A DNA stretch of 32,000 nucleotides. Origin: Gemmata obscuriglobus (GTDB lineage: Bacteria; Planctomycetota; Planctomycetia; Gemmatales; Gemmataceae). This document shows positions 1 to 32,000 of this stretch, piece by piece. The stretch spans positions 450,001-482,000 of the forward strand of contig NZ_CP042911.1 of NCBI RefSeq assembly GCF_008065095.1, in the 5' to 3' direction. The notes beneath the pieces were generated by a model. The model saw nothing but the letters and a program-made list of their open reading frames with translations. It was not told the origin of the DNA and did not search any database. Within the stretch, counting starts at the first letter, position 1; the number at the start of each line of letters is the position of its first letter. The position numbers and the translations under genes are program-made.

Positions 1-2078
1 ATCACCAGTGTGAACAACATTCCGGTCGCGAGGATGGGGACGTCCACTTGCATGGTGAGGGTCACGCTCTTCCCGCCCCCCTGGCCACCGGACAGCGTGC
101 TGGCGGCCTCGAACCCGTTCGCGAACAGCCCCAACAGGCAGCCCAGGAGCCCGCCCGCGAACGCGATCGCCAGCGACTCGATCATGAACGAAATGAGGAT
201 CTGCCAGCGCTTGAACCCGAGGATGCGCAGCACCCCCACCTCCTTGATGCGGGCGGCGATCGAGGCGAACATGGTGTTCATCACCCCGAAGATGCCCCCC
301 ACCGCCATGATGACCGCCATCATCACGATCGCGGTGAGGAACTGCTCGTTGGTCTTCGTCAGCTCCTTGTAGTAGTCGGGCTCCGAGAACGCCTTGAGCT
401 TGGCCTGGTCGTACACCTCGTTCAGGAAGTAGGCCATCGCTCGGGCCGAGGCGGCGGAGTCGTCGGCCATCCGGAGCACGAGCGTGGTGTACTTGTCCCC
501 CTTACCGGTGGCGCGCACGACGGGGTTCTCGATACCGGCCCACACCTCTGACCCGTAGGTGGTGCCGCGGGTGCGCATCAGCCCGACCACCTTCCACCAG
601 CGGTCGCCCAACTCGAACGTGTCGCCCACCGCGAGGCGCGCCTTGCCCGCGTCCTCGCCGAGCGTGGCCGCGGCGCCCTCGCCGATGCAGCACTGGAGGT
701 ACTCGCGCCCGTCCGGCGCCTTCGACCCGGGCTCCACGCCCGTCCCGGAGACCCACTGGCCGCCCGGCTCCAGGTCGATGTTGTGAACGGCGCCGCCGAG
801 CCGCACGTCCTGAAAGGCCCGCATCTGCACGAACCGCCGCTTCGGCGTTTCGCCCGGCTTGGGCGGGATCGCCTGGTTCATCACGATGTACGATTCGTAG
901 CTGTGCAGGTACGTGGCCCCCGGCAGGTCGCGCGGGGCGTCCGCCGGTAACCGGTCGAACGCTCCGCTCGGGCCGAACGTGCCGCGGGCGACGCCGACGC
1001 CCTTACCGCCGCCGATCGGCCGCCCCTTTTCGTCGGCCGTCAGGTTGGTGCGCATGGCGTTGTCGATCTCGCCGCCGCGCGCGAGGTTGCTGAACAACTC
1101 GTCCGTGGACCCCTCGGACATCACCAGCACGTTCCCGGGCACGCCCGTGGTCTCGTTCAGCTTGTACATCCCGTTGACGAACGCCAGCAGCACGACCACG
1201 AGCGCGACCACGACCGTAAAGGCCACCGCGGTGAGCGCGGTGTCCCGGCGGCGCACCCACAGGTAGCGGAAGTTGTACGCCAGCGGCACCTTGCCGATGA
1301 GCAACAGCAGGAGCAGGTCGGTGCCGTACACGACGAGCAGGACGAACGGCCACTGCTCGACCAGGGCGAGCGGCAGCAGCTTCCACAGCGGCACGCCCAG
1401 CACTGGGGCGAGGCGCGGGTTTCGGAGCAGTTGGAGCTTCGGGGACTTCGGGGCGCGCTCCTCCAACTCGGCTTCGGTCTCGGCCAGTTTGTCGCTCGCG
1501 TCCTTTTTGTCGCGCGGGTTAAGGTTCTGGCGGTTCGCCGCCTGTTGCAGCGACCGCACCTTGTCGAGCAGTTCGGGCGTGGTGAGCCACGTTTTGCCCT
1601 CGGGCAGTTCGGCCGGTTGCGGGTCGTCCGGGACGAAGTCCGTGACCGCGAAGCCGAGCACCTTCTTCGCCAGCGTGCCCATTTGCCCCCCGGCCGGCAG
1701 CGGGAGGCGGGACACCACCTCAATGGCGAACGCCGTGAGCGCGATCAGCACCACGAACCCCGCGCCCAGCGCGAACGCGCGCCGGAAGGTGCGCGCGAGC
1801 CGGGACCGCGCCGGACGAATGGAGTCGGTGAGCACGGCCTCGTTGGGCGCCACGGCGGGCAATGCGATCAGCAGCGCCGAGAGCGGCAGCAGCGAGAACC
1901 CGATAACGAACAGGGTTCCGACGAGGCTGAAAATGGTACGAAAGAACCGGGCCAACGTTTTTACCAGCCGCCGGCCGAAACCATCGCCGCCCCGGTCGAG
2001 GCTCAGGTTCTCGCCGGCGAGGCGGGCGCGGCCCTTCCGGGCCTCGGTCGGTTCGGGCGTCGCAGGGGCGTCGGTCAT
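1..2078 (-). CDS. ABC transporter permease, FtsX/MacB type (second permease of the cluster); C-terminus runs off the left edge; long N-terminal membrane extension
   Basis: Absent from the ORF track because its stop lies outside the window. Hand translation of the minus strand from ATG (complement of 2076-2078) stays open to base 1: MTDAPATPEPTEARKGRARLAGENLSL... The distal part reads ...NEQFLTAIVMMAVIMAVGGIFGVMNTMFASIAARIKEVGVLRILGFKRWQILISFMIESLAIAFAGGLLGCLLG..., a typical FtsX-domain TM block. The canonical first TM (TALTAVAFTVVVALVVVLLAFVNG) appears only about 270 residues in. Third codon positions are almost all G/C. Confidence 0.75.
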   Translation of the reverse strand, partial: MTDAPATPEPTEARKGRARLAGENLSLDRGGDGFGRRLVKTLARFFRTIFSLVGTLFVIGFSLLPLSALLIALPAVAPNEAVLTDSIRPARSRLARTFRRAFALGAGFVVLIALTAFAIEVVSRLPLPAGGQMGTLAKKVLGFAVTDFVPDDPQPAELPEGKTWLTTPELLDKVRSLQQAANRQNLNPRDKKDASDKLAETEAELEERAPKSPKLQLLRNPRLAPVLGVPLWKLLPLALVEQWPFVLLVVYGTDLLLLLLIGKVPLAYNFRYLWVRRRDTALTAVAFTVVVALVVVLLAFVNGMYKLNETTGVPGNVLVMSEGSTDELFSNLARGGEIDNAMRTNLTADEKGRPIGGGKGVGVARGTFGPSGAFDRLPADAPRDLPGATYLHSYESYIVMNQAIPPKPGETPKRRFVQMRAFQDVRLGGAVHNIDLEPGGQWVSGTGVEPGSKAPDGREYLQCCIGEGAAATLGEDAGKARLAVGDTFELGDRWWKVVGLMRTRGTTYGSEVWAGIENPVVRATGKGDKYTTLVLRMADDSAASARAMAYFLNEVYDQAKLKAFSEPDYYKELTKTNEQFLTAIVMMAVIMAVGGIFGVMNTMFASIAARIKEVGVLRILGFKRWQILISFMIESLAIAFAGGLLGCLLGLFANGFEAASTLSGGQGGGKSVTLTMQVDVPILATGMLFTLV

Positions 2079-2137
2079 CGGTGCGGGTTCCTGAAATTCT
2101 GTCGGTGGCTTGGGGCTCGCACCCCGCGCGACGCGGA

Positions 2138-2158
2138 CCGCGCCCGTACCGGGCGCGG
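2138..2158 (-). other. Intercistronic hairpin between the two permease genes
   Basis: CCGCGCCCG (2138-2146), loop TAC, CGGGCGCGG (2150-2158): a perfect 9-bp stem within the 156-nt gap (2079-2234). No U tract. Confidence 0.35.
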
Positions 2159-2234
2159 AAGCCTGTGCAGTACCTTTTACTTTGAGCGCGCCGGGGCACG
2201 GCGCGGGACGAGAGCCGTGTGCGACGACCGGGCC

Positions 2235-3878
2235 TCACGCCACGCGCGCGAACACCTCGGCCACCTTCACGTTCTTGGCGGCCAGCGCCGGACCGATGCA
2301 CCCCGCGAACGACACCGCCATTCCCAGGGCCGGGCCGTAGACGAGCGCGTTGGCGGGCACGAAGAACGCTCCAAAAAACATGATCTGGAACTTCACGTTC
2401 CCCAAGAGCCCGTAGGCCATCAGCGCACTCATCCCGCCCCCCAGGAACCCCACCAGCAGCGCCTCGCCGAGCACGATCAGCAGCACGTGCCGCGGGGCGA
2501 ACCCGAGCACCTTTAGCACCGCCATCTCGGTGCGGCGCTCGCGCACCGAGATGCTCAGCGCGTTGGCGACCACGAGGCTCATGATTCCGATCATCGCGGG
2601 CACCAGGATGAACTTGATGCCCCAGAAGATGTCCTTGAACGCCCCCAGCCAGGTGCCGATGCCGCTGGACGCCGTTTCGAGCTTGATCGGCACCTTGTTA
2701 AACTTCGCGGGATCGTTCACCTTCTGGCTCAGCACCTCGAACGCTTCTTTGGTCGGGAGCCGCACCCAAATGAGGTTGATGGACTTCTCGGCCATCGGGT
2801 GCTTTTCGCCCTTCGGGTTGGCCGTTCGGTCCCGCTCGTAGGCGTCGATCTGGCGGAGCAGATAGTCCTTGTTCATGAACGAGACGCCCTCGTACTTGCC
2901 GTCGGGCAGCTCGCCGATGATGGTGAAGTCGAACACCAAGTTCGGGTAGTTCACCCCGCTCAGTTTGAGGTTCTCGCCCACCTTCTTGTTCAGCGCCTTG
3001 AGCCGGCTCTTGCTCATCACGATGGCCTTGTCGTTCTTGGTCATCGCCTCGCACGCCCGGTCCAGCAGCTCCTTCTCCTGGCCGGTCAGTTCGTCCAGGC
3101 CGTCCATCATGGTCGTAACCTTGTTCGGCTCCAGCGCGAACAGGAACACCATGTTGTCCTTGCGCATGTTCACCTTGTCGGTGGTGCCGAGGATGAACGA
3201 CCAGCTCATGATGTCCTTGTCGCCGTTCGCCGGGCGCATCTCCGGCGGCAGCTCCTCCAGGCACACCCGCTTGAACTCCTCGTAGTACCCCGGCGGCATC
3301 TGGCTCGGGATGATCGTCTTGTGGGTGACGATGGCCTTGAAGTTCGCCTCCTTCTCGGTGGTGGCGTTCCCGATCATGTACAGCACCGCGTAGATCAGGC
3401 ACAGCACCAGCGTGAGCACGAACAGCGCGAGGTACGTGAGCGAGCTGCGGAGCATGCTGCGGCGCAGCCCGCGGAACATCATGAGCAGCAGGCGCCGCGG
3501 GAACATCGGGAGCAGCGGTACCGACGCCCCGAGGAGCGCGGCCGCGGTCGGCGCGACCAACAGATACCCGAGAAACTTCAACAGCGTGCCCAACAGCGCG
3601 GCCGGCATCGGCAGCGTGGTCAGCACCGGCTGCAGCGCAAAGCACCCTGAACAAACTAAACTGCACGTCCCGATTACGCCCCAGCGGAGTACCGGTCGGG
3701 CCTCATCGGTCGCCAGCTCGAAGTTCCACAACGTCAAGAAAAACGCGGGGAGGGTGATCGTGCCCAGGGCGATCCCGCCGCCGATCAGCCCGACCAGCGC
3801 GCCGAACATGTAAGCGGCGAGCTGGAGCATGGACGTGTCGTACCCGAACCCGCCCGTTTCCATCGGCATGCCGAACAT
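2235..3878 (-). CDS. ABC transporter permease, FtsX/MacB type (first permease), with ~140-aa N-terminal multi-TM extension
   Basis: 547-aa ORF. The C-terminal part, RRTEMAVLKVLGFAPRHVLLIVLGEALLVGFLGGGMSALMAYGLL, matches the FtsX domain. A large extracytoplasmic domain lies between TM1 (LTYLALFVLTLVLCLIYAVLYMIG) and the FtsX block. Extra hydrophobic helices precede TM1. It follows the ATPase gene on the same strand. Confidence 0.85.
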   Translation of the reverse strand: MFGMPMETGGFGYDTSMLQLAAYMFGALVGLIGGGIALGTITLPAFFLTLWNFELATDEARPVLRWGVIGTCSLVCSGCFALQPVLTTLPMPAALLGTLLKFLGYLLVAPTAAALLGASVPLLPMFPRRLLLMMFRGLRRSMLRSSLTYLALFVLTLVLCLIYAVLYMIGNATTEKEANFKAIVTHKTIIPSQMPPGYYEEFKRVCLEELPPEMRPANGDKDIMSWSFILGTTDKVNMRKDNMVFLFALEPNKVTTMMDGLDELTGQEKELLDRACEAMTKNDKAIVMSKSRLKALNKKVGENLKLSGVNYPNLVFDFTIIGELPDGKYEGVSFMNKDYLLRQIDAYERDRTANPKGEKHPMAEKSINLIWVRLPTKEAFEVLSQKVNDPAKFNKVPIKLETASSGIGTWLGAFKDIFWGIKFILVPAMIGIMSLVVANALSISVRERRTEMAVLKVLGFAPRHVLLIVLGEALLVGFLGGGMSALMAYGLLGNVKFQIMFFGAFFVPANALVYGPALGMAVSFAGCIGPALAAKNVKVAEVFARVA

Positions 3879-3997
3879 GATGTTTTGGTGTTTGGGTGTT
3901 GGTATTCGGTTGTTGGTGTCTGGTGTTCAGCCGTTATCGCGGCCGGGCGCCGTCGCGAGTTACAGGTCGCCAAATGCTCAACACCGAATCCCAGGAA

Positions 3998-4702
3998 CTA
4001 AGCGTGCACGGCAGCGGTGTCGTGGACCAGTTGCCCCTTCTCCAGGTGCAGCGTGCGCTGCGCCCGGCCGGCGGCCTTCGGGTCGTGCGTGACCATGATG
4101 ATCGTCTTGCCCAACTGCGAGCGCAGGATCTCCATCAACTGGAGGATCTCGTCGGCGCTCTTGGTGTCGAGGTCGCCGGTCGGCTCGTCCGCGACGATGA
4201 GCGTCGGGTCGGTGACCATCGCGCGGGCGATGCCGACCCGCTGCTGCTGGCCGCCGGAGAGCTGCCCGGGGCGGTGGTCCATGCGGTTCGTGAGCCCCAC
4301 CAGGCCGAGGGCCGTCTCCACCTGCTTGCGCCGCTGCTCCTTCGTGAGGTTGAGTAGCAGCAGCGGCAGCTCGACGTTCTCATAGGCCGTCAGCACCGGG
4401 AGCAGGTAGTAGAACTGGAACACGAACCCGACGTGCCGGGTGCGCCACCGCGCCAGCTCGCTCTCCGACATCGCGGAGATGACGTTCTCGCCGACGGTGA
4501 TGCTGCCGTCCGTCGGCGTGTCGAGCCCGGCGATGAGGTTCAGGAGCGTCGTCTTGCCGCTCCCCGACGGCCCCATCAGGGCCAAGAACTCGGCCTCGCC
4601 CACGTCGAGCGTGAGGTCCCGGAGCACGTGGATCGATTCGGTGCCGCGGGTGAACGATTTGTGCAGGTCGCGCACCTGCACGATGGCGCGGGAAGTGGTC
4701 AT
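3998..4702 (-). CDS. ABC transporter ATP-binding protein (MacB/LolD-like NBD, stand-alone)
   Basis: Walker A GPSGSGKTT, signature LSGGQQQR, Walker B LIVADEPT, H-loop VTHD. GAGGAG lies 3 nt upstream of the ATG at 4702. Confidence 0.95.
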   Translation of the reverse strand: MTTSRAIVQVRDLHKSFTRGTESIHVLRDLTLDVGEAEFLALMGPSGSGKTTLLNLIAGLDTPTDGSITVGENVISAMSESELARWRTRHVGFVFQFYYLLPVLTAYENVELPLLLLNLTKEQRRKQVETALGLVGLTNRMDHRPGQLSGGQQQRVGIARAMVTDPTLIVADEPTGDLDTKSADEILQLMEILRSQLGKTIIMVTHDPKAAGRAQRTLHLEKGQLVHDTAAVHA

Positions 4703-4741
4703 CGGCTCCTCGTGTGCGGTTGCGGCGTCACTCGTCCAGCG

Positions 4742-6112
4742 TCACTTTTTCCCGGGCCACGCCTTGCCCCAGGCCGCAGCCCGCTGCGCCTCGTCGCCCC
4801 ACTGGAGGTCGGTCGCGGGCGAGGGCTCGAACAGGCTCTCGTACACGGTCGCGGTGACGCTCATCTTGGGCTTCAGGAACGCGTCCCGGTCGTTGTCGAG
4901 TTCGTCCTTCGCCAGGTAGGCCCGGATGCGCACCTTCACCACGTTCTTGGTGTCGTCCGCGATCGGCATCACCCGGTCCACGACGCCGCGGTACTCCCGG
5001 TTCGGGTCGGCGTCCGCCTGGAGTTTGCACCGCTGGCCCGGCCTGATTTTGGTCACTTGCCGCTCGGGCACGTCGATCTCCACCTCCAGCTTCGCGAGGT
5101 CCGCGATGAGGCAGATGCCGGCCGCGACGTTGAACGAGTTCGGGCTCACCAGCGCGCCCTTGTCCGCGGACTTCGTCAGGATGGTGCCGTCGATGGGCGC
5201 CGTAACCACGCAGTTCTCGACCAGACGCCTGGCCTCGTCGCAGCGGGCCTTCGCGGCGCTCAGATCGGCCTTGGCGGACCGTACCGTCGCGTCGGCGGTT
5301 TTGGAGTCGGCCTCGGCGGCCTCGATCTCGCGCTTCGCGGCCTGAATGTCCGCCTCGGCGGCAACGCGGTCGGCGTCCGCGGCCTGCTTGTCGGCGTCAA
5401 ACCTCTGGTAATCTTGGAGCGAGATGCCGCCGCCCACCCGCTGCTGCTGCGCCTGCTCGAAGTCCTTGGTGGCGCGCCCCTGGAGGGCGATCGCGCGGGT
5501 CAACCGGGCCTCGGCCGAGGCCAGTGCGGACTTTACCTTCGCCACCTTGGCCGCGGCCCCGATCAAGCCGGCTTCGGCGCGCGTCACCTGGGCCTCGGCG
5601 GCGGCCACCGACGCCACCTCCGTGTTGTGCCGGTTCGCGTACAGGTGATCGAGCAGCGTGGCGAGCCGGTCGCCCTTTTTCACCCGTTTGCCTTCGACGA
5701 AGTAGACCTCGGTGATTTCCGCGGCCACGTCCCGCGGGCTGACCGTGATCTGAAGGGACGGGATCACGTTGCCCTTCAGTTGGGTCACCAGCGCGCCGGC
5801 CTCGACCTCCGGCGTGCTCGGGCCGCGGGCCGGGCCGGGCGACGCCGGAGCGTTGCCGGCGGCCGGTGCGGTTGTGGGGGCTGCGCCGGCGGGCGCGTCG
5901 TCGGCCCGCTGCCCGCCCTTCTGGTACGACCGCACGCCGACGCCCGCCCACGCCGCCGCGAGCAGCCCGCACAGCACCCACGGGAGCCACGAGCCGCCGC
6001 GGACGCCCGCGCCGCCCTTGCCGATCTGGTTGTCGAGCCGGAGTTGCTGGACCCGGTTCACGAGGTCGCCGTTCATCGAGGCGCTCGGCCCGGGTTCGGT
6101 CGAAACAGCCAT
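4742..6112 (-). CDS. HlyD-family periplasmic adaptor (membrane fusion protein) of the ABC system
   Basis: N-terminal TM anchor (WLPWVLCGLLAAAWAGVGV), lipoyl-like motif (VEGKRVKKGDRLATL), a long A/E/R-rich coiled-coil segment, and a C-terminal beta-rich part. The ATG at 6112 is 3 nt downstream of the tetR stop. Confidence 0.85.
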   Translation of the reverse strand: MAVSTEPGPSASMNGDLVNRVQQLRLDNQIGKGGAGVRGGSWLPWVLCGLLAAAWAGVGVRSYQKGGQRADDAPAGAAPTTAPAAGNAPASPGPARGPSTPEVEAGALVTQLKGNVIPSLQITVSPRDVAAEITEVYFVEGKRVKKGDRLATLLDHLYANRHNTEVASVAAAEAQVTRAEAGLIGAAAKVAKVKSALASAEARLTRAIALQGRATKDFEQAQQQRVGGGISLQDYQRFDADKQAADADRVAAEADIQAAKREIEAAEADSKTADATVRSAKADLSAAKARCDEARRLVENCVVTAPIDGTILTKSADKGALVSPNSFNVAAGICLIADLAKLEVEIDVPERQVTKIRPGQRCKLQADADPNREYRGVVDRVMPIADDTKNVVKVRIRAYLAKDELDNDRDAFLKPKMSVTATVYESLFEPSPATDLQWGDEAQRAAAWGKAWPGKK

Positions 6113-6115
6113 ACG

Positions 6116-6841
6116 TTAGCCCTCGCTCCCCGGCGCGCCGGGGGTGGGTGAATCGGGCACCGGCGCGAACAGTGGTGCGAACAGTTTCGTCACCGCGCCG
6201 AGCATCTCCGTCCGGTCGAACGCCTCCGGGTCCATCATGAGCTGCACGTCCAACCCGTGAATCAGAGCCTGAACGAGTGCCGCCGCCACCCGCGGCGGGG
6301 CGAACCGCGGCTCGGGTACGCTCCCGGCCACATCGGCGGCGATGAACGAACGCCACTCGGCGTACCACTGGGCGAGCCGCTTGCGGTACTCCTCGCGGTG
6401 CCCGGTCTGCGCGAGAAACGTGAACAGGATGCTGAGGAGGCTCTGTGCCGGGGGCGTCGGCCACGCGGGGGCGAGGTGCCGCTCCAAGGCGAACCGGAAG
6501 CACTCCCCGGCGCGGCCGGTCTGCGGCTTCGGCCCGTCCTCACTCTGGAACTCGCTAATCATCCGCCGCAGCATCCGGTCGTGGACCGCGAGCAGGATCG
6601 ATTCCTTGGTCGGGAAGTAGTACGTCAGTTGCCCGCGACTCATCCCGGCCCGCTCTTCGATCCGCCCGAGCGACAGGTGCTGGATGCCGTGGCCGGCGAT
6701 GATGGCCTCCGCCGCATCCAGGATCTGCTCGCGCCGGGTGACCGCGATCTCCGATAGCCCCACCGCCGGGTCACTCAACCCGCGGATCGGGTGCTTGTGC
6801 AGCTCTTCACAAGCATTCGCTTCTCGCACCGTGTCATCCAT
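6116..6841 (-). CDS. TetR-family transcriptional regulator (first gene of the ABC efflux operon)
   Basis: HTH region ILDAAEAIIAGHGIQHLSLGRIEERAGMSRGQLTYYFPTKESILLAV. ATG at the complement of 6839-6841. Confidence 0.85.
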   Translation of the reverse strand: MDDTVREANACEELHKHPIRGLSDPAVGLSEIAVTRREQILDAAEAIIAGHGIQHLSLGRIEERAGMSRGQLTYYFPTKESILLAVHDRMLRRMISEFQSEDGPKPQTGRAGECFRFALERHLAPAWPTPPAQSLLSILFTFLAQTGHREEYRKRLAQWYAEWRSFIAADVAGSVPEPRFAPPRVAAALVQALIHGLDVQLMMDPEAFDRTEMLGAVTKLFAPLFAPVPDSPTPGAPGSEG

Positions 6842-6903
6842 CAGAAAAACGCCGCCCTCTAAGTAATATTGAGAGCGGACGTTCCGTCGAAGGGTCTGAA
6901 GCG

Positions 6904-6919
6904 TAGACCAAGAGGTCTA
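6904..6919. promoter_or_regulatory. Palindrome TAGACC-AAGA-GGTCTA, candidate TetR operator in the divergent tetR / TolC-like control region
   Basis: Perfect 6-nt arms with a 4-nt spacer, about 63 nt upstream of the tetR ATG (6841). A second imperfect 19-nt palindrome, CTCTAAGTAATATTGAGAG, lies at 6857-6875. Confidence 0.4.
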
Positions 6920-7118
6920 TTTACAATGGCCTGATAGTAGACTGACCAGACTAGGCCGTCAAGACGAACTCAGGCGAAAGGGCGAATTTCCAGCAGACCC
7001 CAGCTTCACAGCCGGCGGAACTCATCACCGGGGTAATCGGCGCGATTCGGGCGATCGGCTCAAACGGCGCCATTGATTCGTCCGATGTAAAGGAGAACGG
7101 ACTTGATTGGGAGGCGGT

Positions 7119-8360
7119 ATGCGTGTGGTGCTCGGAGCGTGTGCGCTCGCGTTCGGCGTTGCCGCCGGGTGCCGCGCGCCTGCGCCGGCTCCGCCCGCCT
7201 TCGCGCCGCGGGCTACTGTCGCAGCGAACGCTCCCGAACTCCCGCTCGCCGCCCCCGACCGGGTCGAGCCCGATGTGAGCCGGCTCGCGCGGACGCCCAT
7301 CAAGCCCATCAGCGCGAGTGCCGAAATCGCTTACCGGCGCCTCACCGAGCCGGCGTGCCAGGCACTCGCGGCGCAACACACACCGGCCGCAAACGCGCTG
7401 GACGAAGAGGGGCGTGCCCCCGCCGCGTGTGAACGCCGGACCGACGAATTGAAGCGCGTGTTGCGGTTCTGTGCGGCGCTCGAGCTACGGAACCGGTCGG
7501 CGGCCGATGCCGCGGAGCGGTTCTTTCAGCTCGCAGCCGTGGAGGGCCAGACGGACTTCCTCCGGGAGGCCTTTCCCCGCCTCGACGAGTTACTCGATAA
7601 GGCGAAGGGCGCAAGGGCCGCGAACGTGCGGTTCCCCCTCGACCCGGCCGATTTGGAGCGGCAACGCGTCCAGATGCTGACGCAGCTCGAGCAGGCGGAA
7701 GCCGGCAGCGCACTACTCAACATCGACCTGAAACGCCGCTTGGGACAGCCGGCGGTGAGCGAGCGGCTGTGGCCGAGCGGGGACTTCGGCATCCAAACGG
7801 AGGTGCCTCACGTCGAAGAGGAAGTGACCGCCGCGCTCGCGGATCGGCCAGAGTTGCGCGGGCTACGCGCGCTTCACGCGGGCCTGATTCCGGACGCACT
7901 TCCACTCGCGCGAGAGCACTTGCGGGGAACCAACCCCTTGCTCGGTTCCGCCCCTCCCCCGCCCCGGGGGCTGGCCAGATTACTGCGTCGCAGCGCAAGC
8001 GCCGAAACGCTGTCCGAACTTGAGGTGCGCAGGAAACAGCTCGCGGACCTGATCGAAGCGCGGGAGCGGGCGGTCGCGGACGAGACGCGGGCCGCGGTGG
8101 TGTCACTGACGGCACAGGCGCGGAAGGTGCAACTGGCGCGTGACCGGCTCGACCTCTGGGCCGCGCAGCGAACAGACGCCGTGAAGAAGCGCGAAGCGAA
8201 CCAGCCCGGGGCCGAGTTGCTCGAAGCACAGGTCACCCTCGAATGGCTCAAAGCACGCACGGAAGTGGTCGGGGAGGTGATGGCGTGGCACACCGCCCGC
8301 GTGCGCTTAAAAGCCGCGAAGGGCTGGCTCGCCTGGGAGTGTTTGGGCGCGGGGCGGTGA
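7119..8360 (+). CDS. TolC-like outer-membrane efflux lipoprotein (OMF/NodT-like)
   Basis: MRVVLGACALAFGVAAGC is a signal peptide with a lipobox-like Cys. The body consists of two long helical repeats with OMF-like segments (LTQLEQAEAGSALLNIDLKRRLG; LEAQVTLEWLKARTEVVGEVMAWHTARVRLKAAKG). GGGAGG lies at 7109-7114 before the ATG at 7119; the track begins at TTG 7107. The gene is divergent from the efflux operon. Confidence 0.6.
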   Translation: MRVVLGACALAFGVAAGCRAPAPAPPAFAPRATVAANAPELPLAAPDRVEPDVSRLARTPIKPISASAEIAYRRLTEPACQALAAQHTPAANALDEEGRAPAACERRTDELKRVLRFCAALELRNRSAADAAERFFQLAAVEGQTDFLREAFPRLDELLDKAKGARAANVRFPLDPADLERQRVQMLTQLEQAEAGSALLNIDLKRRLGQPAVSERLWPSGDFGIQTEVPHVEEEVTAALADRPELRGLRALHAGLIPDALPLAREHLRGTNPLLGSAPPPPRGLARLLRRSASAETLSELEVRRKQLADLIEARERAVADETRAAVVSLTAQARKVQLARDRLDLWAAQRTDAVKKREANQPGAELLEAQVTLEWLKARTEVVGEVMAWHTARVRLKAAKGWLAWECLGAGR

Positions 8361-8607
8361 AACTTCGAATGCCGCAAGTCGCCAGGCGGAACGAGCGGCG
8401 CCCGGGCCACTCGCACGACTTGAGCACGGTGCGGGTGTCGCGCATCGCCTGTACCACAATGTCCGGCAGCGCCTTGTGAAACTCCGAAGCCCGGCTCGGT
8501 GCGGGAACGCGACCAAGTTGTACAAGGGCTTCTGTGATGTGCATACGGCTGGAACGCTCAGCCGTAGGACGCGAACAGATTTGAGGCAACCGCGCACAAG
8601 TCAGATA

Positions 8608-8638
8608 CGTCGCGGGGCGGAAACGTGCACCCGCGACG
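8608..8638. terminator. Hairpin in the convergent gap between the TolC-like and DUF1501 genes (weak terminator candidate)
   Basis: CGTCGCGGG (8608-8616), a 13-nt loop, and CCCGCGACG (8630-8638): a perfect 9-bp stem. No U tract. Confidence 0.3.
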
Positions 8639-8760
8639 AAACGCAGCGCGGCCGATTTGCGGTGCGGCTGAAATGCGCCCCCGCGGTCGGCACGCGCACG
8701 GGCTACCGGTCCGTTGTCGCGCGGGCCTTCGGCTCAGCGACTTGCCCCGCCCCGCCGGTG

Positions 8761-10188
8761 CTACGCCAGGATCTCCTTCACCACTCGACCGTGGACATCG
8801 GTAAGCCGGTAATCGCGGCCCTGGAACTTGTACGTGAGCCGCTCGTGATCGATCCCGAGCAGGTGCAGCATCGTTGCGTGGAGGTCGTGAACCGGGAAGA
8901 CCTTCTCCTCGGCGTTGTACCCGAACTCGTCGGTCGCGCCGTAGCTGACCCCGCCCTTGATGCCGCCGCCTGCGAGCAGCACGCTGAACCCCTTCATGTG
9001 GTGGTCGCGGCCGTTCCCGCCCTGCGACATCGGCGTGCGCCCGAACTCGCCCGTCAACACGATGAGCGTGTCCTCGAACATCCCGAGCCGCTTCAGGTCC
9101 TTGATGAGTGCGGCCAGCGGCGCGTCGATTTCCTCGATCTTCAGTTTGATGCCGTCCTTTACCCCGCCGTGGTGGTCCCAATCGCGGTGGTAGAGTTGGA
9201 TGAACCGCACGCCCTTCTGGGCCATCCGGCGCGCGAGCAGGCAGTTGGCCGCGAACGACCCGTCCGCGCCCTTCGTGCCGTAGCTCTCGAGCACCTTCGC
9301 CGGCTCCTTTGACAGGTCCATCAGTTCGGGAACGCTCGTCTGCATCCGGAACGCCAGCTCGTACTGCCCGATGCGGGTGGCGATCTCGGGGTCGTCCACT
9401 GCCGCGTTCTGCATCTGGTTCAGGCGTGCGACCGCGTCGATTACGTCCTTCTGCTGCTCCGCGCCCACCCCGGGCGGGTTGGTCAGGTACAGCACCGGGT
9501 CGCCCTTACCCCGCAGTTGCACGCCCTGAAACTTGCCCGGAAGGAACCCCGCCGACCACTGGCGCGACGCGATCGGCTGGTTCTGCCCGCCGCGGCCGTT
9601 CGAGGTCATCACCACGAACCCGGGCAGGTCGGCCGACTCACTCCCGATGCCGTAGGTGAGCCAGCTCCCCATGCTCGGGCGGCCCGACACGCTGGAGCCG
9701 CTGTTCATGAACGTGTGCGCCGGGTCGTGGTTGATCGCCTCCGTTTTGCACGAGCGGACCACGCACAGGTCGTCCGCGACCTCGGGCAGGAACTTGAACA
9801 GCTCGTTCATCTCCTGTCCGCTCTGGCCGTGCTTCTTGAAGCCCCACTGCGGGCCGAAGCAGGTCAGCTTTGCCCCCTGGAGCTGCGCGATCGGCTGGCC
9901 CTTGGTCACGCTCTCGGGCATCGGCTGGCCGTGCCGCTTGGCGAGTTCGGGCTTGTGGTCGAACAGTTCGAGGTGACTGGCGCCGCCGGCCATCACCATA
10001 AAGATGACCCGCTTGGCCTTCGGCGGGACGTGCGGCTTCGTAACCACGCCGCGCGGCGGCGGAGTAGCCCCGGCAACGGCCTGTGGCAGCAGCGAGGAGA
10101 GTGCGAGCGCGCCGACTCCGCGGCACGATTGTGTGAGGAACGTGCGGCGCTGGTGCAATCGGATCGCGGCGAGGAGATCGGCGTTCAT
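8761..10188 (-). CDS. DUF1501 domain protein (sulfatase/alkaline-phosphatase-like fold), Tat-type leader
   Basis: Twin-arginine leader HQRRTFLTQSCRGVGALALSSLL. Blocks VIFMVMAGGASHLELFDHKP, HDPAHTFMNSG, YHRDWDHHGG and GRDHHMKGFSVLLAGGG are typical of planctomycete DUF1501 proteins. Confidence 0.9.
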   Translation of the reverse strand: MNADLLAAIRLHQRRTFLTQSCRGVGALALSSLLPQAVAGATPPPRGVVTKPHVPPKAKRVIFMVMAGGASHLELFDHKPELAKRHGQPMPESVTKGQPIAQLQGAKLTCFGPQWGFKKHGQSGQEMNELFKFLPEVADDLCVVRSCKTEAINHDPAHTFMNSGSSVSGRPSMGSWLTYGIGSESADLPGFVVMTSNGRGGQNQPIASRQWSAGFLPGKFQGVQLRGKGDPVLYLTNPPGVGAEQQKDVIDAVARLNQMQNAAVDDPEIATRIGQYELAFRMQTSVPELMDLSKEPAKVLESYGTKGADGSFAANCLLARRMAQKGVRFIQLYHRDWDHHGGVKDGIKLKIEEIDAPLAALIKDLKRLGMFEDTLIVLTGEFGRTPMSQGGNGRDHHMKGFSVLLAGGGIKGGVSYGATDEFGYNAEEKVFPVHDLHATMLHLLGIDHERLTYKFQGRDYRLTDVHGRVVKEILA

Positions 10189-10210
10189 GGCGAGGGTCCG
10201 GCGGGGCGGG

Positions 10211-10612
10211 TCAGCGGGTCAGAGCCTGGCGCAACTTCTCTTTCGGGTACTCGACGGCGTAGACGGTCAGCGCACCGTAAGCGACGAGCAACAGCGCGAC
10301 GGTCGCGATCAACACGACGGCTTGAGCCGCACCGGTTCGCCGCAGCGCCCAGATCGCAGCGAAATCCGCGGCCAGTGCCGCTCCGGCGGCGAGCCCCAGC
10401 GCCCACCAGTAGTCCGCTACGAGAGTCGAAAGGCTCACAACGAACCGGGTGGCCTTGGGCAGCGTGAGGGCGTACCGGTCGAAGACCTGCGCCGCCGGCG
10501 GCACGTAAATGACGTAAAGGACGAACAGCCCGAACAGAAGCGCCGCGTGCAGTGCGACGCCCCAGGCCGAGGTGCCGAACCCGCGCGGCGGCGGTGCGTA
10601 TGACGCGCTCAT
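10211..10612 (-). CDS. Small polytopic membrane protein resembling a single GspF/PilC (T2SS-F) repeat
   Basis: The ATG at the complement of 10610-10612 is preceded by TGAGGGAGTCAGCG (upstream stop followed by a GGGAG SD). The sequence VPPAAQVFDRYALTLPKATRFVVSLSTLVADYWWALGLAAG follows the vP.f..vF....LP..T..l..ls....yww pattern of T2SS-F domains. It has three to four hydrophobic helices. The longer track ORF (start 10681) overlaps the upstream gene. Confidence 0.55.
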   Translation of the reverse strand: MSASYAPPPRGFGTSAWGVALHAALLFGLFVLYVIYVPPAAQVFDRYALTLPKATRFVVSLSTLVADYWWALGLAAGAALAADFAAIWALRRTGAAQAVVLIATVALLLVAYGALTVYAVEYPKEKLRQALTR

Positions 10613-10623
10613 CGCTGACTCCC

Positions 10624-13137
10624 TCACGGCCTCGTGATCGTCTCGTGCAGGTTCAGGACGACACGACATACGCTCACCCACGCGGCCAGCTCTTCGGGCT
10701 TGGCGTCCTTCGGCGGGGCCGCGTCGCCGACCGCGAGCAGCTTCTTCGCCTCGTCGGGCTTCGCGGCGAACTGCCGGCGGTGCTTGTTCAGTACGCCCGT
10801 CAGCACCTGAACCTCTTCAGGCTTCGGTACCCGTCCGGTGGCCCGCTCGAACGCCCACGCCGTTCGCGCCCCATCGCCGGCCCCGCCTTCTCGAAGCGTC
10901 TTCGCCGCGAAGGCGTTCGCCGCTTCCACGAACTCCGGGTCGTTGAGCAGCACGAGCGCCTGCTGCGGGATGTTCGATTTCGGGCGGTCGCAGGTACACT
11001 CTTCGCGGCTAGGAGCGTCGAACGCGACCATCGCCGGGTGCGGAAAGGACCGCTGCCAGTGCGTGTACATGCCGCGGCGGTACACCTTGTCGCCGGCGTC
11101 CTTCTGCCACTCGCGTGCCGGGAAGTTGAGCGCCGCCCAGTACCCCGCAGGCTGGTACGGTTTCACACTCGCGCCGCCGACCTGCGGGTTCAGTAGCCCG
11201 CTCACGCGCAGCGCCGTATCGCGGATGAACTCGGCGTCGAGGCGCTGGCGGGTCTGGCGCGCGAACAGCTTGTTCATGGGGTCGCGCTCGCGCACGGCCG
11301 GCGTCTCCGCCGACGACTGGCGGTAGGTGGAGGAGAGAACCATGAGCCGGGCCAAGCCCTTCACGTCCCATTTGGCCGCGAACTCGGTTGCGAGCCAGTC
11401 GAGCAGTTCCGGGTGTGTCGGCAGTTCGCCCTGAACGCCGGTTTCTTCGAGCGACCGCGCGAGGCCGTACCCGAAGAACACACGCCACAGCCGGTTCGCA
11501 GTCGCGCGGGCGGTGAGCGGGTTCTCGGGCGACACGGTCCAGCGCGCGAGGTCGAGCCGCGTGTACCGCGCCCGGCCCGCGGGGAGCGGCGGGAGCGGTG
11601 GCAGGAACGCGGGCGTGTTCGGCTTCACCTCCGGCCCGCTGTCGTCGAGCCAGTTGCCGCGCGGCAGCACGCGGACCGTGCGCGGCGGGCCGCTCTGCGT
11701 CATGAGAACGCGCGGAATGGTCTTGTCGAACGCCGCTCGCGCGGCGGTCGCGCCGTCGAGCGCGTCGCGATCGGCCTTGAAGTCGGGCGCGTTGTCGCGA
11801 GCGAACACCGCGAGCCGCCCGACTTCCGCGGACGAGCGCTTATCGGGCGACTTTGCCAGAATCGCCCTCACGTCTGCCGAAACGACCACCCGCGCGGGTT
11901 CCTTCTTCACGGTCGCGGGGTTCGGCCATTTCTCCACGTCAGCGAACGCGTCGTCATCAGCCGCAAACGCCTTTGCTGCGGCTTCGAGCTTCGCGGACGC
12001 GATCCGGACGTTCCGCACGAGGCGATTCAGTTCGCTTTCCTGCTCCGCGGTCATGATGGGCGTCCCGGGGCCGCGCCCGCCCACCGCCGGCTCCTGGATA
12101 TCGGCGAAGAACGCCGCCACGGAGTAAAAATCGGCCTGCGTGTACGGGTCGAACTTGTGGTTGTGGCACTCGGCGCACATGAGCGTGCCGCCGAGCCACA
12201 CCTGCCCGTAGTTGCGGACGCGGTCGGCGGAGTACTTGGCGATATACTCCTTCGCCTGCGCCCCGCCCTCTTCGGTCGTTTGCAGCAGCCGGTTGTACGC
12301 GCTGGCGACCTTTTGTTGCAGCGTCGCGTTCGGCAACAGGTCTCCCGCGAGTTGCTCAACGGTGAACTGGTTGAACGGCTTGTTCTCGTTGAAACTGCGG
12401 ATCACGTAGTCGCGGTACGGCGACACGTTCATCGGGTTGTCGCTGTGGTAGCCGATGCTGTCGGCGTACCGCACGAGGTCGAGCCACCACACCGCCATGC
12501 GCTCGCCGAAGTGAGGGGACGCGAGCAGCTTGTCGACCAGTTTCTCGTAAGCGTCAGGCGCCTCATCGTTCACGAAAGCTCGCACCTCTTCGGGAGCGGG
12601 CGGGAGCCCGGTGAGGTCGAACGAGAGGCGCCGGATCAGCGTGACGCGGTCCGCCTCTTTGGCAGGCGCCACCTGTTCCGCCGCGAGGCGCGCGAGGATG
12701 AACTTGTCGATCACGTTTCGTGCCGCGGGGCCAACGTCCGGCACCGCCGGGCGGGTCAGTTGTGCAAACGCCCAGTGACCGGAGTACTTCGCACCCTCCG
12801 CGATCCACCGCTTCAGCGTGGCGATCTGCCGTCCGGTGAGCGGCGGCTTCTTCAGCTTCGCCGGCGGCATCCGCAGTTCGTCTTCGGTCGTGCAGATGCG
12901 CGTGATGATCTCGCTCGCGTCCGGTTTCCCGGGCACGAACGCCCCGGCCTTCAGCGCCGCCTCGCGGACATCAAGGCGCAAGTTCGCTTTGCGGGTCTTC
13001 TCGTCCGGCCCGTGGCACTGAAAGCACTGGTTCGACAGGATAGGGCGAACGTCGCGGGCAAAATCGACCGGCGGCTCTGGGGCGGCGCGGGCGGTTGCTG
13101 GGCAAAGGGCGCATGCGAGAAGGAGAAGCGGTCGCAT
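10624..13137 (-). CDS. PSCyt1 (CxxCH) / DUF1549 / DUF1553 domain protein
   Basis: Signal peptide MRPLLLLACALCPATARA (ATG at the complement of 13135-13137). Motifs: CFQCHGPDEKTRKANLRLD (planctomycete cytochrome-c motif), LIRRLSFDLTGLPPAPEEV and HFGERMAVWWLDLVRYADS (DUF1549-like), CAECHNHKFDPYTQADFYSVAAFF. The C-terminal region is DUF1553-like. Confidence 0.9.
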   Translation of the reverse strand: MRPLLLLACALCPATARAAPEPPVDFARDVRPILSNQCFQCHGPDEKTRKANLRLDVREAALKAGAFVPGKPDASEIITRICTTEDELRMPPAKLKKPPLTGRQIATLKRWIAEGAKYSGHWAFAQLTRPAVPDVGPAARNVIDKFILARLAAEQVAPAKEADRVTLIRRLSFDLTGLPPAPEEVRAFVNDEAPDAYEKLVDKLLASPHFGERMAVWWLDLVRYADSIGYHSDNPMNVSPYRDYVIRSFNENKPFNQFTVEQLAGDLLPNATLQQKVASAYNRLLQTTEEGGAQAKEYIAKYSADRVRNYGQVWLGGTLMCAECHNHKFDPYTQADFYSVAAFFADIQEPAVGGRGPGTPIMTAEQESELNRLVRNVRIASAKLEAAAKAFAADDDAFADVEKWPNPATVKKEPARVVVSADVRAILAKSPDKRSSAEVGRLAVFARDNAPDFKADRDALDGATAARAAFDKTIPRVLMTQSGPPRTVRVLPRGNWLDDSGPEVKPNTPAFLPPLPPLPAGRARYTRLDLARWTVSPENPLTARATANRLWRVFFGYGLARSLEETGVQGELPTHPELLDWLATEFAAKWDVKGLARLMVLSSTYRQSSAETPAVRERDPMNKLFARQTRQRLDAEFIRDTALRVSGLLNPQVGGASVKPYQPAGYWAALNFPAREWQKDAGDKVYRRGMYTHWQRSFPHPAMVAFDAPSREECTCDRPKSNIPQQALVLLNDPEFVEAANAFAAKTLREGGAGDGARTAWAFERATGRVPKPEEVQVLTGVLNKHRRQFAAKPDEAKKLLAVGDAAPPKDAKPEELAAWVSVCRVVLNLHETITRP

Positions 13138-13241
13138 GGGATTTCGTCGGGGCGGGTGGGGCCGGTCGGTGAGTTGGTAGTATACCGGGACGAACCGGAC
13201 GATTGCAAATACCATCGGTCCGCCTTTTGATTGGAGCACAC

Positions 13242-15590
13242 ATGCGCTGCCTCGTTGCTCTTGTCGTCGGCTGCGCGCTCGCGCCCCGCGCGCACGCCCA
13301 GCCGTCGGTGCCGGCCGCGGAGCCGTACCGGGCCGCCGTGGCGGAGGCCGAGAAGCTCATCGAGCACGAGGTCGGGGACAAGAAGCTCCCGGCGCTCTCG
13401 GTCGCGCTGGTGGACGATCAGAAGGTGGTCTGGGCCGCCGGGTACGGGTTTCAGGACCGCGGGCGTAAAACCCCGGCCACCGCGGAAACCGTGTACCGCG
13501 TGGGGTCGGTGTCGAAGCTGTTCACCGATGTCGCGGTGATGCAGTTGGTGGAAGACGGCAAGCTCGACATCGACGCGCCGGTGGCGAAGTATGTCCCCGA
13601 GTTCAAGCCGTCTTACAGGGACGGCGAAAAGCCGATCACGCTGCGGATGCTGATGTCGCACCGGTCGGGTCTGATCCGCGAACCACCAACCGGGAACTAC
13701 TTCGACCCTTCGGAGCCGAGCCTCGAGAAGACGGTACTGAGCATGAACGGCATCGGACTGGTGTACCCGCCGTCGTCGCGCATGAAGTACTCGAACGCGG
13801 CCATCGGGGTGGTCGGGTACACGCTCCAGCAGTCGCAAAAGGAGCAGTTCGAGAAGTACGTTCAGCGGCGCGTGATCGACCCGCTGGGGATGAACGCGAG
13901 TTCGTTCCTTCCCACCGCCGGGGTCAAAAAAGGGCTCGCGGACGCGGTGATGTGGACGTACCACGGAAAGGAGTTCCCGGCGCCGACCTTCGAGCTGGGC
14001 GCGGCCCCCGCGGGGTGCATGTACTCGACCGTTCTGGACCTCGCGAAGTTCCAGTCGTGCCTGTTCGCGGACGGAAAAGTGGCCGATAAGGCGTTCCTGA
14101 AGCCCGAGAGCATCAAGGAGATGCTGAGCCCGCAGTTTTCCGAGAACGACGCCCTGCGGCAGTTCGGCCTGGGGTTCGTGCTCGGCGAACTCGACGGTAA
14201 GAAGCGTGTGGGGCATGGTGGCGCCATTTACGGTTTCGCGACCGAGTTCGCGCTGCTCCCGGGTGAGAAGCTCGGGGTGGTCGTGGTGTCGTCGCGCGAC
14301 TCGTCCAACGCTGTCGTCACCCGGATCGCGAACGACCTGCTGCGGCTCGCGGTCGCGGCCAAGGCCGGCAAACCGCTACCGGCGATCGAAACCAGCGAAC
14401 CGCTGAAGCCCGAAGAGACCCGGGCGCTGGTCGGCCGCTACCGCAGCGGCGACCGGTGGCTCGACCTGTCCGAGTCCTTCGGCCGGCTGTTCGTGGAATC
14501 GGGCCGCGGCGGCTCCCGCATCGAACTCCGGAAAGCGCCCGGCGGTCTCGTCGCCGATGACGTGACCGCGTGGGGCGCCCGGTACACCCTTACTGATGGC
14601 AAGCTCGCGATCGGGAAGTTTACGTTCGAGAAAGAGAAGCCCCGCGCCGCGGCTCCCGCGGACGCCCCCGGGAAGTTCGCGGGGCTGATCGGCGAGTACG
14701 GCTGGGATCACCTGCCGCTCATCATCTACGAGAAAGACGGCCAGCTCCACGCGCTCATCGAGCTGACCGAGATCGACCCGTTGACCCAGGAATCGGACGA
14801 CGTGTTCGCGTTCCCTCCGGACCGCGGGATGTACTACGGCGAGAAGCTCGTGTTCTCGCGCGACAAGACCGGCCGGGCGACGAAGGTGACGTGCGCGAGC
14901 GTGGTCATGGACCGCCGCAAACTGGACGGCGAGAACGGCGAGACGTTCAAGGTGAAGCCGACCAAGCCGCTCGCGGAGGTTCGCAAGGGCGCACTGGCCG
15001 CGACACCGCCCGTCGAAAAGGGCGAGTTCCTCAAGCCCGATCTGATCGACCTCGCCACGATCGAGGGCGTGAAGTTCGACATCCGGTACGCGACCGACAA
15101 CAACTTCCTTAGCGCCCCGTTCTACACGTCGGCGAAGGCGTTCATGCAGAAGCCGGCCGCCGCGGCGCTCGCGCGCGTTCACACGACGCTGAAGGAGCAG
15201 GGGTACGGGCTTCTGGTGTTCGACGCGTATCGGCCGTGGCACGTCACGAAGATGTTCTGGGACGCGACACCCGAGAAGTTTCACGGCTTCGTCGCCGACC
15301 CGTCGAAGGGCTCGCGCCACAACCGCGGGTGCGCGGTCGATCTTGCCCTGTACGACCTGAAGACCGGCAAGCCGATCGAGGTGGTGAGCGGGTACGACGA
15401 GTTCTCCGACCGCGCGTTCCCGGACTACATGGGCGGCACTTCAAAGCAGCGCTGGCACCGCGACCTGTTGCGGCGAGCGATGGAGGCCGAGGGGTTCACG
15501 GTGTATGAGGAGGAATGGTGGCACTTCGACTACAAGGACTGGAAGAAGTACCCCATCCTGAACAAGACCTTCGAGGAGCTGACGCGCTGA
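13242..15590 (+). CDS. Secreted fusion protein: serine hydrolase (beta-lactamase/PBP fold) + middle domain + VanX/DdpX-type D-Ala-D-Ala dipeptidase (M15D)
   Basis: Signal peptide MRCLVALVVGCALAPRAHA with GGAG 5 nt upstream of the ATG at 13242. Hydrolase motifs: SVSK (13506-13517), YSN, GHGG. The C-terminal domain carries SRHNRGCAVD (15312-15341) and EEWWHFD (15510-15530), the Zn-ligand/catalytic signatures of VanX-type dipeptidases, plus IRYATDNNF. Confidence 0.85.
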   Translation: MRCLVALVVGCALAPRAHAQPSVPAAEPYRAAVAEAEKLIEHEVGDKKLPALSVALVDDQKVVWAAGYGFQDRGRKTPATAETVYRVGSVSKLFTDVAVMQLVEDGKLDIDAPVAKYVPEFKPSYRDGEKPITLRMLMSHRSGLIREPPTGNYFDPSEPSLEKTVLSMNGIGLVYPPSSRMKYSNAAIGVVGYTLQQSQKEQFEKYVQRRVIDPLGMNASSFLPTAGVKKGLADAVMWTYHGKEFPAPTFELGAAPAGCMYSTVLDLAKFQSCLFADGKVADKAFLKPESIKEMLSPQFSENDALRQFGLGFVLGELDGKKRVGHGGAIYGFATEFALLPGEKLGVVVVSSRDSSNAVVTRIANDLLRLAVAAKAGKPLPAIETSEPLKPEETRALVGRYRSGDRWLDLSESFGRLFVESGRGGSRIELRKAPGGLVADDVTAWGARYTLTDGKLAIGKFTFEKEKPRAAAPADAPGKFAGLIGEYGWDHLPLIIYEKDGQLHALIELTEIDPLTQESDDVFAFPPDRGMYYGEKLVFSRDKTGRATKVTCASVVMDRRKLDGENGETFKVKPTKPLAEVRKGALAATPPVEKGEFLKPDLIDLATIEGVKFDIRYATDNNFLSAPFYTSAKAFMQKPAAAALARVHTTLKEQGYGLLVFDAYRPWHVTKMFWDATPEKFHGFVADPSKGSRHNRGCAVDLALYDLKTGKPIEVVSGYDEFSDRAFPDYMGGTSKQRWHRDLLRRAMEAEGFTVYEEEWWHFDYKDWKKYPILNKTFEELTR

Positions 15591-15678
15591 TCGCGCTCGC
15601 GGAGCGGTACGAGCCGGCCGCGGACGACCGTTCGAGTTTGCTCCGGCCGCCCCAACGATCGTGCGGCCGCAAACGACA

Positions 15679-15705
15679 CGGCCCCGGGAGGGGATCCCGG
15701 GGCCG
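15679..15705. terminator. Strong GC hairpin in a convergent gap (candidate bidirectional terminator, no U tract)
   Basis: CGGCCCCGGGA (15679-15689), loop GGGGA, TCCCGGGGCCG (15695-15705): a perfect 11-bp stem. It lies between the stops at 15590 (+) and 15740 (-). Confidence 0.45.
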
Positions 15706-15739
15706 CGGCGAGTCAGCGGGCTGGCGCCCGCCGATTCGG

Positions 15740-16543
15740 TCAGTGGATCGCAAGGACGCGCGGTTGCGGCGCGATTTCGAACTCCTGCTCCTCTTCCTCG
15801 CGGCCGGGGCGGCGCTCACCGCCCGGCCCACCGGGACCGCGCCCGCCGGGCCTCATACCCGGTTGCCCGCCGGGGCCGCCCGGCCCACGCCCACCCGGGC
15901 CGAACCCGCCTGGGGCTCCGAAGCCGAACCCGCCGCGCCCGCCCGGACCCGCCGGGCCGGAGAACCCGCCTCGCCCACCCGGCTCGCCTGGTCCGAAGCC
16001 GCCGCGCCCGCCGCGCCCACTCGGTCCCGCGGCCGGGCCACCCGGACCGCGGCCGTGGATCGCCCCGATCAGCTTCCGCGCGGCGACCGCCTTCGCCGGA
16101 TCGTCCCCGTCGGCCAGCTTCTGCAGCGCCGGCAGGGCCGCCGGCCCGACCGCCACCAGTGCCCCGCGGGCGCTGTCACGCACCGTGTCATGCGGATCGG
16201 TAATCTTGCTCAACAGCGTTGCCACCCACGCGTCTACCACCGCGTCGGACTTCGGTGCCGGCCCCTTCGGACCGGACGCGCCTCTCTCGTCACCTTTCCT
16301 CTCGAATTTCTTCTCCTCGAATTTCCTCTCCTCGCCCTTCCGGTCGCCTTTCTTGTCGCCCTTCTTGTCTTCACCTTTACCTTTGCCGAACGGCGGTTGC
16401 CCCTTACCGAACGCCGGACCGCCCTTGCCGAACGGGGGCTGATTGTCGTCCGCGCCGTCCTGTTGCGCCATCACCACCACCGCCGATCCCGCGATCCCGA
16501 TCACCAGGACCGCCGGGGCGAACACCTTCGAGAGCCAAAACAT
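15740..16543 (-). CDS. Secreted/anchored low-complexity protein: PFGKG repeats, K/D/E-rich tract, HEAT-like repeats, RGG/GFGPG repeats
   Basis: ATG at the complement of 16541-16543 with GGAG 7 nt upstream. N-terminal hydrophobic segment MFWLSKVFAPAVLVIGIAGSAVVVMA. Three 21-nt repeats (about 16383-16445) encode PPFGKG units. HEAT-like segment DPHDTVRDSARGALVAVGPAALPALQKLADGDDPAKAVAARKLI. The C-terminal part is GGRGGFGPG-type repeats. Confidence 0.65.
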   Translation of the reverse strand: MFWLSKVFAPAVLVIGIAGSAVVVMAQQDGADDNQPPFGKGGPAFGKGQPPFGKGKGEDKKGDKKGDRKGEERKFEEKKFERKGDERGASGPKGPAPKSDAVVDAWVATLLSKITDPHDTVRDSARGALVAVGPAALPALQKLADGDDPAKAVAARKLIGAIHGRGPGGPAAGPSGRGGRGGFGPGEPGGRGGFSGPAGPGGRGGFGFGAPGGFGPGGRGPGGPGGQPGMRPGGRGPGGPGGERRPGREEEEQEFEIAPQPRVLAIH

Positions 16544-16584
16544 GTACGTTCTCCGCAGCGCGGGAGAGGTCTGATCCGGGGCGA

Positions 16585-16610
16585 AACGGTCGCCCAACGG
16601 ATCGCGTTCC
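16585..16610 (-). promoter_or_regulatory. ECF-type promoter candidate GGAAC-N17-CGTT upstream of the low-complexity protein gene
   Basis: Minus strand: GGAAC (complement of 16606-16610), a 17-nt spacer (16589-16605), and CGTT (complement of 16585-16588), about 42 nt upstream of the ATG at 16543. The shape matches classical group-4 sigma promoters. Confidence 0.35.
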
Positions 16611-16737
16611 CTGGCATAATGACAAACGGTGGGCGTTCGGCGTCGCGACCCGTGCTCAGAACCTTTTCATGGGCCGGCCCGCGGTCGCGGCCCTCGGCCG
16701 GCGGCGTTTAATTCATGAGACCGACGAGGGCGTGCTG

Positions 16738-17367
16738 ATGGCCGTGGAAGCCGAAAAGGATATTGCGGACCTGCTGGGCCGGGTGCGCGGCGGCGACCAG
16801 CCGGCGCTGGCCGAGCTGTTCGCCAAGCACCGCGACAAGCTGCGCCGGATGGTGCAACTGCGGCTGGACCCTCGGCTCACGGGCCGCGTTTCGCCGTCGG
16901 ACGTGCTGCAAGAGGCGTACATCGACGCGCTGAAGCGCATCGACCACTACTTCGAGAAGCCGGACCAGCCGTTTTTCGGCTGGCTGCGGTTGGTCGTGGG
17001 GCAGCGGTTGGCCGATGTCCACCGCGAGCACCTGGCTCAGAAGCGCGACATCGGTCAGGAGGTCTCGATCGACCGCGGCGCGACCGCCGCCGACTCGGCG
17101 TGCCTGGCCGCGTGCCTGCTCGGGAACGGGAGCAGCCCGAGCCACGCCGCCGCCCGCACCGAGTCGTTCGCGCGGCTCGAGCAGGCCCTCGCGGCGATGG
17201 ACCCGCTCGACCGCGAGGTGCTGGCCCTGCGGCACTTCGAGGAGCTGAGCAACACCGAAACGGCCTCCCTACTGGGGGTGCAGCCCGCGGCCGCCAGCAA
17301 GCGGTACGTCCGGGCGCTGGCCCGGCTCAAACAGATTCTGGAAACGATCCCCGGGTTCACCGGGTGA
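16738..17367 (+). CDS. ECF (group 4) sigma-70 family RNA polymerase sigma factor
   Basis: Region 2 (ALAELFAKHRDKLRRMV...DVLQEAYIDALKR...FFGWLRLVVGQRLADVHREH) and region 4 (LDREVLALRHFEELSNTETASLLGVQPAAASKRYVRALARL). ATG at 16738 with GAGGG 7 nt upstream. The track ORF starting at 16219 is an over-extension. Confidence 0.9.
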   Translation: MAVEAEKDIADLLGRVRGGDQPALAELFAKHRDKLRRMVQLRLDPRLTGRVSPSDVLQEAYIDALKRIDHYFEKPDQPFFGWLRLVVGQRLADVHREHLAQKRDIGQEVSIDRGATAADSACLAACLLGNGSSPSHAAARTESFARLEQALAAMDPLDREVLALRHFEELSNTETASLLGVQPAAASKRYVRALARLKQILETIPGFTG

Positions 17368-17403
17368 CGCGCCCCGCTCCGGCCCGCCCGAGACAGGTGC
17401 CCC

Positions 17404-19800
17404 ATGCTCTCCGACGACCGCGACCCCGTGGACGTGCTGGCCGAGGAGTTCGCCGACCGGCTCCGGCGGGGCGAGCACCCGTCCGTGAGCGCCTACGCGG
17501 CGGCCCACCCCGACCACGCGGAGCAGTTGCGCGAGCTGCTACCCGCGGTCGCACAGATGGAACTGCTCAAGCGGTTCCGCACCCCCGGCGCGGAGCCGTC
17601 GCTCCCGGACCGCCTGGGCGACTTCCGCATCGTGCGCGAACTCGGCCGCGGCGGCATGGGGGTGGTGTTCGAGGCGGTTCAAGAATCGCTCGGGCGGCCC
17701 GTCGCGCTGAAGGTGCTCGCCCGGCACGCCCAGCTCGACCGGACCCGGCGCGAGCGGTTCGTGCGCGAGGCGCAGGCCGCGGCCAAATTGCACCACACGA
17801 ACATCGTGCCGGTGTTCGGCGTCGGGGAGCAGGACGGGCTGCCGTACTACGTCATGCAACTGATCCCCGGGTGCGGGCTCCACGCGCTCGTCCGCCTGTG
17901 GCGGCGGCAGCTCGGCAGGAGTGCCGAAGCGGCCCGCGAGACGCTCGCGCACGGCCCCGGGACGAAGCCCGCCGCGGCCCCGCCTTACGAGGCCGTTGAG
18001 CCGGAGCCGGACGGCCCGAACTACGGCGACTGGCGGTTCGTTGCCGGGGCCGGGCTCCAGGCGGCCGAGGCGCTCGATTACGCCCACCAGCACGGCGTGC
18101 TGCACCGCGACGTGAAGCCCGCGAACCTGCTGTTCGACGGCGCGAGCGTGTGGGTCGCGGACTTCGGCCTCGCGAAGCTGATGAACGCCGACGGCCTCAC
18201 CGCGACCGGCGACATCCTGGGCACGCTCCAGTACGTGCCGCCCGAAGGGCTGAGCGGCCGGTCCGACGACCGCAGCGACGTGTACGGCCTCGGGGCCACG
18301 CTGTACGAGCTGCTGACGCTCGAACCGCCCTACTCCGCGGACTCGCCCGCGCGCCTCGTCAAGCAAGTGACTGACGCGGACCCGCCGCCGCCCCGGGCGC
18401 TCAACCCCGATATTCCCCGGGACCTGGAAACCATCGTGCTGAAGGCGATGGCCCGCGAGCCGTCGGCCCGGTACCCCAGCGCGCGCGAGCTGGCCGACGA
18501 CCTCGACGCCTTCCTCAACGACCGGCCCATCAAGGCCCGGCGGCTGTCGCTCCCGGCGCGCGTGTGGCGCGTGTGCCGGCGGAACCCCGCGGTCGCCTCG
18601 CTGACGGCCACCACAGTCGCAGCCCTGGCCCTGGCCGCGGTGACCGGGTGGGTCTGGTTCGCGCGCGAAGAGGACCGGCGCAAGGAGGCCGAGGAAGCGC
18701 GGGCCAAAGCCGACCGGGCGACCGCCGAGGCCGTCGCGCTTTCGGCTCGGCTCGAGGCGAATTTGAAGCTGTCGCTGGACACGATGGAGAAGGTGTTCGA
18801 GGTGGCCAGCGCGAGCGGCCAACCCGGATCGTGGCTGCCCATCCCGCGCGGGCCGATCGGCGGGCGCGGCCCCGAGCACCGCGGGCCGTTCGGCGGGTTC
18901 GGGCCGAAGGACGGACCGTTCGGCGGCCCGAAGGACGGGTCCAAAGACGGCCAGGACGGCGGCCCCGGCGGCCCGCACACCGAACTCGCCGCCGACAAGG
19001 CCGCGATCCTCGAAGCGGTGCTCGCGTTTTACGACAAGTTCGTGGAGCAGAACCCGCCGACCCCGCGGCTCCAGTTCGAGGCCGCCAAGGCGTCGCGCCG
19101 GGTGTGCGAGGCCCATATGTGGCTGCGGCGGCCCGAGAAGGCGGCGGCCGCGTTCGACCGCGCGGTGACGCTCCTGGAGCCGCTCGTCCGAGACAACAAG
19201 GACAACGAGGGGATGCGGACCGAACTGGTGATGGCGTACCTGACCGCGCCGCCGGGCGTGTTCCCGCAGGACCCCGAGCGGCCGCTCCGCCGCGCCGCCG
19301 AACTGGCCGAAGGGCGCGAGTGGCTGAGTGGGTCGGTGAGGGTGCGGGCCGGCTGGACCGCGGAGCAGGGCGGCAACCGTACCGCGGCTGCGGCGAACTA
19401 CGATGCAGCGATCGTGTCGTTCACGGACCCCGAGGTGGTCCCGCCGGCGCATGCGCACCTCGAACTAGGGTTCACACGCTATCGACTCGCGAGCGTGCTG
19501 TCGGCGCAAGGGAAGTTGTCCCTGGCGCGCAAGACGCTCGAAGAGTCGGTGGAATCGCTCGCCCCACTGGCCGGACCTCCGACGGAGCGCCCGGGCGAGG
19601 GACCGCGTCTCCGCCACGAGCGCGAGCTGCTGGCTGCGACCTACGGCGCGTTGGCCGAAGTCTGCGCCCGGCTGAACGACACCCGCGCGTCCTGGAACGC
19701 ATCCGATAAAGCCACGCAATACGGCGAGTTCGGCGGCTTCGGCGGCATGCGGGGCAAAAAGGACGGCAAGAAGGACTGGCAGCCGCTCAAGAAAAATTAG
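17404..19800 (+). CDS. Membrane Ser/Thr protein kinase with extracytoplasmic G/P-rich and helical-repeat region
   Basis: GRGGMGVVF...VALKVL, HRDVKPANLL, DFGLAK, GTLQYVPPE. A single TM (AVASLTATTVAALALAAVTGWVWFA) follows the kinase domain. An insert of roughly 60 aa lies between the hinge and the catalytic loop. The gene starts 36 nt after the sigma gene stop. Confidence 0.9.
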   Translation: MLSDDRDPVDVLAEEFADRLRRGEHPSVSAYAAAHPDHAEQLRELLPAVAQMELLKRFRTPGAEPSLPDRLGDFRIVRELGRGGMGVVFEAVQESLGRPVALKVLARHAQLDRTRRERFVREAQAAAKLHHTNIVPVFGVGEQDGLPYYVMQLIPGCGLHALVRLWRRQLGRSAEAARETLAHGPGTKPAAAPPYEAVEPEPDGPNYGDWRFVAGAGLQAAEALDYAHQHGVLHRDVKPANLLFDGASVWVADFGLAKLMNADGLTATGDILGTLQYVPPEGLSGRSDDRSDVYGLGATLYELLTLEPPYSADSPARLVKQVTDADPPPPRALNPDIPRDLETIVLKAMAREPSARYPSARELADDLDAFLNDRPIKARRLSLPARVWRVCRRNPAVASLTATTVAALALAAVTGWVWFAREEDRRKEAEEARAKADRATAEAVALSARLEANLKLSLDTMEKVFEVASASGQPGSWLPIPRGPIGGRGPEHRGPFGGFGPKDGPFGGPKDGSKDGQDGGPGGPHTELAADKAAILEAVLAFYDKFVEQNPPTPRLQFEAAKASRRVCEAHMWLRRPEKAAAAFDRAVTLLEPLVRDNKDNEGMRTELVMAYLTAPPGVFPQDPERPLRRAAELAEGREWLSGSVRVRAGWTAEQGGNRTAAAANYDAAIVSFTDPEVVPPAHAHLELGFTRYRLASVLSAQGKLSLARKTLEESVESLAPLAGPPTERPGEGPRLRHERELLAATYGALAEVCARLNDTRASWNASDKATQYGEFGGFGGMRGKKDGKKDWQPLKKN

Positions 19801-19813
19801 CCGCCCTCGCGTT

Positions 19814-19935
19814 GTGTCTGGAGTGTGGCCCGCTCGCTCCGCGAGCGGTGCTTCGCGCGTCAGATCACGGTTACGAATCGCAGCACCGGCCACATCGCAA
19901 CCGCTCGCGGAGTGAGCGGACCACACCCCAGACAC
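19814..19935. repeat. Long inverted repeat (35-nt arms, 52-nt spacer) filling the convergent kinase / heme-protein gap; REP/MITE-like element or bidirectional terminator
   Basis: The left arm, GTGTCTGGAGTGTGGCCCGCTCGCTCCGCGAGCGG (19814-19848), pairs with the right arm, CCGCTCGCGGAGTGAGCGGACCACACCCCAGACAC (19901-19935), at 32 of 35 positions. The three differences are all transitions. Each arm also contains its own small hairpin (CCGCTCGC-TCC-GCGAGCGG). Confidence 0.7.
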
Positions 19936-19959
19936 CACACGGGTTCCGCGCGAACCGCG

Positions 19960-21732
19960 TCAATCGTCCTTCGCGGGCGGGATCGGGTCGACCGGCTTTA
20001 CCGCCTTCGGTTCGACCGGCGCGGGCGCCTCGGCCTTCCCGTCCTTCTCGTCCTTCGGAGCCGGCGCGTCGAACGCAGCCAGGTACGCCGAGAAGCCCTT
20101 GTAGCTGTCGAGCGGGTAATCCTCCTGCTTCTTGCCCGGCGCGTGGCACGTCGCGCACCGGTTGTCGATCAGCGTCTTGATCTTCACCTTACCGTCTTTC
20201 ACGAAGTCCGGCGTGACGGCCTTGTCGCCCCCGCCCGGGAACTCGAACGTGTCGGCCTCGTAGCTGCTCTTGCGCACCGCGTCCGGGCTGCGCGCCCACG
20301 CGACCAGCGCATTAAGGTCGCTCTGGCGCTGGGCCTTGAGCTTGTCCTGCTCGGCCGGCGAGCCGCTCTTCATCGCGTCCGCGTACTTCTTTTCCTTGTC
20401 GAAGAACGCGCGGATCATGCCGCCGTCTTCCCCCCCCGCGAACTTCAGCTCGGTCAGCGGAACCGGCTTGCCCGCGGGATCGAGCGGCCGCGTCAACAGC
20501 CGGTCGATTTCGTTGATCGGCTTCTTGGGCGTGACCACCACCGGAACAAAAGGTTCCTTCTTGTCTTCCATCTTCTTGTCCTCAGGCTTCTTGACCTCGG
20601 GCTTCTTGATCTCGGGCTTGCCCGCGTCCGGTTCCGGGTCCGCGGCCTGCTTGTCCTCGACCTTCGGCTTCGGCAGGGCGGGCACGAGCAACTTCGTCAC
20701 GAACGCCCCGCCCGCGACCGCGCCCACCACGAACAGCAGCCCGATCACCACCCGCCCCTTGAGCCCGTACATGGTGAACAGGCTGCCGGCGATGTGGACG
20801 AACAGCCCGACGGCGGCGAGGAACCCGGTGAGGATCACGGCCATCGCGAAGAACGGCCCGTACTCGTCGCACAGCCGGGCGAGCCACCACATCGACACGT
20901 CCGCGAACACCATGACCACGACCCACGGCCCGCCGATCACGCGCATCCACGCCGGCCAACTGCTCAGCGCGAAGATCAGCCCCGTGAGCGAGAACAGCAC
21001 CGCGAAGCTCAGCAGGTGGGCGTGGGTCGATTGCGTCAGCTTGCTGATGCTGATCGGCTCCTCGACCTTGATGTAGCCGTACTTGTCGGGCTGCGGCGGG
21101 GGCGGCGGGGGCGGAACGAACTTCATCAGCCCCGCGTAGCTGTCGAGCGCCGGCTCCTCCTTCTCGCCGCCCTTCGAGTGGCACGTCACGCACCGGGAGT
21201 CGATCAGCGTCTTGATCTTGACCGCGTCGCCGTCCTTCAGCCCCGCGGTCAGGGCCTTCGGCGTCTTGCCGGCGGGCGGCACGAACTTGTCGGCCTCGTA
21301 GGCCGCCTTACGCTCCGCGTCCGGCGTGCGGATCCACTGCACGAGCACCCGCTGCTCGCCCTTGCGCTCGGCCCGCACCTCGGCCTCCGGGCGCGCCTTG
21401 ACGTGCTCCGAGAACTTGAGGTGCTTCGGCCCGCGGTCGTGCGCGGTGAACGCGCCGGCCATCGTGCTGCCGTTGATCTCTTCCGTCTGGGCGACGATCA
21501 GCGCCTCGAGCCGGGATGCCGGTGACTCCGGGGGCGGCGCGTTGGGGTCGAACTTCTTCTTGCCGGTGAACTTCAGCACCACGTCCTCGGGCGTGGGCAT
21601 CGGCTTGCCGGACTTCGAGTCCTGGATGTGCAGTTGCAGCACCGCCGACGAGTACCCGGCGCCCACCGCGAGCAGGAACACGGTCGCCACCACCTTGACG
21701 GGCAGGGGCAGGTCACGGAGCGTGTAACTCAT
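19960..21732 (-). CDS. Polytopic membrane protein with two duplicated CxxCH (c-type heme-binding, PSCyt1-like) modules
   Basis: CVTCH (21178-21192) and CATCH (20143-20157). Each sits in a repeated module: W(I/A)R.PDA.RK..YEAD.F...G....T....KDG.VKIKTLID.RC.TCH..G.K.E..LDSY.G. TM1 is near the N-terminus and four TMs lie between the modules. GGAG lies 8 nt upstream of the ATG at 21732. Confidence 0.75.
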   Translation of the reverse strand: MSYTLRDLPLPVKVVATVFLLAVGAGYSSAVLQLHIQDSKSGKPMPTPEDVVLKFTGKKKFDPNAPPPESPASRLEALIVAQTEEINGSTMAGAFTAHDRGPKHLKFSEHVKARPEAEVRAERKGEQRVLVQWIRTPDAERKAAYEADKFVPPAGKTPKALTAGLKDGDAVKIKTLIDSRCVTCHSKGGEKEEPALDSYAGLMKFVPPPPPPPQPDKYGYIKVEEPISISKLTQSTHAHLLSFAVLFSLTGLIFALSSWPAWMRVIGGPWVVVMVFADVSMWWLARLCDEYGPFFAMAVILTGFLAAVGLFVHIAGSLFTMYGLKGRVVIGLLFVVGAVAGGAFVTKLLVPALPKPKVEDKQAADPEPDAGKPEIKKPEVKKPEDKKMEDKKEPFVPVVVTPKKPINEIDRLLTRPLDPAGKPVPLTELKFAGGEDGGMIRAFFDKEKKYADAMKSGSPAEQDKLKAQRQSDLNALVAWARSPDAVRKSSYEADTFEFPGGGDKAVTPDFVKDGKVKIKTLIDNRCATCHAPGKKQEDYPLDSYKGFSAYLAAFDAPAPKDEKDGKAEAPAPVEPKAVKPVDPIPPAKDD

Positions 21733-22164
21733 TGGGAACTCCAGAAGGAGTTGTGGTAGGTCTCGTTATCGAGCGTCACCCGGCCGTAACAGGAGTCCGG
21801 TCGGGGCGGGAACCGCCAACCGGTCGGTCGGCACACCCGGCATTTCCCACCCCTAATTTCCCGATTCGGCACTTCCAGAAGTTTTCGCTTCCCGCATCCG
21901 TGCCGGGCGGAGCATTGGCAACGGGCACCGAACCGCGAAGCACGCTCGTTGGCGCCGATTAACTGCGTTGCAAACGCTGCCGTTGCAAATACTTACAGTC
22001 GTTATTCGGCGTGCGGCCGGACCCGCTCCCGGTCGCATTCGACCCGACCGCGGTGCCCGGAACGCACGATTCGCGTGGTAGCGACCACCCAGCGAACCGC
22101 CAGCGAATGGGTAGTCCACGGCCAGCAGATGTCCCGTCGCGGCCCCATTGGCTACCGGCGGTGT

Positions 22165-22190
22165 CGCGCTGTAACCCCCGTTACAGCGCG
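22165..22190 (-). terminator. Perfect 11-bp hairpin just downstream of the nrnA-like gene (candidate terminator, no U tract)
   Basis: CGCGCTGTAAC (22165-22175), loop CCCC, GTTACAGCGCG (22180-22190). It begins about 20 nt beyond the stop at 22210-22212. Confidence 0.5.
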
Positions 22191-22209
22191 GGCGAGCAAG
22201 CCGCACGCC

Positions 22210-23187
22210 TTACTGGCCCGCCAGGACGGCTTCGGCCGCGGCGAGCACCTCCTCGCGGGCCTCCGCGAGCGGCTTCCCGAGCCGGGCGCCGCTCGCGAGC
22301 TTGTGCCCGCCGCCGCCCCACTTCTCGGCGAGCTTGGACACGTCGGCGGCCCGCGACCGGAAGCTCACCTTCGTCCCGCCGCCGGGCTGCTCGATGAACA
22401 CCAGCGCCAGCTCCACGCCCTCCACCGAGCGCGGGTAGTTGATCAGGTCTTCCGTGTCGCCCGGGACGGACCCGGTTTTCTCGTAGTCGGCCAGCGCGAT
22501 CTCGGTGAACCCGATCTTCCCGTTCGCCCGCACCCCGAGCCGCTCCAGGGCCACCGCGGTGAGCTTGAACCGGGCCAGCGAGGCCGCCTCGTACAACTGC
22601 TCGTACAGGGCCGTCGGGTTCGCCCCGGCCGCGACCAGTTCGCCGCATAGCGCGAAGGTCTGCGCCGTCGCGTTCGGGTGCCGGAACCAGCCCGTGTCGG
22701 TCGCCACCGCCATGAACAGGTGGTTCGCCGCCGCCGCGCTCAGCGGGGCGCCCAGGGCGCGGATCAGCTCGTAGGCGAGCCGACCGGCGGCCTCCGCGGT
22801 GGTGTCCACCAGTTGGAGCCCGCCCAGGTCGTCCTGCGTGCGGTGGTGGTCCACGACCGCACGCGGCAGCGGCGACTTCCGCAACCAGTCGCCGAAATCG
22901 CCGAGCTGGTTCCACGTCCCGGTGTCGAGGATCACCACGCAGTCCCGGTCCGTGAACGCGGCCGGCTTGAAGTCCTCAATGACCGCCCGCTTGGGGTCGA
23001 GGAACTCGTACCGCGGGAGCAGCTTGCTGGCGATCGCCACGCGGGGGTACTTTCCGATGGCAGCGAGCGCGTCGCGGAGCGCCAACTGCGCGCCCATCCC
23101 GTCGGCGTCCGGGCGCACGTGGGTCATCAGGAGCGGGCGGTCGTGACGGCGCAGGAGGTCAACCAGCGGGGACCAGTCGAGCGGCAT
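22210..23187 (-). CDS. nrnA: DHH/DHHA1 phosphoesterase, NrnA-like (oligoribonuclease / pAp phosphatase)
   Basis: Motifs HVRPDADGMGA, ILDTG, VVDHH and the DHHA1 GGGGH (KWGGGGHKLASGA). The most plausible start is the ATG at the complement of 23185-23187 (MPLDWSPLVDLL...); the track uses an upstream GTG at 23232. Confidence 0.85.
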   Translation of the reverse strand: MPLDWSPLVDLLRRHDRPLLMTHVRPDADGMGAQLALRDALAAIGKYPRVAIASKLLPRYEFLDPKRAVIEDFKPAAFTDRDCVVILDTGTWNQLGDFGDWLRKSPLPRAVVDHHRTQDDLGGLQLVDTTAEAAGRLAYELIRALGAPLSAAAANHLFMAVATDTGWFRHPNATAQTFALCGELVAAGANPTALYEQLYEAASLARFKLTAVALERLGVRANGKIGFTEIALADYEKTGSVPGDTEDLINYPRSVEGVELALVFIEQPGGGTKVSFRSRAADVSKLAEKWGGGGHKLASGARLGKPLAEAREEVLAAAEAVLAGQ

Positions 23188-23344
23188 GTAATGCGTTCCA
23201 ATGGCGAGATAGGTGAATTGTAACCGGCCCACCGCATCCGGAAACGAGAATTCGGGCGCCGCGCCGGCGGAAGTGACCGCGCGAGCCGGAACGGGACACC
23301 GCCCCGAAATTCGCCAGTCTTTCCGAACCGAGTGAAAGTTGGGC

Positions 23345-23400
23345 TTGTCGCTTATTTCACAAGTGGTTACTATTTACCGGACGGACCAATCCGTTAAATA
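23345..23400 (+). promoter_or_regulatory. Candidate promoter (TTGTCG-17 nt-TACTAT) and overlapping imperfect inverted repeat (candidate TetR operator)
   Basis: TTGTCG at 23345-23350 and TACTAT at 23368-23373. Inverted repeat: TATTTA(23371-76)..ACGGA(23381-85) CCAA TCCGT(23390-94) TAAATA(23395-400). This is the AT-richest stretch of the locus, directly upstream of tetR (ATG 23423). Confidence 0.4.
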
Positions 23401-23422
23401 TCTAAAATCAGTGAAACGCCGT

Positions 23423-24061
23423 ATGAGTGTCACTGAGAACCGGAAGCCCGGGCGCCCGCGCGACCCCGATCTGGAGGCGCGGCGCAAGGCCCAGATCCTG
23501 GACACCGCCGCCCGCGTGTTCGCCACCTTCGGGTTCGCGAACACGCAGGTGCAGACCATCGCCAACCACCTCGGGGTCGGGAACGGGACCGTGTACCGGT
23601 ACTTCCCGACCAAGGAGCAACTGTTCCTCAGCGCCGTCGAGCGCGGGCTGAAGGAGCTGGAAGCCGAGATGGACGGCGTGCTGGCGCAGCCCCACCAAGG
23701 GGCCGACCTGATCCGCGCCGCGGTGCGGGCGTACCTGGGGTTCTTCCACCGGCGGCCCGAGATGGCGGAGCTGTTCATCCAGGAGCGGGCCGCGTTCCCG
23801 CACCACCACCGGCCGCTCTACTTCGTCACCAAGAACGCCGAGGCCGAGTGCAAGCACGAGGCGTTCTTCAACCACCTCGTGAGCGCCGGCGCGATCCGGG
23901 CGGTGCCGCGGGAGCGGTTCTTTAACGTGCTGGGCGATCTGCTGTACGGCACCATCCTCACCAACCTGCTGACCGGCCGCCCGAGCGACCCGGACGCGCA
24001 GGCCGCGGACGTGCTCGATGTGGTGCTGAACGGTGTTCTTGCGGCAAAGGAGACGCGATGA
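23423..24061 (+). CDS. TetR-family transcriptional regulator of the RND operon
   Basis: ILDTAARVFATFGFANTQVQTIANHLGVGNGTVYRYFPTKEQLF. ATG at 23423 follows the only AT-rich stretch of the locus. Its stop overlaps the next ATG (ATGA at 24058-24061). Confidence 0.9.
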   Translation: MSVTENRKPGRPRDPDLEARRKAQILDTAARVFATFGFANTQVQTIANHLGVGNGTVYRYFPTKEQLFLSAVERGLKELEAEMDGVLAQPHQGADLIRAAVRAYLGFFHRRPEMAELFIQERAAFPHHHRPLYFVTKNAEAECKHEAFFNHLVSAGAIRAVPRERFFNVLGDLLYGTILTNLLTGRPSDPDAQAADVLDVVLNGVLAAKETR

Positions 24062-25512
24062 GCGCAGAACCGACACCCCTCGAAGGCACCCAAAGCAACC
24101 CACCCCCCGGCCCCCGCGCCGCGCTCGCCGGCCCTGTCAGCGGAGCTTCCGCGGGCCGGCGGGCAGGGAGGGGGGGGGCGGCGGATGCCCCTCGCACGCT
24201 CGATTCGCAAGGCGTTTCGGGAGTGCCTTCTCTCCCCCTTCCCTTCAGGGAGGGGGGCCGGGGGAGTCGGTTGGTACCGCTCCTGCTCCTCGCCCTCCTG
24301 TTCCCCGCGTGCGCGCCGAAGCCGCCCGCGACCACCGCGGACGCCGCCGCGAAGGTGGTCCCGGTGACGGTCGCCGAGGCGAAGGCGATGAAGCTGCGGC
24401 GCACGGTCCCGGTGTCCGGCACGCTGTACCCCTACGAGGACGTGATGCTCGCGCCGAAGGTCGGCGGGCGGGTGCTGCGCGCGTACCACGACGTGGGCGC
24501 GCGGGTCCGCCCCGGCGAGCTGCTCATGGAACTCGACCCCACGGAGTTCCGCCTCGCGGTCGACCAGGCCCGGCCCGCGTTCGAGGGCGAGCTGCGCAAG
24601 CTGAAACTGGCCGCGCTGCCCGCCTCCGACGCCGAGTTCGAGCCGCTGATCGCCAAGGTGGACGCGGTGGCCGAGGCGAAGGCCAACGCCGACTTCGCGG
24701 ACTCCGAGCTGAAGCGGGTCGAGAAGGAGGTCGCGGGCGGGGTCGGGTCGCGCCAGGCGCTCGACTCCGCGATCAACCGCGTGGCGGTCGCGCGGACCCG
24801 GGTGCTGGTGGCGGAGACCGAGGCCCGGGTGACGCTCGCCAACGCCCGCCGGCTCAAGGCCGCGCTCGAGGACGCCGAGCGCAAGCTCGCGGACACGAAG
24901 CTGTGCGCCCCGAACCCGCCCGAGTGGAACGACTGGGTGCAGCAGCTCGGCACGACCGCGACCCCGCTGTCCTACGCCGTGGCCCAGCGGATGGTCACGC
25001 CCGGCTCGTCGGTCGAGTCGATGCCGCTGACCAACTGCTTCCGGCTGGTGATCGACCACGCGCTGAAGTTCGGGGTCGCGGTGCCCGAGAAGCACGCGCC
25101 GGACGTGCTGGTGAACCAGCAGGTGGAGCTGAGCGTGCTGGCCCACCCGGGGCACCTGTTCAACGGGTTCGTGGCCCGGATCAGCCCCACCATCGACCCG
25201 ACCAGCCGCACCTTCGGGGTGGTGATCGGGGTGCGCAACGGGGACGGCCGGCTGAAGGCCGGCGGGTTCGCGACCGGGGAGGTGGTGGTCGGCTCCGACG
25301 CGGTGACCACGGTGCCGCCGGAGGCGCTGGTGTCGTTCGCCGGGGTGAACAAGGTGTTCGTGGTCGAGGGCGACAAGGCCCGCGCGGTCGAGGTGACGGT
25401 GGGCACGCGCGACAAGGCGTGGCTGGAGGTGGCCGGCGTGCCCGCGGGCGCGAAGGTGGTCACGAGCGGGCAGTCGCAACTGGTGGACGGCGCCCCCGTC
25501 CGGATCAAGTAG
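24058..25512 (+). CDS. RND efflux periplasmic adaptor (MFP); true start uncertain (ATG 24058 or TTG 24271)
   Basis: Lipoprotein-like segment LVPLLLLALLFPAC, then VTVAEAKAMKLRRTVPVSGTLYPYEDVMLAPKVGGRV...VRPGELLMELDP (lipoyl hairpin), a coiled coil, and beta-barrel/MP domains. The first 71 codons are G/P/R-rich, have visibly more A/T at third positions, and contain a repeat element. See the findings. Confidence 0.85.
   Translation: MSAEPTPLEGTQSNPPPGPRAALAGPVSGASAGRRAGRGGAADAPRTLDSQGVSGVPSLPLPFREGGRGSRLVPLLLLALLFPACAPKPPATTADAAAKVVPVTVAEAKAMKLRRTVPVSGTLYPYEDVMLAPKVGGRVLRAYHDVGARVRPGELLMELDPTEFRLAVDQARPAFEGELRKLKLAALPASDAEFEPLIAKVDAVAEAKANADFADSELKRVEKEVAGGVGSRQALDSAINRVAVARTRVLVAETEARVTLANARRLKAALEDAERKLADTKLCAPNPPEWNDWVQQLGTTATPLSYAVAQRMVTPGSSVESMPLTNCFRLVIDHALKFGVAVPEKHAPDVLVNQQVELSVLAHPGHLFNGFVARISPTIDPTSRTFGVVIGVRNGDGRLKAGGFATGEVVVGSDAVTTVPPEALVSFAGVNKVFVVEGDKARAVEVTVGTRDKAWLEVAGVPAGAKVVTSGQSQLVDGAPVRIK
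24232..24264. repeat. Second copy of the 33-nt repeat (opposite orientation) in the tetR-MFP junction / MFP 5' region
   Basis: CTCCCCCTTCCCTTCAGGGAGGGGGGCCGGGGG (24232-24264) is the exact reverse complement (33/33, compared by hand) of 27639-27671. A degenerate partial copy, GGGCAGGGAGGGGGGGGG, lies at 24161-24178. Confidence 0.75.
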
Positions 25513-25642
25513 TCCCAGGTCGTCAGGTCGCAAGTCCCAAGTCAATAACAGGGAGCACCGATGGCGGCCATTGGCGAGCGGTCCCAGGTCGTCAGGTCGC
25601 AAGTCCCAAGTCAGTAACAGGGGAGCACCGATGGCGGCCATT
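25512..25642 (+). repeat. Tandem duplication (period 69 nt) of the upstream flank and first codons of the four-helix-bundle gene
   Basis: 25512-25572 and 25581-25642 differ only by one substitution and one 1-nt indel: GTCCCAGGTCGTCAGGTCGCAAGTCCCAAGTCA(A/G)TAACAGGG(G)AGCACCGATGGCGGCCATT. Confidence 0.85.
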
Positions 25643-25999
25643 CGACGGTTCGAGGACATTGAAGCCTGGAAGCGGGCGCGCGTCCTGACCAACTTAGTGT
25701 TTCAGATCACGGGCGGGGCGGCCTTCGACCGCGATTACGGGTTCCGGCGTCAGATGCGGGACGCGGCGCTGTCGGTGATGTCGAACATCGCTGAGGGGTA
25801 CGAACGAGACAGCGGCGACAAAGACTTTCGGCACTTCCTTTCCATCGCGAAAGGTTCGGCCGGGGAGGTCCGAAGCCAGCTTTACGCGGCGCTAGACAAC
25901 AATTTCATTTCTCAAACGCAGTTCGACGAGGCGTCGGCACTCACGACCGAGGTATGCCGGATGCTTCAGCGGTTCATGTCGTACTTGTCGGGCGAGTGA
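25631..25999 (+). CDS. Four-helix-bundle protein (23S rRNA intervening-sequence protein family, Avd-like fold)
   Basis: MAAIRRFEDIEAWKRARVL...FRRQMRDAALSVMSNIAEGYERDSGDKDFRHFLSIAKGSAGEVRSQLYAA matches the family pattern (W..A...., Q..RAa.Si..NIAEG, F..fL.iA.GS..E). GGGGAG lies 5 nt upstream of the ATG at 25631. It has many more A/T-ending codons than neighbouring genes. Confidence 0.85.
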   Translation: MAAIRRFEDIEAWKRARVLTNLVFQITGGAAFDRDYGFRRQMRDAALSVMSNIAEGYERDSGDKDFRHFLSIAKGSAGEVRSQLYAALDNNFISQTQFDEASALTTEVCRMLQRFMSYLSGE

Positions 26000-26005
26000 G
26001 CCCCA

Positions 26006-26132
26006 CCGCCCCGTCAGTGTCTTCGATTTGTGACTTGGGACTGGTGGACCTCAGACGGAACCGATTGATCCCGGCCGCCCCGTCGGTGTCTTCGACTTGT
26101 GACTTGAGACTTGTGGACCTGAGACCCAAATC
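26006..26132 (+). repeat. Tandem duplication (period 69 nt) downstream of the four-helix-bundle gene, inverted relative to the upstream repeats
   Basis: 26006-26056 and 26075-26125 differ at 5 of 51 positions: CCGCCCCGTC(A/G)GTGTCTTCGA(T/C)TTGTGACTTG(G/A)GACT(G/T)GTGGACCT(C/G)AGAC. TGACTTGGGACT (26031-26042) is the exact reverse complement of AGTCCCAAGTCA (25533-25544 and 25602-25613). Confidence 0.85.
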
Positions 26133-29100
26133 ATGGCCATCTGGGACATCTGCATCCGCCGCCCGGTGTTCACCACCATGCTCGTGCTCGGGCCGGTGGT
26201 GCTCGGGATGGCGTCCTACGGGCGGCTCGGGGTCGAGCTGTTCCCCAACGTGGACGTGCCCGTCGTGGTGGTCACCACCACGCTCCGCGGCGCCGGCGTC
26301 GAGGAGATGGAGTCGAGCGTCACCCGCCCGGTCGAGGAGGCGGTGAACACCGTCTCGGGCATCGACGAGCTGCGCTCCACCACCAAGGAGGGCGTGTCCA
26401 GCGTCGTCATCGGGTTCAAGCTGGAGCGGAACGGCGACATCGCGGCCCAGGACGTGCGCGACCGCATCTCCACGCTGCTCCCGCGGCTCCCCTACGGCAC
26501 CGACGCGCCGGTGGTCGAGAAGTTCAACCTGGACGCGGCCCCGGTCGTGACGGTGGTGGTGTCCGGCGGGCCGGGGCGCAAGCTGCGCGAGGTCACCGAG
26601 ATCGCCAAGAAGCAGATCAAGGAGGACCTGGAAGGGGTGACCGGGGTCGGGTCCGTGGTGCTGGTCGGCGGCGAGCAGCGGGCGGTGAACGTGACGCTGC
26701 GGCCCGAGCGGCTCCGCGCGCTGAGCCCGCCCCTGTCCCCCGAGGACGTGCGGCGGGCGCTGGCGGCGCAGAACATCGAGCTGCCGGGCGGGAAGGTGGA
26801 CGGCGGCGCCCAGGAGCGCGGGCTGCGCGTGGTGGGCCGCATCCAGACCCCGGCGGACTTCGAGAACGTCATCATCGAGACCCGCACCGACGAGAACGGG
26901 CTCAAGTACGCGGTCCGCGTGAAGGACGTGGCGGACGTCACCGACGACATCGAGGAGCCCCGCGGGAAGTCGCGCCTGGACGGCAACGTCGCGGTCAGCC
27001 TCGTCATCCAGAAGCAGTCCGGCGGGAACACGGTGGCGGTCGCGGACCGGGTGAAGGAGCGGCTCGCCAAGATCCAGTCGGGGCTCCCGGCCGACATCAA
27101 GACCGAGATCATCCGCGACCAGAGCAAGTTCATCAAGGGGTCCATCGAGGAGGTGAAGTTCCACCTCGTGCTGGCCGCGGTGCTGGTGATCGCGACCATC
27201 TTCATCTTCCTCCGCGACTGGCGGGCCACGCTGATCGCCGCGACCGCGGTGCCGACCAGCATCGTGGGCACGTTCGCGTTCATGGACGTGATGGGGTTCT
27301 CGCTCAACAACATGACCCTGCTCGGGCTGATCCTGGCGGTCGGGATCGTGATCGACGACGCGGTGGTGGTGCTGGAGAACGTGTTCCGGTACACGGAGGA
27401 GTACGGGCTCAGCGGGTGGGACGCGGCCAGCAAGGCGACCAAGGAAATCGCGCTGGCGGTGGTGGCGACGACGCTGTCGCTGGTGGTGATCTTCGCGCCG
27501 ATCGCGTTCATGTCCGGCCAGGTGGGGCGGTTCTTCAACAGCTTCGGGTTCGTGGTCGCGTTTGCGATCATGATGAGCATGGCGGTCAGCTTCACGCTCA
27601 CTCCGATGCTGTGCGCCCGGCTGCTGCGGGGACCGACCCCCCCGGCCCCCCTCCCTGAAGGGAAGGGGGAGAAAGAACCTTCGCGCGCCGATCACGAACC
27701 CGGCGCGCACACCGCGAGCGAATCGGACTCCCCCACTCCCTTCAGGGAGGGGACGGGGGTAGGTTCCTCCCACGCCCACTCGTCCGGCTGGCTCACGCGG
27801 TGGTACGTCGGCACCCTCGCCTGGTCCCTGCGGCACCGGTGGGTGATCGTGCTCGCCACGGTCATCACGTTCCTCAGCACGCCGGTGCTGTTCGTGCTCG
27901 TCGGCACCGACTTCGTGCCGAAGGACGACCAGAGCGAGTTCGAGGTCGCCATCACCCTGAAGGAGGGCTCGACGCTCGCCACCGCCGAGGCGCAGTGCGC
28001 GGAGCTGGAAGAGAAACTCAAGAAGGTGCGCGGGGTGACCAACGTGTTCACCGTGATCGGCCCCACCGACGGGCGCGCGCCGAAGGGGCAGGGGGACGTG
28101 ACGCAGGTCAACATCTACTGCCGGATGAGCGACATCTCGCTGCGCGACTTCGCGCAGCGCGACGCGATGGCCGACGCCCGCGTGGTGCTGGCCGACTACC
28201 CCGACCTGCGCACCTCCGTGCAGGACGTGAAGCTGATCAGCTCGAGCGCGTTCAAGAACGCGCAACTGGACCTCAGCATCCGCGGCCCCGACGGCGACAA
28301 GCTCGACCGGTACGCGGCCGAGATCATGAAGAAGATGAAGGCGAACCCGAAGTTCACCGACGTGGACACCAACGCCGCGGCCCGCAGCCCGGAGCTGCAG
28401 GTGCGCATCGACCGCCAGCGGGCGGCGGACCAGAAGGTGAACGTGCAGGGCGTGGCCACCGCGCTCAGCCTGCTGGTGGGCGGCGAACCGGTCACGAAGT
28501 ACAAGGAGGGCTCGGACCAGTACGACGTGTGGCTCCGCGCCGCGCTCCCGAGCCGCGACCGGTCCGCCACGATCGACCAGTTGCTCGTGCCCGACACGAA
28601 GGGGCAGATGGTGGAGCTGCGCACCCTCGCCCGGCTCGCCGACGAGCGCGGGCCGGCGACCATCGAGCGGTACAACCGGCAGCGGCAGATCGGCGTGCAG
28701 TGCAACTTCGCGCCCGGGGTGGCGCTCGGCAACGTGCTGCCGGAGGTGGAGGGGTACGTGAAGGAGCTGGACCTGCCGCCGGAGTACCGGTACGAGTTCC
28801 TCGGCGAGGCCAAGCTGATGGCCGACTCCAACGCCAACTTCCTGCTCGCGTTCTTCCTGGCGTTCGTGTTCATGTACATGATCCTGGCGGCGCAGTTCGA
28901 GAGCCTCGTCCACCCGATCACGATCCTGATGGCCGTGCCGCTGACGCTGCCGTTCGCGCTGATCTCGCTGATGCTGCTGCGCACGCCCCTGGACATCTAC
29001 GCGATGATCGGGCTGTTCATGCTGTTCGGCATCGTGAAGAAGAACGGCATCTTGCAGGTGGACTACACGAACGTGCTGATCGCGAAGGGGCTCCCGCGCG

Positions 29101-29486
29101 ACGAGGCGATCCTCCGTGCGAACGAGGCCCGGTTCCGGCCGATCCTCATGACGACCGTGATGCTGGTGGCGGCGATGATCCCCATCGCGACCGGGAGCGG
29201 CCCCGGGGCCGGCGCCCGGGCCAGCATGGCGAAGGTGATCCTCGGCGGGCAACTCCTGTCGCTGCTGCTGTCGCTCCTGGTGACGCCGGTGGCGTACTCG
29301 ATCTGGGACGACATGATGAACCGCGGGAAGCGGGTGGCGGCGTGGATCGACCGGCGGCGCACGCGGCCGGCCCCGGCGGCAATCGCGATGGCGGAACCGG
29401 TCGCGGAGCACGCGGCGGCCGAAACGGTTCAGGAAGTGCCGGTGTTCCGGGAGGCCGAATCGGACGCCGCCCCGACCGGGTCGTAA
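26133..29486 (+). CDS. RND efflux transporter permease (AcrB/HAE-type), carrying an in-frame repeat-derived insert in the TM6-TM7 cytoplasmic loop
   Basis: 1117-aa ORF. N-terminal IRRPVFTTMLVLGPVVLGMASYGRLGVELFPNVDVPVVVVTT. Twelve-TM architecture with two large periplasmic loops. GLILAVGIVIDDAVVVLENV is an RND TM4 motif. Confidence 0.95.
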   Translation: MAIWDICIRRPVFTTMLVLGPVVLGMASYGRLGVELFPNVDVPVVVVTTTLRGAGVEEMESSVTRPVEEAVNTVSGIDELRSTTKEGVSSVVIGFKLERNGDIAAQDVRDRISTLLPRLPYGTDAPVVEKFNLDAAPVVTVVVSGGPGRKLREVTEIAKKQIKEDLEGVTGVGSVVLVGGEQRAVNVTLRPERLRALSPPLSPEDVRRALAAQNIELPGGKVDGGAQERGLRVVGRIQTPADFENVIIETRTDENGLKYAVRVKDVADVTDDIEEPRGKSRLDGNVAVSLVIQKQSGGNTVAVADRVKERLAKIQSGLPADIKTEIIRDQSKFIKGSIEEVKFHLVLAAVLVIATIFIFLRDWRATLIAATAVPTSIVGTFAFMDVMGFSLNNMTLLGLILAVGIVIDDAVVVLENVFRYTEEYGLSGWDAASKATKEIALAVVATTLSLVVIFAPIAFMSGQVGRFFNSFGFVVAFAIMMSMAVSFTLTPMLCARLLRGPTPPAPLPEGKGEKEPSRADHEPGAHTASESDSPTPFREGTGVGSSHAHSSGWLTRWYVGTLAWSLRHRWVIVLATVITFLSTPVLFVLVGTDFVPKDDQSEFEVAITLKEGSTLATAEAQCAELEEKLKKVRGVTNVFTVIGPTDGRAPKGQGDVTQVNIYCRMSDISLRDFAQRDAMADARVVLADYPDLRTSVQDVKLISSSAFKNAQLDLSIRGPDGDKLDRYAAEIMKKMKANPKFTDVDTNAAARSPELQVRIDRQRAADQKVNVQGVATALSLLVGGEPVTKYKEGSDQYDVWLRAALPSRDRSATIDQLLVPDTKGQMVELRTLARLADERGPATIERYNRQRQIGVQCNFAPGVALGNVLPEVEGYVKELDLPPEYRYEFLGEAKLMADSNANFLLAFFLAFVFMYMILAAQFESLVHPITILMAVPLTLPFALISLMLLRTPLDIYAMIGLFMLFGIVKKNGILQVDYTNVLIAKGLPRDEAILRANEARFRPILMTTVMLVAAMIPIATGSGPGAGARASMAKVILGGQLLSLLLSLLVTPVAYSIWDDMMNRGKRVAAWIDRRRTRPAPAAIAMAEPVAEHAAAETVQEVPVFREAESDAAPTGS
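27639..27759. mobile_element. MITE/RPE-like insert with terminal inverted repeats inside the RND ORF (in frame)
   Basis: The left end, CCCCCGGCCCCCCTCCCTGAAGGGAAGGGGGAG (27639-27671), and the right end, CTCCCCCACTCCCTTCAGGGAGGGGACGGGGG (27728-27759), are imperfect inverted copies of each other. The codons across the segment show clearly more A/T third positions (gga, cct, gaa, aaa, gat, act, gta, ggt) than the flanking codons. Confidence 0.55.
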
Positions 29487-29509
29487 CCCGGCGTTGTTGT
29501 CTGCTTTCC

Positions 29510-29538
29510 CCGGGCAGTAGACTGGATCGTCTGCCCGG
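29510..29538 (+). terminator. Hairpin after the RND gene (weak terminator candidate)
   Basis: CCGGGCAG (29510-29517), a 13-nt loop, and CTGCCCGG (29531-29538). There is no U tract, and it directly abuts the SD of the next gene. Confidence 0.3.
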
Positions 29539-29547
29539 AGGAGAGGG

Positions 29548-30291
29548 ATGCCGCTGCACGACTGGACCCGCGTCGAAGCTTACGCATATCACGACTTCCG
29601 CATCGGTTGGCTGGTCGCGATCCGCCGCGTACTGAACGACGGCGCCCTCCCGCCCGGTTACTACGCCCGCGCCGAACAGACGCTCCGCACGATGGGGCCG
29701 GACGTACTCACCCTTCAGTCGAAAGAGCCGGACACAACGCGCCCCGGCGGGACCGTGCTAACGGTCCCCGCCGCCCCGCCCCGCGTCGCCATTGCGGCCA
29801 CCGGCGCGCCGCGCGTGCCCGCGTTCGCGCAGAAGCGGCTCGCGATCCGCCACTCCAGCGACGACCGGCTCGTCGCCATCGTGGAGCTGGTTTCGCCGGG
29901 CAACACGTCGTCCGCCCAACCCCTGCGCGAGTTCGTGAAGAAGGTGGTGACGGCCGTGGACGCGGGCATCCACGCGCTGGTGATCGATCCGTTCCCGCCG
30001 GGCAAGCGAGACCCGAACGGGCTCCACGGCGTGATCTGGCCGCGGCTCGGCGGTGCCCCGTACACGCGACCGGACGACAAGCCGCTGGCGCTCGCCGCGT
30101 ATGAGTCCGGCGACGCCGCGGGCAGCCCGCACCGGTGCTACGTTCAGCCGCTGGCGGTCGGCGACCCGCTCCCGGACATGCCCCTGTTCCTGCGGCCGGA
30201 CGAGTACGTTTACGCGCCGCTCGAGCGCGCGTACCAAGCGGCTTACGCCGACGTGCTCCCGCAAGACCGTGCGAAGCTGGAACCGCGGTGA
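29548..30291 (+). CDS. DUF4058-like protein (PD-(D/E)xK nuclease-like core, related in pattern to Uma2/DUF820)
   Basis: The N-terminal W...H.F.i..l..i...L.....PPGYYA..EQ pattern and the core RLVAIVELVSPGNTSS...VDAGIHALVIDPFPP resemble DUF4058. GGAGGAGAGGG lies directly upstream of the ATG at 29548. Confidence 0.55.
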   Translation: MPLHDWTRVEAYAYHDFRIGWLVAIRRVLNDGALPPGYYARAEQTLRTMGPDVLTLQSKEPDTTRPGGTVLTVPAAPPRVAIAATGAPRVPAFAQKRLAIRHSSDDRLVAIVELVSPGNTSSAQPLREFVKKVVTAVDAGIHALVIDPFPPGKRDPNGLHGVIWPRLGGAPYTRPDDKPLALAAYESGDAAGSPHRCYVQPLAVGDPLPDMPLFLRPDEYVYAPLERAYQAAYADVLPQDRAKLEPR

Positions 30292-30478
30292 CGGAACGGT
30301 CCGCAACTTCGCCCCACCTCCCGAACGTCGCCGGTACGGGAACCGCTTTCGCCTTCGGAGCGTTCCCGGCGGGCGCCTTGTCCGGGCGACCGACGTTCTC
30401 GCAACGTCTTCATTTCAGCCGGGTGCCGTGAGACTACAGCGGGAAAAGAGCCTTCCTGGCTCGGGCCGGCCCACCTCA

Positions 30479-30507
30479 TTGACAGGTACCTTGCGTGACA
30501 TTATAGT
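30479..30507 (+). promoter_or_regulatory. Sigma-70-type promoter of padR: TTGACA-17 nt-TATAGT, predicting a leaderless transcript
   Basis: TTGACA at 30479-30484, a 17-nt spacer, and TATAGT at 30502-30507. Only 6 nt separate the -10 hexamer from the ATG at 30514, and there is no SD. Confidence 0.6.
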
Positions 30508-30513
30508 GACCGC

Positions 30514-30864
30514 ATGGACGCGGGCTTTCTGGCCAACTGGACCACGCAAATGCGCAAGGGGCTGCTGGAACTGTGCGTTCTGGCCACCCTCAAAGGCGAC
30601 CGGGTGTACGGGTACGACATCGTCAAGCGGCTGTCCGCGGTGGACGGGCTCGTGATCGGCGAGGGGACCATTTACCCGATCCTGAGCCGGTTCAAGAAGG
30701 AAGGGCTGGTGGACGCGACGCTGGCCGAGTCGCCCGAGGGGCCGGCGCGCAAGTACTACCGGCTCACCGCCCGCGGCCAGGAGATGCTCGCCCGGATGCT
30801 GGCGGCGTGGGCCGAGGTCCGAACCGGTATCGACACGGTGACCGCAACGGAGCCATTGCCATGA
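30514..30864 (+). CDS. PadR-family transcriptional regulator
   Basis: GLLELCVLATLKGDRVYGYDIVKRL....GTIYPILSRFKKEGLV.....GPARKYYRLTARG is the canonical PadR winged helix. Confidence 0.9.
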   Translation: MDAGFLANWTTQMRKGLLELCVLATLKGDRVYGYDIVKRLSAVDGLVIGEGTIYPILSRFKKEGLVDATLAESPEGPARKYYRLTARGQEMLARMLAAWAEVRTGIDTVTATEPLP

Positions 30865-31862
30865 CCTTGACGCCGGCCGATCTGGACCTGTCGCCGCCCG
30901 CCGCGGCGCGGCTGGAAGAGTACCTCGGGCAGGTGCGCGGGGCGCTGGCCGGGGCGCCGGACGTGAGCGCCGGCGACATCGAGTCCGACCTCCGCGAGCA
31001 CGTCGCGAACGAACTGAGCGCGGCCCCGAAGCCGGTCGCGCTCGCGGCGCTGAGCGCGGTCCTCGAACAACTCGGCCCGCCGGCGCAATGGGGCGCGGCC
31101 CCGGACCCGGCGGCGTTCCACGGGGTCCGGCACCTGCTCCGCGAGCACCTCCGGGGGGCGCGAACCGCCGCCGCGGCGGGCGCCCGGCGGGTCCGGCTCA
31201 CGCTGTGGAGCGGGCCGGAGGACTGGCGCCTCGCGTACCTGTCGTTCGGGGTGCTCGCGGTCGGGCTGGTCACGATGGTCGTGTTCCCGCTGGCGCTGCT
31301 CCTGAGTTACCTGCTCTCGCGCGCCGGGATCGCGCACGCCCGCGAGCGCGGCATCGACCTCGGCGCCGGGCGGAAGTGGCTGCTGTACCCGCCGGTGGTG
31401 CTGGTGAGCGCGACGCTGCTGCTCGCGGCGGTGATGTGGCCGGTCGCCCTCGGGCTGGTGGCCGGCGCGCAGGTCGAACAGGCGCAGTGGCGACTCGCCC
31501 AGTCTTACGAGCCCCACGCGCTCCCGTCGCTGGAGGAGTTGCGGGCACCGCCCTCGGACCGCTGGCTCACGAGCGCGTCGCGGCAACAGAAGGAGGACCG
31601 CAAGTTACTGATGATGATACCCGTCGCGCCGGACCTGGCACAAATCGCGGCGGGGCTGTTCGCCGGGGCCGGTGCTGCCGCGTTCTGGTGGATGGTCCTG
31701 GGCGCGGCGGGCGCGAACTTCCCGGGCGCGGTGCGGGCGACGTTCTTCCCGCTGTGCAACCGGTTCGAGCCCCATCACGGGACCTGGCTCGCGGTCGTGT
31801 GCTTCCTGCTCCTGCTCCCCTGGCTCGCCGCGGCGCGCGAGTTCGTCGCGGCGCTGCTGTGA
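30861..31862 (+). CDS. Polytopic membrane protein with N-terminal HAAS/DUF1700-like domain, PadR partner
   Basis: The ATG at 30861 overlaps the padR stop (ATGA). N-terminal AAARLEEYLGQVRGALAGAPDVSAGDIESDLREHVANEL has the pattern of PadR-associated DUF1700/HAAS proteins. Several hydrophobic helices follow. The track start (30573) is an over-extension in another frame relative to padR. Confidence 0.6.
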   Translation: MTLTPADLDLSPPAAARLEEYLGQVRGALAGAPDVSAGDIESDLREHVANELSAAPKPVALAALSAVLEQLGPPAQWGAAPDPAAFHGVRHLLREHLRGARTAAAAGARRVRLTLWSGPEDWRLAYLSFGVLAVGLVTMVVFPLALLLSYLLSRAGIAHARERGIDLGAGRKWLLYPPVVLVSATLLLAAVMWPVALGLVAGAQVEQAQWRLAQSYEPHALPSLEELRAPPSDRWLTSASRQQKEDRKLLMMIPVAPDLAQIAAGLFAGAGAAAFWWMVLGAAGANFPGAVRATFFPLCNRFEPHHGTWLAVVCFLLLLPWLAAAREFVAALL

Positions 31863-32000
31863 GCGGCCCCGATCCCGGAGACCAAATCACGCGGCTCAAT
31901 GTCGAGAGCCTGATTCACGGTCCGGCTGGTGGTGCCGGTGCCACAAAGACAAAACTCAAAACGGACACCAACAGCCGGCTTGTGTATGAGAGCCCGCGCC

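What the first reader, a model, noticed from the sequence alone, without database searches (positions are those of the whole stretch)
15740..19800. ECF sigma / Ser-Thr kinase pair divergent from a low-complexity secreted protein that shares motifs with the kinase ectodomain
- The sigma factor (16738-17367) has no adjacent anti-sigma gene. It is followed 36 nt later by a membrane Ser/Thr kinase, the arrangement known for the kinase-linked ECF group (ECF43 type).
- The divergently transcribed gene (15740-16543) has an ECF-shaped promoter candidate.
- Its product shares unusual low-complexity motifs with the kinase's extracytoplasmic part. The kinase carries GPFGGFGPKDGPFGGPKDGSKDG and a C-terminal GGFGGMRGKKDGKKD. 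The neighbour carries PPFGKG x3, KKGDKKGDRKG and GGRGGFGPG repeats.

Hypothesis: this is a three-part sensing module in which the secreted repeat protein is both the target and a ligand or partner of the kinase.
Basis: inference. Interest (0 to 1): 0.65.

Follow-up and report, generated by a model that had tools for sequence, protein, structure and literature searches.

The report
Kinase-switched sigma factor with conserved periplasmic target
A Gemmata gene trio (a sigma factor, the membrane kinase that probably switches it on, and a mostly disordered secreted protein driven by the same promoter motif as the sigma gene) is a conserved envelope-signalling unit, but nothing yet shows that the secreted protein binds the kinase.

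Summary
Window 15740-19800 (Gemmata algarum) encodes an ECF sigma factor (NCBIfam TIGR02984). A Hanks-type membrane Ser/Thr kinase follows 36 nt later. A divergent gene encodes a signal-peptide protein that is about 75% disordered around a 65-residue HEAT-like core.

New here: one bipartite motif, GTCGC-N16-CGTTT, lies on both strands of the 194-bp intergenic region, once facing each gene. These are the only two exact matches in 32 kb. Across 26 related loci the strict motif (N16-17) lies within 150 nt upstream of the secreted-protein gene in 13 (about 0.02 expected). This includes genomes where the sigma/kinase pair is not adjacent. The trio itself recurs in 16 loci.

The sigma's acidic core-binding motif (DAED) reads SPSD in all orthologues, which fits activation by phosphorylation. 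Most relatives of the secreted protein also carry a C-terminal Spy/CpxP-like LTXXQ domain; this copy lacks it.

So "target of the sigma" is well supported by sequence evidence. "Ligand or partner of the kinase" is not. The shared G/K/D/F/P low-complexity flavour is real and unusual locally. But it is compositional, restricted to one clade, and a mirror-tree test found no specific co-evolution.

Verdict: a new variant of the known kinase-ECF kind, arranged like cpxP-cpxRA. The strict "ECF43" label is doubtful.

The parts
15740..16543 (-). rep: gene for a 267-aa exported protein, mostly disordered, with a HEAT-like core
   Evidence: ORF and conserved ATG start. It has 94 homologues, all from Gemmataceae or Planctomycetota sources. 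In the AlphaFold2 model only residues about 100-165 are ordered.
16463..16543 (-). N-terminal hydrophobic segment (residues 1-27): signal peptide or membrane anchor
   Evidence: MFWLSKVFAPAVLVIGIAGSAVVVMAQ is conserved across homologues. No Cys, so not a lipoprotein. Read by eye; no signal-peptide predictor was available.
16253..16462 (-). Low-complexity region 1 (residues 28-97): [PA]FGKG x3, KKGD and EEKKF repeats
   Evidence: Translation; in-frame tandem repeats of period 21, 12 and 15 nt; pLDDT below 50.
16049..16252 (-). HEAT-like helical core (residues 98-165), the only well-conserved part
   Evidence: Invariant columns W106, D116, H118, D119, R122 and others. pLDDT about 90. Pfam HEAT_2 scores 16.6 bits, below the cutoff. 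Best Foldseek matches are alphaRep, armadillo and CpcE proteins. In the 1.84-billion-protein library, 95 clusters match at E<=1e-10.
15743..16048 (-). Low-complexity region 2 (residues 166-267): GGRGGF/GPGG repeats, an acidic run and a conserved ...EIAPQPR-type tail; no LTXXQ domain
   Evidence: Translation; 36-nt-period repeat; disordered in the model; compared with long-form homologues.
16624..16649 (-). P_rep: GTCGC-N16-CGTTT facing rep
   Evidence: Exact match. Footprint across 15 sequences. The strict motif lies upstream of rep in 13 of 26 loci, and relaxed variants in most of the rest.
16584..16610 (-). Second candidate in the rep leader: GGAAC-N17-CGTTT, the canonical ECF shape
   Evidence: 2 matches in the window, 0.05 expected. 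Only partly conserved in relatives. Status unresolved.
16655..16671 (.). Conserved block CTCAGAnnnTTTTCATG between the two -35 boxes
   Evidence: Alignment of the intergenic regions. Function unknown.
16684..16709 (+). P_sigma: GTCGC-N16-CGTTT facing the sigma-kinase operon (presumed autoregulation)
   Evidence: Conserved with N16-17 spacing in the orthologous loci.
16738..17367 (+). ECF sigma factor, 209 aa
   Evidence: TIGR02984 at 231.9 bits (cutoff 183.75); Sigma70_ECF, r4_2 and r2. Locus orthologues are 70-92% identical. The 120 best database hits are 76-96% identical.
16891..16902 (+). Sigma region 2.2, S52-P53-S54-D55, in place of the acidic DAED motif: candidate phospho-switch
   Evidence: Aligns with CnrH D-V-D-D and SigW E-A-E-D. 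S-[PA]-S-D is invariant in 18 orthologues.
17404..19800 (+). Membrane Hanks-type Ser/Thr kinase, 798 aa
   Evidence: Pkinase at 129.8 bits. K103, HRD(234-236), N241 and DFG(253-255) are invariant. Foldseek matches PknB at E 8e-11.
17404..17583 (+). Near-invariant N-terminal helical module (residues 1-60) ahead of the kinase domain
   Evidence: Alignment A1; helices at 8-21, 28-34 and 36-57. No Pfam family covers it.
17623..18513 (+). Catalytic domain (residues about 74-370), with a variable insert at about 170-205
18586..18663 (+). Single predicted transmembrane helix (residues about 395-420)
   Evidence: Hydrophobic stretch AVASLTATTVAALALAAVTGWVWF; long helix 395-421 in the model.
18811..18975 (+). 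Ectodomain low-complexity linker (residues about 470-524), including GPFGGFGPKDGPFGGPKDGSKDG
   Evidence: pLDDT below 50. Length and sequence vary among orthologues.
18976..19728 (+). Periplasmic TPR-like alpha-solenoid (residues about 525-775)
   Evidence: pLDDT 80-95, ten helices. TPR Pfam families are recorded on orthologues.
19729..19797 (+). C-terminal low-complexity tail: FGGFGGMRGKKDGKKDWQPLKKN
   Evidence: A GGKKDG...PPKK-type tail recurs in orthologues.

Best explanation
This is a conserved Gemmataceae envelope-signalling module of the kinase-switched ECF type, with one conserved periplasmic output.

1. The single-pass kinase senses something in the periplasm through its TPR-like ectodomain (inferred).
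2. It phosphorylates the sigma factor on Ser52 or Ser54 of the SPSD motif. That motif replaces the acidic DAED patch sigma factors use to bind RNA polymerase, so phosphorylation restores the negative charge and activates the sigma. This is inferred by analogy with EcfP/PknT.
3. The active holoenzyme reads GTCGC-N16/17-CGTTT promoters. One drives the sigma-kinase operon itself (positive autoregulation). The other, back to back with it, drives rep. The motif pair and its conservation are shown; its recognition by this sigma is inferred.
4. Rep is exported. It consists of a small HEAT-like binding core held between two long disordered regions. Most relatives add a Spy/CpxP-like LTXXQ domain, which this copy has lost.
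5. Rep most likely acts in the periplasm as a stress-induced binding or chaperone-like protein. The layout mirrors cpxP-cpxRA, so feedback onto the kinase is plausible (about 0.3) but not shown.
For: **Family and architecture.**
- Sigma family assignment and kinase catalytic residues.
- SPSD aligns with the acidic motifs of CnrH and SigW and is invariant in orthologues.
- Loss of DAED together with a Ser or Thr is the published hallmark of kinase-activated ECFs (PMC8999054, PMC8103513, PMC13147305).

**Synteny.**
- The trio occurs in 16 loci across Gemmata, Frigoriglobus, Urbifossiella and unnamed MAGs.
- 34 of 94 rep homologues share a contig length with a listed sigma or kinase orthologue, 22 of them on contigs under 10 kb. 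This is an indirect measure.
- The flanking genes are not retained at the same depth.

**Promoter motif.**
- The same motif lies on both strands of the intergenic region.
- There are 27 strict matches in 308 kb: 13 just upstream of rep, 11 upstream of sigma, 3 elsewhere. About 0.02 are expected upstream of rep.
- The motif is kept upstream of rep in Limnoglobus, where no sigma or kinase lies within the 8-kb flanks. It is also kept in CJuql4, where the pair sits elsewhere on the same scaffold.

**Rep structure and relatives.**
- Ordered core with disordered flanks.
- LTXXQ in the long forms: Pfam 25.1 bits against a cutoff of 24.3 for P0070. A profile search of PDB is led by a 'VirG-like protein' (5ihf, family not checked), followed by four Spy entries, at E 0.004-0.02.
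- The long form is the commoner form among the family representatives inspected.
Against: - There are no expression or phosphorylation data of any kind.
- The -35 box GTCGC lacks the AAC usual for ECF promoters. Only the -10 CGT fits (PMC8103513).
- One acidic residue, D55, is retained, so the sigma may not be fully inactive when unphosphorylated. The same is reported for EcfK (PMC13147305).
- Close relatives are not independent observations, which inflates the motif counts.
- The rep in this window lacks the LTXXQ domain, so the chaperone analogy rests on its relatives.
- The HEAT assignment is below Pfam's threshold, and the Foldseek E-values are 0.04 or higher.
- Export is inferred by eye from the N-terminal hydrophobic segment.
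Confidence: 0.62

Rival explanations
1. Rep is both a target and a direct ligand or inhibitor of the kinase. The contact is made through the matching FG/K/D-rich disordered regions, or between the HEAT core and the TPR solenoid, giving CpxP-like negative feedback.
For: - The G/K/D/F/P low-complexity flavour is found only in rep proteins and their cognate kinases within 369 kb of sampled neighbourhoods.
- Both regions are predicted to be periplasmic and disordered.
- The low complexity is concentrated in the same clade in both families.
- The divergent layout and the LTXXQ relatives parallel cpxP-cpxRA.
- The best structural matches of the core are armadillo and alphaRep proteins, several of them solved in complex with K/R-rich peptides.
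Against: - No specific co-evolution between the rep core and the kinase ectodomain: partial Mantel r 0.20-0.23, p 0.09-0.15 (12 taxa, low power).
- The low-complexity sequences are not conserved motif for motif.
- Among 15 same-contig pairs, 9 are positive in both proteins, 5 are discordant (one of those kinases is truncated and one falls just below the threshold) and 1 is negative in both.
- Urbifossiella has the kinase low-complexity region without the rep FGKG/KKD region.
- In the wider rep family this flavour is rare, 8 of 63.
- The repeats look like independent microsatellite-type expansions.
Confidence: 0.22
2. Rep is only an output effector, a stress-induced periplasmic protein like Spy, and never touches the kinase. 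The similar low complexity reflects a shared compartment and a shared mutational bias.
For: - The promoter evidence makes rep a regulon member.
- The mirror-tree test is negative.
- The low complexity arises from in-frame repeat expansion.
- Rep stays in the regulon when it is unlinked from the kinase.
Against: - This does not explain why this low-complexity flavour is absent from all other sampled ORFs.
- Tight divergent linkage in most genomes is more typical of accessory regulators such as CpxP than of bulk effectors.
Confidence: 0.4
3. The adjacency is inherited gene order with no regulatory meaning. The shared motif is either read by a different regulator or sigma factor, or is a chance or structural feature of the intergenic DNA.
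For: - Several of the loci are close relatives that also share the downstream beta-lactamase/VanX gene.
- The -35 box is atypical for ECF promoters.
Against: - The trio persists where the flanks have changed.
- The motif follows rep to unlinked positions in CJuql4, and in Limnoglobus where the pair is not within the fetched flanks.
- 24 of 27 strict matches lie at the two expected positions, in the correct orientation.
Confidence: 0.06
4. Rep is an unconventional membrane-anchored anti-sigma factor for the adjacent sigma.
For: It has an N-terminal hydrophobic segment and sits next to a sigma gene that has no annotated anti-sigma.
Against: - The hydrophobic segment starts at about residue 5, so there is no room for a cytoplasmic anti-sigma domain.
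- No anti-sigma family matches it.
- The whole conserved core would lie outside the cytoplasm.
Confidence: 0.03

Closest known systems
EcfP-PknT (Vibrio parahaemolyticus) and EcfK-PknS (Xanthomonas citri), the studied ECF43 systems
   Same: - An ECF sigma with no anti-sigma factor, co-encoded with a single-pass Hanks-type kinase.
- The acidic DAED patch of region 2.2 is replaced by hydroxyl residues.
- Like EcfK (QATE), one acidic residue is retained (PMC8999054, PMC13147305).
   Different: - The motif is SPSD with Ser, not the QTTA/STTA Thr type.
- The sigma belongs to the planctomycete TIGR02984 set.
- The kinase ectodomain is a TPR-like solenoid with disordered low-complexity segments.
- There is a conserved divergent periplasmic target gene. 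I found no such third component described for ECF43 in the papers I could read.
Planctomycetal kinase-linked ECF groups (ECF59-ECF62, ECF217; the ECFSTK groups of Jogler et al. 2012)
   Same: Same phylum, same kinase linkage, no anti-sigma factor. A Ser in place of the acidic residue is reported for ECF59 and the original ECF60 (PMC7826278, PMC8103513).
   Different: Group assignment could not be made here, because no ECF-group models were available and the supplementary group descriptions are not held. Whether those descriptions already list this neighbour gene or this promoter motif is unknown.
cpxP-cpxRA of Escherichia coli (Cpx envelope stress response)
   Same: A small periplasmic protein is encoded divergently from the sensor/regulator operon. 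It is itself driven by that regulator, and the operon is autoregulated. Relatives of rep carry an LTXXQ (CpxP/Spy-type) domain. The Cpx layout and CpxP feedback are from established knowledge.
   Different: - The transducer is a Ser/Thr kinase plus a sigma factor, not a histidine kinase plus a response regulator.
- The rep in this window has no LTXXQ domain.
- The conserved part is a HEAT-like core that CpxP lacks.
- Inhibition of the sensor is not shown.
Spy (periplasmic ATP-independent chaperone)
   Same: The C-terminal domain of long-form homologues aligns with Spy over both LTxxQ motifs. Stress-regulon membership is inferred.
   Different: The E-values are borderline (0.004-0.02). The domain is absent from this copy, and the additional HEAT core and long disordered regions are not found in Spy.

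Membership tests
Ser/Thr-kinase-regulated ECF sigma factors (general kind) | Sigma with only the sigma2 and sigma4 domains, ECF type | tested here: met
   Sigma70_ECF, r2, r4 and r4_2 only; TIGR02937 and TIGR02984.
Ser/Thr-kinase-regulated ECF sigma factors (general kind) | No co-encoded anti-sigma factor | tested here: met
   The neighbours are rep and the kinase. Neither matches an anti-sigma family, and rep has no cytoplasmic N-terminal domain.
Ser/Thr-kinase-regulated ECF sigma factors (general kind) | Conserved adjacent Hanks-type kinase | tested here: met
   The kinase lies directly downstream in all orthologous loci whose contigs extend that far. In CJuql4 a 195-aa insert separates the two genes.
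Ser/Thr-kinase-regulated ECF sigma factors (general kind) | Acidic DAED motif of region 2.2 replaced by Ser/Thr | tested here: met
   SPSD: two of the three acidic positions are Ser, and it is invariant in orthologues. D55 is retained.
Ser/Thr-kinase-regulated ECF sigma factors (general kind) | Activity depends on phosphorylation by the cognate kinase | not testable with these tools
   Needs a kinase assay and phospho-site mutants.
ECF43 in the strict sense | Conserved Thr in a QTTA-type motif (88% of members, PMC13147305) | tested here: not met
   The motif is SPSD, with Ser at the equivalent position.
ECF43 in the strict sense | Match to the ECF43 group model of the ECF classification | not testable with these tools
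   No ECF-group HMMs were available, and cluster names give no group.
NCBIfam TIGR02984 (Sig-70_plancto1) | Score above the curated cutoff | tested here: met
   231.9 bits against a cutoff of 183.75, over the full model length.
Hanks-type Ser/Thr protein kinases | Catalytic Lys, HRD...N loop, DFG motif and kinase fold | tested here: met
   K103, H234-R235-D236, N241 and D253-F254-G255 are invariant. Pkinase scores 129.8 bits. Foldseek matches PknB.
CpxP/Spy (LTXXQ) family | LTXXQ helical domain present in this protein | tested here: not met
   No LTXXQ hit for the window protein, and its C-terminus is low-complexity only. Long-form homologues do have the domain, at borderline scores.
CpxP/Spy (LTXXQ) family | Periplasmic protein whose gene is induced by the envelope sensor system it neighbours (how CpxP works) | tested here: inconclusive
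   The shared conserved promoter motif supports induction. There are no expression data.
CpxP/Spy (LTXXQ) family | Binds and inhibits the sensor kinase | not testable with these tools
   The mirror-tree proxy was negative or weak.
HEAT/armadillo repeat proteins | Paired-helix repeats recognised by family models or by fold | tested here: inconclusive
   HEAT_2 scores 16.6 bits against a cutoff of 27.7. The same weak hit recurs in homologues. The confident helical core best matches alphaRep, armadillo and CpcE proteins, but at E of 0.04 or higher.
Class I membrane anti-sigma factors | Cytoplasmic anti-sigma domain N-terminal to a transmembrane helix | tested here: not met
   In rep the hydrophobic segment begins at about residue 5.

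The most novel reading that the evidence does not exclude
Rep and the kinase ectodomain recognise each other through their matching FG- and K/D-rich disordered regions. This would be a periplasmic disordered-region-to-disordered-region, or disordered-region-to-HEAT/TPR, contact. The sigma's own product would then titrate or tune the kinase. That would make a CpxP-like feedback loop rebuilt on a Ser/Thr-kinase/sigma-factor chassis, and a rare case of low-complexity regions acting as the specificity element of a bacterial sensor.
Probability: 0.15. Interest if true: 0.8.

Novelty: new variant of a known kind. Interest (0 to 1): 0.5.

Why it matters
**Open questions for this class.**
- Kinase-activated ECF sigma factors have been studied in only two proteobacterial systems.
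- Their inputs are unknown.
- I found no conserved third component described for them.
- Gemmataceae encode about 100-150 Ser/Thr kinases (PMC11032199) and many ECFs, and almost none of these has an assigned function.

**What this locus offers.**
- A sigma that is very well conserved (70-92% identical across genera).
- A defined candidate phospho-site.
- A defined promoter motif.
- A single conserved output gene.

**Testable predictions that follow.**
- A reporter: P_rep with the sigma, with or without the kinase.
- Phosphomimetic S52/S54 variants of the sigma.
- Sigma activity after deleting rep.

**Wider points.**
- If rep feeds back on the kinase, the Cpx-type "periplasmic accessory protein" logic would have arisen on an unrelated signalling chassis.
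- The rep family (HEAT-like core plus LTXXQ domain, with long disordered linkers) is an uncharacterised set of planctomycete periplasmic proteins.

Tried and rejected
- **Sigma-70 promoter and terminator scan of 15500-20100:** nothing found.
- **Rfam on 15400-20200:** only weak miRNA-precursor hits, which come from a long hairpin downstream of the kinase.
- **Conserved RNA structure in the rep leader:** RNAalifold predicted no pairs. A hand-proposed GGGCG/CGCCC hairpin showed no covariation. Dropped.
- **Second promoter, GGAAC-N17-CGTTT, at 16584-16610:** an exact match here but only partly conserved. The other window match, at 29422, lies antisense inside an efflux-pump gene and is probably chance.
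- **Three strict motif matches away from rep and sigma (L008, L016, L027):** none has a convincing downstream gene. Treated as chance.
- **Mirror-tree test for co-evolution of the rep core and the kinase ectodomain:** not significant after partialling out phylogeny.
- **Pairwise presence or absence of the low complexity in cognate pairs:** mixed result.
- **ECF group assignment:** cluster names give no group. The supplementary group descriptions of PMC7826278 are not held. Jogler 2012, Iyer 2020 and Wiegand 2020 are not held.
- **Rep as an anti-sigma factor:** rejected on topology.

Full report
**What is there.** The window is from Gemmata algarum. In strain JC673, rep is 99.6% identical, the sigma 100% and the kinase 92%. 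The finding covers three genes.
- Rep, 15740-16543(-), 267 aa. The conserved start is the ATG at 16543 (MFW...), not the upstream TTG.
- An ECF sigma factor, 16738-17367(+). It scores 231.9 bits against NCBIfam TIGR02984 'Sig-70_plancto1' (cutoff 183.75), with Pfam Sigma70_ECF and r4_2.
- A 798-aa kinase, 17404-19800(+), 36 nt downstream. It has a Pkinase domain with invariant K103, HRD, N241 and DFG.

The flanks are a beta-lactamase/VanX fusion (13203-15590) and a convergent 590-aa membrane protein with CxxCH motifs (19960-21732).

**Anatomy of the proteins.** An AlphaFold2 model built on 21 homologues orders only residues about 100-165 of rep (pLDDT about 90, three to four helices). Everything else has pLDDT below 50. 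The ordered core is the only well-conserved part.
- It scores 16.6 bits on Pfam HEAT_2, below the cutoff.
- Its best structural matches are alphaRep, armadillo and CpcE-type HEAT proteins, at E of 0.04 or higher.
- The N-terminus is a signal-peptide-like hydrophobic segment. I read this by eye.

The kinase model shows five parts:
- a near-invariant 60-residue N-terminal helical module;
- the catalytic domain, which matches PknB by Foldseek at E 8e-11;
- one transmembrane helix and a coiled coil;
- a disordered linker (about 470-524) that holds the GPFGGFGPKDG repeats;
- a confident alpha-solenoid (524-773, pLDDT 80-95) and a disordered GGKKDG tail.

At the DNA level the low-complexity segments of both genes are short, degenerate, in-frame tandem repeats.

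**Synteny.** A scan of one genome per species with the rep alignment returned 27 loci.
- In 15 of them the sigma-kinase pair sits divergently next to rep. Identities are 70-92% for the sigma, 53-76% for the kinase and 37-76% for rep.
- Urbifossiella limnaea has the same trio. The scan missed it.
- The beta-lactamase/VanX neighbour is kept only in the closest seven loci, and the CxxCH gene only in JC673. So the trio outlasts its flanks.
- As an indirect check, 34 of 94 rep homologues share an exact contig length with a listed sigma or kinase orthologue, 22 of them on contigs under 10 kb.
- In isolate CJuql4 the pair and rep lie about 1.4 Mb apart on one scaffold, and a transposase-like ORF sits between the sigma and the kinase.

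**The key new result is a shared promoter motif.** Aligning the intergenic regions of 15 sequences shows the same bipartite element on both strands. GGTCGC-N16-CGTTT faces the sigma gene at 16684-16709(+), and GGTCGC-N16-CGTTT faces rep at 16649-16624(-).
- These are the only two exact matches in the 32-kb window (0.25 expected).
- Over 308 kb of related loci the strict motif (N16-17) occurs 27 times: 13 within 150 nt upstream of rep in the right orientation, 11 upstream of the sigma, and 3 elsewhere.
- The background rate predicts about 0.02 upstream of rep.
- The motif stays upstream of rep in Limnoglobus (L016, L017, L021, L025), in L026 and in CJuql4 (L022). In none of these is the sigma/kinase pair adjacent.
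- The -10 CGT and the 16-17-nt spacer fit ECF promoters. The -35 lacks the usual AAC (PMC8103513).
- Because ECF sigma factors typically autoregulate, the simplest reading is that this sigma drives both promoters. That last step is inference.
- A second, canonical-looking GGAAC-N17-CGTTT in the rep leader (16610-16584) is only partly conserved.

**How the sigma is probably switched.** In alignments to solved ECF sigma factors, S52-P53-S54-D55 occupies the acidic patch of region 2.2: D-V-D-D in CnrH and E-A-E-D in SigW. S-[PA]-S-D is invariant in 18 orthologues.
- Loss of this DAED patch and its replacement by a phosphorylatable residue is the published mechanism for kinase-activated ECFs. Thr is reported for ECF43, and Ser for ECF59 and the original ECF60.
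- Retention of one acidic residue is also seen in EcfK (PMC8999054, PMC8103513, PMC13147305).
- So the module belongs to the kinase-switched kind, but the strict 'ECF43' label fails the Thr/QTTA criterion. The exact group could not be assigned.

**What rep is related to.** The rep core defines a family of about 95 clusters at E<=1e-10 among 1.84 billion representatives. Most are 200-400-aa proteins with a single core.
- Many of the representatives inspected, apparently most, carry a C-terminal helical domain with two LTxxQ-type motifs.
- That domain reaches Pfam LTXXQ: 25.1 bits against a cutoff of 24.3 for P0070, and 23.9 for P0086. Other members give weaker but consistent LTXXQ and Metal_resist hits.
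- A profile of the domain searched against PDB is led by a 'VirG-like protein' (5ihf, family not checked) and then four Spy entries, at E 0.004-0.02.
- Long forms occur inside the trio (L011, L020, L023, Urbifossiella; P0075 with kinase P0147).
- The G. algarum protein is a derived short form without LTXXQ.
- The arrangement therefore parallels cpxP-cpxRA: a periplasmic accessory protein encoded divergently from, and induced by, an autoregulated envelope sensor. The signalling chassis here is different. The Cpx comparison rests on established knowledge, not on a test made here.

**Is rep a partner of the kinase?** The compositional resemblance is real. With a neutral filter (30-residue window, G>=8, K>=3, G+K+D+F+P>=22), only rep proteins and their cognate kinases pass among 1313 ORFs in 369 kb. 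Several results weaken it as evidence for an interaction.
- The segments vary freely between orthologues.
- The flavour is concentrated in the closest relatives: 60 of 120 kinase homologues and 53 of 94 rep homologues.
- It is rare in the wider rep family, 8 of 63.
- Urbifossiella has it in the kinase but not in rep's first disordered region.
- Of 15 cognate pairs, 9 are positive in both proteins.
- A mirror-tree test gives r=0.82 between the rep core and the kinase ectodomain. The partial correlation is only 0.20-0.23 (p 0.09-0.15) once kinase-domain or sigma distances are removed (12 taxa, low power).

I therefore rate direct feedback at about 0.2-0.3 and treat 'effector only' as at least as likely.

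**Verdict.** The 'three-part module' and 'target' parts of the interpretation are well supported computationally. The 'ligand or partner' part is open. Relative to known systems this is a new variant of the kinase-ECF kind, with a conserved periplasmic HEAT/LTXXQ-family output and a defined promoter motif. It is moderately interesting and directly testable.

Noticed in passing
window 19811-19938: A long, near-perfect hairpin (arms of about 40 nt) lies between the kinase stop codon and the convergent CxxCH membrane-protein gene. RNA folding gives -91 kcal/mol, z -6.9. The arms occur nowhere else in the window. It could be a bidirectional terminator or a REP/MITE-like element.
   Followed up: partly
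window 17080-17140 (sigma residues about 115-135): The sigma2-sigma4 linker has an invariant DSACLAACLLG (two Cys) followed by SPSHAAAR in all orthologues. This could be a redox-sensitive site or a second phospho-site, as reported for the EcfK linker.
   Followed up: no
window 16655-16671: A conserved block, CTCAGAnnnTTTTCATG, lies between the two back-to-back -35 boxes. It could be an UP-like element or the site of a second regulator.
   Followed up: no
window 17404-17583 (kinase residues 1-60): A near-invariant helical N-terminal module (DDRDPVDVLAEEFADRLRRGEHPSV...HP.HA..L.ELLPAVAQMELLKR) precedes the kinase domain. A paralogue in L027 has it too, and no Pfam family covers it. It is a candidate sigma-docking domain.
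   Followed up: no
L027:5050-8807: A paralogous sigma (42% identical, motif DPSD) and a truncated kinase are followed on the same strand by an EF-hand/LTXXQ secreted protein and a HEAT-LTXXQ rep homologue. This is a second, differently arranged link between these protein types.
   Followed up: partly
L029:5286-5873 (Gemmataceae isolate CJuql4): A 195-aa transposase-like ORF is inserted between the sigma and the kinase. In this genome rep lies about 1.4 Mb away on the same scaffold and still has the promoter motif.
   Followed up: partly
window 16544-16615 (rep 5' leader): The leader of about 73 nt has conserved blocks: CATTATG just after the -10, GGGCG...CGCCC, and CCTCTCC before the GGAG ribosome-binding site. 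No RNA structure or covariation could be supported.
   Followed up: yes
window 13203-15590: A single 795-aa ORF fuses a class-C-type beta-lactamase/PBP domain with a VanX-type D-Ala-D-Ala dipeptidase (Peptidase_M15). It is conserved next to rep in the closest seven genomes, which hints at a cell-wall-related neighbourhood.
   Followed up: no
window 15743-15800 (rep C-terminus): Short-form rep proteins end in a conserved acidic run followed by [IV]E[IV]AP[MQ]PR. This could be a sorting or processing signal.
   Followed up: no

Follow-up and report, generated by a model that had tools for sequence, protein, structure and literature searches.

The inverted-array bracket is a family-wide trait of the four-helix-bundle (4HB) genes that we sampled, and we found it in a nested, two-tier form around the one 4HB gene (PF05635/TIGR02436) that lies in the 620-nt spacer between the MFP and RND genes of a TetR-MFP-RND operon in Gemmata obscuriglobus. 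We think it probable that the spacer houses a resident member of a widespread cassette class: a long hairpin carries a functional 4HB gene in its loop, its two arms are built of 7-8-nt units with an RGTY core in inverted arrays, and the architecture is that of the ORF-bearing 23S rRNA intervening sequences (IVSs), here in an operon spacer. Since the bracket surrounds most relatives in many phyla, a wider class of hairpin-borne cassettes appears to exist, with rRNA intervening sequences as one example. What appears to be new is the family-wide bracket in mRNA operons, the anatomy of the ORF-bearing Coxiella 23S IVS being already known (PMC4990558). A preliminary description of this locus had proposed an IVS-like cassette that lives in an mRNA operon and was recently acquired. 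The first part is borne out by the Coxiella-like anatomy, the family-wide bracket, a stem that is more stable than its shuffles, the recurrence of the repeat type elsewhere and the symmetric, ORF-less spacers of orthologous operons; the second part is not supported by the data given below.

The family was surveyed in 80 4HB loci among the matches listed, from many phyla and picked by protein motifs only, which represent the PF05635 clade at 48-63% identity to the query and not all of PF05635. Measured against per-locus dinucleotide shuffles the flank inverted repeat had a z above 5 in 64/80 loci (median z 8.9), and 84% of the 4HB loci exceeded the 95th percentile of 300 neighbouring ORFs that served as a second control (Mann-Whitney p = 2.6e-33). 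These two controls were used instead of permuted-pair duplex energies, a null that is confounded by GC content. Moreover, minimum free energy (MFE) folds closed with at least 15 flank-to-flank pairs in 68/79 4HB loci vs 23/57 small control ORFs. The array period was 7 in 60 loci and 8 in nine, with a median of 4.4 units per arm, and the logo of the unit (R, G 0.89, T 0.86, Y, Y, M, A) defines the R-G-T-Y core. Arrays upstream of the gene were GT-type in 65 cases vs AC-type in 3, and those downstream were AC-type in 59 vs GT-type in 1. This polarity was rejected as a guide to the direction of transcription: a hairpin of the form X...rc(X) reads alike on both strands, and the 65:3 ratio therefore fixes the GT-type arm as the 5' one on either strand, not the strand that is transcribed. 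The genes themselves are closely packed among neighbours of like orientation, with a co-directional upstream neighbour at 68/77 4HB loci, both neighbours co-directional at 51/71 (72%) compared with 45% of control genes, and median gaps to the two neighbours of 81 and 56 nt. Neither a family-wide bracket rule nor a general link between 4HB genes and heptamer-array hairpins was found in the literature searched, which covered only a minority of subscription journals.

The cassette gene and its operon

The features of the operon are listed below in coordinates of the window, by which we mean the whole 32,000-nt stretch of DNA analysed.

23339..24061, + strand: TetR-family regulator gene, the operon's first gene (PF00440, E 2.1e-16; longest ORF, the database product being 212 aa)
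24058..25512, + strand: MFP (periplasmic adaptor) gene (TIGR01730, E 3.8e-44; PF16576)
25512..25580, + strand: unit A, outer left arm (direct repeats; A2 alignment; pairs with unit D in the MFE fold)
25581..25630, + strand: unit B, inner left arm (direct repeats; pairs with unit C in the MFE fold)
25631..25999, + strand: four-helix-bundle protein gene GobsT_04230, 23S rRNA-IVS protein family (PF05635, TIGR02436 and PDB 2GSC matches)
25993..26061, + strand: unit C, inner right arm (direct and inverted repeats; A3 alignment)
26062..26132, + strand: unit D, outer right arm (direct repeats; TRF period 7 at 26094-26115; alignment)
26133..29486, + strand: RND permease gene (PF00873, E 6.9e-259)

GobsT_04230 runs from its ATG at 25631 to a TGA ending at 25999 and encodes 122 aa. 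It matches PF05635 at E 9e-32 (109.9 bits, cutoff 33.8; profile positions 1-105 of 106), its sole significant Pfam match, and TIGR02436 at E 2.7e-31 (108 bits, cutoff 24), in agreement with the rRNA-IVS family assignment first made for this spacer gene. Among solved structures the single protein matches chain A of PDB 2GSC at E 4e-12, and by profile search both 2GSC (E 2e-16) and PDB 2RLD (E 7.8e-05) are sequence homologues with five chains per entry; these are structural-genomics entries without assigned function, 2GSC being XCC0516 of Xanthomonas campestris. The charge of the 4HB protein is roughly balanced by residue count from the translation, and we know of no nucleic-acid-binding or catalytic motif in it. 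PF05635/TIGR02436 is a large and widely distributed family which, to our knowledge, has no known function outside diversity-generating retroelements (DGRs), where the accessory protein Avd is a pentamer that works with a structured RNA. An Avd-type accessory role in a DGR is suggested by the family itself, as PF05635 resembles Avd and the Gemmata protein belongs to the same four-helix-bundle fold family (PMC10053308). However, Pfam showed no reverse transcriptase in the genes called over the 10 kb to each side, the only repeats found were the flank units with no template/variable pair among them, and PADLOC and PHROGs searches with the 4HB protein gave no match, so that this explanation is effectively refuted.

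The ORF does have more A/T-ending codons than its neighbours, as had been remarked earlier (GC3 0.78 vs 0.95 for MFP and 0.97 for RND), and this had been read as recent acquisition. Against that reading, the dN/dS of the ORF relative to its relatives is 0.06-0.10, a range from which it is seen to be under strong purifying selection, and therefore, low as its GC3 is, the ORF has been resident for long and is maintained. Additional evidence comes from the MFP tree, where ORF-bearing states fall on both sides of the midpoint root and the lineages that share the cassette at this one site have MFP proteins only 71% identical.

The arrays reach exactly from the stop codon of MFP to the start codon of RND and so fill the spacer: the MFP stop TAG (25510-25512) shares its last base with the first base of the left array, and at the other end the heptanucleotide CCAAATC abuts the unit D array and precedes the RND ATG at 26133. 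This ATG has no SD, as originally stated, but the cassette is not the cause, since ORF-less orthologous operons likewise lack one, and the RND start MAIWDICIRRP is conserved in orthologues with and without the cassette. The insert, bounded by the MFP stop (25512) and the RND start (26133), is not located in a 23S or 16S rRNA helix as IVSs are, and an Rfam search of 24000-27500 found neither rRNA nor any other Rfam family. Sigma-70 promoter and terminator scans of the cassette gave no result, which in a planctomycete is weak evidence. Its layout is not that of an integron cassette, with one attC downstream of the ORF and an integrase/attI platform, as this ORF has repeats on either side and an integrase is absent from the neighbourhood genes.

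Nested repeat arms and their predicted fold

Both flanks are tandemly duplicated. Upstream, the period is 69-70: 25512-25553 matches 25581-25622 at 98% identity, and a second segment (25551-25572 vs 25621-25642) is 100% identical. Unit A opens with a heptamer array at 25512-25544 (GTCCCAG GTCGTCAG GTCGCAA GTCCCAA GTCA), continues at 25551-25572 with a duplicate of the SD region plus the ORF's first 12 nt (ATGGCGGCCATT), and closes at 25573-25580 with an 8-nt filler, GGCGAGCG, whose bases are unrelated to those that otherwise follow ATGGCGGCCATT. Unit B combines its heptamer array (25581-25613) with the real 4HB leader and SD region (GGGGAG). Downstream, the period is again 69, and 25993-26056 matches 26062-26125 at 86% identity. 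Here unit C begins within the ORF's last 7 nt (CGAGTGA), the matching head of unit D being CGATTGA; unit C then carries a reverse-complement heptamer array at 26025-26056 with a perfect 12-mer, TGACTTGGGACT, at 26031-26042, and unit D a reverse-complement array at 26094-26125 (GACTTGT GACTTGA GACTTGT GGACCTGAGAC), after which CCAAATC follows. Thus the 69-nt duplication of both flanks noted in the preliminary description stands, with the correction that the downstream repeat starts not at 26006 but at 25993, inside the end of the ORF. The four tandem heptamer arrays are placed beside the ORF, as heptamers are in the Coxiella-type IVS. The motif AGTCCCAAGTCA occurs four times at no more than one mismatch, two per strand, and nowhere else in the 32 kb (0.07 expected by chance).

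The two flanks are also inverted relative to each other, and more extensively than the 20-25 bp of pairing first estimated: a gapped local alignment of the left flank with the reverse complement of the right runs for 96 nt and spans both tiers (z = 9.8 vs 200 dinucleotide shuffles). The MFE fold of the RNA at 25500-26145 is the nested two-tier stem around the ORF that had been anticipated, at -282.3 kcal/mol and with z = -3.6, which is better than shuffled controls, as is the z of -4.1 for L008, a relative with a one-tier cassette at the orthologous site. A separate fold with 120-nt flanks has 72 flank-to-flank pairs. Predicted fold and arm alignment both indicate complementary termini that would form a stable enclosing stem, as is typical of an IVS. 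In this predicted fold the real SD and AUG are free and only the pseudo-start of unit A is paired, with unit D, and across the family the long stem sequesters the SD/AUG in only 8/79 loci. Occlusion of the start is not general, and an autoregulatory occlusion model therefore lacks support.

Orthologous spacers, gene-less hairpins and alternative explanations

Orthologous spacers show the cassette in several states. Besides the one-tier form of L008, the ORF is present with the same synteny at locus L005, the spacer of Gemmata SH-PL17 forms a hairpin that lacks the ORF (z = -10.4), that of Gemmata G18 holds a left and right array pair, likewise ORF-less, and L089 retains only a right-arm remnant. 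Neither a clean pair of filled and empty sites nor a precise junction was found in this comparison, the orthologous sites being occupied by other hairpins and not empty, and inverted symmetry was kept in orthologous spacers that have no ORF. The window and L008 differ at 34% of synonymous sites and at only 1/65 nt in the arrays, with unit D's array (26094-26125) differing from L008's single right arm at 1/32 positions; by this measure the arrays, too, are under strong purifying selection.

These observations have some appeal for the view that GobsT_04230 is an ordinary, vertically inherited accessory gene, with flanks that are host regulatory hairpins (mRNA stabilisers, processing sites or a means of MFP-RND translational coupling) and nothing selfish or mobile about it. 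Occupation of the same site in distant Gemmata lineages, strong purifying selection on protein and arrays, the exact fit of the arrays between stop and start codon, and the hairpins that remain where the ORF is lost all agree with it. However, 4HB genes in unrelated operons of many phyla have the same bracket, a close homologue (81% identical) has similar arms although its genes of context are others, the GC3 is aberrant and rRNA IVSs contain members of the family (PMC4990558). The association follows the gene and not the operon, which a purely host-specific regulatory role cannot explain, and we consider this account quite improbable.

The repeat type recurs outside these operons, a point on which the original proposal depended, although the 33-mer that it singled out has no second copy within the 32 kb. 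The left-array pattern is present in 10 metagenome contigs, most of which read left array, short loop, right array, and in which tblastn found no 4HB, MFP or RND gene. In the nine of these contigs with downstream sequence the two arms agree at 36/56 variable unit positions, compared with 35% +/- 7% for permuted partners, and 0/2000 permutations reached the observed value; on this evidence the arms of the ORF-less hairpins co-vary. In 0.8 Mb of loci a further 78 arrays were found at a distance from 4HB genes, and with these and the metagenome contigs, most of them short ORF-less hairpins, the repeat is seen to be dispersed without the gene, as in REP/RAYT systems.

Such dispersal of ORF-less copies into other contexts is what might be expected of a REP/RAYT- or MITE-like DNA element, in which the arrays are terminal inverted repeats or single-stranded hairpins recognised as DNA, ORF-less copies are non-autonomous, 4HB-bearing copies are masters or passengers of another enzyme, and the RNA stem is a by-product. 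Sister species with 90% identical MFP differ in the type of hairpin at the same site, which suggests replacement; our flank test also caught a REP-bracketed RAYT gene (L054), so the layouts are similar; and X. campestris has ~70 convergent (inverted) heptamer-array pairs (PMC4692102). Arm mismatches show no coding-strand G-U bias (59 vs 59), and therefore selection at the RNA level is not demonstrated, DNA-level hairpins or concerted evolution fitting equally well. On the other hand, no fold or motif of a transposase or nuclease is known in the 4HB family, and the solved structures closest to it are uncharacterised pentameric bundles; no convincing target-site duplication was seen around the cassette, the only sequence shared outside the arms being a 4-nt ATCA that is compatible with chance; the 33-mer is single in the 32 kb; and the cassette has been kept at one site across the deep Gemmata divergence. 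The strong co-orientation of the ORF with host genes argues in addition that transcription matters. We regard a pure DNA element as unlikely.

Proposed mechanism and relation to known elements

Returning to the hairpin-borne operon cassette that we favour, an element in which we could detect no promoter of its own would be transcribed with the operon, and pairing of its arms in the transcript would loop it out, with the MFP stop (25510) and RND start (26133) flanking the base of the stem. By analogy with rRNA IVSs the long duplex is a likely substrate of RNase III, and its cutting would separate the MFP, 4HB and RND messages. Moreover, a conserved RGTY core at fixed spacing exceeds what pairing needs and points to sequence-specific recognition, for which the simplest candidate is the 4HB protein itself, considering that a solved relative has five chains and the arms ~4-5 units each. 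That RNase III cuts the stem, that the cassette is mobile and that the 4HB protein binds the arrays are all points that we infer.

The closest known parallel is with the ORF-bearing 23S IVSs of Coxiella burnetii and Leptospira, in which, likewise, the 4HB/S23p ORF belongs to the same Pfam family, a long stem of terminal inverted repeats surrounds it, the total length is ~430-750 nt, the element lies within a host transcript with no promoter of its own, and short ORF-less versions exist (PMC4990558). In Coxiella the terminal inverted repeats pair into a 28-bp stem that RNase III cuts, and tandem heptamers whose copy number differs among strains lie upstream of the S23p ORF (PMC4990558). However, the host transcript of an IVS is 23S rRNA (helix 25 or 45) and that of the Gemmata cassette an mRNA operon spacer; the heptamer is GACAGAT in Coxiella and RGTY-type in Gemmata; the Gemmata ORF is under strong purifying selection by its substitution pattern, in contrast to a decaying and probably untranslated ORF in Coxiella; and the stem is doubled into two tiers only in G. 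obscuriglobus. Cutting by RNase III belongs to the experimentally studied Coxiella IVS, and for the Gemmata stem it is a prediction.

REP/RAYT (REPIN) systems similarly have a small gene between inverted copies of a short repeat, which is also dispersed as gene-less intergenic hairpins, often right after stop codons and inside operons. The Gemmata protein, however, is not an HUH/Y1 (IS200-like) transposase, and in place of one palindromic REP each of its arms has heptamers in tandem. Heptamer repeats between genes (cyanobacterial STRR, Nostoc GGGGAYT, Xanthomonas GGGAATC) are likewise 7-nt tandem units between co-directional genes and near the upstream ORF, and in our own reading the Nostoc unit in reverse complement, ARTCCCC, agrees with the RGTY core if its variable base is G. 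These repeats have been described as G-quadruplex-forming, without a link to 4HB genes.

A bolder proposal, which we hold only tentatively and as possible rather than probable, is that 4HB (PF05635) proteins and inverted RGTY heptamer arrays form a previously unrecognised, widespread two-part system of hairpin cassettes in operons. The 23S IVSs would be its rRNA-resident subset, the cyanobacterial STRR, Xanthomonas GGGAATC pairs and ORF-less Gemmata hairpins its gene-less derivatives, and a pentameric protein would bind arrays of about five units and maintain or spread them as RAYTs do REPINs. Association with a conserved nucleic-acid partner, the polar inverted heptamer arrays, gives PF05635/TIGR02436 a testable hypothesis of function. 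If true, rRNA intervening sequences, whose origin has been open since ~1990, would be one habitat of a general operon-dwelling cassette, and the system may account for the over-represented heptamer repeats of bacterial intergenic DNA. For operon biology, the locus would offer a natural 620-nt insert that is predicted to be looped out between translationally adjacent efflux-pump genes.

The two-tier form is specific to G. obscuriglobus. Simple tandem duplication was rejected as its origin: the 8 nt after ATGGCGGCCATT are wholly different in the two left units, A and B, although their remaining 61 nt hardly differ, and a putative nested or replacement insertion is therefore preferred. Most likely a complete cassette entered what remained of a copy already resident, which would have left 12 nt of the ORF start and ~7 nt of the ORF end outside. 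This model leaves unexplained that A and B are 98-100% identical and C and D only 86%. In favour of the model, the tail of unit A (GGCGAGCG) resembles the ORF end (GGCGAGTG), and the head of unit D, CGATTGA, resembles CGAGTGA.

The cassette between the MFP and RND genes

The TetR, MFP, four-helix-bundle (4HB) and RND genes follow one another in that order, all on the + strand, and judged by its sequence the small ORF clearly belongs to PF05635/TIGR02436.

Features of the window around the 4HB ORF
23339-24061, + strand, TetR gene
24058-25512, + strand, MFP adaptor gene
25512-25580, left flank, unit A (outer), 98-100% identical to unit B over 61 nt
25581-25649, left flank, unit B (inner), doubled copy of unit A
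25631-25999, + strand, small 4HB ORF (PF05635/TIGR02436, E about 1e-31)
25993-26061, right flank, unit C (inner), 86% identical to unit D
26062-26132, right flank, unit D (outer), doubled copy of unit C
26133-29486, + strand, RND permease gene

As the preliminary description had it, both flanks are doubled with the same 69-nt period and are inverted copies of each other; their shared 12-nt core occurs four times in the 32-kb window, always at the cassette flanks, where 0.07 occurrences would be expected by chance. The proposed nested stem enclosing the ORF is likewise the minimum-free-energy fold of the 25500-26145 RNA, which pairs A with D and B with C at -282 kcal/mol (z = -3.6 relative to shuffled controls). 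That anatomy holds. Missing from the description were three details: the SD and the opening 12 nt of the 4HB ORF are repeated in unit A, where 8 unrelated bases follow; the right-hand direct repeat begins inside the ORF, within its final 7 nt; and every arm consists of tandem 7-nt units (GTCCCAG GTCGTCAG GTCGCAA GTCCCAA GTCA at the left, the reverse complement at the right). The MFP stop codon overlaps the first left-array unit (25510-25516), and such overlap with the host stop (TAGTC, TGAGTC) is frequent, being seen in the window and in comparison loci L094, L099, L091 and L005, so that the left array starts exactly where the upstream coding sequence ends.

Because the near-identity of A and B stops abruptly after 61 nt and gives way to 8 wholly different nt, a plain tandem duplication is an unlikely source of the doubling. 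Sequences similar to the end of the 4HB ORF (GGCGAGTGA) recur in two places, at the tail of unit A (GGCGAGCG) and at the head of unit D (CGATTGA). For this reason the outer tier looks like the remainder of a resident cassette in which a complete second cassette replaced, or was inserted into, the interior of the ORF. Such an event would explain the equal length of both outer arms; the unequal divergence of A/B (98-100% identity) versus C/D (86%) is left unexplained by it.

The 4HB protein (GobsT_04230, 122 aa) is encoded on contig ABGO01000196 and on the 9-Mb chromosome, and among solved structures its nearest relative is Xanthomonas XCC0516 (2GSC, five chains). A dN/dS of 0.06-0.10 in comparisons with loci L008 and L005 indicates that the protein is functional. 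The composition of its ORF does differ from that of its neighbours, with a GC3 of 0.78 versus 0.95-0.97 in the pump genes.

Heptamer arrays bracket most 4HB genes sampled

A 4HB gene 81% identical to that of the window lies in an unrelated context, preceded by long CAAGTCN arrays and followed by GACTTGN arrays. Our wider family sample, a search of one genome per species by protein motifs only, comprised at least 80 loci (48-63% identity), the matches listed coming from Planctomycetota, Acidobacteriota, Bacteroidota, Verrucomicrobiota, Nitrospirota, Chloroflexota and other phyla. We aligned the 160 nt upstream of each ORF to the reverse complement of the 160 nt downstream, with dinucleotide shuffles as the null, and among the matches listed z exceeded 5 at 64 of 80 4HB loci (median z 8.9). 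The median flank score of the listed loci was 39.5, versus 16 for 300 neighbouring ORFs from the same loci (Mann-Whitney p = 2.6e-33). Few controls scored high; they were divergent 4HB genes, a few other small ORFs adjoining heptamer arrays or palindromes, and one REP-bracketed RAYT, the last a useful positive control. Moreover, at least 15 flank-to-flank pairs form in the minimum-free-energy fold of 68/79 4HB loci among the matches listed, versus 23/57 small control ORFs.

Among these same matches listed, the array period is 7 in 60 loci and 8 in 9, with a median of 4.4 units per arm and a unit logo of R-G-T-Y-Y-M-A. The arrangement of the arms is fixed, the GT-type array lying 5' in 65/68 and its complement 3' in 59/60. 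The listed loci also reside in operon-like settings: the upstream neighbour is co-directional in 68/77, both neighbours are so in 72% (versus 45% for control genes), and the median gaps to the neighbours are just 81 and 56 nt. An Rfam search returned no family covering the flanks of these 4HB loci, and we found no paper stating a general rule of this kind in a literature coverage that was incomplete, so that an earlier description is possible. The window locus is one instance, with an unusual two-tier form, of a family-wide, apparently undescribed rule.

The repeat type also occurs elsewhere, without the ORF. A metagenome scan with a degenerate left-array pattern gave 10 contigs, none encoding 4HB, MFP or RND genes, and most showing a left array, a short loop of 4-57 nt and a right array; in 3 of 9 testable contigs the array begins, like that of the window, no more than a few bases from an upstream stop codon. 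The arms of these hairpins co-vary: where downstream sequence was available (9 contigs) they agree at 36/56 variable unit positions, a level reached by 0/2000 permutations of the partners, which gave 35% +/- 7%. The loci retrieved total 0.8 Mb and contain 101 arrays no more than 250 nt from a 4HB gene, plus 78 situated elsewhere, many of these in convergent pairs; by our own rough arithmetic, arrays are ~13-fold enriched next to 4HB genes. Very long or very numerous arrays near a 4HB locus were seen in L051 (about 1900-10400, with at least 7 convergent GTTCAAN/NTTGAAC pairs in 9 kb), L065, L042 (9493-9744) and L017 (5603-5720, a 118-nt AACCTCA array), which suggests local proliferation of ORF-less hairpins. 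At L036 (5559-5849) GTCCAAA arrays flank a 96-aa non-4HB ORF that looks GYD-like by eye, and a 4HB cassette built on this unit lies 1.3 kb away. Small genes of other kinds may also be bracketed by arrays, or this may be a case of two neighbouring cassettes.

The same site in other Gemmata operons

In L008 the same operon encodes a 4HB protein 98% identical to that of the window with a single flank unit per side (spacers 49 and 64 nt), so the doubling is specific to G. obscuriglobus; a strain ~97% identical in DNA (L001) is two-tier as well, showing 7 differences over 851 nt. L005 keeps the 4HB ORF in conserved synteny (84% protein identity, just 71% for MFP), and its left arm retains the heptamer register with different variable positions. 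Three orthologous operons lack the ORF. The MFP-RND spacer of Gemmata SH-PL17 (L090 6402-6554, 153 nt) forms a single strong hairpin (z = -10.4) from GCACAAA-type units, that of Gemmata G18 (L091 6237-6384, 148 nt), built from GTCGNAG-type units, has a left-type array separated by about 85 nt from one of right type, and in L089 a right-type array alone remains. In none of the operons compared is the site simply empty, a situation resembling that of 23S rRNA intervening sequences (IVSs), which come in short forms without the ORF and long forms with it.

On the midpoint-rooted MFP tree the ORF-bearing states fall on either side of the root, and the recent acquisition first proposed is not supported: either the cassette is old at this site with repeated loss of the ORF, or the site has been repeatedly re-occupied. 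SH-PL17 and G18 have MFPs 90% identical and hairpins built from quite different units, and this sequence contrast favours hairpin turnover, implying that hairpins at this fixed site are replaced fast. The window and L008 differ at 34% of synonymous sites but, in the arrays, at just 1/65 positions; the arrays are therefore constrained in sequence itself, beyond pairing.

Candidate mechanism and related systems

The view of the cassette as IVS-like and resident in an operon is backed by comparative anatomy. The Coxiella burnetii 23S IVS carries a 4HB ORF (S23p) within 28-bp terminal inverted repeats cut by RNase III, with two or three tandem heptamers, strain-variable in copy number, just 5' of the start codon (PMC4990558); its layout is that of the window cassette, whereas the host transcript differs. 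Heptamer arrays are also over-represented in Xanthomonas and Nostoc intergenic DNA, among them about 70 pairs in convergent orientation in X. campestris; the arrays were read as G-quadruplex repeats, and no 4HB link was made (PMC4692102). PF05635 resembles Avd, the accessory protein of DGRs (PMC10053308); unlike in those systems, the genes called within 10 kb of the window 4HB gene include no reverse transcriptase, and PADLOC and PHROGs searches gave no match for its protein.

The comparisons establish the architecture of the cassette, its generality, operon residence, arm co-variation and array constraint. Starting from these, we envisage that the cassette would be transcribed by read-through from the operon promoter and that its arms would pair within the transcript, looping it out and bringing the MFP stop to 0 nt and the RND start to 7 nt from the stem base. 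By analogy with rRNA IVSs the long duplex might be processed by RNase III, and the invariant RGTY core at its fixed spacing could be recognised by a protein, most economically a 4HB oligomer. A DNA-level, REP/RAYT-like reading of the cassette is a serious rival. Mismatches between the arms are not biased towards G-U on the coding strand (59 vs 59), the predicted fold does not occlude the real SD and AUG of the window 4HB gene, and we know of no nucleic-acid-binding motif in the 4HB protein, all of which caution against over-reading the transcript mechanism.

Other repeats occur in the window. A ~140-nt palindromic element (27629-27771; arms CCCCTCCCTGAAGGGAAGGGGG / CCCACTCCCTTCAGGGAGGGG) interrupts the RND gene in frame, encodes ...PLPEGKGE...PFREGTGVG... 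and recalls the palindromic elements found in frame in Rickettsia. At precisely this position the orthologues of the RND protein are hypervariable, both in length and in sequence. A half copy in the MFP gene (24225-24265) encodes PLPFREGGRG near the MFP N-terminus. Finally, a strong hairpin at 19808-19941, with 42-nt arms 88% complementary and 50 nt apart and without sequence kinship to the heptamer arrays, is possibly another small repeat element.

What the first reader, a model, noticed from the sequence alone, without database searches (positions are those of the whole stretch)
27639..27759. In-frame palindromic-element insertion inside the RND pump gene (RPE-like)
A segment of about 120 nt bounded by imperfect terminal inverted repeats of about 32 nt interrupts the RND ORF. 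The position corresponds to the cytoplasmic loop after TM6 (...LTPMLCARLLRG | PTPPAPLPEGKGEKEPSRADHEPGAHTASESDSPTPFREGTGVG | SSHAHSSGWLTRWY...). The reading frame is preserved, and the segment has relaxed third-position GC compared with the flanks. One terminal repeat is 33/33 identical, in reverse orientation, to a sequence 3.4 kb upstream in the MFP 5' region. The two orientations translate as PLPEGKGE and PLPFREGG. This is the behaviour described for Rickettsia palindromic elements, which insert in frame into proteins and are tolerated. I am not aware of it being described for planctomycete efflux pumps.
Basis: partly seen in the sequence, partly recalled or inferred. Interest (0 to 1): 0.7.

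Follow-up and report, generated by a model that had tools for sequence, protein, structure and literature searches.

The report
In-frame palindromic repeat in efflux pump
A 135-base copy of a widely dispersed palindromic repeat sits in frame inside a Gemmata drug-efflux pump gene and adds a floppy 44-residue loop; about a third of the sampled related copies also sit in frame inside genes, and larger relatives in other phyla carry a small nuclease gene.

Summary
Window 27631-27765 is a 135-nt element with two ~42-nt inverted arms, each holding its own G/C hairpin, and a 55-nt spacer. It lies in frame in the RND pump gene of Gemmata obscuriglobus, in the cytoplasmic loop after TM6. It encodes residues 501-544, which are predicted to be disordered. 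GC3 is 0.75 in the element against 0.97-0.99 in the flanks.

It belongs to a real repeat family. Of 83 evaluable full elements, 26 (31%) lie in frame inside genes, including NuoL, PutA, HrpB, RNase R and CheA. I found no target-site duplication. Arms at one orthologous locus are better conserved than the neighbouring genes.

Unexpectedly, the same arm sequence occurs in Bacteroidales, Chloroflexota, Armatimonadota and others. In Prevotella-type genomes two arms bracket a DUF559 (Vsr-like) endonuclease ORF inserted into unrelated genes. The window copy is probably a nuclease-less miniature of such elements. That link is a hypothesis. I found no description of the family in the searchable literature.

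The parts
26133..29486 (+). RND (HAE1-type, AcrB-like) efflux permease gene, 1117 aa, host of the insertion
   Evidence: Pfam ACR_tran E=6.9e-259 over residues 5-1057. It is 100% identical to the G. obscuriglobus protein P0001.
27631..27765 (+). Whole in-frame palindromic element (135 nt), encoding residues 501-544
   Evidence: Ends were set by alignment to family members. GC3 is 0.75 against 0.97-0.99 in the flanks. It folds as a long hairpin, -92.8 kcal/mol, z=-6.65.
27631..27672 (+). Left arm, near consensus: ACCGACCCCCCCGG + hairpin CCCCCCTCCC-TGAA-GGGAAGGGGG + AG
   Evidence: nhmmer arm model hit at 27630-27675, E=3e-13. It is 40/41 identical to the reverse complement of 24231-24271.
27673..27727 (+). 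Spacer of the 'AGAAAGAACC-TCGCGCGCCGA' subfamily, with its own 8-bp stem (27683-27690 / 27701-27708)
   Evidence: Spacer homology to metagenomic copies: 95% over 65 nt to L144, 91% over 78 nt to L197, 82% over 122 nt to L237. The stem appears in the MFE fold.
27728..27765 (+). Right arm, decayed: one extra A and a deletion in the G-run that together keep the reading frame
   Evidence: nhmmer hit at 27767-27727 (-), E=1e-8. Own-arm symmetry ranks 11th lowest of 77 elements.
24098..24272 (+). Second element at the TetR/MFP junction: left-arm terminus 24098-24116, 46-nt insertion in the left hairpin loop 24117-24162, spacer, and right arm 24229-24272
   Evidence: Alignment with L121, L122 and L123 shows an orthologous element in four genomes, intact in L123. 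nhmmer hit on the right arm, E=1e-12. GC3 is 0.74, which does not look like coding sequence.
23339..24061 (+). TetR-family regulator gene, first gene of the operon
   Evidence: Pfam TetR_N E=2e-16. Synteny is conserved in L121-L123, L245 and L246.
24058..25512 (+). Membrane-fusion (periplasmic adaptor) gene. The longest ORF starts at ATG 24058, but the real start is probably GTG 24217 or TTG 24271, just before the lipobox LLFPAC
   Evidence: Pfam HlyD_D23 and HlyD_3.

Best explanation
The segment is a partly decayed copy of a non-autonomous palindromic repeat element. The element has two ~42-nt inverted arms, each a G/C hairpin with a C-run/G-run tail ending in CCTAC/GTAGG, and a 50-60-nt spacer. 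This copy landed in the part of the RND pump gene that encodes the cytoplasmic loop between TM6 and the I-alpha helix.

The host genome has ~99% GC3, so stop codons are rare and the copy is open in the host frame. It is therefore read through, adding a 44-residue Pro/Gly-rich disordered loop at the junction between the two halves of the pump. I infer that it is tolerated rather than useful. The insertion is old: related genomes carry a copy or remnant at the same spot. It decays by indels that are filtered to keep the frame. Its pristine left arm was probably refreshed by gene conversion from the sister copy 3.4 kb upstream at the TetR/MFP junction (inferred).

The family multiplies as a whole unit, because the same spacer lineages occur in different genes. 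It leaves no target-site duplication. Its arms are kept nearly constant, which points to recognition by a trans-acting protein, to hairpin-templated correction, or to both. The best candidate for the partner enzyme is a DUF559 (Vsr-like PD-(D/E)XK) nuclease, because homologous arms bracket DUF559 ORFs in other genomes. This last step is a hypothesis.
For: Shown:
- Repeat identity and extent.
- Family membership including the spacer.
- At least 120 metagenomic loci with an exact 24-mer; these hold 244 arms, 97 paired elements with a modal length of 131-137 nt, and 50 solo arms.
- At least 11 loci in one assembly, JAESFG01.
- 26 of 83 evaluable full elements and 9 of 35 solo arms lie in frame inside ORFs that show coding GC3 on both sides. 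Pfam domains lie on both sides of the insert in most hosts checked: PNKP, sulfatase-BNR, HrpB, NuoL, PutA, the acyltransferase/AMP-ligase fusion and CheA; in PMT and RNase R the insert sits inside a domain.
- No TSD of 3 nt or more.
- Arms of one element match each other better than arms of other elements (3 of 2000 permutations reach the observed value). One compensatory pair is seen: A-U in 24 sequences, G-C in 15.
- At one locus shared by four genomes the arms are 86-100% identical, while the adjacent DUF559 gene is 67-74% and the spacer 21-66%.
- Orthologous occupancy of the RND loop in L121 (remnant), L122, L245 and L246, with an empty site in L123.
- Disordered loop. Position after TM6. 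GC3 dip.
- About 3 of 6 frames are open in any copy, as expected from GC content alone.
- DUF559 link: arms flank DUF559 in L052, L248 and L249. DUF559+arm modules occur in GT2, FemAB and DegT proteins. DUF559 lies in frame downstream of the element in L214, L192, L172 and L193.
Against: - The complete G. obscuriglobus genome could not be searched. The 32-kb window holds only these two elements.
- No insertion polymorphism (a filled against an empty site in near-identical strains) was seen, so current mobility is inferred, not shown.
- The four Gemmataceae DUF559 cases are one orthologous locus, so they count as a single event. One DUF559 gene lacks an upstream arm. In L250 the arm polarity is reversed. 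No DUF559 gene lies in the window.
- Strong arm conservation could mean the arms have a host function, not only a selfish one.
- The sample was ascertained by an exact left-arm 24-mer, which favours well-kept copies.
- Translation through the element is inferred from frame conservation, not from protein data.
Confidence: 0.75

Rival explanations
1. The element is kept because it works for the host. It could be a structured RNA or DNA module (protein-binding site, mRNA stabiliser, translational pause between the two halves of the pump), or a selected flexible linker, rather than a tolerated passenger.
For: Arms are better conserved than neighbouring protein genes at an orthologous locus, and they stay G+C-rich in genomes of 36-48% GC. 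The hairpin is very stable. Copies persist at the same RND loop and the same TetR/MFP junction in several genomes. In-frame copies sit mostly at domain boundaries. Among copies with coding sequence on one side only, 19 lie upstream of a gene start and 9 downstream of a gene end.
Against: Many orthologues do well with a short loop. The copy in the closest relative, L121, is largely deleted while its flanks are 95% identical. The window's right arm is decayed. Hosts and positions are heterogeneous. There is no Rfam family. The spacer is not conserved across subfamilies.
Confidence: 0.13
2. The insert is removed before the mature pump is made, by intron-like RNA processing or intein-like protein splicing, or the mRNA is cut at the hairpin so that the pump is assembled from two half-proteins.
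For: The insert lies exactly between the two homologous halves of the RND protein. The long perfect RNA hairpin would be a plausible RNase III substrate (inference). Larger relatives carry a nuclease of a clan that includes homing endonucleases of introns and inteins (PMC3424549, PMC9403480).
Against: No Hint/intein or intron features were found; Pfam sees only host domains and DUF559 in the large forms. The frame is preserved in orthologues that differ by many indels. In 26 of 83 family members the frame is preserved, which excision would not require. There is no start codon context for a separate C-terminal half.
Confidence: 0.05
3. The insert is not a mobile element. It is a lineage-specific low-complexity Pro/Gly loop that grew by slippage, and its likeness to the upstream sequence is local gene conversion or chance.
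For: The C and G runs are slippage-prone and their lengths vary between copies. The loop is hypervariable in length among orthologues.
Against: A 24-nt exact core plus homologous flanks and spacer occurs in more than 120 unrelated loci and in unrelated genes. The same arm is found in other phyla. No match to the 33-mer occurred in 100 shuffles.
Confidence: 0.02

Closest known systems
Rickettsia palindromic elements (RPE; Ogata et al. 2000, as summarised in PMC10969869 and PMC3184786)
   Same: Both are 100-150-nt palindromic repeats that are dispersed in the genome. A large fraction is inserted in frame in unrelated housekeeping genes, adding a peptide that the protein fold tolerates. No transposase is known for either.
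   Different: No sequence relationship was shown. The hosts here are free-living bacteria with 8-10-Mb, high-GC genomes, not reduced AT-rich genomes (from my own knowledge of Rickettsia). Here each arm is itself a hairpin, several spacer lineages share one arm, the arm is conserved across phyla, and larger relatives carry a nuclease ORF.
REP / REPIN elements with RAYT transposases, including intragenic REP dimers in Opitutus terrae and R. conorii (PMC3733652, PMC3116915)
   Same: [quoted passage not shown] Both lack a TSD, persist long-term at orthologous sites, and occasionally sit in frame in genes at loops or linkers. Both contain a GTAG/CTAC tetranucleotide near the end.
   Different: GTAG lies 3' of the hairpin and ~8 nt away, not directly 5' of it. 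About 31% of copies are intragenic, rather than mostly extragenic and downstream of genes. No RAYT was found next to a copy. The one Y1 transposase seen (L247) is flanked by a different repeat.
MITEs (for example Correia/NEMIS, RUP, ERIC, Nezha; PMC10969869)
   Same: Both are small, non-coding, bounded by TIRs, multi-copy, and sometimes fused in frame to ORFs. Both look like internally deleted versions of a larger element.
   Different: No target-site duplication was found. No DDE transposase parent was found. The only larger relatives carry a ~125-aa DUF559 nuclease.
Homing endonuclease genes of the Vsr-like/EDxHD family in introns, inteins and 'fractured genes' (I-Bth0305I; PMC3424549, PMC9403480, PMC2677866)
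   Same: The larger relatives (L052, L248, L249, P0125-P0135) are small Vsr-clan nuclease ORFs inserted inside conserved genes. They sometimes leave the host gene in two pieces.
   Different: There is no intron or intein around them. The flanks are palindromic arms translated as Pro/Gly linkers. Insertion sites are many rather than one cognate site. The window copy has no ORF at all.

Membership tests
RND/HAE1 efflux permease (host gene) | Full-length match to the AcrB/AcrD/AcrF family, within a TetR-MFP-RND operon | tested here: met
   ACR_tran E=6.9e-259 over profile positions 3-1019 of 1021. HlyD-type MFP and TetR genes lie upstream.
Rickettsia palindromic elements (RPE) | Palindromic repeat of ~100-150 nt present in many copies | tested here: met
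   135 nt, long hairpin with z=-6.65. At least 120 loci found, with the scan stopped at its limit.
Rickettsia palindromic elements (RPE) | Frequent in-frame insertion in unrelated protein-coding genes | tested here: met
   26 of 83 full elements are in frame. Hosts were confirmed with Pfam.
Rickettsia palindromic elements (RPE) | Sequence homology to one of the RPE families of Rickettsia | not tested
   No RPE sequences were available in the tools used, and Rfam has no hit. Homology is unlikely given the G/C-run composition (own knowledge). I therefore file it as an analogue, not a member.
MITE | Terminal inverted repeats, small size, no coding capacity of its own | tested here: met
   Arms of ~42 nt; modal length 131-137 nt.
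MITE | Target-site duplication flanking the element | tested here: not met
   No direct repeat of 3 nt or more above control was found at any boundary offset in 73 elements.
MITE | Autonomous parent element with the same termini | tested here: inconclusive
   No DDE IS was found. Homologous arms bracket a DUF559 ORF in L052, L248 and L249, but whether that nuclease mobilises anything is unknown.
REP/REPIN-RAYT | Two REP hairpins in inverted orientation forming a larger hairpin | tested here: met
   Each arm has its own stem CCCCCCTCCC/GGGAGGGGGG, and the two arms pair with each other.
REP/REPIN-RAYT | Conserved GTAG directly 5' of the hairpin stem (as I recall the definition used in PMC3733652) | tested here: not met
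   The order here is 5'-CTAC-N8-hairpin, equivalent to hairpin-N8-GTAG-3', so the polarity is reversed and the tag is not adjacent to the stem.
REP/REPIN-RAYT | A RAYT (Y1 HUH) gene flanked by the repeats | tested here: inconclusive
   Only about 1 Mb of related DNA was inspected, and it was not screened systematically for Y1 genes. The single Y1_Tnp gene noticed in gene calls (L247; IS200 model 61.6 bits, RAYT model 20.2 bits, below its cut-off of 80) is flanked by a different repeat.
Intein / intron-borne homing endonuclease | Hint splicing domain or self-splicing intron around the nuclease | tested here: not met
   Precomputed Pfam domains of the insert-bearing proteins are only DUF559, MTES_1575 and the host domains. 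No Rfam intron was found in the window. The window copy has no ORF.
DUF559 (PF04480) nuclease-associated element (provisional grouping) | Arm sequence CCTACCCCC-N2-3-CCCCTCCCTGAAGGGAGGGG homologous to arms that flank DUF559 ORFs | tested here: met
   The arm HMM built from Gemmataceae copies hits both flanks of DUF559 in L052, L248 and L249 (E=1e-6 to 4e-8). L248 and L249 were found through protein similarity, not through the DNA pattern.
DUF559 (PF04480) nuclease-associated element (provisional grouping) | Functional dependence of the miniature copies on the nuclease | not testable with these tools
   This needs genome-wide co-occurrence statistics and biochemistry.

The most novel reading that the evidence does not exclude
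The window element is the miniature form of a previously undescribed, cross-phylum class of selfish element. Its full-length members are a ~125-aa DUF559 (Vsr-like) endonuclease ORF bracketed by two conserved G/C-hairpin arms. They insert into protein-coding genes without an intron or intein. They survive because the arms are read as Pro/Gly linkers, so the host protein carries the nuclease or, after deletion, just a ~45-residue loop. The nuclease would recognise the arms, which would explain why they stay nearly constant from Gemmata (67% GC) to Prevotella-type genomes (36-48% GC) and why no target duplication is made.
Probability: 0.3. Interest if true: 0.85.

Novelty: new variant of a known kind. 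Interest (0 to 1): 0.62.

Why it matters
In-frame 'selfish DNA inside proteins' has been treated mainly as a peculiarity of Rickettsia. Here the same behaviour appears at a comparable rate (about 31% of sampled copies) in free-living planctomycetes with very large genomes, and it affects core enzymes and transporters.

Three consequences follow.
- Annotation: thousands of Pro/Gly-rich 'PLPEGKGE / GAGGVG' stretches in Gemmataceae, Chloroflexota and Bacteroidales proteins, and many N-terminal extensions, are probably repeat-derived.
- Protein evolution: the copies mark loops and linkers that tolerate ~45 extra residues, including the TM6/I-alpha loop of RND pumps.
- Mobile-element biology: the conserved arm and its recurrent pairing with DUF559 give a concrete, testable candidate for the enzyme behind a palindromic repeat family. 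That question is still open for RPEs.

Tried and rejected
1. The genome-contig scan with the 16-mer CCCCTCCCTGAAGGGA was too unspecific. It stopped at 120 rows, about half of them chance hairpins (for example Streptomyces terminators), and never reached G. obscuriglobus, so I have no copy count for the source genome. It did reveal the cross-phylum arms.

2. A protein-profile search with 19 element-encoded peptides (A2) returned only 4 short proteins. Low-complexity correction makes this route useless.

3. The TSD search over all boundary offsets found nothing.

4. 'Pre-adapted open frames' is rejected. About 3 of 6 frames are open in both intergenic and intragenic copies, as expected for ~75% GC.

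5. RAYT as the mobiliser is not supported by the loci inspected. The only Y1 transposase seen is flanked by another repeat family.

6. Four 'independent' DUF559-element adjacencies in Gemmataceae turned out to be one orthologous locus.

7. Element length modulo 3 was not informative, because the true inserted length relative to the empty site is unknown.

8. Rfam gave no family in the window.

9. Literature searches for Gemmata or Planctomycetes with MITE, REPIN or palindromic elements, for DUF559, and for the literal DNA and peptide strings found no description.

10. Assembly artefact is rejected. The identical protein is recorded in 4 member sequences on 4 contigs, and related genomes carry copies at the same site.
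Full report
**Source and setting.** The window is from Gemmata obscuriglobus: the 1117-aa product of ORF 26133-29486 is 100% identical to a protein recorded for that species. The ORF is a full-length AcrB-type RND permease (ACR_tran E=6.9e-259). It follows a TetR gene (23339-24061) and a HlyD-type adaptor gene (ORF 24058-25512). The same TetR-MFP-RND order is found in related genomes.

- The 33-mer 27639-27671 recurs exactly, inverted, at 24232-24264. No match occurred in 100 shuffles.
- The match extends to 40/41.
- Inside the RND gene, two 41-nt arms are 73% complementary.
- Each arm is itself a hairpin (CCCCCCTCCC-TGAA-GGGAAGGGGG) with a C-run tail.
- Comparison with other copies places the ends at 27631 and 27765, giving 135 nt.
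- The segment is in frame and encodes residues 501-544.
- GC3 is 0.75 in the element, against 0.97-0.99 in the 150 codons on either side and 0.98-0.99 in the rest of the gene.
- As RNA, the 148 nt around it fold into one long hairpin of -92.8 kcal/mol (z=-6.65), with a small internal stem in the spacer.

**Position in the protein.**
- Alignments to solved RND pumps end at residue ~499 (equivalent to residue ~497 of the structures, the end of TM6) and resume at ~561 (equivalent to 531).
- An AlphaFold2 model built with 66 orthologues (mean pLDDT 69.9) shows helix 464-497, coil 498-552 with pLDDT<50 over 505-550, then helix 553-567.
- Among 120 orthologues the loop is hypervariable. Its median length is ~20 residues by my measure, against 56 here.

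**It is a member of a real repeat family.**
These show the full architecture: (G)AAGAACCTACCCCCCCGGCCCCCCTCCCTGAAGGGAGGGGGGAG, then a spacer, then the inverted arm ending GGGGGGGTAGGTTCTTC.
- An arm HMM finds 244 arms in these loci: 97 pairs with modal length 131-137 nt, a shorter class of 86-110 nt, and 50 solo arms.
- The window's spacer is homologous to spacers of other copies: 95% over 65 nt, 91% over 78 nt, and 82% over 122 nt.
- At least four spacer lineages share the same arms.
- One spacer lineage (peptide SRLAALDE) sits in three different host genes.
- The unit that multiplies is therefore the whole element, not a lone hairpin.

**In-frame copies are common.**
- I called a copy 'in frame' only if one frame is open through the element and through 60 codons on each side, with a coding GC pattern on both sides.
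- Of 83 evaluable full elements, 26 (31%) pass. Another 16 lie between two genes, 31 have a gene on one side only, and 10 have none. Of 35 evaluable solo arms, 9 pass.
- Pfam shows host domains on both sides of the insert in most hosts checked: PNKP, sulfatase-BNR fusion, HrpB helicase, NuoL, PutA, CheA and an acyltransferase/AMP-ligase fusion. In the PMT glycosyltransferase and RNase R the insert sits inside a domain. For the DcuC, MMPL-type and alpha-amylase-domain hosts the reported Pfam stretch lies on one side only.
- The usual reading is (K/Q/E)PTPPAPLPEGKGE...SPLP(F/S)..GGVG, the same frame as in the window.
- This is not a special adaptation. About 3 of 6 frames are open in intergenic and intragenic copies alike, as expected at ~75% GC.

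**How the copies evolve.**
- No target-site duplication of 3 nt or more is present at any boundary offset.
- Arms of one element resemble each other more than arms of other elements (3 of 2000 permutations reach the observed value).
- One arm-arm pair covaries: A-U in 24 sequences, G-C in 15.
- At a locus shared by four genomes the arms are 86-100% identical, while the adjacent gene is 67-74% and the spacer 21-66%. Only the left arm was selected by the search pattern.
- The RND-loop copy is old. L122 (87% protein identity) has a decayed full copy at the same site. L121 (flanks 95% identical in DNA) keeps only the left terminus and traces of the spacer and is 66 nt shorter. L245 and L246 have well-kept or decayed copies at the same spot with other spacers. 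L123 has none.
- About 20 of 120 orthologues carry arm-like peptides in this loop.
- The TetR/MFP-junction copy is also orthologous in four genomes. It is intact, with stop codons, in L123, where the MFP gene is called to start right after it.
- In the window that region has non-coding GC3 of 0.62-0.74. The upstream copy is therefore more likely a 5' leader than part of the MFP protein.
- The window's RND left arm and the junction right arm share the rare ACCGAC variant and are 40/41 identical, whereas the RND right arm is decayed. Local gene conversion is the simplest account of this; it is an inference.

**An unplanned result.**
- The arm is not confined to planctomycetes. In 56 of the 120 genome-scan loci the 16-mer is preceded by the arm's own 5' motif (CCTACCCCC-N2-3).
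- By record title these are about 10 Planctomycetota, 27 Bacteroidales, 10 Chloroflexota, 2 Armatimonadota, 5 Sphingomonadales and 2 Ruminococcus loci.
- In the Prevotella locus L052, two inverted arms bracket a DUF559 (PF04480, Vsr-like) ORF. The whole module lies in frame inside an intact 521-aa ORF that, by inspection of its sequence, resembles a DegT-type aminotransferase; I did not run Pfam on it.
- A protein search with that insert found the same module, with arm peptides at both ends, in GT2 glycosyltransferases at two different sites, in a FemAB-family protein, and in DegT proteins at another site.
- The DNA of two of these (L248 at 36% GC, L249 at 48% GC) has arm-HMM hits on both sides of DUF559. 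There the host gene is called as two ORFs.
- In Gemmataceae, a DUF559 ORF follows an element and is in frame with it in four genomes, but this is one orthologous locus.
- Free-standing DUF559 genes flanked by related hairpin arms occur elsewhere. One has reversed polarity and one lacks an upstream arm.
- DUF559 belongs to the Vsr clan, which includes the homing endonuclease I-Bth0305I (PMC3424549, PMC9403480).

**Comparison with what is known.**
- The behaviour matches RPEs (PMC10969869, PMC3184786) and the intragenic REP dimers of Opitutus terrae and R. conorii (PMC3733652).
- It is not a canonical GTAG REP, because the tag polarity is reversed.
- It is not a classical MITE, because there is no TSD and no DDE parent.
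- It is not an intein or intron.
- The one Y1 transposase seen is flanked by a different repeat.
- I found no paper in the searchable library that mentions these sequences, these peptides, or DUF559 mobility. Papers outside that library were not checked.

**Verdict.** It belongs to a large, apparently undescribed family.

Firm conclusions:
- The identity and extent of the element.
- Its in-frame position in a disordered loop.
- The existence of the family and the high in-frame rate among sampled copies.
- The absence of a TSD.

Inferred:
- Tolerance rather than function.
- Gene conversion between the two operon copies.
- Translation through the element.

Hypothesis:
- The DUF559 nuclease is the partner enzyme.

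Noticed in passing
L052:815-1282; L248:2780-3290; L249:2610-3045; proteins P0125-P0135: In Bacteroidales, a DUF559 (Vsr-like) nuclease ORF bracketed by arms homologous to the Gemmata arms is inserted inside unrelated genes (DegT at two sites, GT2 at two sites, FemAB). The host ORF is intact in L052 and called as two ORFs in L248 and L249.
   Followed up: partly
Loci L001-L120, for example L013, L015, L028, L044, L059, L070, L072, L102, L107, L109: The arm motif CCTACCCCC-N2-3-CCCCTCCCTGAAGGGAGGGG occurs in Bacteroidales, Chloroflexota, Armatimonadota, Sphingomonadales and Ruminococcus. Examples include ~136-nt paired elements in Chloroflexota and an in-frame solo arm in a Bacteroidales ORF (L013).
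   Followed up: partly
L214:3073-3791; L192:530-1140; L172:6819-7348; L193:1886-2400: At one orthologous Gemmataceae locus a DUF559 ORF lies 0-105 nt downstream of a full element and stays in frame with it, although element lengths differ (129-272 nt). The arms are more conserved than the gene.
   Followed up: yes
window 25512-25649: A 69-nt tandem duplication (two 42-nt cores, 98% identical) between the MFP and RND genes repeats the ribosome-binding region and start (ATGGCGGCCATT) of a 23S_rRNA_IVP-family gene (25571-25999, Pfam E=1.5e-31).
   Followed up: partly
window 19808-19941: Another, unrelated palindromic element: 42-nt arms, 88% complementary, 50 nt apart (CGCGTTGTGTCTGGAGTGTGGCCCGCTCGCTCCGCGAGCGGT and its complement).
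   Followed up: no
L247:2075-2890: An IS200-type Y1 transposase gene (2212-2664) next to an RND orthologue is flanked on both sides by doublets of a different GTAG-containing REP-like repeat (..GGCTACGATATGTCGCCC..). This is a classic RAYT/REPIN-like layout in a planctomycete-like MAG.
   Followed up: partly
L246:1246-1604 (G. massiliana): The TetR/MFP junction carries about five arm hits in a row, and the called MFP is 545 aa instead of 411-445. This suggests stacked elements absorbed into the annotated N-terminus.
   Followed up: no
window 24217-24300; L123:4575-4650; L101:7434-7520; L110:1357-1430: The G-rich right arm often ends 4-25 nt before a likely start codon. Among copies with a gene on one side only, 19 lie upstream of a gene start and 9 downstream of a gene end. 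In the window the arm would supply the Arg-rich n-region or the Shine-Dalgarno-like stretch of the MFP lipoprotein signal.
   Followed up: partly
window 24117-24162: A 46-nt insertion sits in the loop of the left-arm hairpin of the junction element, relative to the orthologue L121. Its origin is unknown.
   Followed up: no
L197:2-3721 (-); L208:2-1936 (-): Single proteins carry two separate in-frame element copies: a CheA-like kinase, in the region between its Hpt and HATPase domains, and an MMPL-type transporter.
   Followed up: no
window 20096-20188 and 21131-21223: A 93-nt direct repeat at 80% identity, 1035 nt apart, probably marks paralogous genes. I did not examine it.
   Followed up: no
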